The notes beneath the pieces are model-generated. The model did no database searches and was not told the DNA's origin. It saw only the letters and a list, made by a program, of their open reading frames with translations. The position numbers were made by a program, and so were the translations under genes. A DNA stretch of 64,000 nucleotides from an uncultured bacterium. Its GTDB lineage: Bacteria > Patescibacteriota > Minisyncoccia > Phycocordibacterales > Phycocordibacteraceae. The stretch is from the NCBI GenBank assembly GCA_947085985.1, contig CAMTYL010000003.1:137239-201238 (forward strand). Direction: 5' to 3'. Shown here in pieces: positions 1-64,000 of the stretch. Position 1 is the stretch's first letter, and each line of letters begins with the position of its first letter.

Positions 1-379
1 CCGACTCATGAATGATAATTGGAATGCGCAGTAGGTGTGCGGCAAGTACTACCGGCACACTCGCATAGCTTCCCTTTGATATGACAACGTCCGGATAAAT
101 ACGAAAGAGCGTGAAGAGTGCTACAAAAAAACCGTGCAGCGTGACAAATAGGTCGGTGAAGTTCTTTACGGTGAAGTAGCGGCGCATGCGTCCCGCTGGA
201 ATACGCACAAAGGTCAGGTTGCTGGCAAAGAGTGTCTGCTCGTCGTTGGGCTGGTCTGAAAGATAAAACATCTGTGGAGACACGAGTCTGCGTTCAAGGA
301 CGATTTCCTCTAGGGCTTCAGCTATCGCGATAAGCGGATAGAAGTGCCCCCCTGCAGCCCCCGTGAATACAACTTTCAT
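1..379 (-). CDS. murG: MurG (undecaprenyl-PP-MurNAc-pentapeptide GlcNAc transferase), N-terminal part only; the gene runs off the window start
   Basis: The reverse translation from the ATG at 377-379 reads MKVVFTGAAGGHFYPLIAIAEAL...RIPIIIHES. This matches the MurG N-terminal G-loop and HE(Q)N region. It sits immediately downstream of ftsW, as in dcw clusters. Confidence 0.6.
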   Translation of the reverse strand, partial: MKVVFTGAAGGHFYPLIAIAEALEEIVLERRLVSPQMFYLSDQPNDEQTLFASNLTFVRIPAGRMRRYFTVKNFTDLFVTLHGFFVALFTLFRIYPDVVISKGSYASVPVVLAAHLLRIPIIIHES

Positions 380-410
380 AGCCTAAGTATTTGGTATTTT
401 ACCACACAAG

Positions 411-1526
411 CTAGGCGTGCGCTTTACGCTTTGGCCGATGCGCAGCTACGTTCAAAATGATGCCCACTGAGGCAAGTGCCGCTAGAAGGGCCGTTCCTCC
501 GTGAGACACAAATGGGAGCGGAAGGCCGGTGAGCGGCATGATGCCAAGCATGGCGCCAATGTTCATAAATGCTGACACGGTTATAAGGAGCGTGAGACCG
601 GTCGCGGCAAGTGAGCCGAAACTAGTAGCAGCACCCGCCGCAATAGCGAATCCGCGCGCAGCAAACCCTGTAAACAAAAGCACGAGAATCACGGTACCGA
701 TGAAGCCAAACTCCTCTGCGTATACGGCAAATACCGAGTCCCCCACCGGCTCTGGCAGGTAGTTAAACTTTTGCACGCTTTGCCCAAACCCGCGCCCCAT
801 CATGCCACCCGACCCGACCGCAATGAGAGACTGCTGAATCTGGTACCCCGTTGAAAGCGAGTTCAGTTCAGGATTAAAGAATGTCTGCACTCGATTCATC
901 AGGTACGGACGGGTAGCAACGAGCGCGCCTGCCCCAATAACTGCGATGCAGAGCAAAATCGCAAAGTCACGCAGCGGAGCACCTGCAACAAAGTAGAGTG
1001 CTGCCGCCGTAAATCCAATGACAAGGGTTGTGGAGGTGTTTGGCTGCGCCAAAAGTAACAGCGCAGGAACCCCTACAATCACGCAGAACCCAAGTAGGCC
1101 GTAGCGCATATCTGAGAGCTTCGTGCGCATCTTTGCCAGATACGCCGCCAACATGAGAATAGTTGCTATTTTCAGAAACTCCGCAGGCTGCACCGTGAAC
1201 GGGCCAATAGCTATCCAGCGCGAGGCGCCATTTGCATGGTGGCCAATGCCCGGAACAAACACCAGGACTGTCGCAAGGAGCGCAAGCACAAACACCGGCA
1301 CCACCGCCTTCTCAATCCACGCAGGGGGCGCAAAGCGGAGAAACACGAGCGCTAGTAAGCCAGGTACAAGACCGAGCGCTAGCTGGGTGAGCGCAATATG
1401 GCCAATAGAGCCTCCTTCTCGCGCAAGGAGTCCAAGAGCTGCTGAGAAAAATACGCTTGTACCCCCCACAACGAGAATCGCCACAATAAGGGCGAATATT
1501 CTATCTCCAAAAAATTTTGATGACAT
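411..1526 (-). CDS. ftsW: FtsW/RodA/SpoVE-family lipid II flippase / peptidoglycan glycosyltransferase
   Basis: 371 aa polytopic membrane protein with the SEDS-family C-terminal motif ...PLPFVSHGGTALLAALASVGIILNV. It lies between mraY and murG. Confidence 0.75.
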   Translation of the reverse strand: MSSKFFGDRIFALIVAILVVGGTSVFFSAALGLLAREGGSIGHIALTQLALGLVPGLLALVFLRFAPPAWIEKAVVPVFVLALLATVLVFVPGIGHHANGASRWIAIGPFTVQPAEFLKIATILMLAAYLAKMRTKLSDMRYGLLGFCVIVGVPALLLLAQPNTSTTLVIGFTAAALYFVAGAPLRDFAILLCIAVIGAGALVATRPYLMNRVQTFFNPELNSLSTGYQIQQSLIAVGSGGMMGRGFGQSVQKFNYLPEPVGDSVFAVYAEEFGFIGTVILVLLFTGFAARGFAIAAGAATSFGSLAATGLTLLITVSAFMNIGAMLGIMPLTGLPLPFVSHGGTALLAALASVGIILNVAAHRPKRKAHA

Positions 1527-1589
1527 GGTTCCCCTCTATTCTAGCGCACCAACCGCAGTTCCCTTCCCTTCTACGTATGGATTGTGTCT

Positions 1590-2651
1590 CTATTTCAAAA
1601 GAGCGATAGCAAGGCCCATAATTCCCGCGATGATGGTGATGACCCAGTAGCGCATAGTCACCTTGTAGGCAGGCCAGCCAATAGCTTCAAAATGATGGTG
1701 AATAGGTGCAATACGGAACAACTTCTTCTTGAACACTTTCTTAGACACTGTCTGCATAATGCTGGTAATCACCGTGACGGTGAGTGGAAGCGCAATAATA
1801 GGAAGTACGGCCACCCCTACCCCGTCGCCAAGTACGTCTGCGGAGAATGCGGTGACCGCGAGCGCCATCGTGAGCGCCATGGTGCCCGTTTCAGAGAGAT
1901 AGAAACGTGCAGGTGGAATATTGAACCAAAGGAAGGCAAAGAGTGCGCCCGCAACCGTTGCGGCGAAGGCAGCAAGCGCAATCTGGTTCTGTGCAAAGGC
2001 AATACCCGCGTACGTCATAAAAATGAACGCGAAGACACCCCCCGCCAGTCCATCAATGCCATCAATGACTCCGCCCGCGTAAAGAGCAAGTGCTACCAGT
2101 ATGAAAAAGGGAACAAAGAACCAGCCAAGCGCAATAGTTCCGACAAACGGAATGCCTACGGCGGCCACACCGAGCTTTGCGAAGAACCACCACCCTATAA
2201 ACCCGGAGAGAGTGGCAACCACTGCAAGGCGCCAGCGCAAGCGTAGGCCGCCCGAGCTCTTAGTAATTTCAAGCACGTCATCAATTGCACCGAAGAACGC
2301 ACCAACCATAAGTGCAAAAAGTGGCAGCCACGTTTGTCCACGATTCACAAAGTCAAACTGCGCCACGCTTTCACCAAAGACGCTGCCAAGAACAAGAAGC
2401 AGACCAGCCGTTATCGCCACCGAGCCCCACACGAGTATGCCGCCCATACGAGGGGTGGAGACTTCGCGCTCCTTATGAAGCTCGTCAAAAAGCGGAGTGC
2501 CTGCGTCGTCTCCCATTCCCTTCCCTTTCCCACCCTTCTTCTTCCATGCACGGAATGTGTAGAGGTGGTGCGCGAGTACCGGTGCTAGCCCGATACCAAT
2601 AACGAAGGCAATGACAGAGGGAATTAGGACTCGCGCGGCATCAAGAAGCAT
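1590..2651 (-). CDS. mraY: Phospho-N-acetylmuramoyl-pentapeptide transferase MraY
   Basis: 353 aa, multi-TM, with the PIHHHFE motif and the GIDGLAGG loop. Confidence 0.85.
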   Translation of the reverse strand: MLLDAARVLIPSVIAFVIGIGLAPVLAHHLYTFRAWKKKGGKGKGMGDDAGTPLFDELHKEREVSTPRMGGILVWGSVAITAGLLLVLGSVFGESVAQFDFVNRGQTWLPLFALMVGAFFGAIDDVLEITKSSGGLRLRWRLAVVATLSGFIGWWFFAKLGVAAVGIPFVGTIALGWFFVPFFILVALALYAGGVIDGIDGLAGGVFAFIFMTYAGIAFAQNQIALAAFAATVAGALFAFLWFNIPPARFYLSETGTMALTMALAVTAFSADVLGDGVGVAVLPIIALPLTVTVITSIMQTVSKKVFKKKLFRIAPIHHHFEAIGWPAYKVTMRYWVITIIAGIMGLAIALLK

Positions 2652-2657
2652 AAAGTA

Positions 2658-3644
2658 TTACGGGGCAGACGTGTAAGGAATGCCGGCAAAATGATTGCGA
2701 GTGAGCGAAAGCAGCTTTGAGACGTCGGAGAATCTGCCTTCCACAGAAGAACCAAGCACGACGATAGCCACTGGGTGACCAATGCCCGCGTCGTACACAA
2801 TGGCAAGGTTGCCCCCCGCCAGGTCTGTATAGCCTGTTTTTGATAGGAGTAAGTTTGGTACACGAGCGGCGCCCTGGTTAGTGTTCTTGAGCGTGTGGGT
2901 AACACCTGCCTTAGAAGATACGCTCACACTATGTTCTGCAGTAGCGCGCGCAATATCTGGAGCAACAGCAACGAGTGCGCCCGCCAACTGAGCCACATCG
3001 TATGCGGAGCCGTACCCCCCTGAGAGCGTCGTGTTTACATCAAGGCCAGTTCCATTTACTGCGTAGGTTTGAGGAAGACCCAGTGCAGAGGCCGCTGAAG
3101 CCATAAGGTTCTTCTTGCTTGTCGCTGCCTTTGCTTCCGCAGCTTCCGTAATAGCAGCAGCAGCGTCGTTAGACGAGGCAACGAGCGCGAGCTTTGCTGC
3201 GCTTGCGAGCGTGAACTGTTCGCCTATGGAAAACCCACTCTCACCCTCCACCGCTTCAGCTGATGCAGTGATAGTGACCGTGCCATCCTCTCCGAGTGTC
3301 GTGGCGCCAACATATGCAGTGAGCAGCTTAGTAAGTGACGCGAGGGGAAGCTGCGCTTTAGCGTTCTTTTGGAACAGCACTTCATTGGTGGAGAGGTCGT
3401 ACACAATCGCAGCCCTCCCTTCAATTCGTGTGGACCCGTACGCGTCCACAGGGGCTACTGTTACAACTTCAGGCTCAGTGACGGCAATCCCCTTTTCTTC
3501 CCTTGGTAGCAAGGGCGAGACGAGTACCAGCAGGCCGAGCACCGCTGAGCCCGCGATAATAACGCGTGCAGCCTGGCGCTCTTTGTTGCGCTTATCAAGC
3601 TTTTGTATGAGCACTTTTAAATCAGGATACTGAGCGGGCTTCAT
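2658..3644 (-). CDS. D-alanyl-D-alanine carboxypeptidase (S11 / PBP5-like serine peptidase)
   Basis: N-terminal TM anchor, SxxK (ASLTKLL), SxN (SSND) and KTG (SKTGYT) motifs. Confidence 0.65.
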   Translation of the reverse strand: MKPAQYPDLKVLIQKLDKRNKERQAARVIIAGSAVLGLLVLVSPLLPREEKGIAVTEPEVVTVAPVDAYGSTRIEGRAAIVYDLSTNEVLFQKNAKAQLPLASLTKLLTAYVGATTLGEDGTVTITASAEAVEGESGFSIGEQFTLASAAKLALVASSNDAAAAITEAAEAKAATSKKNLMASAASALGLPQTYAVNGTGLDVNTTLSGGYGSAYDVAQLAGALVAVAPDIARATAEHSVSVSSKAGVTHTLKNTNQGAARVPNLLLSKTGYTDLAGGNLAIVYDAGIGHPVAIVVLGSSVEGRFSDVSKLLSLTRNHFAGIPYTSAP

Positions 3645-4195
3645 ACGTCTGTTTCTGCTAACTCCTTACGTGCCTCCCCTTCGGCTATCGCTCCTGCAAG
3701 CTCACTGTAGCGCGGCAAATCCTCTCGGCGGCTCACGCCAAGGTGTGCGAGCGCGTCCACGGTAGCGCGGTAGCGTGCGCGTCGCTTGTCTGCCTCGTCT
3801 TCGCCGCGCTCAATGAGTCCACGAAGCAGAAGTGCACGAAGTGCGGCTGCAGAGTTAACCCCACGTACCCAATCAATGTCGGTGCGTGTTGCCGTGCCTC
3901 GGTACAAAATAATGGCGAGTGTTTCTAGGGACGCCTTTCCAAGGTCGCGTGAGAGCTCGCTCTCTCGTAGCTTCTTCACGATGTCTGCTGCCCACGGGCT
4001 GGTACGAAGCTCCAGCTCTGATTCTGTTTCAACGACGGCCAGACCGCGCGCTGCAAGCGAAACTACCAAATCATCCACGGCAAGCACGAGGGTGTGTGCA
4101 GAAAAATCCAGCAGAGCGCATATCTGCTTTTTGGTAAGCGGGCCCCCTTCTGCAAACAAGAGTGCTTCCAGCTGTGCCGAAGGAGAAAGTGTCAT
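3641..4195 (-). CDS. scpB: Segregation and condensation protein B (ScpB)
   Basis: SPSAQLEALLFAEGGPLTKKQICALL... is typical of the ScpB winged-helix N-terminus. It follows scpA. The start was trimmed to the internal Met to avoid overlap. Confidence 0.7.
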   Translation of the reverse strand: MTLSPSAQLEALLFAEGGPLTKKQICALLDFSAHTLVLAVDDLVVSLAARGLAVVETESELELRTSPWAADIVKKLRESELSRDLGKASLETLAIILYRGTATRTDIDWVRGVNSAAALRALLLRGLIERGEDEADKRRARYRATVDALAHLGVSRREDLPRYSELAGAIAEGEARKELAETDV

Positions 4196-4257
4196 AGGTA
4201 GATATAGAATACCGCACAGACCAAGGCTACGGAACCCGCCCACATGGGGACGCGGGG

Positions 4258-5025
4258 CTAGCCGTAGTGCGGCACAGAACTGCTCGTATTGGTAATACGT
4301 ATGTCAGAGAAGCTCTCGTGCTGAAGTGCGTCCACCGCGCCCTGCTTCACCAGTTCAAGAAGTGCGAGAAACGACACAATAACTTCAACACGTTCAACCT
4401 TGTCTCCAGAGAAATCCTTGAATGAAAGCGTCATTGCTTTCTGTACCCGCGTGAGTAGTGTATCCATCACTTCCTCAATAGAAATGAGAGTACGCACTTT
4501 TGCTTCAGGGAGTTTTTCCTGCGCCTTTTCAAGTGCTGCAAGTGCGGTAGCAAGCGCAAGCTCAAGACCAGGTACGGTGAGGTCGCGAGACGGAGCAAAG
4601 AACGGCTCGGGCACTCGCTCGCCAGCGGACACCATCACCTGCTTTCCAAAGAGTCTTGTAAGTTCGCGGGAGCATTCGCGCACACGCTCGTACTCTGCGA
4701 GTCGCTTCTTAAGGTCGTCCACATCCTCCTCTTCTTCTCCCGAGAGTTCAAGTTCTGGAATGAGTGACCTTGATTTAATAAGTAGGAGCGTGGCCGCTGT
4801 ACCAATAAAGTGCGCAGCTTCTTCCATGGGAAACTGCCCTTGCCCGCGCACAAACTGAATGTAGTCGTCGGTCACCTGTGCGAGCGACAACTCGTTCACT
4901 GAGAGCTTTCGCTTTTCAATCAAATCTAGAATCAATTCAAACGGACCTTCGTAGGTTGAGGTACGTATGGTGTAGCTCTGCTGTTGCTGAGAAGGAGGCA
5001 TATCTATCTTATGAGTATAGTACAA
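4258..5025 (-). CDS. scpA: Segregation and condensation protein A (ScpA kleisin)
   Basis: FEGPFELILDLIEKRKLSVNELSLAQVTDDYIQFV is the ScpA N-terminal signature. It is paired with scpB. Confidence 0.75.
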   Translation of the reverse strand: MYYTHKIDMPPSQQQQSYTIRTSTYEGPFELILDLIEKRKLSVNELSLAQVTDDYIQFVRGQGQFPMEEAAHFIGTAATLLLIKSRSLIPELELSGEEEEDVDDLKKRLAEYERVRECSRELTRLFGKQVMVSAGERVPEPFFAPSRDLTVPGLELALATALAALEKAQEKLPEAKVRTLISIEEVMDTLLTRVQKAMTLSFKDFSGDKVERVEVIVSFLALLELVKQGAVDALQHESFSDIRITNTSSSVPHYG

Positions 5026-5101
5026 AAAAACTGAGAGAAGGTGCGGATGAAGTGTTCTCTGAGTGCGTCAATCACTAGACCTCACGCACGAACTACCTTT
5101 T

Positions 5102-5147
5102 AAAGCAATCAAAACACTACCATATATGGTAGTGTTTTGATTGCTTT
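5102..5147. repeat. Perfect 46-nt palindrome (23-bp arms, no spacer) in the pepA-scpA intergenic region
   Basis: aaagcaatcaaaacactaccata|tatggtagtgttttgattgcttt is an exact inverted repeat. It has no clear U-tract on either strand. Confidence 0.8.
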
Positions 5148-5175
5148 AGTTTGCATAATTACACGCGAGGCTCGG

Positions 5176-6615
5176 CTACTTCTGCCACGATTCTATAAAT
5201 GTATATAGCAGTCGTACTGGTTCCCCAGCCGCACCCTTGGCAAGCTCGTCGCCAGGAGCGCTCGTCATGCGAGGAGCAATGTCCAAGTGTGCCCACGGAC
5301 ACCCAAGCTCCTTTGCAAACTGCCAGAGGAACATGCCGCCATTAGTAGCGCTCGCGTAGCGACCAGCTCCTCCTGATACGGAGTTAGCAACATCGGCAAC
5401 ACCACTTTTTACCGAATCCTCGTACACGTCCCACATAGGAAGACGCCAGAGGTAGTCCCCCGCTGTTTCAGAAAGTGTCAGAAGCTGATCGGCGAGTTTG
5501 TCGTCACGCGTCAACAGTCCGCTTGCGTACAGGCCAAGTGCTGAAAGCGAACCGCCGGTAAGCGTTGCCACATCAATCACTACAGAAGGAGCGAGACGCT
5601 TTGCATAGGTGAGTGCGTCAGCAAGTACGAGGCGCCCCTCTGCGTCGGTATTAATCACCTCAATAGTCTTGCCAGAAAGTGAGGTGAGAATGTCGTGCGG
5701 ACGTAGTGAATTGCCACCCGGCATATTCTCTGCAGCAGGGATAAGTCCGATGACGTGCTTCTCACTCTTCAGCTTAGCTGCAAGCGCAACAGCATGTATG
5801 ACAGAGGCAGCACCCGACATATCCATGTGCATTTCGTGCCCGTCGCCGTTCTTTAGGTTGATGCCTCCCGAGTCAAAGGTGATGCCTTTTCCAGCAAGCA
5901 CAATTGGCCCGCCTCGACTCGCCTTCTTCGGCGAGGCGGGCCGACCTGCCCCACCCTTGTACTCAAGAATGGTAAAAGTCGGCGCCTCTACCGAGCCCCG
6001 ACCCACCCCAAGAATTGCCCCCATACCGAGCTTTTTCATCTCGGGTACTCCCAGAGTGAGCACCGTCACGGGAAGGCCCGCTACGGCCAATTTAGCCGCC
6101 TTGGCGAGGCTTTTAGGGGTCATATCGCCGCCTGGCGTGTTCGCGAGCTCGCGGCAAGCATTTACTTCCTCACCTATCACCTGCCCCTTCTTAAACCCAC
6201 CCTGAACAGCCTTCGAAGTTGCTCCGCAGATGCATACGTCGGTGACTCCACGGAATCCGTCTTTGGGCTCCGTCTTGTACGTAGTGAACTCGTAGGTCGC
6301 CATTAGCAAGTTCTGCGCAATGAGCGAGGCGAGGTCGGGCGCCTCTATACTTTTCAGTTTTGGAAACACAGCGAGTGGAAAATCAAAAGCAATTTTCTTT
6401 ACGCGCTCCTTCTTTGCAGTTTGTGCAATAGAGCGCACGAGTGGCACAAAGGTGCGTAGTGCTATCTCGCTTCGCTTACCTGTTCCTATTTCCAAATATA
6501 CTTCACTCCCTTCGCGCACGAGGCGGCGCGTTCCCTTTTGGTCTTCGGTGAGTCGTACACGGGTGAATCCCTTCGGTGCTTTGGTAAGAGGCCCGCTCGT
6601 GAACGTGAACTTCAT
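5176..6615 (-). CDS. pepA: Leucyl aminopeptidase (M17 family)
   Basis: NTDAEGRLVLADAL active-site signature and M17 C-terminal domain; 479 aa. Confidence 0.85.
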   Translation of the reverse strand: MKFTFTSGPLTKAPKGFTRVRLTEDQKGTRRLVREGSEVYLEIGTGKRSEIALRTFVPLVRSIAQTAKKERVKKIAFDFPLAVFPKLKSIEAPDLASLIAQNLLMATYEFTTYKTEPKDGFRGVTDVCICGATSKAVQGGFKKGQVIGEEVNACRELANTPGGDMTPKSLAKAAKLAVAGLPVTVLTLGVPEMKKLGMGAILGVGRGSVEAPTFTILEYKGGAGRPASPKKASRGGPIVLAGKGITFDSGGINLKNGDGHEMHMDMSGAASVIHAVALAAKLKSEKHVIGLIPAAENMPGGNSLRPHDILTSLSGKTIEVINTDAEGRLVLADALTYAKRLAPSVVIDVATLTGGSLSALGLYASGLLTRDDKLADQLLTLSETAGDYLWRLPMWDVYEDSVKSGVADVANSVSGGAGRYASATNGGMFLWQFAKELGCPWAHLDIAPRMTSAPGDELAKGAAGEPVRLLYTFIESWQK

Positions 6616-6617
6616 AG

Positions 6618-7937
6618 TTATTCGGTTGGTGTGTCTGCTGATAGTCGGGTATCAATGCGGTTCATGTCGCGTGGGAATGCTGATGCTTCTTTGACGTTCG
6701 CGAGCTCGAGCATGCGTCCAGTGAGACGCTCAAGTCCGGTAGAGCAGCCTCCGTGCGGTGGTATGCCGTACTTGAAGGCCTGAAGGTAGAAGGAGAACTT
6801 CTTTGGATCCATGCCGCGATTTTCAATACGCGCGACCATTTCGTCGTAGTCGTGAATGCGCTGCGCACCACTGTTGATTTCCAGTCCGCGGAAGAGAAGG
6901 TCAAACCCGCGACTAAGTACAGGTCCGTCGCTCATGGTGTAAAAAGCACGAGACGCTACGGGGAATTTCGTTATGAATACAAAGTCGGAGCCGTGTTCTT
7001 TCTTTGCCCACTCGCAAATGTTGCGCTCGTGCTCTGGCTCCATGTCGTCTGCAGGTTCAACGCCAAGGATTTCATGCGCTTGCGCAAGTGTCAGCACCGG
7101 AAACTTTTCTCCAAGAAGCGGCACGCTTGTGCCAAGGCGTGGGAATACATCAGCATGCTTTTGCGCAACAGTATTTACGACATCGCGAATGACGGTCTCC
7201 AGTACTTCCATGACATCGTGTTCGTCCTTTACAAATCCCATCTCAAAGTCCATCTGCGTAAGTTCAGAGAGGTGTCGGGTGGTTGCACTCTTCTCCGCAC
7301 GGAAGATTTTTGCAATGGTGTAGGCGCGCTCAAAGGCGCCCACCATAATTTGCTTGTAGAGCTGGGGGCTGGTTGCAAGGTATGCGGTTTGGTCGTTGTA
7401 GTACTCCACCTTGAATACGGCTGAACCTCCCTCTGCATCACCCCCCACAAGTGCGGGCGCCTGGAAGTCCATGAAGCCTTGGCGTGCGAGCGAGTGCCGA
7501 TACGCCTCTACAATGGTTGCCTGCACGGTGAAGATATCGCGGTCGCGCTGGCTACGAAGCGTGTAGGGGCGGTAGTCAAAGCGAGTATCAATATTCAAAT
7601 CCGTATCCTTATCAAACGGAAGCTCAGCAGCCTTTGAAAGTATCTCAATACTAGTAACTTCAAGTTCAATGTTGCCGTTAACCTTGTCTGCTTGCACGTT
7701 TTTCTCCGGGCGCGCGTTCACGATTCCGGTGACGTTCACAACATACTCGTGACGCACGTCTTTGGCAGTTTCAAGCGCGGGAGAGTTCGGGAGCGTTACG
7801 CCCTGCACTACGCCCGAGCGGTCACGGAAATCAAAAAAGACCATTTTGCCCTGGTCGCGACGCACCTCAACAAAACCGCCAATAGTGACCGTTTCTCCAA
7901 TGTGTGCTCCAAGCTCCCCAATAAGTGTGCGTTCCAT
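6618..7937 (-). CDS. aspS: Aspartyl-tRNA synthetase, archaeal/non-discriminating type (class IIb)
   Basis: OB-fold N-terminus (GNIELEVTSIEIL). Class II motif 3 (...FKYGIPPHGGCSTGLERL). About 440 aa from the internal Met (MERTLIG). Confidence 0.7.
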   Translation of the reverse strand: MERTLIGELGAHIGETVTIGGFVEVRRDQGKMVFFDFRDRSGVVQGVTLPNSPALETAKDVRHEYVVNVTGIVNARPEKNVQADKVNGNIELEVTSIEILSKAAELPFDKDTDLNIDTRFDYRPYTLRSQRDRDIFTVQATIVEAYRHSLARQGFMDFQAPALVGGDAEGGSAVFKVEYYNDQTAYLATSPQLYKQIMVGAFERAYTIAKIFRAEKSATTRHLSELTQMDFEMGFVKDEHDVMEVLETVIRDVVNTVAQKHADVFPRLGTSVPLLGEKFPVLTLAQAHEILGVEPADDMEPEHERNICEWAKKEHGSDFVFITKFPVASRAFYTMSDGPVLSRGFDLLFRGLEINSGAQRIHDYDEMVARIENRGMDPKKFSFYLQAFKYGIPPHGGCSTGLERLTGRMLELANVKEASAFPRDMNRIDTRLSADTPTE

Positions 7938-8022
7938 ATAGCTATAAAATACCACGCCCCGCTGAGTTTTACCCAGCGGGGCGATTTGGGCGTTCTGCCC
8001 TGTTGTAAGATGGGCGCGACCT

Positions 8023-8349
8023 TCAGGCGGCTTCGGAAATAGCCGCACTTGCCGCAGCACCGGCGTCCTCCAGGAACTGGTCGGTGATGACCTTGAGCAG
8101 ACCGATCATGAGTAGTCGCTGGACCGGTTCTTCGTCGGCCATCTCTTGCACCAGTCTCACGGTGATCGTGAACAGCCCCGAGACGTCGAAGCTGTGGGTC
8201 AGCGTCTGGCGCTTGAACCCGAGTTCGTTGGTGAGGCAGATAATCAGCCCCTGCTGTTCGGCGAGTTTGAGCGGCCCGTTCTGAGCCGCCAAGTGTTCAA
8301 GGATGCGTTCGATGCTCGGCTCGTACGCGGCCTCAAGTTTTTCAGCCAT
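8023..8349 (-). CDS. Hypothetical small protein (108 aa) in a GC-elevated insert
   Basis: ORF with protein-like composition and local GC clearly above the flanks. No recognisable motif. Confidence 0.3.
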   Translation of the reverse strand: MAEKLEAAYEPSIERILEHLAAQNGPLKLAEQQGLIICLTNELGFKRQTLTHSFDVSGLFTITVRLVQEMADEEPVQRLLMIGLLKVITDQFLEDAGAAASAAISEAA

Positions 8350-8422
8350 TGGTGCCTCCCATTTCGTGTTGCCGGCGCGGCAACCCTGTGGCGATAGTAC
8401 AACCTTGTACTAATTGCGCAAT

Positions 8423-9376
8423 CTAGCGTACACCCACTGCCTTTCGTACCTGCTTCATTTTCTCTTCCGCTTTCTTGTTGGCCTTCTTACCCCCCTCGTT
8501 CAAAATCTTTAGAACCTTTTCTGGATTCTTCCCGAGTAGTTCATATCGCGCACGCATCGGTGCAATGAACGCGTCCAAATCTTCTACCAGCGCGTCTTTG
8601 AGCGCCTTGTAGCGTCCACGGTGCTCTTCATAGAGTGGCGCGAGTTGTTCCGCAGATTTCACCAGCTTGTGAATCGCGTACACGTTGGTTGGCACATCTC
8701 CGTCAGAGTCGGTGACAATACCCATAACTTTTTGAGTAATTTCTTCGCGGCTAGCGAACAGAGGAATGGTATTGCCGTAGCTCTTGCTCATCTTCTGCCC
8801 ATCTACTCCTGGCACAATAGCGACCTCGGGCACAATCATTTCTGCAGGAAGTCGGAACACTTCCTCATAGGTGCGGTTGAACTTCTCCGCAGCGTCACGC
8901 GCGTACTCTATGTGCTGCTTCTGGTCTTGCCCCACAGGCACCGTGGCCGTGTCGTAGAGCAGAATGTCGGCCGCCATCAGCATGGGGTAATTAAAGGTGC
9001 CCACGACAATTTCTTTATTCTTTGCTTCTGCGTCTTTAAAGGCGTGTGCGCGCATCAAGTACGGCATGGTGGTGATGGTGTCAAAAATCCACGCCAGTTC
9101 AGTGTGGGCAGAAACATCTGACTGCTTAAACATCACTGACTTCTTTGGGTCTATACCTATAGCCAAGAAGGTGCGAGCAAGCTCTAGCGTGAGTGCTCGC
9201 ATTTGCTCCCCATTCTGCACACTGTTGAGTGCGTGGTAGTCAGCAATCATAAAGAAGCACTCATGGGTGCCGCGATTCTGCATATCCACGAACTGCTTGA
9301 GTGCACCAAAATAGTTGCCAATGTGTGGCTCCCCTGTTGGCTTAATGCCAGAAAGTAGAATAGGCTTCTTGTTCAT
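8423..9376 (-). CDS. trpS: Tryptophanyl-tRNA synthetase (housekeeping copy)
   Basis: HIGH-region variant (KPTGEPHIGNYFGAL) and KMSKS; 317 aa class Ic. Confidence 0.85.
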   Translation of the reverse strand: MNKKPILLSGIKPTGEPHIGNYFGALKQFVDMQNRGTHECFFMIADYHALNSVQNGEQMRALTLELARTFLAIGIDPKKSVMFKQSDVSAHTELAWIFDTITTMPYLMRAHAFKDAEAKNKEIVVGTFNYPMLMAADILLYDTATVPVGQDQKQHIEYARDAAEKFNRTYEEVFRLPAEMIVPEVAIVPGVDGQKMSKSYGNTIPLFASREEITQKVMGIVTDSDGDVPTNVYAIHKLVKSAEQLAPLYEEHRGRYKALKDALVEDLDAFIAPMRARYELLGKNPEKVLKILNEGGKKANKKAEEKMKQVRKAVGVR

Positions 9377-9491
9377 GAAAATACGATAGCACGGCTCTGG
9401 TCAGGAATGTATGTGGGAACGCCGCCTCGCTTCTGCGGGGCGGCGCTTTCCTCATGTACTGCTTCGTCTGCAGCGATAGCCGCCAACTCGG

Positions 9492-10001
9492 CTACAGAAT
9501 CCTGATCAGCGTTACCTGCCGGACCTTGCCGTCGAGCTGAACGAGCTCTTTGGTGCCCGGTGCGGCCCCAAGAAACGCGATGGCGAACGGAAGCTCGTAG
9601 GAAACCCTACGAGGAACCGAATCGCAATCGCTGTCCTCGTATCCGGCGATCTCCACGACGCGTTGCACGCGACGGGATTTGCCTTTGCTGCGAGTCCAGT
9701 ATTGGAACACGCCGGCAAGTCCGATACGAAGCCGCGTACGCTCAGTCGGGACAGGCACAAGTTGCGCCTGTTTCCGAATGAGCGTGAGACGGTCGATGAG
9801 TCTGCGGTTCGACTCGTTCTCGCACGTGGCAGCGTCTTGCATACGCATTCCACCACCAGTGCTTCCTGAATCACGAGCCTGTCGGTCAGAGGATTCGCTC
9901 TGAAGCCGTTTCAGTCTCTTGGTCCAGTCCGCAATCTGTCGGTCGAGTCGATGTTGACCCGCTGCCGTAACAAACTTGTCCTTAAAGCATTGACACTGCA
10001 T
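9492..10001 (-). CDS. GreA/GreB C-terminal-domain protein (Rnk-like). The true start is probably an internal Met, giving about 120 aa.
   Basis: The C-terminus ...RRVSYELPFAIAFLGAAPGTKELVQLDGKVRQVTLIRIL fits the FKBP-like GreA C-terminal domain consensus (iS..SPlgrALlG..vGd.v.v..p.G...y.I..I). Lies in a high-GC region. Confidence 0.45.
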   Translation of the reverse strand: MQCQCFKDKFVTAAGQHRLDRQIADWTKRLKRLQSESSDRQARDSGSTGGGMRMQDAATCENESNRRLIDRLTLIRKQAQLVPVPTERTRLRIGLAGVFQYWTRSKGKSRRVQRVVEIAGYEDSDCDSVPRRVSYELPFAIAFLGAAPGTKELVQLDGKVRQVTLIRIL

Positions 10002-10205
10002 GTACTCCCCCTGTTGCTGGGTGGTTTCCTCGAGTAGTTTCTTGTTGGCCCAAATGTACAGAGCCTGGGTAGAAGCATACTCCTGTGAGTTTCAATAGCT
10101 AGAAGGACCTGTGTATAGAAATAGACACGCCGCGGACCCGGTGAAGGGTTCGCGGCGCTTGGAGCTTCTGCTCCAGTGACTCCACGCTTCAGCGTGTTGT
10201 CGGTA

Positions 10206-10766
10206 CTAGGCGGCCGCCACTTTCAGCGGCAGTTGACGTTGAGCGTCTTCCGCGTGGACTTCGTGGTCGGGCTCGGGGGTGTGCTCGATCGCGACGATGG
10301 TCGCGTCGTAGCTCTTGCCGCCGAGTTTGATCGTGAGATCGTCGCCGACGCGCTTGCCCACCAGGGCGGCGCCCAGAGGAGTTTCGTAGAAGATGACCCG
10401 TACACCCTGTTGGATGTAGAGTTGGGGCTCGTCTTCCCCGCCGACGACGTACTTCAGGGTTTTGGTTTCCCCCTCCTCGTCGTCGTACTCCAGCGTGACC
10501 ATGCGGTCCACGCAGGTCTTGTCGATCTCGGGCGAGACCATGGCCTGCACGTGCGAGGCGATGAACATGTTCAGGCGTGTCAGCGAAATGCTGCCCGTAG
10601 CCTCGGCGAGCAAGGTGTCATACAGTTCCCCCTTCTCGCCGTTTTTCACTGAGTTATTCCCCGTGCCGGTGAACGAGTTCATCGGCTCGCAGAGCGTGCT
10701 CTTCAGCAGGCTCCGCATGGTTTGGGCGGCCTTCATGCCGTTTCTTGTACAAACTTTCATGGACAC
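10206..10766 (-). CDS. greA: GreA-family transcript cleavage factor
   Basis: C-terminal ...LKYVVGGEDEPQLYIQQGVRVIFYETPLGAALVGKRVGDDLTIKLGGKSYDATIVAIEH matches the GreA C-terminal domain. The N-terminal coiled-coil-like half is more divergent. Confidence 0.6.
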   Translation of the reverse strand: MSMKVCTRNGMKAAQTMRSLLKSTLCEPMNSFTGTGNNSVKNGEKGELYDTLLAEATGSISLTRLNMFIASHVQAMVSPEIDKTCVDRMVTLEYDDEEGETKTLKYVVGGEDEPQLYIQQGVRVIFYETPLGAALVGKRVGDDLTIKLGGKSYDATIVAIEHTPEPDHEVHAEDAQRQLPLKVAAA

Positions 10767-10844
10767 TATATGTCCCCCTATTTCAATGATGAATGCGGCC
10801 GGTTGGCCGCATAAGTATCATACGACTAAAAATGTAAAACGCAA

Positions 10845-10871
10845 GGGCGAGCACGCTACACGTGCTCGCCC
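10845..10871 (-). terminator. Rho-independent terminator after the ClpX-ZBD gene
   Basis: gggcgagcacg-ctaca-cgtgctcgccc stem-loop. On the minus strand it is followed by ttgcgttttacattttt. Confidence 0.55.
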
Positions 10872-10880
10872 TGTGATGCC

Positions 10881-11462
10881 CTACTCGGCGTCGTCGCCTT
10901 TCGCTCTCAGCTGGGTCTCCACAGCCAGCTCCGGACCGGGGTCTTCACGCGGTTCGGGTGCAGGAAGCTCGGCCAGCTCGCCGCTCTTGGTGGTGGTGCC
11001 GAGGCGCAGAGCTTGAAGTTCGCTCTGTAGACCTTGGGTGTCCTCGTCAAACGCCCTTTGAACCGCGGTTCGTCGCTCTTCAATGAGAGTCTCGAGCTCC
11101 TTGATACGGGCGCGCACAGGAGCCGCGGTGTTGATGCGGTCCGAGGCGTTCGTCAGAATACTGCGCAAAAGCGCAGTGACGCTGACCGTTTCCCCGTCCG
11201 TAACGTACCCGCCCTCGGTCAGGATAGCCTCCACCGATTCCCCCTGCTCCTCGGCGAGCTTGTCCCAGATGTAGCCAGGAATCTTAGCGTTGAGGTCGAG
11301 AGTGCCAGTCGCCTGAATCTCTTCCTTGATGATTTCTTCGCAGAGGACGACGCACTCATCGCAGATGTTGACTGTGGGTCCGGCGATCAACTTGCGGACT
11401 TCGTGTTGGCTCTTACTGCAGAAAGAGCAGTACAAGGTAGTTCTGGCTTTGGCGTCGCTCAT
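10881..11462 (-). CDS. ClpX-type C4 zinc-binding domain protein with no AAA+ module
   Basis: N-terminus [37 protein letters not shown] is a near-consensus ClpX ZBD. The remaining ~140 aa is acidic/coiled-coil-like and has no Walker motifs. Confidence 0.6.
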
Positions 11463-11481
11463 GACGACATCCTCCATGACA

Positions 11482-13727
11482 TTACAATGAAACAAAAGGG
11501 CTCACCTTGTGTGAGCAACCAGTGGCAACCATACAAGCAGAATCGCTTAGTGTCTGCTGTCTAGCTTGGAGGGCTGCCAGTTGCGCGAGAAGTGCGGCAA
11601 GCTTAGCCTGCATGTCTGCCATAGATGGCGTAGGAGATACTGTCGCCACGGGCGTACCAGTCTGACCCTGATTCAGCAGTGCTCTGGTTTGTGGACCCGC
11701 TCTTCCGACTGACTGGAGTCCGCGCGCAGCCTGGAAAGCTGAAACAGCGCTTGCCGTGAGGGGGCCAAAGTAGCCTGTGATTGGCCCTGTATAAAATCCA
11801 AGAGAAGTGAGGGTGCGCTGTAACTCGGTCACGTCAGTTCCGGTGCTACCTACCGAAAGATCGCGAGCAAAGGTGTATGTCGCTGCACCAAGTACGCGCG
11901 GAGCCTCCTGTACCGCGGTAAGTGGTCGCGCAACAGATACAGGAGTCGTTGCACGGGTGATGGTTGAACTACCTCCCCCTCCACCACCACGAGACGATGA
12001 TGAACCTCCACCCCCGCCCCCTCCACCACCTCCCCCACTACTTACGACAGGTGCAGAGACTATAACGTTGCGCTCCGTTGTTGTTGCGATATTCCCCGCC
12101 GTGTCTGTCGCGTTATACAGGAGGGTGTATATGTTAGCAGCACTTGTATTCACATTACCTACTCCCATTATCGTGGTGGTCGCGTCTGTGTTATCGGTCA
12201 CGGTAGCGCCCGGGTCGGTGAACACGTCCCCGACGGTGAGATGCATGGGATTGCTACCAATGAGGGTGATGATGGGTGGTTCTGTGTCGGTGACTATTGG
12301 GGTGGTCGTTGCAACTACTGAGACAAGTGCATTGTATGCGTTGAGACGCTTTCCTGAGACGGTTTTTCCAGAAAGCGTTTCAAGCTCATCCCCGCTGTCC
12401 ATAAGTGCGGCTTTCACTTGTGCTGCACTGAGTGACGGATCATACGACCACAGCAGTGCCGCTACTCCCGAAACATAGGGGGCTGACATGGAAGTGCCAG
12501 TCTTATAGCTGTACCCGCCTAGCGGAATGGTGCTCCGGATGTTTGAGCCAGGAGCAGCTAAGTCCACACTCGTTGTTCCATAGTTGGAATAAGAGGTGAG
12601 GGAGTCAAAAGCGTCGGTCGCAGCAACACTTATGATGGCTGGCAAATCATAGCTTGCGGGGTACACCGGGTTTTCGGGGGCATCTAGATCTCTGCCGCCA
12701 TTACCCGCAGAAGCGACAAACAAGCCGCCCGAATTTTGGAATCGCTCTATAGCATCGTATTCAGCTTGCGAAAAACTGTCGCCTCCGAAGCTCGCGTTAA
12801 TAATCTTTGCGCCGTTTGCTATGGCAAAATCTATGGCTCGTATCTCGGTCACAGTATCAAGAGCAAAACGAAGCGCCATAATCTTTGCTCCATATGCAAT
12901 ACCAACCACACCCACGTCGTCATGCACTGCAGCAATAATGCCGGATACGTGTGTGCCGTGCGCGCTCGTGCTGTCGGTTGTGGTAGCGCGTGGGTCGCTG
13001 GTGCTGTATTCAAAGTCGTATCCGTGTATGCAGCTCCACGAAGTGGTGCCTGTCTCGCTCACGCAGGAACTTCCGTCCCACATGTTGTTCATGAGCTCTG
13101 GGTGCGTATAGTCAACGCCCGTATCAATCACAGCCACGGTTACGGCAGTCCCTGAAGCAATGTCCCATGCGGACAGTGCGTCAATATCAGCACCCAGGGT
13201 ACCCGTTATGCTGTTTACCGTCTGTCCTGTGTTGTAGAGTGCCCACGAGTTTGCAAGCTCCACACTCGTTGTCGCAAGCACCTCTACGGAGCGGATGTAG
13301 TTTGGCTCCGCATACTTCACTGCAGGGTTAGATTCAAGGTCAGCTATTGCTTGTGCCACTGATAACTGCGCAGTAGTTTTTACCACGGCCATGTTCATGC
13401 CGTGAATGATGTCAACAGTTTCCAAGGAAAGAGATTCCGTCACCGTTTCCGCCTTCTGCTGGTCTGCGTGGTCTGTCAGGTCTATACGGGATTCCTTGTA
13501 TTTTACAATCACCTCACCCTCCACATAGGTGCCAGAGAGCGGCTCTATCTTCTCAATAGGTTCGGTGGACGGTTCCAATACAATAGTCAGTATCTCTGTT
13601 GGGCTCGCAACTGGCTCAGTGGAAGTCTCTACAACGAGCGTTTGTTCGGGTGCCTCCTGAGCAACTGCGAAAGTTGGTGCGCTACTAAGTAGCACAATGA
13701 GCATGAGGGCGAAAGCGCGTCGCATAG
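11482..13727 (-). CDS. Secreted subtilisin-like serine protease (S8) with a poly-Gly linker and a C-terminal peptidoglycan-binding domain
   Basis: Signal peptide [25 protein letters not shown]. Catalytic D (VAVIDTGVD), H (HGTHVSG) and S ([11 protein letters not shown]). [24 protein letters not shown] linker. PG_binding_1-like ...[33 protein letters not shown]. Confidence 0.85.
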
Positions 13728-13790
13728 TATCTATAGTATAGCTGAGCTTGGGCGGGAAATGAAAAGACCCCTGACGGGGTTTTTCAGTTG

Positions 13791-13873
13791 TGCGCCGGGA
13801 AGGATTCGAACCTTCGTAGGCCGAAGCCGCGGGATTTACAGTCCCGTTCAATTGACCGCTCTGACACCGACGC
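13791..13873 (-). tRNA. tRNA-Tyr (anticodon GTA), type II with a long variable arm
   Basis: Reverse complement GCGTCGG-TG-TCAGAGCGGTCAATTGAAC-GGGACTGTAAATCCC-GCGGCTTCGGCCTACG-AAGGTTCGAATCCTT-CCCGGCGCA. It has a 7-bp acceptor stem (one G-U), anticodon loop CTGTAAA, long variable arm, and GTTCGAATC T-loop. Confidence 0.8.
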
Positions 13874-14648
13874 TTTCAATATGTCTATACCTCCGAAGGT
13901 GCTTTGTGTTGGCAGGTTCTATCTCCTGAAAGAACCTTTTAATGTCTGGTCTTCTTGTTAGATACACCCTCCACGAACCAACTTCGGATGGTGTGTATTG
14001 TAGCGTAAGTAGCATCCTCCGTAAAGAATGAAGTAAGGGTAAGGATTTATTTGTCAGGGAGACCTGTATACCGTGACGGATTCTATATATGGAACCGTCT
14101 GTGTCAAAAAATCCCCGCAGAAAAGCAGTCATATATTCCCTCTCCTTAAACACCCAGGAAGGCACGTCCACCTGCAGAGCAACCTTGTTTCGCACTAACC
14201 CTTCATTCTCGAGCCAAGAGGTTAGAGCTACTGAGCCAATGTAGACATCTCTGTACCCGTCCTGCCGTACAAGAATAGTTGCCTCTACACCAAACAAAGA
14301 CTGCATAAGCGAAGCAACATACTCAACGTACTCAAGCTCCTTTGTGCCAAGAGTAACGATAGTTTGAAAGCGTGATATGTGCCCGTCACCAAGCATAATT
14401 CCAAAGAACTCTGCCAAAGGTGCGGAGTACTCGGTGGGTATTCGAATGTCTCGCCTCATATTTCGGAAGCCTTTCTTTAGTTCGGGAGAGCTCTGAATGT
14501 TTAATCTTCTAAGTCGCAGAAAAACCGAACTCTGTGCTATGCCCAGAATATGTGCAACTTCAGAAATTGATTTATTTTCGCGCACGTACAAACGCTCAAG
14601 CTCAGTTCTGTACGTCTTCTCTTCTGCTGCGTTCCAGCGTCTGGCCAT
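13848..14648 (-). CDS. Free-standing LAGLIDADG-type homing endonuclease (two motifs) with an N-terminal sigma-70 region-4-like HTH
   Basis: Two LAGLIDADG motifs (GIMLGDGHI and GFFDTDGSI). N-terminal HTH ...KSISEVAHILGIAQSSVFLRLRRL. Its last ~8 codons overlap the 5' half of tRNA-Tyr. Confidence 0.65.
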   Translation of the reverse strand: MARRWNAAEEKTYRTELERLYVRENKSISEVAHILGIAQSSVFLRLRRLNIQSSPELKKGFRNMRRDIRIPTEYSAPLAEFFGIMLGDGHISRFQTIVTLGTKELEYVEYVASLMQSLFGVEATILVRQDGYRDVYIGSVALTSWLENEGLVRNKVALQVDVPSWVFKEREYMTAFLRGFFDTDGSIYRIRHGIQVSLTNKSLPLLHSLRRMLLTLQYTPSEVGSWRVYLTRRPDIKRFFQEIEPANTKHLRRYRHIESVGVRAVN

Positions 14649-14717
14649 TAGTACATTATACAGCTATTCTATGTTAACCACTTTTGTACTTGTGAATAAA
14701 TAATTCTCCCTGTACTT

Positions 14718-15977
14718 TTACTGCGCTCGTGAAAGAAGTGCAGTCTGCTTTCCCTTGCGTAGGAGTGCCACCCCGCCTGCAAACTGACTCTCCGAGAGCG
14801 TTGCTTCGGCCGAATCCACTGTTGTTCCACTTACGGATACCCCACCCCCCTCAATAAGCCGACGCGCATCTCCCTTTGACTTTGAAAGCCCCGACGCAAT
14901 GAGTGCATCAACGACGCTCATGCTCACGGATACCGTTGCACTCGGTACTTCCTTGCGAACAGTCGCTAATGTCGCAGCTGGCAGCTCAGCTAACGGTGTG
15001 GATCCGTACACTGCCTCTGATGCTGCCTCAACCCGTAGCGCGGTTTCAGTGCCGTGGACAATCTCTGTAACGAGGCGCGCAAGCATCTTCTGGGCCTCGC
15101 GCTTCCCTGGGTTTCTGCCGTGGAGTACCATCATGGTTTCAATTTCAAATGTAGACATGAACGTGAAGAACTTCAGGTACTTCTCCACCATCTCGTCCGG
15201 CTGATTGAGCCAGAATTGGTAGAACTGGTACGGGCTGGTCTTGGTAGCGTCCAACCACACCGCGTTCCCTTCAGACTTTCCAAACTTCTTTCCATTTGCC
15301 TCAGTCACGAGCGGACAGGTTATGGCAAATGCCTCCTTCCCTTCCTTGCGGCGGATAAGCTCCACGCCAGAGAGAATGTTGGTCCACTGGTCGCTTGCTC
15401 CAATTTGTAGGTCAACGCCGTACTTCTTATTGAGTACAAGATAGTCGTAGCCTTGGAGGAGTGAGTACGCGAACTCGGTGTATGAAATGCTGTCGTTGGG
15501 GTCCTCTATACGGCGCTTAATGATGTCGCGCTTGATAAGTTCGTTTACCGTGAAGTGTTTGCCAATGTCGCGTAGGAAATCCACGAGCGGCACCTTTAGG
15601 AGCCAATCGGCATTGTCCACCACGCGCACCTTTACGCCTACGATGCGTTGCATCTGTGCTTTGAGTGCTTTCTTGTTCTTCTCCACGAGCTTCTTGTCAG
15701 CAAGGGTGCGCTCACCGCTCTCACGAGGGTCTCCAATCATGCCCGTCCCTCCTCCAACAAGCAAAATGATGGTGTGACCCGCTTGTGCGAGACGACGCAT
15801 GAACAAGACCACGAGCAGGTTCCCTGCGTGCATAGAGTCTGCGGACGGGTCCACGCCCAAGTACACCGTACGCTTGGCGCCGAGAATCTTCTCAATATCT
15901 GCTGACGTGTGCTCTACGAGCCCGCGTGCCTGTAGGTCCTTTGCTAAATCCATGTGTGTGAGTATACCAGAGCTCAA
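14718..15977 (-). CDS. tyrS: Tyrosyl-tRNA synthetase with a C-terminal S4 domain
   Basis: GVDPSADSMHAGNLLV (HIGH region), KFGKS (KMSKS) and a C-terminal S4-like RNA-binding domain; 419 aa. Confidence 0.85.
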   Translation of the reverse strand: MSSGILTHMDLAKDLQARGLVEHTSADIEKILGAKRTVYLGVDPSADSMHAGNLLVVLFMRRLAQAGHTIILLVGGGTGMIGDPRESGERTLADKKLVEKNKKALKAQMQRIVGVKVRVVDNADWLLKVPLVDFLRDIGKHFTVNELIKRDIIKRRIEDPNDSISYTEFAYSLLQGYDYLVLNKKYGVDLQIGASDQWTNILSGVELIRRKEGKEAFAITCPLVTEANGKKFGKSEGNAVWLDATKTSPYQFYQFWLNQPDEMVEKYLKFFTFMSTFEIETMMVLHGRNPGKREAQKMLARLVTEIVHGTETALRVEAASEAVYGSTPLAELPAATLATVRKEVPSATVSVSMSVVDALIASGLSKSKGDARRLIEGGGVSVSGTTVDSAEATLSESQFAGGVALLRKGKQTALLSRAQ

Positions 15978-15983
15978 TTACAC

Positions 15984-16616
15984 CTACCCCAAGTGAGCGT
16001 GGTCATTCCAAGAAATTACTTGCCATGGTGCAGACCGCTCACGATCATATGTTAGTACGGTAACTCCGGTATTGCTTGCCACAAATACTTCTAGAATCGC
16101 GGTGCACTCTGGTCCGGTAAGGTTTCTGCCAAAGATAACACGCGCCAACAAATTTCGCAGGAATACTCCATGACTGACTACTATCAGTGAATCAGCGGAG
16201 TGACCCTCAAGAAAAAGAAGAGCCTCGTTAGTTCTTGCCTTTAAATCATCAAAGTTCTCTTCATCAGAATGACGGTACCCAGAGATTCCAGAGCTTTTCA
16301 TAATCTCTTGTTCCGCAGCTATGACCTCAGGACTGTCTTTCAAATTGTCTACCTGAATGGAAGGTCTCTTTCGTTCTACAAAAAGCGCAGACGTTTCAAT
16401 AGATAGTCCAGTCGCGTCAGCAATACAGCTCGCGGTTTGTTGCGCCCGCAATAGCGGGCTTGCGACAAGTGCTGACACATCAAGCTTCTGAGCTCTTTCT
16501 GCAATGAACTTTGCCTGCTGTAGTCCTCTTTCGGTCAGTGGTGCCGTGTCTCCCTGGTAACGAGCTCCGACGTTGCCCTCGCTTTCCCCGTGACGCACAA
16601 GGTAGATAGTCTTCAT
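15984..16616 (-). CDS. Histidine phosphatase family protein (phosphoglycerate mutase-like)
   Basis: IYLVRHGESEGN is the RHG catalytic signature; 210 aa. Confidence 0.7.
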   Translation of the reverse strand: MKTIYLVRHGESEGNVGARYQGDTAPLTERGLQQAKFIAERAQKLDVSALVASPLLRAQQTASCIADATGLSIETSALFVERKRPSIQVDNLKDSPEVIAAEQEIMKSSGISGYRHSDEENFDDLKARTNEALLFLEGHSADSLIVVSHGVFLRNLLARVIFGRNLTGPECTAILEVFVASNTGVTVLTYDRERSAPWQVISWNDHAHLG

Positions 16617-16635
16617 ACATAAACTATACCAAACA

Positions 16636-16664
16636 TTGACAAGTATGGCATAATATTATATATA
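16636..16664 (+). promoter_or_regulatory. Sigma-70-like promoter for the GNAT gene
   Basis: TTGACA (16636-16641), 17 nt, TATATA (16659-16664). AAGGAG RBS at 16704-16709, 7 nt before the GTG start at 16712. Confidence 0.4.
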
Positions 16665-16711
16665 GTTTCTGACTAGGACATTCACAGAACATTCAGATAA
16701 GGAGTCGATCA

Positions 16712-17371
16712 GTGACCGGTCAACCAGCCACGCACTACCCGGTTCACACGAGCCCCTGTGGCCGCGTGCAACTGGGCGCCATGAAGCGCGAGTACCTGGA
16801 CAAGTTCATCCCCTGGGCCAACAATCTCGAAACCACCGCCGGCCTGCGTCTCTCGGCGCCGATTACATACGAAGCCGAGGTGGAGTGGTATGAATCGCTC
16901 CCCAAGGCGCACAACCGGGAAGTCTTCGCCATCCTGGTGAAGGACGACCCGGTGGACAGTGAATATCAGTACGTGGGCCACACCGGCCTGCACAACATCC
17001 ACTTCCCCTCGGCACACGCGACCTCGGGCACCATCATTGGCGACCCGAAAGCGCGCGGACGTGGCATCGGCAAGATCGCAAAGCTTCTGCTGCTACAGCA
17101 TGCGTTCCGCTACACCGGTCTGCGTAAGGTGGTCTCGGACGTGAAGTCCTTCAACCTCGCCAGCATCGGTCACCTGGTCGCCTGTGGCTACAAGGTGGTG
17201 GGTGTGCAGAGGGATCACTTCTTCCACGAGGGAGCCTTTGTCGACAAAGTGCTTCTCGAAGTTCACCGCGCCGATTTCGAACCGATCTGGGAGAAGTACA
17301 AAAGGACCGGAAAGGTTCCGACGCTCTCCGACAAGCAGCGCAAGCGCATCGGCAAACTCCACCGCACGTAG
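16712..17371 (+). CDS. GNAT-family N-acetyltransferase (RimL/RimJ-like)
   Basis: Acetyl-CoA binding loop GDPKARGRGIGKIAKLLLLQHAFRYTGLRKV. High-GC (about 60%+) gene in a lower-GC context. Confidence 0.6.
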   Translation: MTGQPATHYPVHTSPCGRVQLGAMKREYLDKFIPWANNLETTAGLRLSAPITYEAEVEWYESLPKAHNREVFAILVKDDPVDSEYQYVGHTGLHNIHFPSAHATSGTIIGDPKARGRGIGKIAKLLLLQHAFRYTGLRKVVSDVKSFNLASIGHLVACGYKVVGVQRDHFFHEGAFVDKVLLEVHRADFEPIWEKYKRTGKVPTLSDKQRKRIGKLHRT

Positions 17372-17399
17372 CGCGAGCCTCGTGTGCGTTCAGAAACTC

Positions 17400-17428
17400 A
17401 GCCACCCCACCCGGGGTGGCTTTCTTCT
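17400..17428. terminator. Bidirectional rho-independent terminator between the convergent GNAT and histidine-kinase genes
   Basis: agccacccc-accc-ggggtggct perfect stem followed by ttcttct. It lies between the GNAT stop (17371) and the HK stop (17427). Confidence 0.55.
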
Positions 17429-19076
17429 ATACCGGAAGCTCCACGATGAAGCGACTGCCCTTACCTTCGCCTTCTGATTCAGCCCAAACTCGGCCCTTGT
17501 GGGCCTCAATGATATTCTTCACGATGTAGAGACCAAATCCGGTTGACTCCACGTTAATCTTCTGCGAATTCTTACCATGCCCTCCTTCGGTAAACAGGTT
17601 CTTCATATCGTCGGTACCAATTCCCACACCGGTGTCAGTAATTTCAAAACGCACTGCTTTGTCAGTCTTTGCGAGCGATACGTTCACACTTCCCTTCGGT
17701 GTGTACTTGATGGAATTATCAATCAAGTTCTTGAAAGCGTTCACAAGCTGCCCCTTGTCGCCTGTGAAGGTGACTTGTTCAAGGGTGCTCGTTAGCGCCA
17801 GCGACTTCTTGTCAGCGTGAGGCTTTAGATCCGCCACTATGCCCTCAATAAGCTCCTTCATATCAATTGGGGTCATGGTGTAAGCCACCTTTCCGCTCTT
17901 TATGTTGGCGGCGTTTAGAATCTCGGCAATAGTCTCCGCTCCCTTGGTGTCTGAACGGAATCCTTCCTCAACCATCGGTAGCATCTGCGGAGGCACTGGC
18001 CCGTACTCTCCCTCCTTAATCATGGCGAAGATATTGCGCGACTTCGCCACAAATCCCTTAATCTGGTGCGTAATGAAGTGAATAAGTATCACTTGCTGCC
18101 GGTTTGATTCCTCGAGTTCATTTGCAAGGCGCTGAGTTTGAATCCTTTGCTCAATCTCGCGCTGCACGCTTTTAATGAGTAGGTAGCCAAAGCCAATTGC
18201 AAGCACGAGCGTAATGGCGTTCAGCACTTTATTGATCGGGTTTCGAATAAAGAAGAACTGCGAGCCAATCAATATAACCAGAGCGACTACAAGAGCCTGG
18301 GCCGCGATTAGCTTAATGTTGAACGCTTTGTACTTGACGATGATATACGTGAGTACGGCAATGAATATGGTCATCCCGAAGTACCCGTACTGTTCAAGAT
18401 TAAATGTGTCCGGCTCACTTCCAAAGAAATTAGCAATACTTGCCACGTATGTGCTCGCAGAGAACGTGACTAGGAACGCAGTGATCCCGAAGGTTGAAAG
18501 AAGATTCTGCTTACTCCCCCCATTATTCTTGCTTGCAAGCGATGCTCTAATTCCCAGGAGAGCCGTAAGAACAAGAATCACAAAAGATAATCCGAATACA
18601 ATGTTAAGCACCCAGATTCCTTCAACTGCACTACAGTTATACAAGTCAAATGCAGTGAGGTTGTAATGTGAAGCTGATAAAAATAGCACACCCGTTAACA
18701 GAGCTACACCTAACGCTTTAAAGGGAAAGCTCACGTCTCGCTTTGAAATAAATGCGTACAGGAAGTATGCACTCAGTACATAGGTAGTTATGAACAGAAA
18801 TAGCCAGAATGACCACAAAAACATCACAACTCGAGCGTCAACTTGAGTCCAAAGAAGAATATCAAGCACAGAAAGTGCTGAGAATATAAGGGAAATTGTT
18901 ACAAGTATGCGCGCCGGAAGTGTACGGTTGTTGAGAATGATAAAGAAACTAAGTACGAGCGATACAACGAGCGCCGTAAGGTGCGAGTAGTACACAAGAA
19001 CGGGCACGCCTTCAGAAAAAAGACCGAACTGAAGTCCTTGGTAAATGGTCGTAGATAGTTCGTCGTAGCAGAACAT
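17427..19076 (-). CDS. Sensor histidine kinase with a multi-TM N-terminal sensor domain
   Basis: At least 6 TM helices. HisKA H-box (ILIHFITHQIKGF). HATPase_c G-boxes (DTGVGIG..., GTGFGLYIVKNIIEAHKGRVW). Confidence 0.75.
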   Translation of the reverse strand: MFCYDELSTTIYQGLQFGLFSEGVPVLVYYSHLTALVVSLVLSFFIILNNRTLPARILVTISLIFSALSVLDILLWTQVDARVVMFLWSFWLFLFITTYVLSAYFLYAFISKRDVSFPFKALGVALLTGVLFLSASHYNLTAFDLYNCSAVEGIWVLNIVFGLSFVILVLTALLGIRASLASKNNGGSKQNLLSTFGITAFLVTFSASTYVASIANFFGSEPDTFNLEQYGYFGMTIFIAVLTYIIVKYKAFNIKLIAAQALVVALVILIGSQFFFIRNPINKVLNAITLVLAIGFGYLLIKSVQREIEQRIQTQRLANELEESNRQQVILIHFITHQIKGFVAKSRNIFAMIKEGEYGPVPPQMLPMVEEGFRSDTKGAETIAEILNAANIKSGKVAYTMTPIDMKELIEGIVADLKPHADKKSLALTSTLEQVTFTGDKGQLVNAFKNLIDNSIKYTPKGSVNVSLAKTDKAVRFEITDTGVGIGTDDMKNLFTEGGHGKNSQKINVESTGFGLYIVKNIIEAHKGRVWAESEGEGKGSRFIVELPV

Positions 19077-19086
19077 AGTATGTGAA

Positions 19087-19623
19087 TTAATCAGCGTTAT
19101 TGCGGATCAAGTCCTCTACATATCGAGAGAAATACCCAGCATATTTTTCACGAATTTCCGGAAGCTTCCAATCAGAACCTGTTATGTTGCCTCGACACGA
19201 GGTAGTTCCGCATAAACATGGCATAGGTTCCCATAGCTCCTCTGCTCGCTCTACGTCAGTCATGGCGTAGTCAAAAGTAATTTGCTCCCCTGCAGCAATG
19301 TCACGCAGTGCAACCATCGATATCTGCCCACGGAAACCACAGGTTGGCTCACATGAGTGATTTACATTGAAAACGCCGTCCGCTATTTCACGCACAGGTT
19401 CTATTGGGCATATATATTGATTACGTTCAACTTGGAAACAGTGATACCCGTAGGGCTCGTATTGAGGCAGGTCTAATTCAGGTGACGCAAGAATGCGGCC
19501 TCCTTGTACAATAACCAGGTCATTCTTCGGTATTGGATCCTTGGTGAAGGTTCCAATACCGATTCCTGGAACGTCCCGGAATTCTAGTGAGGGGTGCACC
19601 CAAGAGTATGTAGTCATTTTCAT
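19087..19623 (-). CDS. SET-domain protein (putative lysine methyltransferase)
   Basis: NHSCEPTC (NHSCxPN), EQITFDYA (ELTFDY) and a post-SET Cys cluster (CLCGTTSCRG). Confidence 0.65.
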   Translation of the reverse strand: MKMTTYSWVHPSLEFRDVPGIGIGTFTKDPIPKNDLVIVQGGRILASPELDLPQYEPYGYHCFQVERNQYICPIEPVREIADGVFNVNHSCEPTCGFRGQISMVALRDIAAGEQITFDYAMTDVERAEELWEPMPCLCGTTSCRGNITGSDWKLPEIREKYAGYFSRYVEDLIRNNAD

Positions 19624-19633
19624 AAGCCAATAG

Positions 19634-20032
19634 TTATTCAGTAATCTCTTCAGCAGAGGGTTCGCTCGTCTCTGACATTGGCTCATAAACACAAATTTCT
19701 CCCTCTTCCAGGGTGTCTTCGGAACAGAGAGTTAGTACACAATCTGGCTCGTTTACCTCGCAGGTAAGAGCAGGACACTGATCCAGTAGGTAGTTAGGAC
19801 ACAGGGTAATATACGCTGCGCTCTTCTCAATTCGCTTGTAGGGCTCTGTGTCGCACTCAGCATCTATAGGGTCGCAGTCTTGCACAAAGCATGATTCTGC
19901 AGAAGGGTCGCATGGAACATGATCAGTGATTAAAAAATTCCGCTCTAAAAAGTACACGGAGTACTTCCACGCAACTGCACTTACAAGAAGCGCAATAAAC
20001 ACAAACAAAAGCCACTTAGAGTTCTTTTTCAC
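19634..20032 (-). CDS. Small membrane-anchored Cys-rich acidic protein (hypothetical)
   Basis: N-terminal TM/signal (KWLLFVFIALLVSAVAW). 14 Cys in about 100 residues, with an acidic tail. Confidence 0.35.
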   Translation of the reverse strand: MKKNSKWLLFVFIALLVSAVAWKYSVYFLERNFLITDHVPCDPSAESCFVQDCDPIDAECDTEPYKRIEKSAAYITLCPNYLLDQCPALTCEVNEPDCVLTLCSEDTLEEGEICVYEPMSETSEPSAEEITE

Positions 20033-20129
20033 GTACTACTATTGTAGCCCACGCCATGCGCCGATTTCTACACTACTCCACAGACGCAAAAAGGGCCGCT
20101 GGTGAATACCAGCGGCCCCGCCATGATGG

Positions 20130-20759
20130 CTAGAGAAAGGACGCGAGTTGCTGAAGCAGAGCTTCAAGCCACTCGATTGTGTGGACAACCCACTGCCACT
20201 CGGGCTGGGTGAGACAGGTCTCGCCAGCGCACCCAGCCAGACGCTCGAACCAGTGGGTTGCGTAGGTCAACGTGAGCCAGTACAGCGCAGTCCAGACACC
20301 CACCCCCCACAATACCGACGGAATCATCACGCGAAAGACGACCGACAGCCGCCCCTCACCCTTCTTGCGAAGGAATAGGGTGACGTAGTCACATTCCAGG
20401 TAAACGACACTGCCGATAAGCATCATGGTCCAGTACGAGTGGCTCAAGAAGCGCAGAAGCGCCTTGGTCGTCATGGTCATGATACGGCCGACCCAGGACC
20501 CCTTGCGGGAAGTGGGCTCGAACGCCCACTTCTTGAGGTCGTCCACGCCGGTGATGTCGAACCCGCGCTTTGACGTCTGCAGATGGAGTTCAAGTACCCC
20601 CAAACTGAAGACAAACGAGAGGCCGACGCCTACGGCGAAAGCGTGGAGCGGACCCCACTTAATGAGGCAGATGATGATGGCCGCATCAATGAGTTTGTCC
20701 AAAAAGGACAGAAAGCGCTCAACGGTGAGCGCGCTCGCAATTCGAGCTTCGTTTCGCAC
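20130..20759 (-). CDS. Hypothetical polytopic membrane protein (high-GC gene)
   Basis: About 5 predicted TM segments. GC is clearly higher than the flanks. No motif assignment. Confidence 0.35.
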   Translation of the reverse strand: MRNEARIASALTVERFLSFLDKLIDAAIIICLIKWGPLHAFAVGVGLSFVFSLGVLELHLQTSKRGFDITGVDDLKKWAFEPTSRKGSWVGRIMTMTTKALLRFLSHSYWTMMLIGSVVYLECDYVTLFLRKKGEGRLSVVFRVMIPSVLWGVGVWTALYWLTLTYATHWFERLAGCAGETCLTQPEWQWVVHTIEWLEALLQQLASFL

Positions 20760-20845
20760 CGGAGTCTCCTTTCCTTTCTATGGGAGCGCACAGAGCAACT
20801 ACCTGTATATATTATACAGGTACAGCGTAATTTGTCAAGTATTTA

Positions 20846-21940
20846 CTACCCTTTCGCAGAGCCGTATATGAAAACGTTCTCTTCAAGGAAGCTTGGAATA
20901 AACTCCTTTTTCTCTGTCACATTCTGGAGATGCTTCTTGAACAAGGGCATAAGCACGTCGTACGTAGTGATTAGTGGAGCCTTTGCCTTTGGTACTCCCG
21001 CCTGAGAGCTCATCCAGCCGTCTTCCTTGAGAATAGGCACCGCAAGACGCATAAGCTCGTCATAGAATGCCGAAAGTCGAGTGAGGGCCTTACCGCTTCC
21101 TACAGGTTCATCGGTGAGGTCTATGATGATGCCGTCAAACTTCATGCAACGGTCCTTTGCCATGCGTAGGTACTGCATCGCGTCGCCCACGGACACCATG
21201 ACGTTCGGGTTACCGAACAATTTGTTCTGGTCAAAGTAGGTGCGAGCGCAGTAGATAACTTCCAGATCAAGCTCGGCAATAGTGATGCGAGCATTCGGGT
21301 TCTTCTCTAGTACTTTAGCCGCAACAAATCCGTCTCCTCCACCGAGAATAAGAATCTCTTTATCAGTAGGACGAAGCTCTTTGGTAATCGCTTCATCATA
21401 GATGTGCGTGTCACTCACTGACACCTGGGTGATGCCGTCAATAAGCATGGTCTTTCCAAACTTCTCCAAATCAAGCACCTGAATTTCCTGGAACGGACTC
21501 TTAATCTCTGCAAGTTTACGATGGACTGTTACGGTCTGCTTGGTGTTGTCCTTGTAAATAGGAATAGTGATGGTCTTTAGTTCAGCATAGCCACGATCAA
21601 CATCGTGAATCTTCTTGCGGGTGTGAGCCAGATGCTTTACCACGTGCTCAACAGCTAGATAGGTTTGCGATTCATTGGAACAGCTAAATACGTCAAACGC
21701 GGCGTAGCCATACTCGGGCCATGTGTGTACAGAAATGTGGGAGGTAGAAAGGACCAATACTCCCGTTACGCCGTGGGGCTCAAATTTATGGAAATGCGAG
21801 TGGAGAATCTCCATTTTGGCAGCATGCGCTGCACCCTCTAGAAGCTTCTTAAGCTCCGCCGCGTCGTCTAGGTCGTGGTAGTCACACCCGTATAGGTCAA
21901 ACAAATAGTGTTTTCCCTTGATTTTCTTAACTTTAATCAT
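20846..21940 (-). CDS. Fusion of S-adenosylmethionine decarboxylase proenzyme (SpeH-type) and spermidine synthase (SpeE)
   Basis: N-terminal GKHYLFDLYGC...GVTGVLVLSTSHISVHTWPEYGYAAFDVFSC is AdoMetDC with the self-cleavage Ser. The C-terminus has the spermidine synthase fold (ILILGGGDGF, ...ITIAELD...). Confidence 0.7.
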   Translation of the reverse strand: MIKVKKIKGKHYLFDLYGCDYHDLDDAAELKKLLEGAAHAAKMEILHSHFHKFEPHGVTGVLVLSTSHISVHTWPEYGYAAFDVFSCSNESQTYLAVEHVVKHLAHTRKKIHDVDRGYAELKTITIPIYKDNTKQTVTVHRKLAEIKSPFQEIQVLDLEKFGKTMLIDGITQVSVSDTHIYDEAITKELRPTDKEILILGGGDGFVAAKVLEKNPNARITIAELDLEVIYCARTYFDQNKLFGNPNVMVSVGDAMQYLRMAKDRCMKFDGIIIDLTDEPVGSGKALTRLSAFYDELMRLAVPILKEDGWMSSQAGVPKAKAPLITTYDVLMPLFKKHLQNVTEKKEFIPSFLEENVFIYGSAKG

Positions 21941-22109
21941 GAAAGTTGTATGTGGTTTAAGTATACCACGTATTTCTAGACTGACAAGCTATCGTGAACT
22001 CCCGCTTGCTAACGGGTTCCCTTCTTCACTCCCCTTTCCGCCTGGCACCGCACAGGTCTTTGGAAAGATAATAGCACCCCTTTCCCTGTTGCTGACGCTT
22101 CCTTACTGA

Positions 22110-22190
22110 TTAAAGGGTTTCGTCCGCGAGGAACGAACCAGCCTGGATGCTCCAGAGTTTGTGGTAGAGGCCGCCCTCTTGTTTCAGTAA
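22110..22190 (-). pseudogene. Orphan 3' fragment (about 26 codons) of an MsbA-like ABC exporter gene; repeat copy a
   Basis: It encodes ...GLLKQEGGLYHKLWSIQAGSFLADETL*, matching the C-terminus of the intact ABC gene (…DDLLKQEGGLYHKLWSIQAGSFIKDSEE*). About 50 of 57 nt are identical by eye to 37259-37315. Confidence 0.6.
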
Positions 22191-22194
22191 GCCT

Positions 22195-22223
22195 TTGACA
22201 AACACTAAATAAGTCTGTATTTT
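22195..22223 (+). promoter_or_regulatory. Promoter-like element upstream of trpS2
   Basis: TTGACA, 17 nt, TATTTT. AAGGAG lies 6 nt before the ATG at 22257. The element sits immediately after repeat copy a. Confidence 0.35.
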
Positions 22224-22256
22224 GCACTCAGACACCAATTCTTTAAGGAGAGCATT

Positions 22257-23255
22257 ATGCTCGAACAAACGGTTCTGTCGGGCATTCGGGCAACCGGGCG
22301 CCTTCACTTCGGAAACTACATTGGCGCGGTGCTCCAGTTTCAGAGACTGCAGCGTGTGAACAATCTGTCGATGTACTTCATCGCGGACTGGCATACACTC
22401 ACCACGCTTCGGAATCCAGATGAACTGCGCGGGAATGTGATCGAGATTGTGAAGGACTATCTGGCCGCTGGCCTTAACCCTGAGCTCTCGACCATCTACG
22501 CTCAGTCAAGTGTGCCCGAAATCGCTGAGCTGTCGCTGTACCTTTCAATGTTTCAGCCACTCGGTGAGCTCGAGCGCGTCCCAACGTTCAAGGATCTGGT
22601 TCGCAAGAACCCCGACAACGTTACGTTGGGACTGGTTACCTATCCAGTTCTGATGGCGGCCGACATCTTGGGCGTGCAAGCTACACTTGTCCCTGTCGGC
22701 GAGGATCAGATACCAAATGTAGAGCTTGCTCGGAATTTGGCTCAACGTTTCAATCATCAGTTCGGAGAGACGTTCACCTTGCCCGAAATGCTGAGTGAAA
22801 TGGTCAAGGTGCCTGGTCTCGATGGCGACAAGATGGGAAAATCGGACGCCAACAACGCGGTCGACATAAACTCCCCTATTAGCGAAATACGAGAGCGGTA
22901 TCTGAAGCGAGGAGCCAGCGACCCTGCGCGAAAACTGCGGACCGATCCCGGGAATCCGTACACCAAATGCCCGGCCATCTATCCGTTGCACGAGATCGTT
23001 ACTGATGGTGAGACGCAGACACGAGAAATCGCGAAACTCTGCCAAACTGCCGGCATCGGTTGTCAAGACTGCAAGAATCGGTTAGTGGACAGTATCGCTA
23101 CGGTCCTTGAGCCATTTCAGGAACGTCGTCGTGAGTTGACCGATAAAGACGACTACGCCAAGGAAGTCCTGCACGAGGGAGGGAAAAAAGCTAGGGCGCG
23201 AGTTGCCGAAACTCTTGCTCTCGTGCGCGATAAAGTTGGCATCATCATCTACTAG
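22257..23255 (+). CDS. Second tryptophanyl-tRNA synthetase paralog
   Basis: GIRATGRLHFGNYIGAV (HIGH-type) and KMGKS; 332 aa. It has clearly higher GC and lower identity to the first trpS. It lies in the accessory block. Confidence 0.8.
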   Translation: MLEQTVLSGIRATGRLHFGNYIGAVLQFQRLQRVNNLSMYFIADWHTLTTLRNPDELRGNVIEIVKDYLAAGLNPELSTIYAQSSVPEIAELSLYLSMFQPLGELERVPTFKDLVRKNPDNVTLGLVTYPVLMAADILGVQATLVPVGEDQIPNVELARNLAQRFNHQFGETFTLPEMLSEMVKVPGLDGDKMGKSDANNAVDINSPISEIRERYLKRGASDPARKLRTDPGNPYTKCPAIYPLHEIVTDGETQTREIAKLCQTAGIGCQDCKNRLVDSIATVLEPFQERRRELTDKDDYAKEVLHEGGKKARARVAETLALVRDKVGIIIY

Positions 23256-23311
23256 ATGCTGGAATCAAATTGGGGCCCGGTCATCTTGACCGGGCCCCTC
23301 TTGCTGATTGT

Positions 23312-24271
23312 CTACGCGCTCAGCTCACTTATTGCTCTTAGTGAGTCACGTTGCTCCGTGGGGAGTACGTTGCCAAGCACGTTGTTAAGAAGTGTAATTA
23401 CCCCTTGTGGAGGTTCAAGTGGATCGATGCACAGTACATATCCTTTTGGGCACCGGGCGATTTGTATCGATTTGGCCCGTTCGGAACCAAAAGCCCAGGT
23501 GACCATTTCGCGAAAGTTTTTTTCCACAAACCAGTGTGAGAGGAAGAAACCGTCACGGTTTGGATCTTGTCCTACAACCCTGATTGCACCAGTGCTATCA
23601 CTCGCGAGACAGGTGCCGAGAACCTTCTGAACCGTCTCCTGCCACAGCGGAGAAGGATGTGTGTGGAGAACAGCTCCAACACCAAGGTCGCGATACGTTC
23701 CAGCATTTAGGCTAACGGCGTCAAAGTTGAACTGCGACCCCAGCACCTTTCCATTCTTGAGATACTCATCGATACCGCTACCGTTGTGTCCATCCTCCTC
23801 GTATCGGCTTATAAGTGCTTGCGCACGGTATACGCCAATAATGACCCGGCGTGGTGCCTTAGGAATAAGCGAGACAGCTTGGAGGATCGATCCAGAAATC
23901 ACGTCGACTTCCACCCCTTGTTTCTGATAGTGGCTGAGCGAGAATTCCTTCGCGTACTGTGTCATAACCTTCGAGAGATCATTGAAGATCACGCGCTCAA
24001 CCGAGCGCCCCTCTGCGTGTAGAACATCAGTAACTACGCGTGGATCACGACAACCGTTAGCGCCACCAAGCGTGATAACGTCCCGAGCGACATAACCAGA
24101 GGCTGCGTAATTCTTGCAGAACTCTGTGACGGCATTGAGTTCGCCCTGATTGTCCTTTGTCATTGGCGCCTTCTGATATCCGGGCGCTTGTCTGTCCCAA
24201 AATACTACCTGACCCTCTGTGGTAAGGGTAGGAATAGGGAGCCAGCCTGAGTCGTTTTGGTTCTGCGTCAT
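23312..24271 (-). CDS. Hypothetical protein, possibly a Rossmann-fold SAM-dependent methyltransferase
   Basis: VITLGGANGCRD (motif I-like) followed by ERVIFNDLS (acidic post-I). Weak; 319 aa. Confidence 0.3.
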   Translation of the reverse strand: MTQNQNDSGWLPIPTLTTEGQVVFWDRQAPGYQKAPMTKDNQGELNAVTEFCKNYAASGYVARDVITLGGANGCRDPRVVTDVLHAEGRSVERVIFNDLSKVMTQYAKEFSLSHYQKQGVEVDVISGSILQAVSLIPKAPRRVIIGVYRAQALISRYEEDGHNGSGIDEYLKNGKVLGSQFNFDAVSLNAGTYRDLGVGAVLHTHPSPLWQETVQKVLGTCLASDSTGAIRVVGQDPNRDGFFLSHWFVEKNFREMVTWAFGSERAKSIQIARCPKGYVLCIDPLEPPQGVITLLNNVLGNVLPTEQRDSLRAISELSA

Positions 24272-24385
24272 CGAATGTATCCCTTTAATTACCGAGCTCG
24301 AATGAGCTGTTCTGCAGGGATCATACCTGTATTATACATTCCCGCAAGGTAAGTTGTCCCGCTAAGAAGTGAGCACACTAAGCTC

Positions 24386-25390
24386 CTATACTCTGCGCTC
24401 TATTACTGGAAGCGAGAGAAACATTGCTTCCTCGAGCAGGCTAGTCTTGCTCACTGGGTTAGTCATCATAATCGGGTGTGTATCGAATGGCGCAAGAATA
24501 GGATCGAGGCCAATACTGCTGATACCGAGCGGCGTGCCTTTCCTGACAAGTTGGAAATCTCTAACTTCTTCTGGGTCCGGGATTTTATACGACATATCTG
24601 GAAAAAGAATAGATCCTTCTATGAAGTACTCTTTGTACGTTCTTTCGGTTCTATTGGGAGCTCCTGCAATCATGCCCAAGTTTTGGAGCACCACAGTAGC
24701 CGTATCGATGGCGCACTTGAAAGACTCAGGTCTTTTATGAGAACCTGCTTCGATAGCAAAAACATCCGCGTCCTTGTCTGGTGAACCGTAAAAGGCGAAT
24801 GCTGGCTTTCCAACCTGCGCATTCTCAATATTGAGCAGTATGGTTTCGATGGGAATTCCGTGCAGAAGTTCGTCAGGCAATCCATCGCTGCGAGAGATAA
24901 TCATCGGAGACATTTCAGTAAGCGTGCTGTGCACATCTAGGGCGTGCGTAAACTCCTCCCACACTGACTGAAGTTCCTTGGCTCTACGGACCTCGCTTCG
25001 GGTATCGTCGCTAAGAGAGAGAACATTGGGCGGCAGTCTGTTCATGTTTACATCGACAAACCTTGCAAGTCGTTCTTCTGTTTCAGATTGAGCGCCCATA
25101 TACCTATCAGTCGCATCTATGTTGTTTAGAACCAAAAAAAGCTTTCCTTTTAAAAGTTGACTACCCTCGCTCAATCTATCAAAAAGGTTGTGGATTACAG
25201 CTAGGCCGCTTGGTTCATTTCCGTGCGTACAGGCAGTAATACCCAAGACAGGGCCAGAAACTCCACTCTCAATGCAGTAGACTCCTGGCACATTACGATA
25301 GTAAGAGCTTCTTATGCGCGTGAAAGTTTCAAGAAGCTCCCCATGAGATGGAACCTCATCAATAGTAGCTATCATAAGATTTAAGTACAC
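24386..25390 (-). CDS. Succinylglutamate desuccinylase / aspartoacylase (AstE/AspA) family zinc deacylase
   Basis: GITACTHGNEPSG (the family's H-G-N-E zinc-binding signature); 334 aa. Confidence 0.55.
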   Translation of the reverse strand: MYLNLMIATIDEVPSHGELLETFTRIRSSYYRNVPGVYCIESGVSGPVLGITACTHGNEPSGLAVIHNLFDRLSEGSQLLKGKLFLVLNNIDATDRYMGAQSETEERLARFVDVNMNRLPPNVLSLSDDTRSEVRRAKELQSVWEEFTHALDVHSTLTEMSPMIISRSDGLPDELLHGIPIETILLNIENAQVGKPAFAFYGSPDKDADVFAIEAGSHKRPESFKCAIDTATVVLQNLGMIAGAPNRTERTYKEYFIEGSILFPDMSYKIPDPEEVRDFQLVRKGTPLGISSIGLDPILAPFDTHPIMMTNPVSKTSLLEEAMFLSLPVIERRV

Positions 25391-25458
25391 TATACCTTAG
25401 AAAAATTTGGAATTAAAAGCGGGGGCTTGTGGCCCCCGCTCTCAAACAACAACTGTCC

Positions 25459-26166
25459 TCAGAATTTTCCAACAAAGAGGAAACCGTCGTTTGATTGACC
25501 ATCCTTGATATTGAGCTGATGCTCAAACCAGGAGGAAATGGCAGTGTCGGCGCACGAGGGTATTCTCTCGTACAAACACTGCCTGTACAGACCTTTACTC
25601 ACTCCAGTCACTGGATCGAATACTCCTTCCCTTTCGCTCATAAGCCTCGCGGCCTGACCACGAAGTTGCTCTGGAATACCCTCGAGTGGATTAGGCCAAA
25701 GTGACGAGGAAAAGCTTTTTGCGAGGCAGTACATCACCGGATTCTGGGTGGTGAAGGCTACTGTGTCCAGGGAACTTCTCTCACGAAGTGCTCCGACTAG
25801 GCGTGCGGCGGCCCGTTGCCCTTTGACTTTTGGCGACAAGGCTATTCCGTGAAGGTACATATAGCCCTCTCTCGGAAATAGACCAGACGCAAAGCCCAGA
25901 GCTTCTTCGTCAGTATGAAGGATCGCCAGAGCTGAGGCTCCGCTCAGATGCTGTTTCGTTCCGTCCCCAGAATCTTCATTCAAAGGGGTCCCGAAACTAT
26001 CAGCAGTGAGCTGTGTCAGATGGCTGATGAGTAGCTGTACACAGCTTTCATTCTCGTCGAGAGATACCGGGCTGTCCGTGGTGCCAAGAATGGATACTTG
26101 GAGCCCGGCGCTTTGCCCACACCGCTCGGCGTCTTGTAGCTTAAGGAAGTCCGCGAGGTAGGTCAT
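25459..26166 (-). CDS. Putative GNAT-like acyltransferase
   Basis: YMYLHGIALSPKVKGQRAAARLVGAL resembles the GNAT motif A acetyl-CoA loop. Weak. Confidence 0.35.
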   Translation of the reverse strand: MTYLADFLKLQDAERCGQSAGLQVSILGTTDSPVSLDENESCVQLLISHLTQLTADSFGTPLNEDSGDGTKQHLSGASALAILHTDEEALGFASGLFPREGYMYLHGIALSPKVKGQRAAARLVGALRERSSLDTVAFTTQNPVMYCLAKSFSSSLWPNPLEGIPEQLRGQAARLMSEREGVFDPVTGVSKGLYRQCLYERIPSCADTAISSWFEHQLNIKDGQSNDGFLFVGKF

Positions 26167-26298
26167 GCAAGGCCCCTTTCGTGGCTGTGCTGGTTCAGTC
26201 TGGAACAAGAGTACCAGGTACCCCAATCCTGTCAAACGTATACACAAAGCAGCGCCGCTTAGGAATAGCTTCCCAAGCGGCGCAATCTCCTCGTGTTC

Positions 26299-26736
26299 TT
26301 AGTAGATCATCCCGGTTATTTCAGCGATGCATTCAACCGTTCGCCAAGGCTTGTCGCAATCTGTTTCCTCGAGCAGTCCAGCAAATTTTCCTCTCTTAAG
26401 CCAAACTGTCTTCGCGCCGCACTGATTACCAAAGCGGATTTCCTCGTGCAGATAGTCGCCGATAACATACACAGAGTTGTGTCCCTCTCCTGTGCGCTCA
26501 ACTAACTCCGCGAACATCTCTCTAGTCTTCTCCTCTACAAACGAAACAGAGGAAAAGAAGCTCAAGATACCGTGGGATTCAAGGATGTGTTCACGACCCG
26601 GTTCCTTGCGAGAGACAAGGTGCATTTCAGCACCGGACCCTCTTAGCCAGGTGAGCATCTCTAGGACGCCGGGAAGGAGACTGTTTGTGTCGGGGTCGTA
26701 CAAGGTACGGTTAAGATCAAATATCACACAAGTCAT
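26299..26736 (-). CDS. HAD-superfamily hydrolase
   Basis: N-terminal DxN nucleophile motif (CVIFDLNRTL) and C-terminal VIGDxxxxD motif (VYVIGDYLHEEI). Confidence 0.55.
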   Translation of the reverse strand: MTCVIFDLNRTLYDPDTNSLLPGVLEMLTWLRGSGAEMHLVSRKEPGREHILESHGILSFFSSVSFVEEKTREMFAELVERTGEGHNSVYVIGDYLHEEIRFGNQCGAKTVWLKRGKFAGLLEETDCDKPWRTVECIAEITGMIY

Positions 26737-26809
26737 TCTTCTCGCCCTTTTGTTGCTCTCGTCTAAGCCTACGATATCTGTGCTCTTACGCAACTAGGTA
26801 GATAAGATT

Positions 26810-26849
26810 CGTCGGTAAGGAACGAACCAGCCTGGATGCTCCAAAACCT
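26810..26849. repeat. Repeat copy b: ABC-exporter 3'-end-derived direct repeat
   Basis: tcgtcggtaaggaacgaaccagcctggatgctccaaaac. Read on the minus strand it gives WSIQAGSFLTDE, the ABC C-terminal motif. It is in the same orientation as copies a, c and d. Confidence 0.6.
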
Positions 26850-26867
26850 ATAGCTTTTCTTACATAT

Positions 26868-26896
26868 TTGACAAAAATTGGAGCTACAGTATCATA
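26868..26896 (+). promoter_or_regulatory. Promoter-like element after repeat b, upstream of the GCS2 gene
   Basis: TTGACA, 16-17 nt, TATCAT. Followed by a GC hairpin (agccccctc-tcatgt-gagggggct at about 26995-27025) and AAGGAG 7 nt before the ATG at 27071. Confidence 0.3.
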
Positions 26897-27070
26897 TTTA
26901 TATGTACGCGTATTTCGGCCAGCATCATCACATCAATGCACTCTCGTTGAGAGAGGATTGCTTTGATGTTGCGTAGGCTTAGATACCCGCTCCCCCACCA
27001 AAGTAGCCCCCTCTCATGTGAGGGGGCTTTTGCGTTGCAAAAGTACGGTTCTTTAACAAGGAGCACGCAC

Positions 27071-27961
27071 ATGCGTGAAGAACTTCGTTCGTACTTCACT
27101 GATGGACTGCGTCGTCGCGCAGGACATACGGTTGGAGTTGAAGCGGAAACGTCATTTCTCGATGGCGATTCTCAACTTCCCATTTCGCTTGCCACGTCTC
27201 AGAACATGTTCTCTGAGCTTGCGCAACGTAACTGGCATATCGAAAGTACTCGCGGGGGATTGATTACTAGCCTGCGAAGTGAGCGTGGAGATATGCTCAA
27301 CTACGAGCTCGGCAGACAGAATCTTGAGATATCGGCGGCGCCTGGCATTGATGGAGCGTCGGGAATCATGAGTGCGCAAGTGGCGCTCTCTGAACTGTAT
27401 GAGGTAGCACGGCTCTTTGGTGCCGCCCCCTCGTTCTCTCCCATGCTTAGTACTAAAGAGGACTTGCTGGTGATTCCTGACGAGCGTGATGCTATTTGGC
27501 TTCAACTTGATGGGCGTGAGGCTCTTATGCCTCTCGCCACAATCTCTTCGGTCCAGTTCACTGTTGAGGTTTCGCTTGAAAACGCCATTCCTGCTATCAA
27601 CCGCTTGAATGAGGTGTTGCCGGATTTCCTCCGCGAGTATCCTCAAGAGAAGGTGTGGCGAGAGTACATAGCGCAATCGAAAGCTGGGTACGAGGAATCG
27701 CGCTACGGCGGCCCCCGTTACTTCAAGTCGCTTGATGACTACATTGAGCAGCTTGGAAAGTACAGGGTCGTCGCAGGCGCCTGTCTTACTCGGCAAGTTC
27801 CGATTGAGAATGTCTCTCTCTTCATTCGTTCAGTCTGGTGGTACTTCCGACTTCGCCGGTACGGCGACCGCATGTGCATCGAGGTGCGCCCGATTGCTCG
27901 GGTGCATGATGCTGATATCGCGGATAAGCTCGAAATGGTGTTGAACATCATTCACTCGTGA
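27071..27961 (+). CDS. Carboxylate-amine ligase, glutamate-cysteine ligase family 2 (GCS2/YbdK-like)
   Basis: N-terminal GHTVGVEAETSFLD resembles the GCS2 TVGVEEE motif. About 300 aa, the typical size. Paired with a GGCT gene. Confidence 0.45.
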   Translation: MREELRSYFTDGLRRRAGHTVGVEAETSFLDGDSQLPISLATSQNMFSELAQRNWHIESTRGGLITSLRSERGDMLNYELGRQNLEISAAPGIDGASGIMSAQVALSELYEVARLFGAAPSFSPMLSTKEDLLVIPDERDAIWLQLDGREALMPLATISSVQFTVEVSLENAIPAINRLNEVLPDFLREYPQEKVWREYIAQSKAGYEESRYGGPRYFKSLDDYIEQLGKYRVVAGACLTRQVPIENVSLFIRSVWWYFRLRRYGDRMCIEVRPIARVHDADIADKLEMVLNIIHS

Positions 27962-28048
27962 TACCTGAGGGGAGTGCGCTCCCCTCTTTCATCGAGCATT
28001 TCAGGTTCACTGAAATGTTCGACAAAAGATTACTAAGTATCAAAGTGT

Positions 28049-28528
28049 ATGAACAAAAGTGTACTAGTGTTTGGGTACGGTTCCCTCATGAATCCTAGAA
28101 GCCTAGCGCTGACCTTGCCAGGAAAACGCACAGTGACCCCCGCAGTTCTGCAGGGTTACCGACGAGTGTGCAACGTCCCAGTAAATGGTTACGCCTATCT
28201 TAATCTTGAGGCATGTGAAGGGTTTAGTGTAGAGGGTGTGCTTGTTCAGGTGTGGCAAGACGAACTGCCTGCACTGTTTAAGCGCGAGGAGGGATACGAG
28301 TTTGTAAATGTAACTTCTGCGATAGAAGGCATTGTGAGCAAGACGTTTGCCTTTATTGCAAAGTCCGGATGTAGAGAAGATCTCGCTGTCCCAAGAAGTT
28401 ACCTACAAACATGCTTTGCCAAAATGGAGCCCACAAAAAACGAACAGACTTTCCTGGAATTAAGAATGCCCGGAGGAGTATATGAAGACCTAGATAATCC
28501 CGTTTATCAGAACTATGTTCTGGACTAA
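28049..28528 (+). CDS. Gamma-glutamyl cyclotransferase (GGCT/AIG2-like)
   Basis: VLVFGYGSLMNP is the YGSL signature with a catalytic Glu further on; 159 aa. Confidence 0.65.
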   Translation: MNKSVLVFGYGSLMNPRSLALTLPGKRTVTPAVLQGYRRVCNVPVNGYAYLNLEACEGFSVEGVLVQVWQDELPALFKREEGYEFVNVTSAIEGIVSKTFAFIAKSGCREDLAVPRSYLQTCFAKMEPTKNEQTFLELRMPGGVYEDLDNPVYQNYVLD

Positions 28529-28530
28529 AC

Positions 28531-28568
28531 CTCTTCGTCGGTAAGGAAGGAGCCAGCCTGGATGCTCA
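28531..28568. repeat. Repeat copy c: ABC-exporter 3'-end-derived direct repeat
   Basis: tcgtcggtaaggaaggagccagcctggatgctcaaaag begins 3 nt after the GGCT stop. It encodes (minus strand) LSIQAGSFLTDEE. Confidence 0.6.
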
Positions 28569-28821
28569 AAAGTTGTTAAGGTTTTGCGCGAGTTTGATAA
28601 ATTAGAGAGTCGCAGTATGAAATAAGTATGTTCGCGTAGTTTGCAAGTGCTCGGTACCGTTTACCTTAAGGCGCCAAGATAGAACCACTCCCCTCCTGCC
28701 TTGACGTAAGTCTTGGGGAATAGAATGACCCCCTCTCTATAGTGTAAGAGTATGTACTGCAGTAACCGCAAGCGTCCCCGCACGTAGTTAGTGCCCCTCA
28801 GATAGTGCTATCCTGTGATAT

Positions 28822-29685
28822 ATGAAAAAGCGTCTTTCAATCAATTTGCTTACTTCCAGAGTCTTTTGGGAAAGTATGCCACTGATCATCGCCGAAATAG
28901 CGGAAAGAGAGCATTATCTTTCCATATTCGACGACAGACATATGCCTACCCTTGAGGGTTTGTTCGATTGTGATGTTCTCATCGACATGAGTGCAATTAC
29001 TGATGTGGAGTTCTACGAGAAATTGAAGACTGAATCTCTACGGAGAAAGATGGCTGGACAGAAAATTCCTCTCATGGTCGACAGTCCTGAGGCAGTAATG
29101 AATTCCATGGATAAAAGAAAAACACATGCGCTTATGCCGGATCTGGTTCCAGAATCCTATGACTTAGATGGTGTTAATAACGAGAGTATGATTGCCAAAT
29201 TCTTTGATGACGAATACCTTCTTATAAAAGACCCCTTCGGATGGCAAGCGAGGGGAATAGACCGACTATCACCAAAAGCAGCACTCGAAAAGTACCGAGT
29301 CTCAAAGGGGCTAATCGCTCAAAAATATATTCCATTCACGGACGGTGTAGGAAGAGTCCTTACCTTGAATCATGCTTCTGATTTTGAGATCATGTGCGCC
29401 TATTTACGAATACCGGACTCGTGGAGAACTGGTGAAGGTACTGAATCTCAATACAAATTGGTAGAAATTGACGAAAAACTCCGAGACTTTGCGAAAACTG
29501 CCGCAATACGGTCTGGGCTTTATTTAAACGGTATCGATTACATTTACAAAGATGGACAGTATGTTCTTTTAGAAGTGAACGCCGCGGCAGGACTCCGCGA
29601 TCCTTATGATGAGTTCAAAATAGATACTCCAAAGATTTTTCTTGATCACATCGAAAGAAACTCCAGAGTCGCTCTTGGTGATTAG
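28822..29685 (+). CDS. ATP-grasp ligase (RimK-like small amino-acid ligase)
   Basis: C-terminal ...YVLLEVNAAAGL (E-x-N catalytic loop) and a central nucleotide-binding region; 287 aa. Low-GC gene. Confidence 0.6.
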   Translation: MKKRLSINLLTSRVFWESMPLIIAEIAEREHYLSIFDDRHMPTLEGLFDCDVLIDMSAITDVEFYEKLKTESLRRKMAGQKIPLMVDSPEAVMNSMDKRKTHALMPDLVPESYDLDGVNNESMIAKFFDDEYLLIKDPFGWQARGIDRLSPKAALEKYRVSKGLIAQKYIPFTDGVGRVLTLNHASDFEIMCAYLRIPDSWRTGEGTESQYKLVEIDEKLRDFAKTAAIRSGLYLNGIDYIYKDGQYVLLEVNAAAGLRDPYDEFKIDTPKIFLDHIERNSRVALGD

Positions 29686-30497
29686 TAGGTTCTTAAAGTA
29701 GATTTCTGAAACAGCGTATACCTGGTTTTGCCGTAAAAGTCGTAAAACGGAAAATACTCTGCGAGAACTGCACTGGCCCCAAAGTCCAGTAGCTGTTGGC
29801 CAAAATTTGAACCTGTTTCCATATACATTATTAAGTTCACCTCGTTTTCGATTGCCAAACTGAATACTACATCCGCAGTGTTCGACACAAAGATCATTCC
29901 TGTTGCAATAATGTACTGAGCCGACTTGATACGTTCTGTTATGTCGGACCCTGCTCCGTGTTCAATAGTCTTGCTACTAATCTGCAAGCCTATTTTTTGA
30001 GGTTCCAAATCGAGCACGGACAAATCGATATCTCGCGCAGCAGCCTCTTCTATGATTTCAGTTGCTGCACCAATTAACAGCACACTAGAGCCTGATGGAA
30101 TTTGATCCATTAACTTGCTAGCTCGCTGGCGTGCTTTTTCTCGCAGATTACCTACTAAGAAAGAGGGTACGTGTTCGATATCTTCTTCATTAAGGAGGCA
30201 GTACATGGCATCAGCAAGTGCTACGCGCATGTAAAGAGGAATGTCTTCTTTCAGAATATCTGGAATTTCATTATTAACAAATTTGCTTAAGCCATAATCG
30301 ATTTCCTCTTGGAAATATGAAAATCCATACGCATTCTCAAGAAGCACGAGACAGAAATTCATGTCAGTGAAAACTGAATCGCAATTCTTAATAGTATACA
30401 GTGACTTACCAAGAATGATGTTGTCGATACGGAGGTTCTCGGTTTTCTGGGCCAAGGAATGAGTCCCCTTGCTGAGCAGAGTTTCGAGTATGCTCAT
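29682..30497 (-). CDS. Hypothetical Rossmann-like protein (DUF364-like?)
   Basis: Central SSVLLIGAATEIIEEAAARDIDLSVLDLEP beta-alpha-beta signature. Translationally coupled with the upstream ATP-grasp gene (4-nt overlap). Confidence 0.3.
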   Translation of the reverse strand: MSILETLLSKGTHSLAQKTENLRIDNIILGKSLYTIKNCDSVFTDMNFCLVLLENAYGFSYFQEEIDYGLSKFVNNEIPDILKEDIPLYMRVALADAMYCLLNEEDIEHVPSFLVGNLREKARQRASKLMDQIPSGSSVLLIGAATEIIEEAAARDIDLSVLDLEPQKIGLQISSKTIEHGAGSDITERIKSAQYIIATGMIFVSNTADVVFSLAIENEVNLIMYMETGSNFGQQLLDFGASAVLAEYFPFYDFYGKTRYTLFQKSTLRTY

Positions 30498-31873
30498 ACG
30501 GAAGTTAGTGCGTGATTTCGTACACTGGCAATTAGTTCTCCGGCCCAGGGTTCAATTTCATACTTTTCTCTTGCGATAATCGTCTTCTTCAGAATAATTC
30601 TTGCTACAATTCCTCCTGGGGGTAGTTCGCGACCAGTGTGCGCACTGTAGGTTACTAATATTTCTCCGTCCTTCAAGTCTTTAACTCGAAGCAAGAAATT
30701 TACTTTTCTGAACGCATCGTTTTCTAGATGGTAGATTCCAGGCTCTAGGTATCCAGCAACAGTAACTGTGGAATGCGAATTATTATAGACGATGACTTGC
30801 GCATAATCATGTTCAGACAAGTCTATCTCTCCGTTAAGAAACTCCAGTCCATCTACATAATCTAGCACAGAAAATTCTTCGAGATGCTTTATTATGTCGG
30901 GGAGCAGACCTTGGTCTTTCTGCATACCAGTCAGCAAGCGCGTTAGACCCACAAGTCTGGTATTTAATTCTTGAACATATACGATGTTAGTTTCTTTGTC
31001 CCAGAGAAAGTCAACCCCGAGTATGCCCCTGTAACCCTTGCCTCTCGCGTGCTCCGCTATTTTCTCGCACATACTCCGCACGGTTTTCACGAGTGAGGCA
31101 CTGAACAAGCTCTGGTTGGTGTCATTTCCTGCAAACTTGAAAGGCATTGATGTCAGCTCAGGAAATCCTACTAGTTGTAAAAAAGGACCCCGAATTAGTG
31201 TTTTTTCTTCAAGCACGGTTAGATGAACAGAAATTGGTATGTTATTTCTCAAATACTTTGTTGCCTTAAATACACCCCGCAGGCCCTGTGCCTTTTCAAA
31301 AATATCTTCGATTGAACCAACTAAGAATGTGTCTTCACCAGAAACACCCAAGGAGCCTTGCAGGATGAAGGGCACCCCCAAGCCCTCTTTACATTCTTCA
31401 AATGCCATTTCGAGATCTGTCGACACGTCTTTGAAGACCAGGGAGGAGTTACATGGCAAAGCCAGTTCTTGGCAAATAGAGGGCAGATTCAGTTTATCGC
31501 CAAGAACTTCTTGGAGCCGATATGGTGCAAGCGACATTTGAATCTCCGCTGTGTGGAGAAGCTCGTCGATATTGTGGTTCATAAAGAAAAAAAGCACCGT
31601 AGAATTGACTCTATCGGGAAGCGCACGGGACAGAAATTCCTGATCAGCAAGCATAATCTCAACGGCTTTGTCACTATCGATGTCCTTTGCCAAGTCCTTA
31701 TTAAGGTACGAGTCAATATTCCATGCTTGCCTCAAGTGCCGGTATAAAGAATCGTCATCATAGGTGACTATCTTAAAATTCTGCAGCAAGTCCAAAAGTT
31801 CTACCGACATAAATGGAGTTTTCTCAAAAAAGATAACTTGGCAATCTGGCGAACTGGACCCCTCCGTGTTCAT
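30494..31873 (-). CDS. Large ATP-grasp domain protein
   Basis: GILGVDFLWDKETNIVYVQELNTRL (ATP-grasp E-x-N Mg-binding loop); 459 aa with N-terminal pre-ATP-grasp region. Confidence 0.5.
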   Translation of the reverse strand: MNTEGSSSPDCQVIFFEKTPFMSVELLDLLQNFKIVTYDDDSLYRHLRQAWNIDSYLNKDLAKDIDSDKAVEIMLADQEFLSRALPDRVNSTVLFFFMNHNIDELLHTAEIQMSLAPYRLQEVLGDKLNLPSICQELALPCNSSLVFKDVSTDLEMAFEECKEGLGVPFILQGSLGVSGEDTFLVGSIEDIFEKAQGLRGVFKATKYLRNNIPISVHLTVLEEKTLIRGPFLQLVGFPELTSMPFKFAGNDTNQSLFSASLVKTVRSMCEKIAEHARGKGYRGILGVDFLWDKETNIVYVQELNTRLVGLTRLLTGMQKDQGLLPDIIKHLEEFSVLDYVDGLEFLNGEIDLSEHDYAQVIVYNNSHSTVTVAGYLEPGIYHLENDAFRKVNFLLRVKDLKDGEILVTYSAHTGRELPPGGIVARIILKKTIIAREKYEIEPWAGELIASVRNHALTSV

Positions 31874-33330
31874 GGACGTGGGCGCATAAGTGGAAAAATC
31901 TGGGCTTCACGAATGCTTTTTCCAGCAAGGAAGCTGAATAAACGCTCGGAAACACCGAAACCAAACGTTGGTGGCATACCATACTCCATGGCTTCGACAT
32001 ACTCAAAGTCAGCCATCTGCGCTTCTTCGTCCCCAGCATCTCGCAGTGTTTGCTGGTCCTCAAATCGCTTGCGCTGGTCAGCGGGATCGTTTAATTCGTT
32101 GAATGCTTTTCCGAGTTCGCTACCCCCAATCAAAATTTGAAAGCGGTCAACGACACGAGAGTCGCCCATGGACTTTTTTGCTAAAGGTTCAAGGTACACA
32201 GGCATGCCGGTCATTATCGCTGGGCCACCGATAGTCTTACGAATCTTCTTCCATAAAAGGTCTATACCACGACCTGTATCAATGTTTGACTCATAAGGAA
32301 TACCATGTTCTTGCAAAAGAGAAACTACATTTTCGAGCTCAACGTCCCTCGGATCGATTCTGTACTCTTTCTGCATAAGCTCGTTAAAATCATACCTTTT
32401 CCATTCGGAGTTCAGATCAACATCGAAATCATTAATCTGGAAACGGGACGTACCAAACGTGGACTCCGCGACAGTTCGGTAAAGCTCGATAAGCATTGGT
32501 ACACCTGCGCGTGCATCCTGATACGCTTCGTAAAACTCGAACGAAGTATAGTCATTGGCGTGCTCGTACGACATGCCTTCATTTCTAAATATGCGGCCTA
32601 TTTCAAAGGTCTTTGGAAGTCCACCAATCATCAGCTTCTTTTGCCATAACTCTCCTACTGATATGCGAAGGAAAACATCAATGTCTAATGAGTTGTGATG
32701 GGTAACAAACGGCCGCGCCTCAGCTCCACCGGTCATGGTTTCAAGAACTGGGGTCTCGACTTCAATAAAATCCCTCTCAAGCATAAAGGTTCTGACTGCA
32801 TTCCAAAAGACCGAGCGCTTCTTAATAAGTTCAGTCACATCGGAATCTAGCAGCATGTCGATGTAACGTTTTCGGTAGCGTTCATCCTCATCCTTTAGCC
32901 CAAACCATTCGTCCGGAATAGGCCTTAAACTTTTTGCAAGCATGCGCCACTCGGCTACCATGAGAGAATTCACCCCACGTTTCGTAGTGAAAGCAGTTCC
33001 AGAGACTTCAATAAAATCACCATTGTCTACAACATCCATAAAAAGACCCGTACTCTCATTACCGAGCGCATCCTTTTTAATAAGCACTTGAACACGCCCA
33101 CTGCCGTCAAATATGTCAAGAAAGATAATTCCTCCTTGATTTCTGAGGGCCATAATTCGACCAGCAATTGTTACGTGCTCTTCGGAAGAAACGAGCAAGC
33201 TGAAGGACTCCAAAAATTTAGCATTATCATGCGTACGTTTTGACTCGGCCGGATACGGGTCAATTCCTTGCTGCCTAAGCAAGTCGAGTTTCTTGAACCG
33301 TTCGGCCCGGACATCGTCTAGAAAAGCCAT
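31870..33330 (-). CDS. lysS: Lysyl-tRNA synthetase, class II
   Basis: OB anticodon-binding N-terminus. Motif 2 (FEIGRIFRNEG), motif 3 (EYGMPPTFGFGVSERL); 486 aa. Low-GC (about 40%) gene. Confidence 0.85.
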   Translation of the reverse strand: MAFLDDVRAERFKKLDLLRQQGIDPYPAESKRTHDNAKFLESFSLLVSSEEHVTIAGRIMALRNQGGIIFLDIFDGSGRVQVLIKKDALGNESTGLFMDVVDNGDFIEVSGTAFTTKRGVNSLMVAEWRMLAKSLRPIPDEWFGLKDEDERYRKRYIDMLLDSDVTELIKKRSVFWNAVRTFMLERDFIEVETPVLETMTGGAEARPFVTHHNSLDIDVFLRISVGELWQKKLMIGGLPKTFEIGRIFRNEGMSYEHANDYTSFEFYEAYQDARAGVPMLIELYRTVAESTFGTSRFQINDFDVDLNSEWKRYDFNELMQKEYRIDPRDVELENVVSLLQEHGIPYESNIDTGRGIDLLWKKIRKTIGGPAIMTGMPVYLEPLAKKSMGDSRVVDRFQILIGGSELGKAFNELNDPADQRKRFEDQQTLRDAGDEEAQMADFEYVEAMEYGMPPTFGFGVSERLFSFLAGKSIREAQIFPLMRPRP

Positions 33331-33450
33331 ATACTAGTATTGTTTATTATACCAGAAACTGAATGTTTATCTAATTTAACCTGCTCGTCTTGTAGGCCTA
33401 GACATCGAGTCGTGTATCATTACTCGTGAATACTTTTTACTCAATCCCCT

Positions 33451-34698
33451 ATGAATACTAAAAGAATACCTTTTTCGCTCGACCAAATCCAGGCACTCGC
33501 GCGCGAGCACGCAACACCATTTTATGTATACGATGAAGCTGGAATTAGAAGTTCCGTCCGAACGCTGTTTAAGCTCTTTTCGTGGAATGCGGGCTTTAGA
33601 GAGTATTTTCCGATAAAGGCAACGCCAAACCCTGCGATTCTGAAGATTCTGGCAGAGGAGGGTTGTGCCGCTGATTGCTGCTCAGTGCCGGAGCTCCTGA
33701 TTGCCGAACAAGTCGGACTAATAGGAGAGTCAGTCATACTTACATCAAACTTTACCGGGCCAGAAGAGTTCAAGAAAGCTAGAGAAATGGAAGCGATAAT
33801 AAACCTTGATGATCCAAATCACCTGCCCTATCTCGACGACTTGGCGGGTCTGCCAGAGGTATTGTGCCTCCGATACAATCCCGGACCGTTTGGCCAAGGC
33901 GGCTCAGAGACATGGGCACATCTGACTGAAGACAAATTCGGTATGAAAAAAGATCAGTTGTTTGAAACGTATATTCGTGCGAGAGAGAATGGAATCCGTC
34001 GATTCGGACTGCACATGATGATCATGTCCAACGATCTTGATGGCGAGCATTTAGTAGAGACTGCCCGAATTTGTTTCGAGACTGCTGTGGAATTGCGACG
34101 AATCTTCGGAATCAATCTTGATTTTATTGACTTGGGAGGCGGTGTCGGGATACCGTATCGACCCGACCAGGAAGCAATCGATATGGCGACCGTCGTTGAG
34201 AGAATTCGTACCATGTATGAAGAACACCTATATAGTGGAAATTTAGAACCTTTGCGACTTTTCACGGAATTTGGTCGATTTGTGGTCGGACAGCATGGCT
34301 ATCTTGTCGCCACTGTTAGGCACATAAAAGAAAGTTATAAACATTTTGCTGGATTAAACGCGACCATGGCAGACCTTATGCGACCTGGAATGTACGGCTC
34401 GTATCACCACATCAGCATTCTAAATAAATTGGGAGAGAAATCAGAAGTAATGTATGACGTGGTGGGTTCGTTGTGCGAAAATAACGATAAATTTGCGATT
34501 GATCGTCAACTCCCACGGCTTGATCCGGGTGATGTGGTAGTTATTCACGACGCTGGGGCGTACGGTCGCGGAAAAGGCTTTAATTTCAATGGAAAATTAC
34601 GTCCAGCTGAATTTTTATTTGAGAAAGACGGTGTATCCTTCAAAAAAATCCGCCGAGCTGAGACGTCCGAAGACTATTTGTCGACTCTTCGAGTGTGA
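33451..34698 (+). CDS. PLP-dependent fold-III decarboxylase (Orn/DAP/Arg decarboxylase family; LysA- or carboxynorspermidine-decarboxylase-like)
   Basis: FYVYDEAGIR...PIKATPNPAILKILAEEGCAADCCSVPEL (PLP-Lys region), GGGVGIPY, EFGRFVVG; 415 aa. Confidence 0.7.
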   Translation: MNTKRIPFSLDQIQALAREHATPFYVYDEAGIRSSVRTLFKLFSWNAGFREYFPIKATPNPAILKILAEEGCAADCCSVPELLIAEQVGLIGESVILTSNFTGPEEFKKAREMEAIINLDDPNHLPYLDDLAGLPEVLCLRYNPGPFGQGGSETWAHLTEDKFGMKKDQLFETYIRARENGIRRFGLHMMIMSNDLDGEHLVETARICFETAVELRRIFGINLDFIDLGGGVGIPYRPDQEAIDMATVVERIRTMYEEHLYSGNLEPLRLFTEFGRFVVGQHGYLVATVRHIKESYKHFAGLNATMADLMRPGMYGSYHHISILNKLGEKSEVMYDVVGSLCENNDKFAIDRQLPRLDPGDVVVIHDAGAYGRGKGFNFNGKLRPAEFLFEKDGVSFKKIRRAETSEDYLSTLRV

Positions 34699-34890
34699 CT
34701 ACAGGCTATATAATTGTCTGACTTAATAGCGCGGTTAAGATAAGAAATTAGTCTCTAGGGATGATTTCAAAGTCCGAGATTTTGAAATATGTTACGTTTT
34801 GAAAATCTCAAAAACTATACAAAAAATGCTAGTAGTCGGGTTCGTAAGTTAACATACTTGCATATACTCTCAATAATGATGGCAGATGAA

Positions 34891-36039
34891 CTAAAAAAAT
34901 CTTGCTAGCTTAAATCCGTCTATGTCGATAGTGCTGATACCATCAATTACGAGTTCAGCAAGTATCTCACCGACTGCTGCAGAGTGCTTGAAGCCATGAC
35001 CGGAACATGGAGATGCAAGAATTACTGAAGGGTGTTCCGGGTGTTGATCGATCACAAAGTCATGATCAGGTGTGAGAGTGTAGAGACATGGAACCGCCCT
35101 TACGCAGCGACTGCTCAATCCTCTAATGTTTGGAGCTATGAAAGTGTCATAGGCGGATTGTTTCTCTTCCTCACTGACATCTCGACTAGTCTCGTCAACA
35201 GACGAGACTAGTTCGTCATCCGCACACGCTATTTTTAGCCCGCCGTGCGGACCGTCCAAGGCCGGGAATCCATTCAAGTGCCAGATAAAGATTGGGAATT
35301 TGTCAGGAAGAAAACTTTCTACCGGTCCGTCAATATCAAACCAGTACATCACCTGACGGTGTACAGTAAAAAGCTTTTGATATTTCTCCTCGAGAAGTCG
35401 CGAGAGCCAAGGGCCAGCGCTGATTATAAGCCTATCAGCAGTGTACTCTCCCAAATTCGTCTTTACTGTTACTCCGTCACGGCCTTCTGAAAAACTCACC
35501 ACTCTCTCATTCATGTTTATTTGAGCGGCATATTTTGCAGCAAGAGAAAGTTGAGCAGTCAGACATTCTTCAGCACGGAGAAACCCAGCATTAGGCTCAT
35601 AATAACCAATATCGCCGTCTCGTATAATAAATTGTGGAAATCGTTCTCGAAGCTCCATTGTGTCTAGTATTTCATGGTCAATCTGATATTTCTTCGCCGC
35701 CGCTACTGTTGCACTGAAGAAATTATTTACTGCGTCCTTCTCCTGCTTACCTATGTTTGAAATAATAATTCCACCCGTAATTGACAATATTTTTTTTCCA
35801 GTCTCCTTCTCTATCTCTTCCCACAACTTATAAGAACGAAGCGACAGTGGAGTATAGTGCTCACCTTCCCCGATTGCTTGACGTGTGATGCGAGTGTCTC
35901 CGTGTGATGATCCGTAGGCGTGTGGGGTCGAAAATTGCTCGATGCCCAATACTCTATTACCTTTCTTTGCTAATTGATACAAAGCTGCGGACCCAGTAGC
36001 TCCTAGACCTACGACAATGGTATTAAACTTAGTAGTCAT
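34891..36039 (-). CDS. FAD-dependent amine oxidase of the monomeric sarcosine oxidase / N-methyltryptophan oxidase (MSOX/MTOX) family
   Basis: VVGLGATGSAALYQL (GxGxxG). HGYGSSHGDTRITRQA (MSOX signature). C-terminal CSGHGFKHS (covalent-FAD Cys region). Confidence 0.65.
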   Translation of the reverse strand: MTTKFNTIVVGLGATGSAALYQLAKKGNRVLGIEQFSTPHAYGSSHGDTRITRQAIGEGEHYTPLSLRSYKLWEEIEKETGKKILSITGGIIISNIGKQEKDAVNNFFSATVAAAKKYQIDHEILDTMELRERFPQFIIRDGDIGYYEPNAGFLRAEECLTAQLSLAAKYAAQINMNERVVSFSEGRDGVTVKTNLGEYTADRLIISAGPWLSRLLEEKYQKLFTVHRQVMYWFDIDGPVESFLPDKFPIFIWHLNGFPALDGPHGGLKIACADDELVSSVDETSRDVSEEEKQSAYDTFIAPNIRGLSSRCVRAVPCLYTLTPDHDFVIDQHPEHPSVILASPCSGHGFKHSAAVGEILAELVIDGISTIDIDGFKLARFF

Positions 36040-36052
36040 ACATGAAGCAGCG

Positions 36053-37099
36053 TCAGGCGAGTGGGTCAGGATACATGCTGTGAACATCGTCAATTTCGGC
36101 AAGTACTTCTGGGGAAAGTACTAAGTCAGTAGCCGCAATATTTGCACGCAAATGTAAACTGCTGGTTGCTCCAACAATCGTACTTGTAACGAATGGGCGT
36201 GAGAGGACAAAAGCAATTGCCATGGTTGCCGGATCGAGATCGTGCTTTTTGGCAATCTGCACGTAGCGTAATACAGCTGCCTGGGCGGCTACAGGATTAT
36301 ACCTATCGCGATTGCGAGCAAAGAGTGAGAAGCGGGCTCCGGGTGGAAGTGCGCCGTCCAAATATTTACCTGTCAGAACACCCATAGAAAGGGGCGCGTA
36401 AGCGAGGAGACCTATTTTCTCCCGTGCTGCAAATTCGCCCAATCCTATTTCAAATGTTCTATTTATAAGCGAGTATTGATTCTGGATCGTTGATATGTGC
36501 GCGAGACCTTTCTCACGTGATGCCCGAAGATACTCTGAAACACCCCACGGAGTTTCGTTGGATATTCCAATGAGTCGTGTTTTCCCCTCTCTTATTAATT
36601 CAGTAAGCGCATCAAGCGTCTCTTCAATTGAAGTCGATACATCTTCGGGATTGTGTGCATATCCACGAGCCCCAAAAAAGTTAGCTTCACGCTCTGGCCA
36701 GTGAATTTGGTAGAGGTCAAGATAATCAGTGCCAAGACGGAGAAGCGTTCCGTTTATCGCTTCGCGTATGCTTGTACGATCCAAATGCGATTGCCCGTCA
36801 GCTGAAGGCGCGCGCGTACGCATAATTGATGAGGGAGCTACCTTACTTGCAAGAACAAGAGTGTCGCGTCGCCCATGCCGCTTAAGCCAAGAACCAATGT
36901 ATTCTTCAGTCAATCCCTGTTTCTTGTGCTCTGGCGGAACAGGGTATATTTCTGCAGTATCTATAAAATTAACTCCTTTGGAAATAGCATAGTCAAGTTG
37001 TTCGTGTGCTTCGTTCTCTGTATTCTGCTGACCCCAATTCATTGAGCCGAGACAAATAGCCGATACACGCACGTCGCTATTAGGAATCATCTTGTACAT
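36053..37099 (-). CDS. Aldo/keto reductase (AKR superfamily, Tas-like)
   Basis: ICLGSMNWGQQNTENEAHEQLDYAISKGVNFIDTAEIYP with catalytic D/Y/K/H context; about 349 aa. Confidence 0.7.
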   Translation of the reverse strand: MYKMIPNSDVRVSAICLGSMNWGQQNTENEAHEQLDYAISKGVNFIDTAEIYPVPPEHKKQGLTEEYIGSWLKRHGRRDTLVLASKVAPSSIMRTRAPSADGQSHLDRTSIREAINGTLLRLGTDYLDLYQIHWPEREANFFGARGYAHNPEDVSTSIEETLDALTELIREGKTRLIGISNETPWGVSEYLRASREKGLAHISTIQNQYSLINRTFEIGLGEFAAREKIGLLAYAPLSMGVLTGKYLDGALPPGARFSLFARNRDRYNPVAAQAAVLRYVQIAKKHDLDPATMAIAFVLSRPFVTSTIVGATSSLHLRANIAATDLVLSPEVLAEIDDVHSMYPDPLA

Positions 37100-37236
37100 C
37101 ATAGACAAGCGAATAGTACAATGAAAAAGAAACACATTCTAGCCAATCGACACGCCCGTAGCGACGTCTTGTGTCTTAATGATTGGAGGAAGTCCGTACG
37201 CACCTTCTATAGTTTGCAGGAGTTCTGGGTCCATGG

Positions 37237-39030
37237 CTATTCTTCTGAATCCTTTATAAACGAACCAGCCTGAATGCTCCAGAGTTTGTGGTAAAGGCCG
37301 CCTTCCTGCTTCAAGAGGTCGTCGTGGGTGCCGTCCGCAGCAATCTTTCCGTCTTCAATCACAATGATGCGGTCCATCTTCATGATGGTTGAGAGTCGGT
37401 GCGCAATTACGATAACCGTCTTCCCTTCCATAAGCGTCTTCAGCGCGTCTTGAATGAGCGACTCGCTCTCGGAGTCTAGTGCTGAGGTGGCTTCGTCCAG
37501 CACTAGGATAGGCGCGTTCTTTAGAATGGCACGTGCGATAGCAACGCGCTGGCGCTCACCACCAGAGAGTTTTACGCCGCGCTCACCCACGTGGGTGTCG
37601 TACCCTTCTGCAAGCTTAGAAATAAACTCGTGGCAGTGAGCCTTCTTTGCCGCTTCCATAATCTCCTCGTCTGTCGCGTCCGGCTTGCCGTACGCGATGT
37701 TTTCTTTCAGCGAACGGTGGAATAGTGTGGACTCCTGCGGAACAAAGGCAATGGCACGGCGTAGGCTTTGCTGTGTGACTGTCTTGATATCGGTACCATC
37801 AATAGTGATGCTGCCGCTGGTGACGTCGTGAAGGCGAAGCAAAAGCTTAGTGATAGTAGTCTTACCTGCTCCTGAGGGACCTACAAGCGCAACACGTTGC
37901 CCTGGCTGTATGGCAAGGTTGAAGTCACTGAGAACCTCACTTTTGTCTGCAAAAGCAAAGCCAACATTGTTAAAGGAAATGGTGCCCCTAGAGACAGAAA
38001 GCTCTGACGCCCCCTGGATATCCTGAATTGCATGCGGCTCCTCCATAACTTCAATCATCTCGTGGGCTTCAGAAAGTGCGTCAAATAATTGGCGCAGATT
38101 CCCGCTGACGCTTCCTATTTGGTCTATAAGGGATATGGCATATATTTGAATCAAGACAAGAGATCCTACAGTGATACTCCCCTGCCACCAGAGGTAAAAT
38201 CCTACTAAGAGAAGTGCTACCTGTGCAAAGCGGGTAAGAAAACCTTGAATGCCATATACGAGAACATCAGAATTCCAAGAGCGAGTGGTGGCTTGATACC
38301 AGTCGTACACCACGCTTGCGAAGTGTTTTGACTCGCCTACTTCTGCCGCAAACAGTGTGACTGCAGAATGATTCCCTACTGTATCTGAGAGCACACCAGT
38401 TAGACGACTGTCCTGTGCTGCGCGCGCAAGTTTATACTTGTAGCGCCATACGGTTAGAAAGTACATCAAGAGTACAAATAATATGGTCCACGTCAGCAGC
38501 CCAACTCCCAGATAGATGTTTTGAGTAAAGAGCACCACAATGACTCCAGTAGTAAACAGGAAGGTTGGAACCATGCCCTCCATGACACTATTGAAGATTT
38601 GTTGGTATGCGTGAGAGTATCTGCTTACACGACGCGTCAAAGTACCGGCGAAGTTATTTATGAAGAAATCATGACCGTGTCCAATGAGATAGCTAAATCC
38701 GCGAGTGAAAAGGTCGCGCGCAACACGGGCCTCTAGCTGCGTGACAGTCCACATTTGAATACGGACGCCAATCCAGTTCCCGGTCACTGCTAATGTGTAG
38801 AGGCCAAGCGCAAGAAGCATTACATGCAAATACTGCTGATCAACGCCGATGGTCGTCACCAGGTCAATAAAGTGTTTGAGAAAAAGCGGAGCAGCGATGC
38901 TGGTGCCAACGGTAGTAGCAATGCCAAGAAGTACACCAAGAAAGAACCACGGATACTTTGCCGTAGCGCGAGCATAATCTTTCAGCACTGACCACGCGTG
39001 GCCAGTCTTTTTGCCCTTAGCCTTCTTCAT
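37237..39030 (-). CDS. MsbA-like ABC exporter (fused permease and ATPase)
   Basis: 6-TM N-terminal domain. Walker A (GPSGAGKTT), LSGGERQRVAIARA, Walker B ILVLDEATSALD; 597 aa. Its last about 20 codons form repeat copy d (37259-37315). Confidence 0.85.
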   Translation of the reverse strand: MKKAKGKKTGHAWSVLKDYARATAKYPWFFLGVLLGIATTVGTSIAAPLFLKHFIDLVTTIGVDQQYLHVMLLALGLYTLAVTGNWIGVRIQMWTVTQLEARVARDLFTRGFSYLIGHGHDFFINNFAGTLTRRVSRYSHAYQQIFNSVMEGMVPTFLFTTGVIVVLFTQNIYLGVGLLTWTILFVLLMYFLTVWRYKYKLARAAQDSRLTGVLSDTVGNHSAVTLFAAEVGESKHFASVVYDWYQATTRSWNSDVLVYGIQGFLTRFAQVALLLVGFYLWWQGSITVGSLVLIQIYAISLIDQIGSVSGNLRQLFDALSEAHEMIEVMEEPHAIQDIQGASELSVSRGTISFNNVGFAFADKSEVLSDFNLAIQPGQRVALVGPSGAGKTTITKLLLRLHDVTSGSITIDGTDIKTVTQQSLRRAIAFVPQESTLFHRSLKENIAYGKPDATDEEIMEAAKKAHCHEFISKLAEGYDTHVGERGVKLSGGERQRVAIARAILKNAPILVLDEATSALDSESESLIQDALKTLMEGKTVIVIAHRLSTIMKMDRIIVIEDGKIAADGTHDDLLKQEGGLYHKLWSIQAGSFIKDSEE

Positions 39031-39086
39031 GAATGACTACTATACCACAGACGCTTGACGCGGCCCAAAAATGTTATGAAGCGTAC

Positions 39087-39590
39087 CTAGCGAATGAGTA
39101 CAAAAAATGCGACAAGCGGCGCAATAAGCCAGTAGAACAAGAACTGTTCTGGCACTACATAGGCTGCAATGGGAGGCGTTGCTGGGAGAATCCTGGCGAG
39201 GTTTAGGAAGTGATAGGAGACGGCTAGCAGTGCCCCTGCAGAAAGTCCCGAGAGCACAAAGAGCGGGAGCGGATGGATACTCATAAGTCCCATAGTGTTT
39301 ACACGACGAAGCACCAGGAACGGAAGTGCTGAGAGGAGTGCGTAGAGCAAAAGTGCTACCACTGCCTTGGTCATGCCATCGCCCACCATGAGATGCTCCT
39401 TCCAAGGGAATACGGTAAAGAGTCCAAAGCCAATATAGAACGAAAGCACGAGTGAGATGAAGGCGGGCCGTCCTGCACGAAGCGCAAACACAAACAGCAC
39501 TGCCGTAAGCACAATAAGTGCGAGGAAGTTCATAAGTATCGGAACCACTCCTGAGGCTCCGGTGTTTGCGAGTGCGGTCACTTGATCCAT
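39087..39590 (-). CDS. Hypothetical polytopic membrane protein
   Basis: 167 aa with 5-6 hydrophobic helices and no motif. Confidence 0.4.
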   Translation of the reverse strand: MDQVTALANTGASGVVPILMNFLALIVLTAVLFVFALRAGRPAFISLVLSFYIGFGLFTVFPWKEHLMVGDGMTKAVVALLLYALLSALPFLVLRRVNTMGLMSIHPLPLFVLSGLSAGALLAVSYHFLNLARILPATPPIAAYVVPEQFLFYWLIAPLVAFFVLIR

Positions 39591-39606
39591 GTGTACCTAG
39601 TATAAG

Positions 39607-39637
39607 CGAACGCGCGCCCGTTTCGGGCGCGCGTTCG
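39607..39637. terminator. GC-rich hairpin downstream of dnaJ
   Basis: gaacgcgcgcccg-ttt-cgggcgcgcgttc perfect 13-bp stem. The U-tract is weak. Confidence 0.4.
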
Positions 39638-39650
39638 TTGCATCTGTGTA

Positions 39651-40721
39651 CTACAGACCCTCGCTCTTCAACTCTTCAATCAGTTTCTTAGTCTTACCAG
39701 AGAGTTTCTTCGGCATAGTGATGGAAAGCTTGATGAGCAGGTCACCACTATGTCCCTCCATCTGCACACCTTTACCGCGCAGACGTATGGTTTCCTCTGG
39801 TGCGGTCATTGGTGGAATCTTTACTTCCAGTTTCTTGCCATCAATAGTCTCTATGGTCACGGTGGTACCGACAAGTGCATCGGTGAGCTTCATCGGCATG
39901 CTCATCACGAGGTTCACCCCATCCTTGCGGTACACTGCGTGCGGCTTTACGTGCACTTTGATATAGAGGTCGCCTGAAGCGCCACCCTTGATTGCTTCGC
40001 CTTGTCCTGGCATGCGAAGCATCTCCCCGCCATCTATTCCTGCTGGTACCGGAATGGTGATCTCTTGCTCGCGCTTTAGTACGCCGTGACCAGAACAGGT
40101 AGCGCACTTCTCTTTTGGAATCTGGCCGGTGCCGTCGCACGCAGAACACGGCCTGACACTTGAGAACGCACCGAGCGGTGAATTGCGCGTCTCGTGCACA
40201 CGACCCTGGCCGTTACAGGTGCTACAGGTCTTCATCTCGGTGTTTGGCTTTGCACCCGAGCCATGACAAACGTCACACTTTGCTACCTTCGTGATGAGCA
40301 CCTGACGGCGGGTACCCTCTACGGACTCCTTGAATGAGATCTCAACGTCCATGGAGATGTCCCGGCCGCGCTTTGTGCGTGTTCGTCCGCCACCAGCGCC
40401 ACTGAACAAATCGCCAAACAAGTCGGAGAAATCAAACTCTACTCCTCCGTTGCCAAAGCCGCTGAACTGCGACGGGTCAAAGCCATTGAAGCCGCCGGCA
40501 CCTGCGCCTCCTCCATTGAAACTCTGTCCGTACGCATCGTACTCCCGGCGCTTCTTGTCGTCGGAAAGGATGCTGTACGCTTCAGTGATTTCCTTAAACT
40601 TCGCTTCCTCGCCCCCCTTGTCTGGGTGGTGCTTCTGCGCAAGCTTTCGGAACGCCTTCTTTATGTCGTCTGAGGTGGCCTTCTTATCCACCCCGAGTGT
40701 TTCGTAGTAGTTTTTAGCCAT
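39651..40721 (-). CDS. dnaJ: Chaperone DnaJ
   Basis: J domain ([31 protein letters not shown]), G/F-rich region, four CxxCxGxG zinc-finger repeats. Confidence 0.9.
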
Positions 40722-40801
40722 GTATTAAAACACTATACACCACTCAGTTTTTGTATCAAAAGCGAAGGGGCGGCCGTATGTTTACGTGCCGCCCCCGTGT
40801 G

Positions 40802-41044
40802 TTACGCCGTCCTGCTGATGACAAGACGGAGTGTAGGCTGCCGGCACCGTTTCAGGTGCGGGTGCGATTCCTGCAAATCGTGGATGCAGGACCGCACTGT
40901 GGTCAACTTCGGAAAATGGACACCCCGAACTCGTCCGGCTGCGACGACGCGGTCGCTGTAGACCGCGCACGCAACTTGGAAGGGGTTGAAGGTCCTGTGA
41001 GGACTCGCCCGAAAGACAGCGAGAATCTCTTCCTTGAGCGCCAT
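40802..41044 (-). CDS. Hypothetical small protein (80 aa) in a GC-rich insert between dnaK and dnaJ
   Basis: An ORF from MALKEEILAVF... The surrounding ~350 bp are markedly GC-rich relative to the flanks. A longer ORF version overlaps the dnaK 3' end and is rejected. Confidence 0.2.
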   Translation of the reverse strand: MALKEEILAVFRASPHRTFNPFQVACAVYSDRVVAAGRVRGVHFPKLTTVRSCIHDLQESHPHLKRCRQPTLRLVISRTA

Positions 41045-41119
41045 GTGGTGTTCCTCCCTAAACGGCGAACCCGAGGTCAGCTTACCCCCAATTTTTAGAC
41101 TGTCTAGAGGATGCTGTGC

Positions 41120-41155
41120 AAAACAAAGCGCGGCCTGGTGGCCGCGCGTTGTTTT
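41120..41155 (-). terminator. Rho-independent terminator of dnaK
   Basis: aaaacaaagcgcggcc-tggt-ggccgcgcgttgtttt. On the minus strand the stem is followed by a tttgtttt U-tract. Confidence 0.55.
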
Positions 41156-41174
41156 CCTCTCGTATAATTTCTGC

Positions 41175-43061
41175 TTACTCAGCTGGCTTCTCGGTGAACT
41201 CAGCGTCGGTAGCGCCAGCTTCAGGGGCTGCTCCTTCTGCGGGAGCACCTTCCGCCTGCTTCTTTTGCATAGCCTCACCAATCTTTTGCATAGATGCGCT
41301 CAGCGCTTCACTTGCGGCCGTGATAGCTGCCATGTCGTCACCCTCGCGCGCGGTCTTTAGAGCGGCAATCTTCTCGTTGACTTCCGCGACGACTTCCTCG
41401 CCTGCAGCTTCGCCGTTGTCCTTCACGGCTTTCTCTGCGGTGTAGACAAGCTGCTCAGCAATGTTCTTTGCATCAATCAGCTCCTTCTTCTTTGCGTCCT
41501 CTGCAGCGTGCACATCCGCGTCAGCCTTCATCTTCTCAATATCCTCCTTGGAAAGTCCGGTGGAGCCTTCAATGCGAATGCTTTGCTCCTTGCCGCTGGT
41601 CTTCTCTACGGCCTTTACGGTGAGAATACCGTTTGAGTCCACATCAAAGGATACTTCTACCTGTGGCATGCCACGCGGTGCTGGAGGGATACCCTCTAAC
41701 ATGAAGCGACCGAGTGACTTGTTATCGGCGCTCATCGCGCGCTCTCCCTGGGTGATGTGAATGTCCACGCCGGTCTGGTTATCCGAGGCAGTGGAGAACG
41801 TCTGCGAGCGAGAGGTTGGAATGGCGGTGTTGCGCTCAATAAGCTTGGTAGCAACACCCCCCATAGTCTCAATAGAGAGTGAGAGCGGGATAACGTCCAC
41901 AAGAAGAATATCCTTTACGTCGCCCTGAAGAATTCCGGCCTGAATAGCAGCGCCAATGGCTACCACTTCGTCCGGGTTCACGGTGAGGTTTGGCTCTCTT
42001 CCAAATAGCTTCTTCACCTCTTCCTGAATCTTGGGCATGCGTGTCTGACCACCGACGAGGATTACCTCGTTGATATCGGACGGCTTTAGGTTCGCCGCTT
42101 CAAGTGCGCGCTTGGTGATATCGAGTGCGCGGGTGACAAACTCATCAGAAAGCGACTCAAGGGTAGCGCGTGAGAGCTTCACCAACAGGTGCTGCGGCGC
42201 GCTGTCTGCTCCTACAGTGATGAATGGAATGTTCACCTCAGTTTCAGAAGAGCTTGAGAGCTCGTGCTTTGCCTTCTCTGCTCCCTCGTCGAGGCGCTGA
42301 AGTGCGAGAGGGTCCTTTGTTACATCAATACCCGTCTCTTTCTTAAACTCATCCGCAAGGTAGCGAACAATCTTCTGGTCGATATCGCGACCACCCATGT
42401 GTGCGTCTCCGTCGGTACTCTTTACCTCAACCACATCGTCACCTACTTCAAGGATAGACACGTCAAAGGTTCCTCCGCCGAAGTCAAACACTGCAATCTT
42501 CTCTTCCTTCTTCTTGTTGAAACCGTATGCGAGTGCTGCTGCGGTTGGCTCGTTGATGATGCGCATCACCTTAAGTCCTGCTACTTCTCCTGCTGCCTTG
42601 GTAGCGGCGCGCTGTGAGTCGTCAAAGTATGCTGGCACGGTGATGACCGCTTCAGTGATTTTCTCTCCAAGCTTTGCCTCTGCGTCGGTCTTGAGCTTTG
42701 TAAGAATCATTGCTGACACTTCCTCTGGGCGGTAGTCCTTGTCTCCAAGGTGCACCTCGACGCCACCGGTTGCTCCAGCCTTAATTTCGTACGGCACGAC
42801 GGTCTTGTCGTTCTGCACATCCTTGTCACTAAAACTGTGACCCATGAAGCGCTTGATACCGTAGATGGTGTTCTTTGGGTTGGTCACTGCCTGGCGCTTT
42901 GCAAGCGTTCCCACAAGGCGCTCACCGTTCTTGGCAATTGCCACTACTGACGGCGTGGTGCGCTGTCCTTCTGCGTTTTCTAGCACGCGTGGCTCGCCTC
43001 CCTCCATGATAGCCATGGCGGAGTTTGTGGTGCCGAGGTCAATACCGAGAATTTTTGCCAT
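41175..43061 (-). CDS. dnaK: Chaperone DnaK (Hsp70)
   Basis: [17 protein letters not shown], Hsp70 signatures throughout; 628 aa. Confidence 0.95.
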
Positions 43062-43172
43062 AGTGTTTGCAATTACTACTGTAATAAAAGTGGATGTATA
43101 TCCATTCTGTTCGCCCCGATTCGCCCAAGTACTACCAGTTTACACCCGCCCGTTTTTAGGTTCAAGTAGGGG

Positions 43173-43724
43173 CTAGCTTGCCGAGCCAACGCGCACCTTT
43201 GCTGCGCGAATGACAGTGTCGCCTGCCTTCCAACCTTGCTCCAGTACGGCGGTGACGGTGTCGTCGAGTAGTATGTCGGCAACGACGTCCTGTCCAAGTG
43301 CCTCGTGCTGCTCTGGGTTGAATGCCTCGCCTACTTCTCCAAAAGGCGCCAAGCCGAGTGACGTCGCTGCAGCATGTATCTGCTTTGCAATGGCCTGGAA
43401 TGCCTCTGGAACCTCTCCTGCGGCCTCTGCGCGCGTGAGAGAGTCCAACACACCAATGAAAGCCTTTGCTGCCTTTACGGTGCCCTTACCCTCGGCCTGC
43501 TTCTTCTCGTCCTCTGTGCGGGTGAGCACGTTTACATAGTCGGCTTTAGCGCGCTGCCAGCCGTCCATGTACTCTTGGCGCTCTGCCTTGCAGGCCTCAA
43601 GCTCTTTTTTAATCTTTGCTACCTTTGCGCCCTCGCGAGATTCGGTTGCTTCAAGCTCTTCTTCGCTCATACCAATCTCTTCTGCTCCATCTGCCTCAAT
43701 GTTGATGTCATCGTGGTCGTTCAT
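43173..43724 (-). CDS. grpE: Nucleotide exchange factor GrpE
   Basis: Acidic N-terminus, long helix (…RAKADYVNVLTRTEDEK…) and C-terminal beta-domain. Position upstream of dnaK. Confidence 0.75.
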   Translation of the reverse strand: MNDHDDINIEADGAEEIGMSEEELEATESREGAKVAKIKKELEACKAERQEYMDGWQRAKADYVNVLTRTEDEKKQAEGKGTVKAAKAFIGVLDSLTRAEAAGEVPEAFQAIAKQIHAAATSLGLAPFGEVGEAFNPEQHEALGQDVVADILLDDTVTAVLEQGWKAGDTVIRAAKVRVGSAS

Positions 43725-43776
43725 GTATAGAATATGCCTGAACTTTTGACCCGCGTCAAAATGTCCGTACCCTGCG

Positions 43777-44253
43777 CTATGAGATGAGTTCGTAGTTCGT
43801 TATCTGCCAGCCGTCCGGTCCCTGAGCCACGGTCAGCATAACGGGAAACCAAGTAGTAGGGGCCGTCGGACTGTAATCCTTCTCCTTCGTAATTACCCAG
43901 GCCTCTACCAAGTATGTGCCGTCTGACTGCTTGTCAATTTTCTGAATCTCCATACGGTCAGGCCACACGTCTTCTGTTCTGCCTGGAGCTGTTGCTGGGT
44001 TTGCCTTCCACGCATCGAGCAGGTCGGGGCGCACGTACAGCGCGTAACGAGCATCAATATTTTTTGCAATATTCTCCTTCGTGTCGTTGAGGCGAACCTG
44101 ACTAAGTTCATCACCGAAGTAGGTCACCACTGCTCTTACCTGCACATCATTTGAATATACTTTGGCGGGTGGGTTAAGAAAGAAATACAGTACGAGACCA
44201 ACAATGATGAGTCCTACTGCTGCTGCTGCGATATAGAGTGGGCGTTTTTTCAT
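43777..44253 (-). CDS. Hypothetical membrane-anchored periplasmic protein
   Basis: N-terminal TM (LYIAAAAVGLIIVGLVLYFF), 158 aa. Confidence 0.35.
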   Translation of the reverse strand: MKKRPLYIAAAAVGLIIVGLVLYFFLNPPAKVYSNDVQVRAVVTYFGDELSQVRLNDTKENIAKNIDARYALYVRPDLLDAWKANPATAPGRTEDVWPDRMEIQKIDKQSDGTYLVEAWVITKEKDYSPTAPTTWFPVMLTVAQGPDGWQITNYELIS

Positions 44254-44278
44254 ATATCTCTATAGTACCAAATATCTA

Positions 44279-44854
44279 CTAACTCCGTACGAATAGGGAC
44301 GCCACCCAGTTCCTGATTGAGGTCCACATACGAGCAAAGAATCCGGGATTCTCTTGTTCTGTTTCAGTAACAATCTGCTGGGGTATGGCACTAGGGCTTT
44401 CCACCGGAGCTTCTGAAGTCACTACTGGCGCAGGCGCAGGCGGTTTTGTGGGCGAAGCTGCGGCGTACTCTGTGCAGTATCCAGCTGCTGGCTCGTTCAT
44501 GCAGGCTCTCAAGGTACACATGGACTGGCCCTGCGAGTTTCTGCTACAGCTATTACAGCCATCAAACCAGGCAACGCACGTCGCTGGCGGTACGTACGGC
44601 TGCGTTTGTGGCTTCACCGGTCCGGATTCTGTCGCTGTGCACTCTCCATCGTGAATAAAAGTGCCCTTTTCAACCCCAAGGACGCAGGAGTTTCCATACG
44701 TATGGTATACGGGGTAGCACGGCGCACTTACGCACTGTACGGGCTTAGCGCCACATACAGGCTGGTACTGCATGGTGCACATAGTAGTTTCCGCCGCCTG
44801 CACAGACAGTGGTGAAAGTAGAACGGTAATGGCAAGCACAAGGTATATGGGCAT
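44279..44854 (-). CDS. Secreted Cys-rich protein with a Kazal-like protease-inhibitor module
   Basis: Signal peptide. C-x-QPVCGA-x-C-x-TYGNSCVL-x-C spacing resembles Kazal (…PVCG…TY.N.C…C). A second Cys-rich module and a Pro/Ala-rich tail follow. Confidence 0.4.
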   Translation of the reverse strand: MPIYLVLAITVLLSPLSVQAAETTMCTMQYQPVCGAKPVQCVSAPCYPVYHTYGNSCVLGVEKGTFIHDGECTATESGPVKPQTQPYVPPATCVAWFDGCNSCSRNSQGQSMCTLRACMNEPAAGYCTEYAAASPTKPPAPAPVVTSEAPVESPSAIPQQIVTETEQENPGFFARMWTSIRNWVASLFVRS

Positions 44855-44938
44855 GGATTGTACAGGTACAGACGGTGGTGAGGGGCTTCTATTACAAGAA
44901 GCGGCCCCGTACGGGGCCGCTTCTCATTTCTTTGAAAA

Positions 44939-45343
44939 CTAACGCTTAGACCACTGTGGAGCCTTGCGAGCCTTGCGAAGTCCTGGCTTCTTACGCTCCT
45001 TGGCGCGAGGGTCGCGAGTAAGAAGACCTGCCTTCTTTAGTGCACCGCGCTGGTTCTCCTCTGCCTTGATAAGTGCGCGCGCGATAGCGTGACGGACAGC
45101 ACCAGCCTGAGCTGCGATACCTCCTCCTGCTACCTTTGCGAGGATCTCGTAGTCCTGCTTCGCCTCTACCGTCTTAAACACGTCGCCGGTGACAGCTTCA
45201 CGCTGTGCTGTCTTGAAGTACTCAAGTGCGCTCATGCCGTTTACAGTCACGGTTGTCTTTGCAGCCGGAGTCATCTTCACGCGTGCAGACGCAGTCTTGC
45301 GACGGCCTACAGCAACTACGAAATTATCTTTGGTCTCTGGCAT
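44939..45343 (-). CDS. rpsI: 30S ribosomal protein S9
   Basis: GRRKTASARV... and C-terminal ...PQWSKR. Confidence 0.9.
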   Translation of the reverse strand: MPETKDNFVVAVGRRKTASARVKMTPAAKTTVTVNGMSALEYFKTAQREAVTGDVFKTVEAKQDYEILAKVAGGGIAAQAGAVRHAIARALIKAEENQRGALKKAGLLTRDPRAKERKKPGLRKARKAPQWSKR

Positions 45344-45348
45344 ACAAA

Positions 45349-45726
45349 TTAATCAGTGATAGTAAGACGCTTCATGCGCTCCTTGCGGAGCTTGTTGCGT
45401 GGAATCATGCCGTCCACAGCCTTCTCAACTGCAGCACGAACACCCTTGTTCTCAATAAGGCGTGCAAGCGGTGTGATACGAAGACCACCTGGGTAGCCAG
45501 TGTAGCGTGCGTACTCCTTGCCCTTGATGCGCTTCTCAGTCATAAGAAGCTGGTTTGCGTTCTCAATGGTGACTTCAACCTCAGATACCTCGTTCTTCAT
45601 GAACTGAGCTGAGTGCTTGCCAAGAAGGCGAGATGCAGCCTCTGAAGCAACACGACCAAGTGACTGGCCTGCCGCATCAATAGCGTAGTGTGTGCGATCT
45701 CCCTTCTGTGTCTTAGTGATATTCAT
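45349..45726 (-). CDS. rplM: 50S ribosomal protein L13
   Basis: L13 fold signature (…GRLASEVAS..LLGKH…), directly upstream of rpsI. Confidence 0.9.
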   Translation of the reverse strand: MNITKTQKGDRTHYAIDAAGQSLGRVASEAASRLLGKHSAQFMKNEVSEVEVTIENANQLLMTEKRIKGKEYARYTGYPGGLRITPLARLIENKGVRAAVEKAVDGMIPRNKLRKERMKRLTITD

Positions 45727-45737
45727 GGTCGGCAGGA

Positions 45738-46088
45738 TTATACGAATGCGATGTAGGCGTTCTTCTTGCCGTCCACGCTGATAGCACGCTTCACGATGCG
45801 GGTGTAGCCACCTGGGCGCTCGGTGTAGCGAGGAGCAATAGCGGTGAAGAGCTTCGCGGTAGCCTCGTCATCGTTTCCAAGACGAGCTGCTACTAGACGG
45901 CGGTTAGCTACATTGTCTACGCGAGCGTGAGACACGAGCTTCTCAATCACAGGGCGGAGTTCCTTAGCCTTAGCCTCGGTCGTCGAAATACGCTCATGAA
46001 TGATGAGCGAACGCATGAGGCCACGCAAGAGCGCTACGCGCTGGTCGTGCGTGCGGCCGAAAGTCCTACCTTTGTGATGATGACGCAT
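45738..46088 (-). CDS. rplQ: 50S ribosomal protein L17
   Basis: MRHHHKGRTFGRTHDQRVALLRGL... is the L17 N-terminus. Follows rpoA. Confidence 0.9.
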   Translation of the reverse strand: MRHHHKGRTFGRTHDQRVALLRGLMRSLIIHERISTTEAKAKELRPVIEKLVSHARVDNVANRRLVAARLGNDDEATAKLFTAIAPRYTERPGGYTRIVKRAISVDGKKNAYIAFV

Positions 46089-46124
46089 ATATCTGTTTTA
46101 ACACGAATTCCTAATCCCGTCTAT

Positions 46125-47078
46125 TTACTCGCCTTTTAGCTCGAGTCCAAGCTTATCAAGAGCCTCAGAGATCTCTGCGACTGCCTTGTCTCCAACGCCA
46201 TCAAGCTCAAGAAGTGCTGATGCAGTCTTCTTTACAAGTCCTGCAACGGTCTTGATACCAGCGTCAGTAAGAGCGGTGGTAACGCGAGCGCCAAGCTCTA
46301 GCTCCTCAATCTTCATCTTTGAAGCGTCCTTTCCGGCTGCTGCCTTTGGGGCTGCTTCAAAGCCAGTAGTCTCTCCGTCCATTTCAGACTCCTCCTGGAA
46401 TCCAACGATAGCCTTGAGCTGGTGAATCATCACTTCAATAGAGCGCTCAAGAGCCTCGCGAGGAGTGATAGTGCCGTTGGTCTCAATCAAAATACGTAGA
46501 CGGTTGAAGTCGGTGCGGTCTCCAACGCGCATGTTCTCTACTTCGTAGTTCACACGGCGAATTGGGGTGAAGGTTGCGTCTAGTGCAATGGTACCAATGT
46601 CTACCTTCTCCTTGGTAAGCATCTCGCGGGGCACGTAGCCAAGTCCGCGCTCAATAGTAGCTTCTATCTCAAGCCCCGCCTTCCCTGCGATGTCAGCAAT
46701 GTGCATCTCTGGGTTTGCAATCTGAACCTGTGAAGGAAGCTGGAAGTCTGCAGCAGACACCTGCTTTGGGCCCTTTACCGAAAGACGAATAGTCTGAGCC
46801 TCCTCTCCATGAAGCACAAAGTGCACACGCTTTAGGTTAAGGAGAATCTCCATAACGCTCTCGTGAACGCCCTCAATAGTAGCGAACTCGTGAGAAACGC
46901 CATCAATCTTTACGCTCGTGACGGTAGCGCCAGGAAGTGAAGCGTGAATAATACGGCGAAGTGAGTTGCCGAGTGTGTGGCCGTAGCCTGGGTATAGAGA
47001 ATCAATCTCGTATACGCCCTGTACGCCCTCCTCAGAAACGATGCGAGGCTTAGACGGTAGTGTGATGTGGTATTCCAT
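46125..47078 (-). CDS. rpoA: DNA-directed RNA polymerase alpha subunit
   Basis: N-terminal dimerisation domain and C-terminal alphaCTD (…VEELELGARVTTALTDAGIKTVAGLV…); 317 aa. Confidence 0.9.
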   Translation of the reverse strand: MEYHITLPSKPRIVSEEGVQGVYEIDSLYPGYGHTLGNSLRRIIHASLPGATVTSVKIDGVSHEFATIEGVHESVMEILLNLKRVHFVLHGEEAQTIRLSVKGPKQVSAADFQLPSQVQIANPEMHIADIAGKAGLEIEATIERGLGYVPREMLTKEKVDIGTIALDATFTPIRRVNYEVENMRVGDRTDFNRLRILIETNGTITPREALERSIEVMIHQLKAIVGFQEESEMDGETTGFEAAPKAAAGKDASKMKIEELELGARVTTALTDAGIKTVAGLVKKTASALLELDGVGDKAVAEISEALDKLGLELKGE

Positions 47079-47111
47079 AACTCAATCAATTAACCAACAG
47101 TAATAATGAAA

Positions 47112-47726
47112 CTAGCGGCTGTAGAACGAGAGCACGGACACGAGGTCGCCCGCAGTGTCTGCGGTCTCGTCGGTCGGTAGCTCAAGCACGCCTCCCTCCA
47201 TAGTCTTCGCGTTCCATGTAAGCCAACGTGGAAGCGGAGTCTCAGCAAACTTCTCTGCAAAGCCCTCGAACAGACGAGCGTCCTTGCTACCAGGGCGTAC
47301 CCCGATAACGTCGCCAATGCGCATTGCGCGAGAAGGAATCGTCGTCTTCACACCGTTAATAACGATGTGTCCGTGCGATACCATCTGGCGAGCTGCGCGG
47401 CGGCTCGGTGCGAGACCGAGTCGGTAGATGATGTTATCAAGACGCATTTCAAGCTGGCGGTGGAGCATGTCTACAGGACGAGCGCCGTGGGTAGAAGTGG
47501 CTACACTCACGTACTTTGCGAACTGGCGCTCAGAGAGGCCGTAGGTAAGGCGAACCTTCTGCTTCTCAAGAAGCTGGCGACCGAACTCGGTCTGCTGGTT
47601 GCGACGTCCACTCTTCTTGGTGCGCGCTGAGCGCTCCTGGGCAAGCGCAAACTTTGCAGTCTGGGTCTTTGGGAAGACTGAAGCGCCGAGACGCTTCGCA
47701 ATCTTGTACTTAGGGCCGATGATCAT
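47112..47726 (-). CDS. rpsD: 30S ribosomal protein S4
   Basis: S4 domain (…RLDNIIYRLGLAPSRRAARQMVSHGHIVINGVKT…). Start trimmed to the internal Met (MIIGPKYK). Confidence 0.85.
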   Translation of the reverse strand: MIIGPKYKIAKRLGASVFPKTQTAKFALAQERSARTKKSGRRNQQTEFGRQLLEKQKVRLTYGLSERQFAKYVSVATSTHGARPVDMLHRQLEMRLDNIIYRLGLAPSRRAARQMVSHGHIVINGVKTTIPSRAMRIGDVIGVRPGSKDARLFEGFAEKFAETPLPRWLTWNAKTMEGGVLELPTDETADTAGDLVSVLSFYSR

Positions 47727-47745
47727 ACGTAGTAAAGAAGAAGGA

Positions 47746-48180
47746 TTAAACGCGACGAGGCTTAGGTGGACGCGGGCCGTTGTGCGGCACCGGCGTTGCA
47801 TCCTTAATAGCGCTGATAGTGATGCCCTTGCCGGCGAATGAGCGAAGTGCAGACTCGCGACCAGCACCAATACCACGGATAACTACCGCAGCCTCCTTTA
47901 GGCCGATAGCAAGTGCCTTGTCGCCAAGAAGCTCACCCACCTTTGCAGCTGCGTAGGGGGTAGACTTGCGAGCGCCAGAGAATCCAAGTGCGCCTGCAGA
48001 AGAGGAGATAACCGCGTTGCCTTTCTCGTCAGTGAGTACTGCCTTGGTGTTGTTGAAGGTGGCCTCAACGTGTAGCACGCCGCGTTCAATGCGCTTCTTA
48101 GCAATCTTTGCGAGTGCACGCTCCTTGCGACCCTGGTCGAGTCCGCGTCCGCTCTTCTTGATGATTCGTTTCTTACCCAT
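47746..48180 (-). CDS. rpsK: 30S ribosomal protein S11
   Basis: …HVEATFNNTKAVLTDEKGNAV… and a C-terminal …RPPKPRRV. Confidence 0.9.
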   Translation of the reverse strand: MGKKRIIKKSGRGLDQGRKERALAKIAKKRIERGVLHVEATFNNTKAVLTDEKGNAVISSSAGALGFSGARKSTPYAAAKVGELLGDKALAIGLKEAAVVIRGIGAGRESALRSFAGKGITISAIKDATPVPHNGPRPPKPRRV

Positions 48181-48207
48181 AGGAAATTAAAGTGGTTAGC
48201 GCAAGGA

Positions 48208-48588
48208 TTATGTCTTCTCAAGCGTACGACGACCGCTACCCATCGTCTTACGAGTGTTGCCACGCACGGTACGTGAATTTGTCTTGGTGCGCTGCCCCTT
48301 AACAGGTAGACGGCGCTCGTGACGAATACCGCGGTATGAGCGGATATCCTTCAAGCGCTTTACGTTCTGACCGATCTCGCGCTTAAGCTCTCCCTCAATA
48401 GTGAAGGCCTCAGCAAGAAGACGAATCTTCTGCTCGTCCTCAGGAGTGATGTCCTGGGCCTTGGTGGTGTATGCAATACCTGCTTCGTCCAAAATCTTAC
48501 GCGCACGCGTAGGACCGATACCAAAGATAAGCGGCAGCGCGTATGCGAGCTGCTTGTCGTCTGGAAGTGTTACACCGGCGATACGCAT
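48208..48588 (-). CDS. rpsM: 30S ribosomal protein S13
   Basis: MRIAGVTLPDDKQLAYALPLIFGIGPTRARKIL... Confidence 0.9.
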   Translation of the reverse strand: MRIAGVTLPDDKQLAYALPLIFGIGPTRARKILDEAGIAYTTKAQDITPEDEQKIRLLAEAFTIEGELKREIGQNVKRLKDIRSYRGIRHERRLPVKGQRTKTNSRTVRGNTRKTMGSGRRTLEKT

Positions 48589-48634
48589 GACAGTAGTGGT
48601 TACAAGAGGTTAATGACGAAACGAATGAAAAATT

Positions 48635-48751
48635 CTAGCCCTGGCGAGCCTTGCGGCGAGGATTGCGCTTGTTAATACGGTACAGGCGTCCACGACGGCG
48701 GACGATGATGTCCCCCGGTTCCTGAACCTTGATTGATGCGCGTACTTTCAT
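48635..48751 (-). CDS. rpmJ: 50S ribosomal protein L36
   Basis: Not in the ORF track because it is under 60 aa. The reverse translation is [38 protein letters not shown], sitting between rpsM and infA. Confidence 0.85.
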
Positions 48752-48810
48752 GAAAATTAATTAAGATACCCTTTTGGTAAGCTAGCTCGGAGTCGCTGTG
48801 CTTCTCCTAT

Positions 48811-49029
48811 CTAGCTAAGTCTCCTCACAACGCGTGCTCGACCCCCGTATGGATCAAGAACCAGCTCAACGCGGTCCCCCACCAATACACGGATACGATG
48901 CAATCGCATCTTGCCTGCAAGGTACGCAAGAAGAAGATTACCATCTGGCATCCTCACCCGAAATAACGAGTTAGGAAGCACCTCTTCTACGGTGCCAGTG
49001 GTTGGATCCCCTTCTGTACTTTCCTCCAT
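48811..49029 (-). CDS. infA: Translation initiation factor IF-1
   Basis: S1-like OB fold (…GTVEEVLPNSLFRVRMPDGNLLLAYLAGKMRLHRIRVLVGDRVELVLDPY…). Confidence 0.85.
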   Translation of the reverse strand: MEESTEGDPTTGTVEEVLPNSLFRVRMPDGNLLLAYLAGKMRLHRIRVLVGDRVELVLDPYGGRARVVRRLS

Positions 49030-49084
49030 GTGAAGCTTCCCTATCTTAACAGGGTAGTGTTAGAGCGTCAAATGGGTACTGGGA

Positions 49085-50383
49085 CTAAGTCTTGGAACTA
49101 GGCTCCAAAACGACCACTTCAATCTTGCTTGGGTCTGACGGGAAGGAAGAGCTCCAGAATGGGCGGATCAGAATGTGCACTTTTTCTACCTCTGGGAAGC
49201 CCGTAAGAGCGGTTTCAGCAGACTCGCGATTCTTGCCCGCAACGGCGCCCGCAATGCGATCCCCCTCTACTACCCACAAAATAGAAGCATTTCCCTCCAA
49301 GGTAAACGCGAATTCTTGGTCAGTAGCTGACGGCGCTGCGCCTGTCTTTGCGGTTACCTTTAGACCGCTCTCCTTTTTAAGGGTTACCGCCTGGCCATTG
49401 TAGGTGCCATCGTTTGCGTACGCGATAGCTGAAGCAATCGCCTGGCGAGGGAAGACCACTGCAGTAGCACTTGCCTTTTGACTAAGCGAAACTGCGCCGC
49501 CCGCTGCTGGAGCATCTGGCTCGCTTACATAGGTTACGAAGCTTGCTCCTGGGAGTAGCACGTAGCCCTCAGGAACTTTTGCCTGTATGGCCGCATCTAT
49601 CCCGTCAGTGAGTTCTTGCTTCAGTGTGGCATAGGTCTTGTCCTTGGTTGCTTGGGACACTGTTGGGCGGACACCCGAGAAGCCGCCAGTCATGGGCCCC
49701 TCTGACTTAGCGGTCACCTGCTCAAACGCCTTACTTCCCTTCAGTCCTGGTAGGGTGAATGTGGTTGCAGGAATGTTGAAGGATTCACCCGTTGCGTCAG
49801 CGTAGACCGTCACCGTGAGCGTTCCAGGGCCTCCCTGGCTGGCCGGAACCGTGATTGAGTCTCGGATACGATAAATTTTACCGTCCGGGGTCTCAAAACG
49901 TGTGTTTTTTATGAGTTGCTGGGGGACGGCTTGGGTGTTTGAGATAACAATGCTGCCCTGCGCCGCCTGCTGCACGTTCTCTGTGCCCTCGCTCTTCACC
50001 TCCGCAGTCGCTACCTTTTCCACCGACACCACTGCAAATGGAAGTGTTCCGCCACCTGCGGTTGCGAGCATGTCGCCTGCCATCATGATGTCCTTTTGCA
50101 TAGGAGTGATCGTGACCTTTGCTTTTGAAAATGCGAAGAGTGCTCCTGCTGAAGCCGCAATAACAATGAGCGCCACCACGGCAGTCCCTACGGGAAATTT
50201 ACCGCCAGTGCGCGGCACGCGCTGCTGCCTTGCTGGTTTCGGTGGCTTTGGTGCCCGGCCGTACTGTGTGGGGAGCGGTGGAGTTACCGGCGGAGTGTAC
50301 GGTACTCCCTCTGTGCCGAGCATTGCCCTGCGACGTGACGGCGGAATGATATCGTTTAAGTTTCTGTCCATACGTAAAGGCAC
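49085..50383 (-). CDS. Hypothetical bitopic membrane protein (Pro-rich cytoplasmic N-terminus, one TM, large periplasmic domain); possibly a PilN/PilO-like partner of the upstream actin-like ATPase
   Basis: The Pro-rich N-terminus is followed by a TM (VVALIVIAASAGALFAF) and about 330 aa of periplasmic region. Operon position after the PilM/FtsA-like gene. Confidence 0.3.
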   Translation of the reverse strand: MPLRMDRNLNDIIPPSRRRAMLGTEGVPYTPPVTPPLPTQYGRAPKPPKPARQQRVPRTGGKFPVGTAVVALIVIAASAGALFAFSKAKVTITPMQKDIMMAGDMLATAGGGTLPFAVVSVEKVATAEVKSEGTENVQQAAQGSIVISNTQAVPQQLIKNTRFETPDGKIYRIRDSITVPASQGGPGTLTVTVYADATGESFNIPATTFTLPGLKGSKAFEQVTAKSEGPMTGGFSGVRPTVSQATKDKTYATLKQELTDGIDAAIQAKVPEGYVLLPGASFVTYVSEPDAPAAGGAVSLSQKASATAVVFPRQAIASAIAYANDGTYNGQAVTLKKESGLKVTAKTGAAPSATDQEFAFTLEGNASILWVVEGDRIAGAVAGKNRESAETALTGFPEVEKVHILIRPFWSSSFPSDPSKIEVVVLEPSSKT

Positions 50384-50458
50384 TCCATTGCGCTTACCGA
50401 ATATGGGGTAAGTATAGCAGTACGGAGGCCCTCCACCAGCCCCTTGGTGGATAGAAAT

Positions 50459-51580
50459 CTAGCCTTTACGTAAGCGGTCTTGGTAAAAGAGAGCCAGTAT
50501 GGAGAGAAATATGTCGCCCTCTGCCAGACCGCGGGCTCGCACTACGCTTGTGGTGTGTTCTGGAGCAAGCGCTATGACTGACAGCGGTTCTTCCGATAGC
50601 CAGAGGGTTCGCAGGGTGCTCTCATCTATCAGGCGCTTCAAGAATGGGCGCACACCTTCGTCCGCCAACAGAAACACGGTATGGGGAAGTGGGTGCTCGC
50701 CTGCAAACGTAGCAAGCATTCCTTTTACTCCTTCTAACCAGGCGGCCTCGGCCGCAGCAACCTTTGGGCCAAACGTTGCGTTACGATTAGGGTCAATTGC
50801 TCCGAGACCTGCGCCGCCTCGCGCAGCACCTCTCCCAGCCGCTAGTAGATCATGGACCCCTTGCGAAAGTGTCGTGACGCCAGCCAGCACACCCTTCTTC
50901 ACGATAAGTGCGCCTGTAGCAGAACCAGAGACGTCAAGCAGTATGTACTCCTTTTGTAGTGGGTAGAGGTTGGACAGAACCGCGTACGCCACCGGCGCGA
51001 AGGCAACCATTTCAATGCTGTGTGAGTGAAATGCTTTGCGCAGCTCGGTGTTTATGGTCTTTGCCACGCTCTTTTCCAGAGTACTTGTGAGCACGGTGAG
51101 CTCTGCTTTATGAGCGCGCTTACCCCAGGGCTCTGCTGTCTCGTAGCCATTAAGGACGGTGGAGATGACGGAAGTATCAGAAACGATGCGGTCTGGTGAC
51201 GGTGACGTTGCCGTCACTGCCTTTTGCATAAGTGCACGAGTAAACACAAAGGAGTGCTCTTCAGCAAGCGTGACGGTCTGAATGGATGTCTCTTGCCACG
51301 GTGCTGCCACAGAAACGAGCACCATATCAATACGCCCGTCTCCTGCCTCGCGACTATACGCTGGCGCACCTTCCCGTACTAGTTGTATGCAAACGGCTTC
51401 AAGCGTGCGAAGCATGCCCTGCTCAACGGTCTCGCCGTCTCTAGACTCAACGTCTATGCGTGTTGAATAGCATATGATGGGCGCATCCCCTTTCTTCTGA
51501 AACATCCACGCTCCAGCAACTGAGGCCGAGCCTATATCAACAAGAATCACTCCTTTGGAAGTGGTGCCGAAAAGTCCCAT
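50459..51580 (-). CDS. Actin-like ATPase of the FtsA/PilM family
   Basis: Two phosphate-binding-like loops (ILVDIGSASVAGA and YILLDVSGSATGALIVKKG) at the expected spacing of the actin/Hsp70 fold. Confidence 0.4.
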   Translation of the reverse strand: MGLFGTTSKGVILVDIGSASVAGAWMFQKKGDAPIICYSTRIDVESRDGETVEQGMLRTLEAVCIQLVREGAPAYSREAGDGRIDMVLVSVAAPWQETSIQTVTLAEEHSFVFTRALMQKAVTATSPSPDRIVSDTSVISTVLNGYETAEPWGKRAHKAELTVLTSTLEKSVAKTINTELRKAFHSHSIEMVAFAPVAYAVLSNLYPLQKEYILLDVSGSATGALIVKKGVLAGVTTLSQGVHDLLAAGRGAARGGAGLGAIDPNRNATFGPKVAAAEAAWLEGVKGMLATFAGEHPLPHTVFLLADEGVRPFLKRLIDESTLRTLWLSEEPLSVIALAPEHTTSVVRARGLAEGDIFLSILALFYQDRLRKG

Positions 51581-51628
51581 AGATACACTCAGTATACACG
51601 CACTCTTGCGTGCTGGACGTGGAGTTAT

Positions 51629-53542
51629 CTACGCGATAACTGCTTTGATGCGACGAATGCCTGAAGCGACCGCTTCTTCCTTCTGAATCTTAAACGTTCC
51701 AGCTGCGGCAATCTCGCTGGTGTTTGCAACGTGTGGCCCGCCACAGAATTCAAGTGAGAACGCGTGTGCAATGTCTGGAGCGTCCTGTGTTGCGTGAATC
51801 GGTCCTACTGAGTACACCGACACCATATCAGGGTACTTCACTCCAAATTCCATTTCGGCGCCCAGCTTCTCTGCTTCCTCGCGTGGCATGACGGTGCGGG
51901 TGACAGGAAGGTTCTGCGAAACTACGTCGTTCACAATTCGCTCTACCTCCGCCTTCTGCTCGTCGGTCATTTTGCCCGGGGATGAGAAGTCTATGCGTAG
52001 GCGCTCACTCGTGATGTTGCTTCCCCGCTGTTTTACCTCGGGCCCCAGCACCATTTGGAGGGCCTTCAGGAGGATGTGATGGGTTGTGTGGTAACGCACG
52101 GTTGCTTCTGCATGGTCAGCGAGACCTCCAGCAAAGCGCTGCGCGCCCCCGGCACGAGAGGTGTCCTGGTGCTCCTTCATGCGTGCTGCAACAGCGTCCT
52201 GGTCAAGCGTAATACCGCGCTCCTTTGCAAGTTCTTCGGTTAGCTCCACTGGGAATCCATAGGTGGTAAAGAGAATGAACGCGTCCTCTGCGCTCACTTC
52301 GCGCTTTGCAGCAAGCTTTTCAAACTCTTTGAGTCCTTGTTCAAGTGTTTTGCGGAATTTCTCTTCCTCTTTCGCAAGCTCGTCCGCAATCTTTGTAGCC
52401 GCAGCTTGTACGTGCGGATAGTGATCCTCGTAAGTACGCGCATAGCTCTCCGCTACTGCTGGCAAAATGGCCTCCTTCACCCCAAGGCGGTCTGCCTCGC
52501 GAATGGCGCGGCGGATAAGGCGGCGCAGGACGTAGCCAGCTTCAGAGTTTGCAGGCACAACGCCCTCAGCAAGCATAAAGCTCGCTGCGCGCATGTGGTC
52601 CAAGATGATACGGAACGCGCGGGTTACCTCCTCGCTCTCGCCATATCTCTTGCCAGAACGTTCTTCGAGTACAGCACGAGGCCCTTCAAACACATCAATG
52701 TCAAAAACATCGGAGCTGTTGATGGTGGTTGCTACAAAACGCTCCAAACCGCCACCAAAGTCTACGTTCTGCTTTGGAAGGTTGGAGAATGAGCCGTCAG
52801 CATTCTTTACGTACTGCATGAACACTGAGTTGCAAATCTCAACAAAACGTCCGCAATCACAATTTACGTGACACTCCTTGCCCCACTTCGGGTCATGGGG
52901 CGTTCCGAAGTCATAAAACATCTCCGCATCAGGTCCTCCAGGCTCTCCTGGCGGCATATTTCCGGGCACTCCAGAGCGGCTCCACCAATTTTTCTTGGAG
53001 CCATAGGCAAAAATCCTGCCACCCTGCATTCCCTGCTCGTAGCCATTCTCTTCTGTATCAAGCACAACCAATTTGGCATCAATTCCTTTGGTGGCAAAAA
53101 GTGCCTTCCAAATATCAACCGCCTCTGTGTCTAGCTCCATGCCAGCTTCTTCATCACCAGAATATACGGTTACGTAGATTCGGTTTGGATCAAATCCAAG
53201 ACCTGTCTCGGCACTAGTCATAAACTCAAAAATCCACGGAAGCTGCTCCTTCTTGAAATAGTCGCCAAGCGACCAGTTCCCAAGCATTTCAAAGAAGGTG
53301 GTGTGGCGGTTGTCGCCCACTTCTTCAATGTCGCCCGCACGGAAACTCATTTGTGAATTTGCAACGCGCACTCCTTCCGGGTGCTCCTGTCCAAGTAGGT
53401 ACGGCACCAAGGGCTGCATTCCTGAGGAGGTAAAGAGCGTGGTGGGATCGTTCCCCGGCACAATAGGCGCGGACGGAATAATGGCGTGGCCACGGGCCTT
53501 ATAAAACGCGAGGAAGCGGCTGCGTACTTCAGAGACTGTCAT
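51629..53542 (-). CDS. alaS: Alanyl-tRNA synthetase lacking the C-terminal C-Ala domain
   Basis: N-terminal catalytic core (FLAFYKARGHAIIPSAPIVPGNDPTTLFTSSGMQPL…TTFFEMLGNWSLGDYFK). Editing-domain end (…CGGPHVANTSEIAAAGTFKI…RIKAVIA). Length about 640 aa versus about 870 for canonical AlaRS. Confidence 0.85.
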   Translation of the reverse strand: MTVSEVRSRFLAFYKARGHAIIPSAPIVPGNDPTTLFTSSGMQPLVPYLLGQEHPEGVRVANSQMSFRAGDIEEVGDNRHTTFFEMLGNWSLGDYFKKEQLPWIFEFMTSAETGLGFDPNRIYVTVYSGDEEAGMELDTEAVDIWKALFATKGIDAKLVVLDTEENGYEQGMQGGRIFAYGSKKNWWSRSGVPGNMPPGEPGGPDAEMFYDFGTPHDPKWGKECHVNCDCGRFVEICNSVFMQYVKNADGSFSNLPKQNVDFGGGLERFVATTINSSDVFDIDVFEGPRAVLEERSGKRYGESEEVTRAFRIILDHMRAASFMLAEGVVPANSEAGYVLRRLIRRAIREADRLGVKEAILPAVAESYARTYEDHYPHVQAAATKIADELAKEEEKFRKTLEQGLKEFEKLAAKREVSAEDAFILFTTYGFPVELTEELAKERGITLDQDAVAARMKEHQDTSRAGGAQRFAGGLADHAEATVRYHTTHHILLKALQMVLGPEVKQRGSNITSERLRIDFSSPGKMTDEQKAEVERIVNDVVSQNLPVTRTVMPREEAEKLGAEMEFGVKYPDMVSVYSVGPIHATQDAPDIAHAFSLEFCGGPHVANTSEIAAAGTFKIQKEEAVASGIRRIKAVIA

Positions 53543-53573
53543 AAGATTGAAGATAGCATTATACTGCCCGTAT

Positions 53574-55541
53574 ATGAAGCCTAAACACTGGGGTTTTGAC
53601 GTGAACGACTTGGAGCCAAGCATTCGCCCGCAAGATGATTTTTTTCATCATGTGAACAAGCGCTGGATGGACACTAACGAGATTCCAGATAACGAGGCGC
53701 GTTGGGGCAGCTTTATGAAATTGCGTCACGATAGTGACCAAAAATTGCATGCCATTTTGAAGGAGCTGGAAACAAAGCGGAACCTTCCTGTCGGCTCCCC
53801 CGAGCGACTCATTCGCAATTTCTACCGCTCTGGTATGGACATGAAGCGTAGGAATGCGCTTGGCCTTACTCCCCTTGCTCCCTTTCGCGAGCTCATTGCA
53901 AAGATTGATTCAACCGAGCGCCTGCTTGCGGTCATTGCAAAACTACATCGCGTTGGGGTCGGCGTTGCCTTTGGCGTTGGTATGGACCAGGACGCCAAGA
54001 AGAGTACGCGCTACCTACTCCACGTTCATCAAGATGGCATTGGTATGCCCGACCGCGACTATTATTTGAACGACGATGCTGAGTCTGTGCGCGTACGCAC
54101 TGCGTATGTCACACACGTCACCAAGCTGTTTGAACTCATGGGTCGTACTAAGAAGGAAGCCGTAGAGGATGCTGAAGTCGTGCTTGCGCTTGAAACGAAG
54201 CTTGCGAAAGCAATGATGAAGAAGGAGGACTCGCGCGACATGGAGAAGACCTATCATAAGATGACGCTTGCATCGCTGAAGCGCGAGGCAGTGAATATTG
54301 ATTGGGACCAGTACTTGAAACTCTCCTCCGCAAAGGAGGTGAGGGAACTTATTGTCATGCAACCCAAGTTCCTGCAGGCAGTAGACCGCATGCTCTCCTC
54401 GGTTCCCCTTTCTGATTGGAAGACGTATATGGAGTATCACGTAGTGAATGATTTCTCTGCGGCACTATCTGACACGTTCATAAAGCATAGTTTTGTGTTC
54501 TATGGGACCGTCCTTTCGGGAACGAAAGTGATGAAACCACTGTGGAGGCGCGTGCTTGGCGTGGTAAATGGTCAGGTGGGCGAGTTGCTGGGTCGCATCT
54601 ATGTAAAAAAGCACTTCACGCCTGAAGCAAAGAAGAAGATGAACATCCTGGTGGATGATTTGTTTACCGCGTATGAAGCAAGGCTGAAGTCGCTTGAGTG
54701 GATGACGCCCGCAACTAAAAAGAAGGCGCTGCGTAAACTGTACGCCATTAATCGGAAGATTGGCTACCCAGACAAGTGGAAGAGCTATGCGGGGCTTGAG
54801 ATAGAGAGCGACGACTACGTGGGCAACATCATCCGCGCAAACGAGCACGAGCACATGCGCACCATGAAGAAGTTGCGCGGGCCCGTTGATCGCGGCGAGT
54901 GGTTCATGTATCCGCAGACGGTGAATGCGTACTTCAGTGGCAGTCTAAACGACATCGCCTTCCCTGCCGCTATTCTGCAGCCACCCTTCTTTAGCCTTAC
55001 CGCGGACGACGCAGTGAACTATGGCTGTATTGGCGCCGTGATTGGACACGAGATTACGCACGGCTTTGACGACCAGGGTTCCAAGATGGATCACAATGGC
55101 AATTTGGTAAGTTGGTGGACGAAAGAGGATAAGAAGCGGTTTGACGCAAAAGCAAAGAAGGTGGAGAAGCAGTTTAACCAGTACGAAGTAGCTGACGGCT
55201 TGAAAGTAAATGGAAAGCTTACCTTGGGTGAGAATATCGCCGACCTTGGCGGTCTCTCTATTGCGTTTGACGCGTACCAGATGGCACTTCTACGCACGGG
55301 CCGAAAAGATATTGATGGGATGACTCCTGAACAGCGATTCTTTGCAGCGTTTGCAGTGTTTGAGCGCGAAAATGTGCGCCCTGAGTTTGAAAAAATGCAG
55401 GTGTTGAACGACCCGCACTCGCCAGGCAAGTTCCGTATCAATGGCCCGGTATCAAACTACGATGAGTTCTACAAAGCATACGGAGTGGTTAAAACGGACA
55501 AGCTCTACCGCGCACCAAAGGACAGAGAGATGGTGTGGTAA
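53574..55541 (+). CDS. pepO: M13-family zinc metalloendopeptidase (PepO/neprilysin-like)
   Basis: HExxH (VIGHEITHGF), ENIADLGG, C-terminal …YRAPKDREMVW. Start trimmed to avoid the alaS 5' end. Confidence 0.8.
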   Translation: MKPKHWGFDVNDLEPSIRPQDDFFHHVNKRWMDTNEIPDNEARWGSFMKLRHDSDQKLHAILKELETKRNLPVGSPERLIRNFYRSGMDMKRRNALGLTPLAPFRELIAKIDSTERLLAVIAKLHRVGVGVAFGVGMDQDAKKSTRYLLHVHQDGIGMPDRDYYLNDDAESVRVRTAYVTHVTKLFELMGRTKKEAVEDAEVVLALETKLAKAMMKKEDSRDMEKTYHKMTLASLKREAVNIDWDQYLKLSSAKEVRELIVMQPKFLQAVDRMLSSVPLSDWKTYMEYHVVNDFSAALSDTFIKHSFVFYGTVLSGTKVMKPLWRRVLGVVNGQVGELLGRIYVKKHFTPEAKKKMNILVDDLFTAYEARLKSLEWMTPATKKKALRKLYAINRKIGYPDKWKSYAGLEIESDDYVGNIIRANEHEHMRTMKKLRGPVDRGEWFMYPQTVNAYFSGSLNDIAFPAAILQPPFFSLTADDAVNYGCIGAVIGHEITHGFDDQGSKMDHNGNLVSWWTKEDKKRFDAKAKKVEKQFNQYEVADGLKVNGKLTLGENIADLGGLSIAFDAYQMALLRTGRKDIDGMTPEQRFFAAFAVFERENVRPEFEKMQVLNDPHSPGKFRINGPVSNYDEFYKAYGVVKTDKLYRAPKDREMVW

Positions 55542-55567
55542 GGCGAGTAGTCCCTCAAGATCTCCTT

Positions 55568-56182
55568 CTACTCAGTCGATTTGCGAGCAAGCACGCTAAT
55601 CGTGTGCCAGTGCTTGTGAGAGTCTGGCTCTTCCGCTGTGCCGCTATCGCTCTCGCGCTCCTCAAGCGATATAAGATCAAAGTCATCAAGCAGGTCGCGA
55701 ACAAACGAGCTATTCTGAGTATATTTACCGTGTGTGCCGTCCCAGTCATCGTTAGGACCGAGGAATTGAGCTGAAAAAACTCCTCCTGACTTGAGTGCGT
55801 TATGAATCCTGGCGACAAGTGCGGAGAGGTCAGTAGTTGGTACAAAGAATAGCGAGAACTGAGCGCTTACTAAGTTATAGCTATTTGGTTCGAGTGGAAC
55901 ATCCTGCATGTCTCCAATCCGAATCTCAAGACGCGCGTCTCCTATCTGTAGCGCTCTCTCTTTCACTGACGGTGCTGAATCTACAGCGACAACCCGAGCG
56001 AATCCTTGTTCAAGCAAGAAGCGAGCGTCGTTTAGAGCGCCTGCACCTAAGTCGACCACTGCCTCGCGTTCGGGAGTAAGCTCCAGTGCAGAAACAAGAC
56101 CTGGTCGCGGGCCGTAGCCTTCAGTCTTCTTGTAGTAAGCGTCCCAATCAGGTCCTCTCCGTCGATTTGGTATCCTTTCCAT
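55568..56182 (-). CDS. Class I SAM-dependent methyltransferase
   Basis: Motif I VVDLGAGALNDARFL, motif post-I RVVAVD; 204 aa. Confidence 0.6.
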   Translation of the reverse strand: MERIPNRRRGPDWDAYYKKTEGYGPRPGLVSALELTPEREAVVDLGAGALNDARFLLEQGFARVVAVDSAPSVKERALQIGDARLEIRIGDMQDVPLEPNSYNLVSAQFSLFFVPTTDLSALVARIHNALKSGGVFSAQFLGPNDDWDGTHGKYTQNSSFVRDLLDDFDLISLEERESDSGTAEEPDSHKHWHTISVLARKSTE

Positions 56183-56188
56183 ACTGTA

Positions 56189-56863
56189 TTAGCTCCAGTC
56201 TAACTCACCCAAACCGCACTTCATTAAATACTCATTCGTCTTACTAAACGGCTTACTTCCGAAAAAGCCAGAGTGAGCGGAAAATGGTGAGGGGTGCGGG
56301 GACTCAATCACCAAATGCTTTGAGCGGTCTATATGTGCACCCTTTGCCTTTGCATAGTTGCCCCACAGGACAAACACCAGGTGCTCGCGCTTATCAGAGA
56401 GTGCTTTGATAGCTGCGTCGGTAAACTGCTCCCACCCTTTTCCTTGATGCGAGCCTGGCGTGTTTGCTCGCACGGTGAGTGTTGCGTTTAAGAGTAGTAC
56501 GCCCTGCTTTGCCCAACGGGTTAAGTCTCCACTCTTGGTATCAACTGGTATGCCCAAATCACTCTCTAGTTCCTTGTAGATATTCTGCAGTGATGGTGGA
56601 TTACGCACACCCTCTACTACAGAAAAGGAGAGTCCGTGCGCCTGCCCTACTCCGTGGTACGGGTCCTGGCCAAGTATCACTACGCGCACATCATTAAACG
56701 GCGTGAGCTCAAACGCAGTAAAAATGCTCTTGGGGTGCGGATAGACAGTGCCTGTCTCGTACTCGCTTCTCACAAACGTCGTAAGCTCCTTGAAGTACGA
56801 CTCCTCAAACTCGTCTTTAAGCACTTCCTTCCACGATTCCTCAATCCGCACGTCCATACTCAT
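56189..56863 (-). CDS. ung: Uracil-DNA glycosylase (family 1)
   Basis: GQDPYHG, water-activating loop, LLLNATLTV, HPSPFSA leucine-intercalation loop. Confidence 0.85.
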   Translation of the reverse strand: MSMDVRIEESWKEVLKDEFEESYFKELTTFVRSEYETGTVYPHPKSIFTAFELTPFNDVRVVILGQDPYHGVGQAHGLSFSVVEGVRNPPSLQNIYKELESDLGIPVDTKSGDLTRWAKQGVLLLNATLTVRANTPGSHQGKGWEQFTDAAIKALSDKREHLVFVLWGNYAKAKGAHIDRSKHLVIESPHPSPFSAHSGFFGSKPFSKTNEYLMKCGLGELDWS

Positions 56864-57123
56864 ATAGCTACTCCCTCAGCGCGCAAGAGTGCGCGCTTCT
56901 TTTCCGGTCCGCCTCGGTTGTACTCACCAATCTTGCCACCTGCGCACACCACACGGTGGCAGGGCACGGTAGGGTCGTAGTTATCGCGCATAATAGTGCC
57001 CACGGCGCGTGCGGCACCCGGGTGCCCAATAGCTGCCGCCACTTCTCCGTAGGTGCGTGTCTCGCCCTTTGGAATCTGGCGCACTGCTTCTCGCACATGC
57101 TCTGCGAACACTTTGCTCTGCAT
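56860..57123 (-). CDS. ogt: Methylated-DNA-protein-cysteine methyltransferase, C-terminal catalytic domain only
   Basis: …TYGEVAAAIGHPGAARAVGTIMRDNYDPTVPCHRVV… with the PCHRV active-site Cys. There is no N-terminal domain. Confidence 0.7.
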   Translation of the reverse strand: MQSKVFAEHVREAVRQIPKGETRTYGEVAAAIGHPGAARAVGTIMRDNYDPTVPCHRVVCAGGKIGEYNRGGPEKKRALLRAEGVAI

Positions 57124-57124
57124 A

Positions 57125-57910
57125 CTATTTCTTATTCGCTCGGTGCATTGCAAGTAGCTTCTTTCCGGAGGCTTCGCGGTAGGTACAGAAATCACAGTTC
57201 TTGCCTACAGGCGGTATCGCATCGCTTTCAAGGGTCTTCTTTATTTCAGGAAGCACATCGTCAATCCACTGTGATTCCCCCTCGCACGGGACCACCGTCA
57301 CCTCAAACTCAAGCTTTGCATCAAAGGCTTCCTTGTCGTCGTGAGCGTTCGCGTACACGAGGTAGCCAAGCGAGGACACCTCAAATCCGTTATTACGAAG
57401 GAGCCACTGGTACACACCCATCTGGCGCTGGTACTGTGCGTCCCACGAAGAGTCGCCAAGCTTGGTGATGCTGCCAGGCTTGCTGGTTGATTTGTAATCA
57501 ACAACAGTGAGCTCCCCTTTTGGGTTCACCCAAATATCGTCTACCGCTCCTGATATCGTGAATCCTGTTTCTTTGTGCTTGAACTCAACACCTTCAAAAT
57601 TTTCGCGCCAGGTATCAATCTGTGGGTGTGAGAAGGGTACGGCGTCTATTCCGTATGTTGTCATAAGGGGATGCGGTGACCCGTCTTTTCGATGCATATC
57701 AAACTCCTTCTTAAACAGTTGGTCCACCGCCTTGTTTAGATTGAATTCAGGACCACGCGGACGCGCTGTGCCTAGTTTGTTGTCCAAATAGAAACAACGC
57801 GGGCACTCCACAAACAATTCAATTTTGGAGCGTGATAGACGCCATTTTGCACCACCGTAATTCCAGTCGGTGCTTCGGTTCGGGTTATATCGTTTTACGA
57901 AGTCAGCCAT
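57125..57910 (-). CDS. PD-(D/E)xK nuclease of the Cas4/RecB-like family with a 4-Cys cluster
   Basis: N-terminal CPRCFY, D…ExK (DDIWVNPKGELTVVDYKS), QxxxY (QYQRQMGVYQWL), C-terminal CDFCTY. No cas genes or CRISPR array in the window. Confidence 0.5.
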   Translation of the reverse strand: MADFVKRYNPNRSTDWNYGGAKWRLSRSKIELFVECPRCFYLDNKLGTARPRGPEFNLNKAVDQLFKKEFDMHRKDGSPHPLMTTYGIDAVPFSHPQIDTWRENFEGVEFKHKETGFTISGAVDDIWVNPKGELTVVDYKSTSKPGSITKLGDSSWDAQYQRQMGVYQWLLRNNGFEVSSLGYLVYANAHDDKEAFDAKLEFEVTVVPCEGESQWIDDVLPEIKKTLESDAIPPVGKNCDFCTYREASGKKLLAMHRANKK

Positions 57911-57913
57911 AGA

Positions 57914-58780
57914 CTATTTCTGTACTGAGCCCGCTTCTCCATAGCTGTCGCGAGGCGAGCACAGAGTGCCTGCTTCTGCGAGAATGGCTCCAATACGATC
58001 GGGTGGAATACCAAGCTGGCGCAGAGCTTCGCGGTGTGCACGAATCTGTGCACAGGTGACGATTCCCTCATCAATAAGGAGTCGCTTCTCTGATTTCTTA
58101 AGAAGCGTGAGTGCCGTGACTGGATACAGGCCCGCTGCCACTATGCGGTCGTACAGGTTCCCCTCGTTGGGGTACGTCCACCCAAGAAGCCCGAGCCCAG
58201 AGCAGGTAGCGTACTGAATAGCATCGCGCGTGAACTTAGTGTTCGTAATCAAAAAGCCGGTTCCTACTTCACACACACCTTTTGCCTTTGGATCGCAGCC
58301 CCAAATATCATCAAAACGTGCCTTCACGTAGAGTGAGACCTTTACATCCGTCTTATAGCCCGGGTCATTGTGATACTTAAGCTCCGCAGCAAGTGTCTCG
58401 CCGTTTCTTGTGGCGTAGACGTCCACCTCGTGGGTGACGCACTTACCCGGAATGAGCTTTCGGTCTTCCACCGTCCAACCCTCAGCGCGAAAAAGTTCTG
58501 TAACAAAGTCTTCAAACGGGTGTCCTGAAGGACCAAGTTCAAAGAGTGCGCGGCGAAGGCTATAGCGAGCAGCTGATGGACGGCTGTCTTGGCGTAGCAT
58601 TTGAAACGCACGGCGATAGATTTCTGTTGATTGCGTGGACGGGCCCATGGAGGACTGAATGGTAAGACGGATGCGCTCAGCGGTGCGCTCAGTAGCCCCG
58701 GCGCGCATAAGCGACATCTCAAGCTTAGAGCCATCAAAGGGCTCTACCGTACCGTCTGCTTTTATAATCTCGGGAGTCAT
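57914..58780 (-). CDS. ATP-cone domain protein fused to a restriction-endonuclease-like (Mrr_cat) domain
   Basis: N-terminal ATP-cone (IIKADGTVEPFDGSKLEMSLMRAG…). Central Mrr-like core with D/E…K residues (…THEVDVYATRNGETLAAELKY…). Confidence 0.45.
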   Translation of the reverse strand: MTPEIIKADGTVEPFDGSKLEMSLMRAGATERTAERIRLTIQSSMGPSTQSTEIYRRAFQMLRQDSRPSAARYSLRRALFELGPSGHPFEDFVTELFRAEGWTVEDRKLIPGKCVTHEVDVYATRNGETLAAELKYHNDPGYKTDVKVSLYVKARFDDIWGCDPKAKGVCEVGTGFLITNTKFTRDAIQYATCSGLGLLGWTYPNEGNLYDRIVAAGLYPVTALTLLKKSEKRLLIDEGIVTCAQIRAHREALRQLGIPPDRIGAILAEAGTLCSPRDSYGEAGSVQK

Positions 58781-59818
58781 TTATGCAATGATACCACCCC
58801 CAAGCACCTGCTCTCCTCGGTAGATAACAAGCGACTGCCCCGCGGCAAGCGCCTCCTGGAACGACTGTGTGGGCGTAAAGAGCGAGCGGCTGGTATCAAT
58901 AGTGCCTTCAACGCTTGGTCCATGGTAGCGATACTGCGCCACTACCCTTTCATGAGCCGCAACATCCTCCAACCAGTTTGTCTCCGACAATGAAACAGGT
59001 CCAGCACTATTCCTGGTATGCGGCGTATGCGACACCGTGAGTATGTTGCTCGCCATGTCCTTCTTTACGACATACCAAGGCCCTGGGTGCTTGCCGATAA
59101 TGGCGACACGTTCTCCTAGGGTCGCTAACACCGCACCCTCGTGTATACCAACTTCATCGCCCCTTTCATCCACTGCGGCCCCGGGAGTTGAGCCCAGCTC
59201 ACTTCGCAAGAAGTCGTCCACTGAAATGGAACCGAGGAAGCAAATGCCTTGACTGTCGCGCTTGGTAGCCTGAGGAACACCAAACTCTAGAGCCAGCTCT
59301 CGTGTGCGCTCCTTTGGCATACTACCGACAGGAAACAGCGTGCGTGCAATTGCCTCTTTAGGCACAGCCCACAAGAAGTAGCTCTGATCCTTTGCCGTGT
59401 CTACTCCACGAGAAAGTACTCCACCCTCCTGCCTAGCATAGTGACCAGTGGCAATGAAGTCTGCTCCGTTTTTGTTTGCAAATCTCCAGAAGGCGCCAAA
59501 CTTCACCTCACGATTACACATCACGTCGGGATTCGGCGTTCTGCCTGCAGCATACTCTCTCAACAAGTAATCAATGACGCCTTGTTTGTATTCGGTTGAA
59601 GCGTCCAGCGTGTAGAACGGAATGCGCAGGTGGGCAGCTGCACGCATGGCGTCAGCTCGGTCCTCGCTCCATGTGCAGGGCATGCCGGGCGGATACCAGC
59701 CTTTTATAAATACGCCCGTGACGTCAGCCCCTTCCTGTTGGAGTAGTGCGGCAGAAACAGCTGAGTCAACGCCGCCAGACAATCCTACAAATACACGCTT
59801 GCCGCGTAGGTTTTCCAT
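58781..59818 (-). CDS. mnmA: tRNA-specific 2-thiouridylase MnmA
   Basis: PP-loop (VFVGLSGGVDSAVSAALL), catalytic Cys residues; 345 aa. Confidence 0.85.
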   Translation of the reverse strand: MENLRGKRVFVGLSGGVDSAVSAALLQQEGADVTGVFIKGWYPPGMPCTWSEDRADAMRAAAHLRIPFYTLDASTEYKQGVIDYLLREYAAGRTPNPDVMCNREVKFGAFWRFANKNGADFIATGHYARQEGGVLSRGVDTAKDQSYFLWAVPKEAIARTLFPVGSMPKERTRELALEFGVPQATKRDSQGICFLGSISVDDFLRSELGSTPGAAVDERGDEVGIHEGAVLATLGERVAIIGKHPGPWYVVKKDMASNILTVSHTPHTRNSAGPVSLSETNWLEDVAAHERVVAQYRYHGPSVEGTIDTSRSLFTPTQSFQEALAAGQSLVIYRGEQVLGGGIIA

Positions 59819-59864
59819 ACACTAAGATATAGCACCAAGCCTGAACGCTGGCGAGGACTGCAGA

Positions 59865-61259
59865 CTACGTAGGCAGATTGGACGGTGCAGCCGAAGTCGC
59901 AGAAGGAATACGCGGGAGTCCTGGCGTGGTAATACCTCCCGTAGGTACATGGAAGATGGTGGCGAGTTCCTCGGTGCTCATGGTCATCCAATCACCCTCG
60001 TACGGAGGATGATAGAACGCACGCCTACGATAGAAATCCAGTGCCTGGTGCATAACGTGCGCATGGTGATGTCCATGACGGTCTTCCCATGGATAATCAT
60101 TGAATCCTACATGCCAGCGGGTCCACTTAATTCCATTTAATGCTTCAGAGTTAAACGGATACCACAGTCCGCCTAGTAGGCCGGGCATTGAGCCGTGAAA
60201 ATGTCCCTCCTCGGCCATATATATGCCACGCATACCAACATCAAAGGGAAGTTTTGACACGTTACGCTCAATGGCATTAATGACCTCTTGTTCACCCTTG
60301 GTTGGATTCGGGAATCCGTCTTCTTCGTACGGAATACCGGTTTCCTTATTCATCTTTTTCACCTTACGCACCGCGCTCTCGCGAATCTTCTCAATCTCCT
60401 CTTTCGCTTCGTCGCGCCAGGTAAACGGCTTACCACCAGCATTCATGCGGCCCGCATACTTCTCACCCTTTGAAACGCGGATGATTATCTGCACCCACAT
60501 TTGTTCGTGAGGGCCAATAGACGCCATCGTTTCAAGCACTTGCGCAAACGGGTCCATTTGCTCCTCGGGCTTTGGCATTGGCTGTTTATCAAGTCCAAAA
60601 TCAACGTACGTTTTAATAGGATACGCATCAGGCTTACTGTGTCTGAATTCGCAGGCAAAGCCCGACCACGGTGCGTGCCCTGGCTCTGTTAGAAGACTGT
60701 AGTCCACTGCTTCAACAATCTCAACACCCGGGTACTGCGAGTAAAACGAGGACTCTAGAAGTCGACGATACACTTCACGCGTCCAAATGTAGAAGTGGAT
60801 ACGACCCCCAAGCGAGACTATTTCAAACGACCACCACGGCCGTACACTTCCGTTCCAAAACAGCTTGAACCAGTTTGACTCTCCCGGAGCGTGGTGCAGG
60901 TTCGCAAAGATGCCCTCCATAGAAAGGGGCGACTTGCGCGTGTCGCGTGGCATGCGTATCTCAAGGAGAATATACTTCTGCTTCGCATTGAACGCTCGGC
61001 GACGGTACTGCACCCACCGCACCCACGAAAACTTCAACAGTGTAATGGGCACCCAGAGTGGGGAGAGGTACACAAGTAGCTCAAAGTTTCTAAGACTTTG
61101 TGCCGGACTTGTGATGAAAAAAGCAATGAGTGCCGTACCAAACGCAATTAAAAGCGCTCGCTCGGTAATACTGGCACCACCCTTTTCCCACGAACTGTGT
61201 AGCATTCCCTCTATGGCTGCTAGACCAGGCAGACCGCCTCCATGACCAGATGATGACAT
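59865..61259 (-). CDS. Hypothetical membrane protein (464 aa)
   Basis: Two N-terminal TM helices and a large soluble domain rich in W/Y/H. No motif recognised. Confidence 0.35.
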   Translation of the reverse strand: MSSSGHGGGLPGLAAIEGMLHSSWEKGGASITERALLIAFGTALIAFFITSPAQSLRNFELLVYLSPLWVPITLLKFSWVRWVQYRRRAFNAKQKYILLEIRMPRDTRKSPLSMEGIFANLHHAPGESNWFKLFWNGSVRPWWSFEIVSLGGRIHFYIWTREVYRRLLESSFYSQYPGVEIVEAVDYSLLTEPGHAPWSGFACEFRHSKPDAYPIKTYVDFGLDKQPMPKPEEQMDPFAQVLETMASIGPHEQMWVQIIIRVSKGEKYAGRMNAGGKPFTWRDEAKEEIEKIRESAVRKVKKMNKETGIPYEEDGFPNPTKGEQEVINAIERNVSKLPFDVGMRGIYMAEEGHFHGSMPGLLGGLWYPFNSEALNGIKWTRWHVGFNDYPWEDRHGHHHAHVMHQALDFYRRRAFYHPPYEGDWMTMSTEELATIFHVPTGGITTPGLPRIPSATSAAPSNLPT

Positions 61260-61340
61260 GTAAACAGTATAGCAAGCACAACGAGAGCGCAGGCCACATT
61301 GACCTGCGCTCTCGTGTATAGAGTCCCTGTCTCTCGTTTG

Positions 61341-62414
61341 TTAGGCAACCGTGTAGGTGCCGTCCTTTGCGCGCTTGAAGTAGCGAGTGTCGCCAAGGTT
61401 TACCAAAATGGTGTTGTCCTTTACGTAGCGCACCTTCTTCACTGCAGCGATTACCTCCTCGCGCGTAAGTGGCTTCTTTGCGAGCGCCTCCTTGATAACG
61501 TCGCGCACAACGCCTGGCTGGAAGCCCCACTCAGACAAAGCGTAGAGTCCGCGACCTACGAGCACAAAGCGAGAATCCTTGATGAGCTCGTTATGCGTGG
61601 TTGCAACGTGCGCCTTCTTGCCAAATAGCGACACGATAGACTTTGCAACGTCAGCAAAGTGCATTGGCTCACCCTTCTGCTTGATAACAAGGTATGCGTA
61701 GTCACGAATACCCTTGGTGCGAATAGCAGGAGTGTCCACACGTCCCCATTCTGAAAGAGGGTTCTTGGAAATAGTCTTTGAAATAGAGAGCCAGCGCTTC
61801 AAAATCTCCTCGTTTTGGTATGCGGCGTTCACACCCTTCAACTCATCAAGGAAACGATTGATGATGTCTCCTTCGGAGAGCACCTCAGCATCGTCGAGCG
61901 TGCTGTACAGGCGAGAGAGTGCACCATGCACAAGTTCTGCGGTCTTCTGGTCTACGTGCCAGCGGGCATAAAAGTCATCGGTCTCGCGCTCACGGAAGAA
62001 CTCGCTACCAACCACCAACAGGAAGCGGAAACGATTGCGCGACTTCTCATCAGTTGCAAGTCCAGAAAGGAGTACGTCCTCTGGTACTACACCACCAAGT
62101 GATTCAATGTGTGCAGCAAGTTCGCTGAACGCAGCACCAGAGGTTTTGAACGCAGCACCAGCGCGAACTGCCTCAATTCCAGAAGCCTCAATCTGACGGA
62201 CACGCTCACGGGTGATACCCCAGCGCTCGCCAATAGCCTCAAGGGTCTGGCGCTCACTTGAAGTGCCAAGCCCGAAACGAAGTGAGAGCACCTCACGAGC
62301 GCGCTCAGGCACCTCAGCAAGGAGTTTCTTTACCAGAACCGCAGAGTCAAAGGAAAGAGCTGCGACAGATTTCGCAGGAGCTTTCTTTGCTGATTTCGCC
62401 ACAGATTTAGCCAT
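61341..62414 (-). CDS. Protein with an N-terminal sigma-70 region-4 HTH and a C-terminal domain of unknown function
   Basis: …REVLSLRFGLGTSSERQTLEAIGERWGITRERVRQIEASGIEAVR… is a near-consensus sigma70_r4. No region 2 (-10 recognition) is detectable; 357 aa. Confidence 0.45.
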   Translation of the reverse strand: MAKSVAKSAKKAPAKSVAALSFDSAVLVKKLLAEVPERAREVLSLRFGLGTSSERQTLEAIGERWGITRERVRQIEASGIEAVRAGAAFKTSGAAFSELAAHIESLGGVVPEDVLLSGLATDEKSRNRFRFLLVVGSEFFRERETDDFYARWHVDQKTAELVHGALSRLYSTLDDAEVLSEGDIINRFLDELKGVNAAYQNEEILKRWLSISKTISKNPLSEWGRVDTPAIRTKGIRDYAYLVIKQKGEPMHFADVAKSIVSLFGKKAHVATTHNELIKDSRFVLVGRGLYALSEWGFQPGVVRDVIKEALAKKPLTREEVIAAVKKVRYVKDNTILVNLGDTRYFKRAKDGTYTVA

Positions 62415-62467
62415 ATGTTTTGTTGTATTCTTATACCAGATACCTGCAAATGAGTCAACTATTCCCT

Positions 62468-64000
62468 TTACACACCCCCTGCCGTGTTATCTGCTACCAG
62501 GTTTAGTATACGGCCTGGTACATAGATGACGCGGGCTGGAGGCTGATTACCGAGCGCTGCTTCTACTGCCGGAACGGCCCTAGCAGCAAGCACCGCTGCC
62601 TCCTCCTCAGCCTCCGGCGAGACCGTGATTTCACCACGTTTCTTACCGTTTACTTGCACTCCTATGGTCACTTCGGTCACCACCTCTTCAACCACTTCGG
62701 GCCACGGAGCTTGGTGCACGCTACCCGCACCACCCTGTTCCTGCCACAAGTGATCGCTCAAGTGAGGAGCGTAGGGCGCCAGGATAACGAGGAACTGCTT
62801 AAACGCAGTACGCGGCACCACCGCAAGCCCCTCAAGTTCACGTACCAACACCATAAGTGCCGCTACGGCCGTGTTCATTTTGAAGCGTTCAGTGTCCTCG
62901 GTCACCTTGTTTGTGGCTCGTACGAGAGCACGTGCAAGCTCTGCTGATACTTCTGCTTCACCCACCTTCTCTCGGAGCTGATACACGCGGTCCAAGAATT
63001 TGCGCGTACCTTGCACACCATCCAACTTCCACGGATAGTTCCCTGGTTCGTTGTATGGGCCAATGAAGGCCAAGTACATGCGCACGGCGTCAGCTCCAAA
63101 CTTCTCAACCATTTCGTCTGGGTTCACCACATTCCCCCAGCGCTTACTCATCTTCTGGCCATCTGTTCCAAGAATAAGTCCGCGATTGAATCGTTCCACG
63201 TACGGCTCTGCGGTTGGCACGAGCGCCAGGTCGTGAAGCGCTTTGTAGAAGAAGCGTGAGTAGAGCAAGTGCACGGTGGTGTGTTCGGCACCGCCCGAGT
63301 AGCGGTCTACCGGAAGCCACTTCTTCATAAGGGCTGGGTCTGAGAACGCTGTCTCGCTATTGGGGCTCAGGTAGCGCGTGAAGTACCAGGAAGAATCAAC
63401 AAACACGTCCAGGGTATCGTACTCTGGCGTCCATCCCTCACCAAAAATACGTGTTACGCGGTCCCGCAGCTCATCTGAACCTGCAAGCGGCGATTGTCCG
63501 TCAGCTCGTGTCCCACTGGTGACATCCGTTGGTAGAAGCCACGGCAAATGTTCAGGTGGGACGGGGTGTGCAACACCCTCTGGGTCGTAGACGATAGGAA
63601 TTGGGCAGCCCCAATAGCGCTGGCGAGACACAAGCCAGTCGCGGATACGATAATTAGTAACCATCTCACCTCCTGCAAAGGCGACAATGTCTTCAAGTGC
63701 TTCGCGGTTGCCGCGGCCAGAGAACTCACCTGAATTCACCAGCACACCGTCCTCGGTCATTGCCGTCTCGCCCTTGAAGAGACGCTCAAGAATGAGGTCC
63801 ATTTCTGCATGCTGCAGTCCGTCGTTGCGTATCTCGTCAGCAGTTCGCCACACGAGTGTGTGCAAGGCATTCTCTTCTTCTGTAAGTGGCTCCTGGGTGT
63901 CATTTAGAAGCTCAAACAGCACCGTCGTTGCATGATTGTAACGATTAACACCCTTGTGTGCTGCGTAGAACTCGGACTGCGTAGGGCCACCAAGTATCCG
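62468..64000 (-). CDS. leuS: Leucyl-tRNA synthetase, C-terminal roughly 510 codons; the gene continues beyond the window end
   Basis: KMSKRWGNVVNP (KMSKS) and the anticodon-binding/C-terminal domains. The reading frame is open to position 64000. Confidence 0.8.
   Translation of the reverse strand, partial: RILGGPTQSEFYAAHKGVNRYNHATTVLFELLNDTQEPLTEEENALHTLVWRTADEIRNDGLQHAEMDLILERLFKGETAMTEDGVLVNSGEFSGRGNREALEDIVAFAGGEMVTNYRIRDWLVSRQRYWGCPIPIVYDPEGVAHPVPPEHLPWLLPTDVTSGTRADGQSPLAGSDELRDRVTRIFGEGWTPEYDTLDVFVDSSWYFTRYLSPNSETAFSDPALMKKWLPVDRYSGGAEHTTVHLLYSRFFYKALHDLALVPTAEPYVERFNRGLILGTDGQKMSKRWGNVVNPDEMVEKFGADAVRMYLAFIGPYNEPGNYPWKLDGVQGTRKFLDRVYQLREKVGEAEVSAELARALVRATNKVTEDTERFKMNTAVAALMVLVRELEGLAVVPRTAFKQFLVILAPYAPHLSDHLWQEQGGAGSVHQAPWPEVVEEVVTEVTIGVQVNGKKRGEITVSPEAEEEAAVLAARAVPAVEAALGNQPPARVIYVPGRILNLVADNTAGGV

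Follow-up and report, generated by a model that had tools for sequence, protein, structure and literature searches.

Five neighbouring genes of a Patescibacteria (CPR) genome, for a RimK-like ligase, a DUF364 protein, the ATP-grasp enzyme ATPgraspA, lysyl-tRNA synthetase (LysRS, gene lysS) and a DAP-decarboxylase-like enzyme, form a conserved module, which is rare and recurs beside lysS in many ultra-small Patescibacteria. No description of this module was found in the searchable literature. We tentatively hypothesize that it encodes a ribosome-independent amide-ligase pathway to a small lysine- or DAP-derived, (iso)peptide-like compound, the lysine link being suggested by the gene neighbourhood. 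The genes lie in the 64-kb stretch of DNA that was analysed (the window), and they were identified from open reading frame calls and Pfam/NCBIfam profile searches, which recovered every gene listed in a preliminary description of the segment at its reported position. The features are as follows.

28049-28528, plus strand: GGACT/AIG2-like gamma-glutamylamine cyclotransferase (PF06094, 29.1 bits vs 22.8)
28822-29685, plus strand: RimK-like ATP-grasp ligase, module member (PF08443, 25.4 bits, cutoff 21)
29682-30497, minus strand: DUF364 (PF04016)-fold, 271-aa Rossmann-like protein (Pfam family of its homologues, fold match)
30494-31873, minus strand: ATPgraspA, 459-aa three-domain ATP-grasp carboxylate-amine ligase, the signature gene of the module
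31870-33330, minus strand: class II LysRS, lysS (TIGR00499, 443.8 bits vs 427.6)
33331-33450, no strand: intergenic gap separating the divergently oriented lysS and decarboxylase genes, in which a promoter-like site lies
33451-34698, plus strand: Orn/DAP-type, DAP-decarboxylase-like PLP enzyme, module member ("type 2" architecture)
34891-36039, minus strand: SolA/MSOX-like (N-methyl-amino-acid-oxidase-like) flavoenzyme (NF008425, 429 bits vs 257)
36053-37102, minus strand: Tas-like NADP(H) aldo-keto reductase, AKR (NF007912, 418.7 bits vs 415)
37237-39030, minus strand: MsbA-like ABC exporter

The segment 28569-37258 has a GC content of 44.4% vs 52.5% in the rest of the window and represents its lowest-GC 8.7 kb (the minimum starts at 28301), thus the low GC noted earlier holds in direction, while the value of about 40% was an overstatement. 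Individual genes of the segment range from 41.7 to 47.2% GC, and their GC3 is 0.39-0.45 vs 0.53-0.63 in the flanking genes. The same low-GC3 island character of the module was observed in five genomes, and locus L040 retains a truncated remnant; the module is best read as accessory and horizontally mobile. ATPgraspA overlaps the DUF364 gene by 4 nt (30494-30497), as previously reported, and lysS also by 4 nt (31870-31873). A putative promoter of the lysS-ATPgraspA-DUF364 operon, identified by consensus match only, lies on the minus strand at 33373-33346 (TAGATA-16-TATAAT with an extended TG), and the count of promoter-like sites in 33331-33450 is not above chance.

The core genes co-occur as a block in other genomes, so the association is not confined to this one and the earlier grouping stands in that respect. 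The core consists of ATPgraspA and DUF364, usually with the RimK-like ligase, homologues of which (41-70% identity) are present in the module of L006-L009, L014, L016-L019, L026-L030, L034 and L046. Its partner is either the DAP-decarboxylase-like enzyme, as in this window, or a second large ATP-grasp protein with or without a GNAT. The 4-nt overlap of ATPgraspA and DUF364 is found in nine other loci, the majority of those where the two are adjacent (8 nt in L024). Of about 22 informative lineages with an ATPgraspA homologue, 16 have lysS directly next to it. The orientation varies (same strand and upstream, divergent, convergent or downstream), and the module-adjacent LysRS proteins fall in two deep clades that share 33-44% identity.

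ATPgraspA, with or without DUF364, also occurs with no lysS nearby (L010, L011, L013, L014, L025 and L031/32); a Sphingomonadaceae MAG is among the genomes whose module lacks lysS, and one solitary ATPgraspA adjoins LeuRS instead. Such contexts would be expected of an accessory or conflict cassette unrelated to lysine that keeps arriving or staying beside lysS because this gene anchors homologous recombination or is a hotspot of insertion. The identities of ATPgraspA and LysRS are indeed weakly correlated (Pearson r = 0.43, Spearman 0.2; between L006 and L007, LysRS is 74% and ATPgraspA 39% identical), and, from the intermediate GC3 of lysS, recombination tracts may end within this gene or past it. 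However, the adjacency spans two deep LysRS clades and at least four relative orientations, so a single anchor mechanism explains it poorly, and the 4-nt overlap of lysS and ATPgraspA suggests coupled expression. Independent lysine- or DAP-related neighbours also argue for a lysine link: the DAP-decarboxylase-like enzyme, an ODC-like gene near the module in L029, and DAP-type MurE and TilS after ATPgraspA-DUF364 in L010. We consider a cassette without any lysine link unlikely, and the lysS adjacency could be kept partly by recombination with the conserved lysS as an anchor.

From the gene identities and folds, the conserved block, its linkage to lysS and its island-like composition, all of them observed, we infer which substrates the amide-ligase pathway uses, in which order its steps run and what it makes. 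In the variant of this window, the decarboxylase would turn a free DAP-type diamino acid into lysine or a close analogue. The DUF364 protein would supply or modify a SAM-derived amino-acid unit, ATPgraspA, similar to PylC and to L-amino-acid ligases, would make an acyl-phosphate from a carboxylate and join an amine to it, and the RimK-like ligase would attach a further acidic residue. Methyltransferases, GNAT, aspartate racemase, SolA-like oxidase and AKR may represent lineage-specific tailoring or turnover. Class I methyltransferases recur beside ATPgraspA (L047, L010, L028 and L013), in line with a SAM link, and in L028 the same string of genes includes a member of the aspartate-racemase family (TIGR00035, 140.9 bits vs 93.1). 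An ordinary lysS would be co-transcribed with the module and would often move along with it. The enzyme set is compatible with ribosome-independent amide or peptide chemistry, which supports the preliminary description in this respect. Across the loci compared, the module has no conserved association with an exporter, a carrier protein, a precursor peptide or a riboswitch.

The RimK-like ligase, ATPgraspA and the DUF364 protein match characterised families only at the fold or superfamily level. The RimK-like ligase has weak matches to MptN, CofF, RimK and LysX. ATPgraspA carries the invariant motif QExNxRxxG, and it scores no higher against PylC than against PurK, PurT and LAL-type ligases; distant ATP-grasp relatives (24%) on Rhizobium plasmids adjoin an Orn/Lys/Arg decarboxylase. 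Sequence identity to the ligases of known L-amino-acid-ligase/ATP-grasp cassettes (BacD of bacilysin, RizA, BL00235, PGM1 and BesA) is only 10-14%. None of the characterised cassette members adjoins an aminoacyl-tRNA synthetase (aaRS) or DUF364 gene, and the module differs from them further in having no conserved exporter and in its hosts, Patescibacteria with very small genomes. The homologues of the DUF364 protein carry PF04016, while the window protein itself gives no match to this model at E <= 0.01. Its AF2 model (pLDDT 90.7) has the DUF364 structures 3L5O and 3NPG as best Foldseek matches in the PDB (E 5.8e-9, TM 0.61-0.67), although identity to the solved DUF364 structures is about 10% and the sequence profile does not reach them. 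The window protein shares its two-domain fold, enolase-N-like plus Rossmann-like, with 3L5O, 3NPG and Orf5 of the bonnevillamide cluster. Orf5, a 4-methyl-azetidine-carboxylate synthase, is the sole characterised DUF364 enzyme and cyclises a SAM derivative (PMC12930334); unlike Orf5, the module protein has no radical-SAM C-methylase partner.

Judged by its sequence, LysRS looks like the ordinary housekeeping enzyme of the lineage and not like a resistance paralogue. It scores 489 vs 468 against PRK00484, contains both PF01336 and PF00152, and keeps the catalytic motifs in alignments to LysU (1E1O) and to 3A74. More than 120 cluster representatives 68-80% identical to it are annotated as LysRS of Patescibacteria MAGs. 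This LysRS type also occurs without the module, on contigs of 721, 704 and 645 kb (near-complete genomes) and in L050, and in the LysRS clade of the window not one alignment column separates module-linked from module-free proteins, thus the dedicated resistance copy proposed earlier is unsupported. The alternative that the preliminary description offered, an ordinary lysS of the lineage that was moved horizontally, is compatible with the composition and ortholog data. The GC3 of module-side lysS is island-like or intermediate (the window, L016 and L047), whereas that of module-free lysS in L043 and L050 is like their own backbone. No second lysS was seen in the 64-kb window or in the retrieved module loci; apart from LysRS, the window encodes one class IIb synthetase, a non-discriminating AspRS.

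The island-like or intermediate GC3 of module-side lysS and the tight, overlapping linkage would also be expected of an antimetabolite cassette, whose product, a lysine analogue or a LysRS inhibitor, would act against hosts or competitors, with the linked lysS travelling along to provide tolerance. Self-resistance aaRS genes occur in antibiotic clusters, as with the additional IleRS encoded in the mupirocin cluster, and here too a synthetase gene stands among biosynthetic genes, partly with the same atypical composition. ATPgraspA is fast-evolving and patchy, with the remnant in L040, and the module of L014 lies inside a defence-type island beside GmrSD-, AbiJ- and AbiGi-like genes. By analogy, the Rossmann SAM enzyme, the fold-type III decarboxylase and the GNAT resemble the MccD/MccE steps of microcin C, which targets AspRS. 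Unlike the mupirocin-type synthetase, however, this LysRS is the standard orthologue of the lineage without distinguishing substitutions, and its active-site motifs are those of module-free proteins of its clade. Canonical-type LysRS, 33-44% identical to that of the window, is linked equally often, neither an exporter nor an immunity gene is conserved (the ABC gene belongs to the backbone), and a second lysS was seen in no locus examined. An antimetabolite role thus appears doubtful.

The order synthetase, ATP-grasp, Rossmann-like enzyme recalls by analogy pylS-pylC-pylD, an order found in the pyrrolysine operon, and lysine is a likely building block in both systems. A ligase of PylC type, together with a Rossmann-like enzyme, might accordingly make an N-epsilon-acyl-lysine that the adjoining synthetase charges to tRNA. 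This is very improbable, since the enzyme encoded here is a canonical LysRS of class IIb: it has an OB anticodon domain, and its motifs are identical to those of module-free orthologues. The equivalents of LysU E240 and E428, which contact the epsilon-ammonium group, are aligned and unchanged. Compared with pylTSBCD, the module is without PylRS, tRNA-Pyl, PylB and PylD; no additional tRNA was found within or close to the module loci, the fold of DUF364 is not that of PylD, and the undistinguished PylC score of ATPgraspA also speaks against this explanation.

The best PDB relatives of the decarboxylase are DAP decarboxylases (LysA), and its score against the lysA model TIGR01048, 270.1, is under the cutoff of 297.9. 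Like LysA and its biosynthetic relatives such as BtrK of the butirosin pathway, it belongs to the PLP decarboxylases of fold type III. The PLP lysine and the GGG, ExGR, RPxxY, CExxD and GAYG motifs are kept; RPxxY and CExxD supply the residues that bind DAP at its distal amino-acid end. Differences are the sub-cutoff lysA score and HMMIMS in place of HxHIGS (the PLP-stacking histidine), which is conserved in the module-linked clade; conserved small proteins, an acyl carrier included, are also absent from the module. Orthologues 62-70% identical stand beside RimK in L008, L009 and L028, and one in L024 adjoins ATPgraspA and lysS. Such an enzyme is present in merely about five lineages, so decarboxylation is not the core chemistry of the module.

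The retained DAP-specific residues would also suit lysine supply and cell-wall synthesis, in which a LysA-type decarboxylase would make lysine from scavenged meso-DAP for LysRS and the ligases, in the manner of D-aspartate ligase, would add residues such as D-Asp or D-Glu to the Lys/DAP position of peptidoglycan precursors. Consistent with this role are the aspartate-racemase family gene in the L028 string, the DAP-type MurE directly after ATPgraspA-DUF364 in L010, a complete relative genome with lysS between mreBC-pbp2 and the mraZ-rsmH-ftsI-murE cluster, and a weak match of ATPgraspA to an archaeal pseudomurein ATP-grasp model. However, wall genes adjoin the module in few loci, the flanks being mostly unrelated housekeeping genes, and DUF364, the methyltransferases and GNAT would be left without a role. 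HMMIMS and the sub-cutoff lysA score also speak against it, and an accessory, island-like module would be unusual for core wall synthesis. A wall function is therefore improbable.

The genes flanking the module do not support the earlier view of a single 8.7-kb cassette. The SolA-like oxidase and AKR accompany the module in this window and in the close relative L046 and are absent from the other module loci; they are lineage-specific add-ons whose tie to the module is uncertain. The GGACT/AIG2-like gene, just outside the segment and beside the module in no other locus examined, is possibly a local accessory gene; in the butirosin side-chain pathway, an ATP-grasp enzyme, a decarboxylase of the DAP decarboxylase family and a GGACT-type cyclotransferase act together. 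The ABC exporter adjoins lysS as part of the backbone and does not belong to the module, being absent from module loci other than those with the backbone order dnaJ-TM-ABC-lysS, which is also found in L047.

The low-GC segment of the window holds a conserved module organized around ATPgraspA, a 459-aa three-domain ATP-grasp protein, in which known kinds of enzymes are combined in an unprecedented, lysS-anchored way. ORF calls and searches with Pfam and NCBIfam models recovered every gene named in the preliminary description, and its family assignments hold.

Genes of 28569-39030
28822-29685, plus strand: RimK-like ligase (PF08443, 25.4 bits against 21)
29682-30497, minus strand: 271-aa DUF364 protein, without a Pfam match of its own
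30494-31873, minus strand: ATPgraspA, 459-aa ATP-grasp protein
31870-33330, minus strand: class II LysRS (TIGR00499, 443.8 against 427.6)
33451-34698, plus strand: Orn/DAP-type decarboxylase (lysA model 270.1, under the cutoff of 297.9)
34891-36039, minus strand: SolA/N-methyl-amino-acid oxidase (NF008425, 429 against 257)
36053-37102, minus strand: Tas-like AKR (NF007912, 418.7 against 415)
37237-39030, minus strand: MsbA-like ABC exporter (Pfam and NCBIfam ABC models)

The LysRS gene overlaps that of ATPgraspA by 4 nt, and ATPgraspA overlaps the gene of the 271-aa protein by the same length. With 44.4% GC, against 52.5% in the remaining window, 28569-37258 is the lowest-GC 8.7 kb window within the 64 kb, and GC3 is 0.39-0.45 inside the segment and 0.53-0.63 in the flanks; the compositional contrast is therefore real but smaller than had been claimed.

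Loci with ATPgraspA homologues were drawn from species-representative genomes, JGI metagenomes and contigs obtained by exact look-up, and the window proteins were mapped onto them. The family proper is small: 1.84 billion representatives yield about 20 clusters at 50% identity, and scores fall abruptly from 283 to 186 bits at its edge. Homologues come from MAGs of the Staskawicz-, Davies-, Berkel- and Paceibacteria types, and a member of the 90% cluster of the ABC exporter gene carries the annotation "Patescibacteria group bacterium", so that the host is a CPR bacterium. The recurrent partners are DUF364, mostly with a 4-nt overlap, the RimK-like ligase and LysRS. To these is added the decarboxylase or, alternatively, ATPgraspB, another large ATP-grasp protein about 22% identical to ATPgraspA. 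A small GNAT often accompanies ATPgraspA and is fused to it in some proteins.

Architectures of the module
Type 1: lysS > ATPgraspA > (GNAT) > RimK >< ATPgraspB > DUF364
Type 2: decarboxylase, usually with RimK, together with ATPgraspA-DUF364 and lysS (window, L008, L009, L024, L028 and L046; RimK was not seen in L024, a short contig)
Minimal: ATPgraspA-DUF364, with or without lysS

Once duplicates are removed, lysS directly adjoins ATPgraspA in 16 of the about 22 lineages whose flanks are informative, in positions that vary from upstream on the same strand to divergent, convergent or downstream. The biosynthetic-type block with an aminoacyl-tRNA synthetase that had been proposed is thus genuine and recurs elsewhere, but it is smaller, and the exporter lies outside it. 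No description of the ATP-grasp/DUF364/lysS module was found in the literature searched. A solitary ATPgraspA adjoins LeuRS in one locus (L011, 10001-13897).

The LysRS of the window clears the curated lysS cutoffs (PRK00484, 489 against 468; TIGR00499 likewise) and consists of an OB anticodon-binding domain (PF01336, 51 bits) and a class IIb core (PF00152, 198 bits). Compared with E. coli LysU (1E1O), it keeps FRNEG, H, E..Y, the E of (P)EL(Y), F.EL and the motif-3 Arg, among which are the presumed motif-2 Arg/Glu/His and the F.E of the lysine pocket; the same residues are retained in a residue-level alignment to the Geobacillus enzyme. Its variants are HANDY for HNPEF, GKAF for GNGF and GFGVSER for GLGIGIDR. 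The module-linked LysRSs form two deep clades, one canonical (HNPEFT; GxGxGxDR) and one of the window type (FRNEG..HA(N/Q)DYT; GKAF.ELND; GFGVSER). Identities of 68-80% to the window enzyme were found for more than 120 cluster representatives, many of them annotated as the LysRS of their MAG, and judging from these sequences Paceibacteria-like CPR have the window type as their standard LysRS. It occurs without the module in a complete 721 kb genome and on contigs of 704 kb and 645 kb, for example in the context greA-lysS-mraZ-rsmH-ftsI-mur, and the module-free locus L050 carries the string lysS-AstE/AspA-tyrS-CYTH-trpS-aspS, which mirrors the window backbone. When the LysRSs of seven intact module loci, plus that of L040 with a truncated ATPgraspA, were compared with four module-free enzymes of the same clade, no alignment column told the groups apart, and both had the same motif 2, motif 3 and lysine-pocket motif. 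Given the close representatives, the module-free contexts and the lack of separating columns, the window lysS looks like the ordinary housekeeping enzyme of its lineage, and the data do not support the earlier suggestion of a specialised resistance paralogue. In the 64 kb covered, the only further class IIb synthetase (6618-8060) is a non-discriminating AspRS, and the additional class IIb genes in L046, the close relative of the window locus, and in L029 are AsnRS/AspRS-like and AspRS, respectively, neither being a second lysS.

The module genes form a low-GC3 island in all five genomes examined (window, L016, L017, L018 and L047); the lysS beside it has an island-like or intermediate GC3, whereas the module-free lysS of L043 and L050 matches the backbone. 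Identities of LysRS and ATPgraspA are weakly correlated (Pearson 0.43, Spearman 0.2), as exemplified by the pair L006/L007, with 74% identity in LysRS and 39% in ATPgraspA, and the pair L009/L018, with 47% and 68%. L040 (2548-5005) looks like a decayed module remnant: after lysS, ATPgraspA is reduced to its N-terminal half, and a tRNA-His gene comes next. In L014 (3238-15028), from a Sphingomonadaceae MAG with 62% GC, ATPgraspA, GNAT, RimK, ATPgraspB and DUF364 occur with no lysS and adjoin GmrSD-, AbiJ- and AbiGi-like genes, a defence-island-like context. Together, the island GC3, the weak correlation, L040 and L014 indicate that the module is accessory, horizontally exchanged and sometimes lost, and has repeatedly been kept beside lysS.

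The mosaic composition favours a reading of lysS as a recombination anchor with no functional link to its neighbours; we consider this unlikely, as the orientations vary across two LysRS clades and lysS and ATPgraspA overlap by 4 nt. Co-mobility, fast evolution and the island context speak for an antimetabolite pathway protected by the linked LysRS, but the active site of this enzyme is unchanged and no exporter is conserved, which leaves that explanation improbable too. None of the module proteins matched PADLOC defence models better than E 1e-3, and two mentions of "DUF364" in defence papers really refer to DUF3644. A plasmid search with DUF364 gave no match, and that with ATPgraspA gave only 24%-identical relatives; on Rhizobium plasmids their neighbours encode an Orn/Lys/Arg decarboxylase, a peptide importer and a C45 peptidase. 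The adjacent hypothetical protein of the Rhizobium locus does not belong to DUF364. One such locus, L048 on Rhizobium leguminosarum plasmid pRL22b3 (NZ_CP050096.1, 209017-226132), has an ATP-grasp protein of the PRK06524 type annotated as "biotin carboxylase" next to an 889-aa Orn/Lys/Arg decarboxylase-like protein, a C45 peptidase, a peptide ABC importer, an amidase and a radical-SAM RiPP epimerase, and is another uncharacterised cluster.

The AF2 model of ATPgraspA (pLDDT 91.8) is a three-domain ATP-grasp fold for which Foldseek places biotin carboxylases on top (TM about 0.6, 14% identity). A comparison with individual ATP-grasp proteins gave scores of 24.5 for the AccC domain, 23.3 for PurK, 23.2 for PylC with bound L-lysine, 22.7 each for a Streptomyces peptide ligase and PurT, 22.5 for the L-amino-acid ligase BL00235, 22.0 for BesA and 21.9 for PGM1. 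The similarity to biotin carboxylase is at the fold level only: the best curated biotin-carboxylase model, PRK06524, scores 117 against 684, accC-type models stay below 25 bits, and no BCCP or carboxyltransferase gene was found in any surveyed locus. Because the scores are far under the cutoffs and the partner genes are absent, membership in this family was rejected, and the invariant motif Q-E-x-N-x-R-x-x-G presumably fits carboxylate-amine ligases better. The RimK-like ligase exceeds the Pfam RimK gathering threshold (25.4 against 21) but falls short of NCBIfam rimK_fam (26.3 against 143.4), and it is far under the cutoffs of the MptN, CofF and LysX models.

For the 271-aa protein, a sequence search against the PDB gave no significant match, and the fold search alone succeeded. 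Its AF2 model (pLDDT 90.7) combines an enolase-N-like and a Rossmann-like domain as in 3L5O and 3NPG, which account for the top four Foldseek matches (E 5.8e-9 to 4.4e-6). The window protein has no PF04016 match at E <= 0.01; about 20 of 90 homologues carry a precomputed PF04016, and some are named DUF364 by NCBI. On the strength of these homologues and of the predicted model the protein is a DUF364 member. The only characterised enzyme of this family, Orf5 of the bonnevillamide cluster, cyclises 4''-methyl-SAM to methyl-azetidine-carboxylate (PMC12930334), and a methyltransferase-like Rossmann site was remarked on in the DUF364 structure paper (PMC2954201).

The decarboxylase aligns over its full length with solved DAP decarboxylases and lies under the curated lysA cutoff (TIGR01048, 270.1 against 297.9). 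It keeps the PLP lysine, the GGG phosphate loop, ExGR, RPxxY and CExxD (compared with 2YXX, 1TWI, 2P3E and 1KNW), all conserved in five module-linked orthologues, and we take RPxxY and CExxD to bind the distal amino-acid end of DAP. The retention of these motifs points to a free diamino acid of the DAP type as the substrate, which would yield lysine or a close analogue. The HxHIGS motif is near-universal, and its second histidine presumably contacts the cofactor by stacking on the PLP ring. In five of five module-linked orthologues, 62-70% identical (L008, L009, L024 and L028 among them), it is replaced by HMMIMS or HMMIIS, so that the module-linked decarboxylases look by sequence like a distinct subfamily defined by a conserved change at this presumed cofactor-contact residue. 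In L009 (5603-7752), a radical-SAM/SPASM gene and a 72-aa ORF directly adjoin the decarboxylase-like gene; radical-SAM enzymes are not a conserved part of the module.

Additional genes differ among lineages. Class I methyltransferases recur with the module in L047, L010, L028 and L013, an aspartate-racemase family gene is present in L028 and an ODC-like gene in L029, and in L010 a DAP-type MurE and TilS directly follow ATPgraspA-DUF364. The racemase, MurE and the dcw-cluster neighbourhoods favour a reading as plain lysine supply by LysA combined with cell-wall peptide ligases. This has a low probability in our view, since it leaves DUF364, the methyltransferases and GNAT without a role and fits poorly with the accessory nature of the module.

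We tentatively hypothesize, with somewhat less than even confidence, that the module encodes a ribosome-independent amide-ligase pathway acting on a lysine/DAP scaffold, its steps being deduced from folds and gene neighbourhoods. In the window variant, the decarboxylase would convert a scavenged DAP-type diamino acid to lysine or an analogue, and DUF364 would contribute or transform a SAM-derived amino-acid unit. ATPgraspA would form an acyl-phosphate and couple it to an amine, most obviously the epsilon- or alpha-amine of lysine, and the RimK-like ligase would add an acidic residue. GNAT, methyltransferase, racemase, oxidase and AKR may serve lineage-specific tailoring or turnover, and co-expression of lysS may reflect a shared lysine pool or a bearing of the product on LysRS. 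Pyrrolysine-like entry of a modified lysine into translation is very improbable: a tRNA, PylB and PylD are all lacking, and LysRS has kept its pocket residues. While pylTSBCD comprises PylRS, tRNA-Pyl, PylB and PylD, the module has LysRS, no tRNA within it and a DUF364-fold partner. The amide-ligase pathway would also differ from the LysW/LysX and BtrI/BtrJ/BtrK pathways, whose clusters encode a small carrier protein, since among ORFs of 30-130 aa across 21 loci, neither a carrier protein nor a precursor peptide was found, only shadow ORFs inside conserved genes.

Rfam searches at the gathering threshold found no riboswitch or T-box: all matches in the window were tRNAs, as were those in 13 loci apart from one group II intron. 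A dedicated tRNA is missing from the module and its immediate surroundings, and the tRNAs encoded elsewhere in the loci carry ordinary anticodons. In L032 (2626-4467), a group II intron with reverse transcriptase is located just upstream of ATPgraspA.

Patescibacteria have tiny genomes and are generally thought to be poor in biosynthesis, with almost no secondary metabolism. A conserved, mobile module repeatedly found beside an essential translation gene suggests a lifestyle-relevant function, with lysine economy, envelope chemistry and host interaction as candidate roles. A more far-reaching and rather improbable reading is that episymbiotic Patescibacteria have a lysS-coupled pathway for a weapon or a metabolite: a lysine analogue or LysRS-directed compound would be made from lysine/DAP and a SAM-derived unit, and the pathway would spread horizontally with lysS; if true, this would be a new class of aminoacyl-tRNA-synthetase-linked, ATP-grasp/DUF364-based natural product. 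Any product that targets or depends on LysRS would imply a new kind of synthetase-linked pathway. The module moreover provides an experimental handle on DUF364, with its single characterised member, and on an ATP-grasp family of about 20 clusters.

On the exporter side of the decarboxylase, the SolA-like oxidase and the AKR adjoin the module only in the window and in its 78%-identical relative L046. In the sister lineage L047 the order is dnaJ-TM-ABC-lysS-methyltransferase-ATPgraspA-DUF364, and exact-sequence look-up placed dnaK-dnaJ-grpE near the same genes on metagenomic contigs, one of them 426 kb long. The L047 order implies that the ABC exporter is an old backbone neighbour of lysS, and AKR-oxidase-decarboxylase is an insertion between the two; absent from all other module loci, the exporter does not belong to the cassette.

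On the other side, 24386-28528 is a run of amide-metabolism genes encoding, in order, an AstE/AspA-like deacylase, a weak GNAT (25459-26247), a HAD phosphatase, an unknown 296-aa protein and a GGACT-type cyclotransferase (28049-28528). Outside close relatives, none of the loci has them next to the module, and the recurrence of AstE/AspA near lysS in L046 and in module-free L050 marks it as part of the backbone synteny. The unknown protein at 26963-27961 (also 27071-27961) had no Pfam, NCBIfam or PDB match, and look-up of the protein at 51629-53623 gave nothing on record.

The backbone is unusually rich in aminoacyl-tRNA synthetase genes, with the non-discriminating AspRS (6618-8060), TrpRS (8423-9376), TyrRS (14718-15977), a second TrpRS (22257-23255) and LysRS (31870-33330). 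The two TrpRS genes, on the minus and plus strand, respectively, lie 13 kb apart and are 33% identical in their products; both exceed the trpS cutoff of 176.75 bits, with 266.6 and 261.1 bits, and one of them may be auxiliary or have been gained horizontally. A LAGLIDADG homing-endonuclease ORF (13848-14648, minus strand) is situated between tyrS and tRNA-Tyr (13790-13873, minus strand), its 3' end overlapping the tRNA, and an S8 peptidase with a peptidoglycan-binding domain follows downstream (11482-13851). A fused SAM decarboxylase (SpeD)-aminopropyltransferase (SpeE) gene is located at 20846-21940 on the minus strand.
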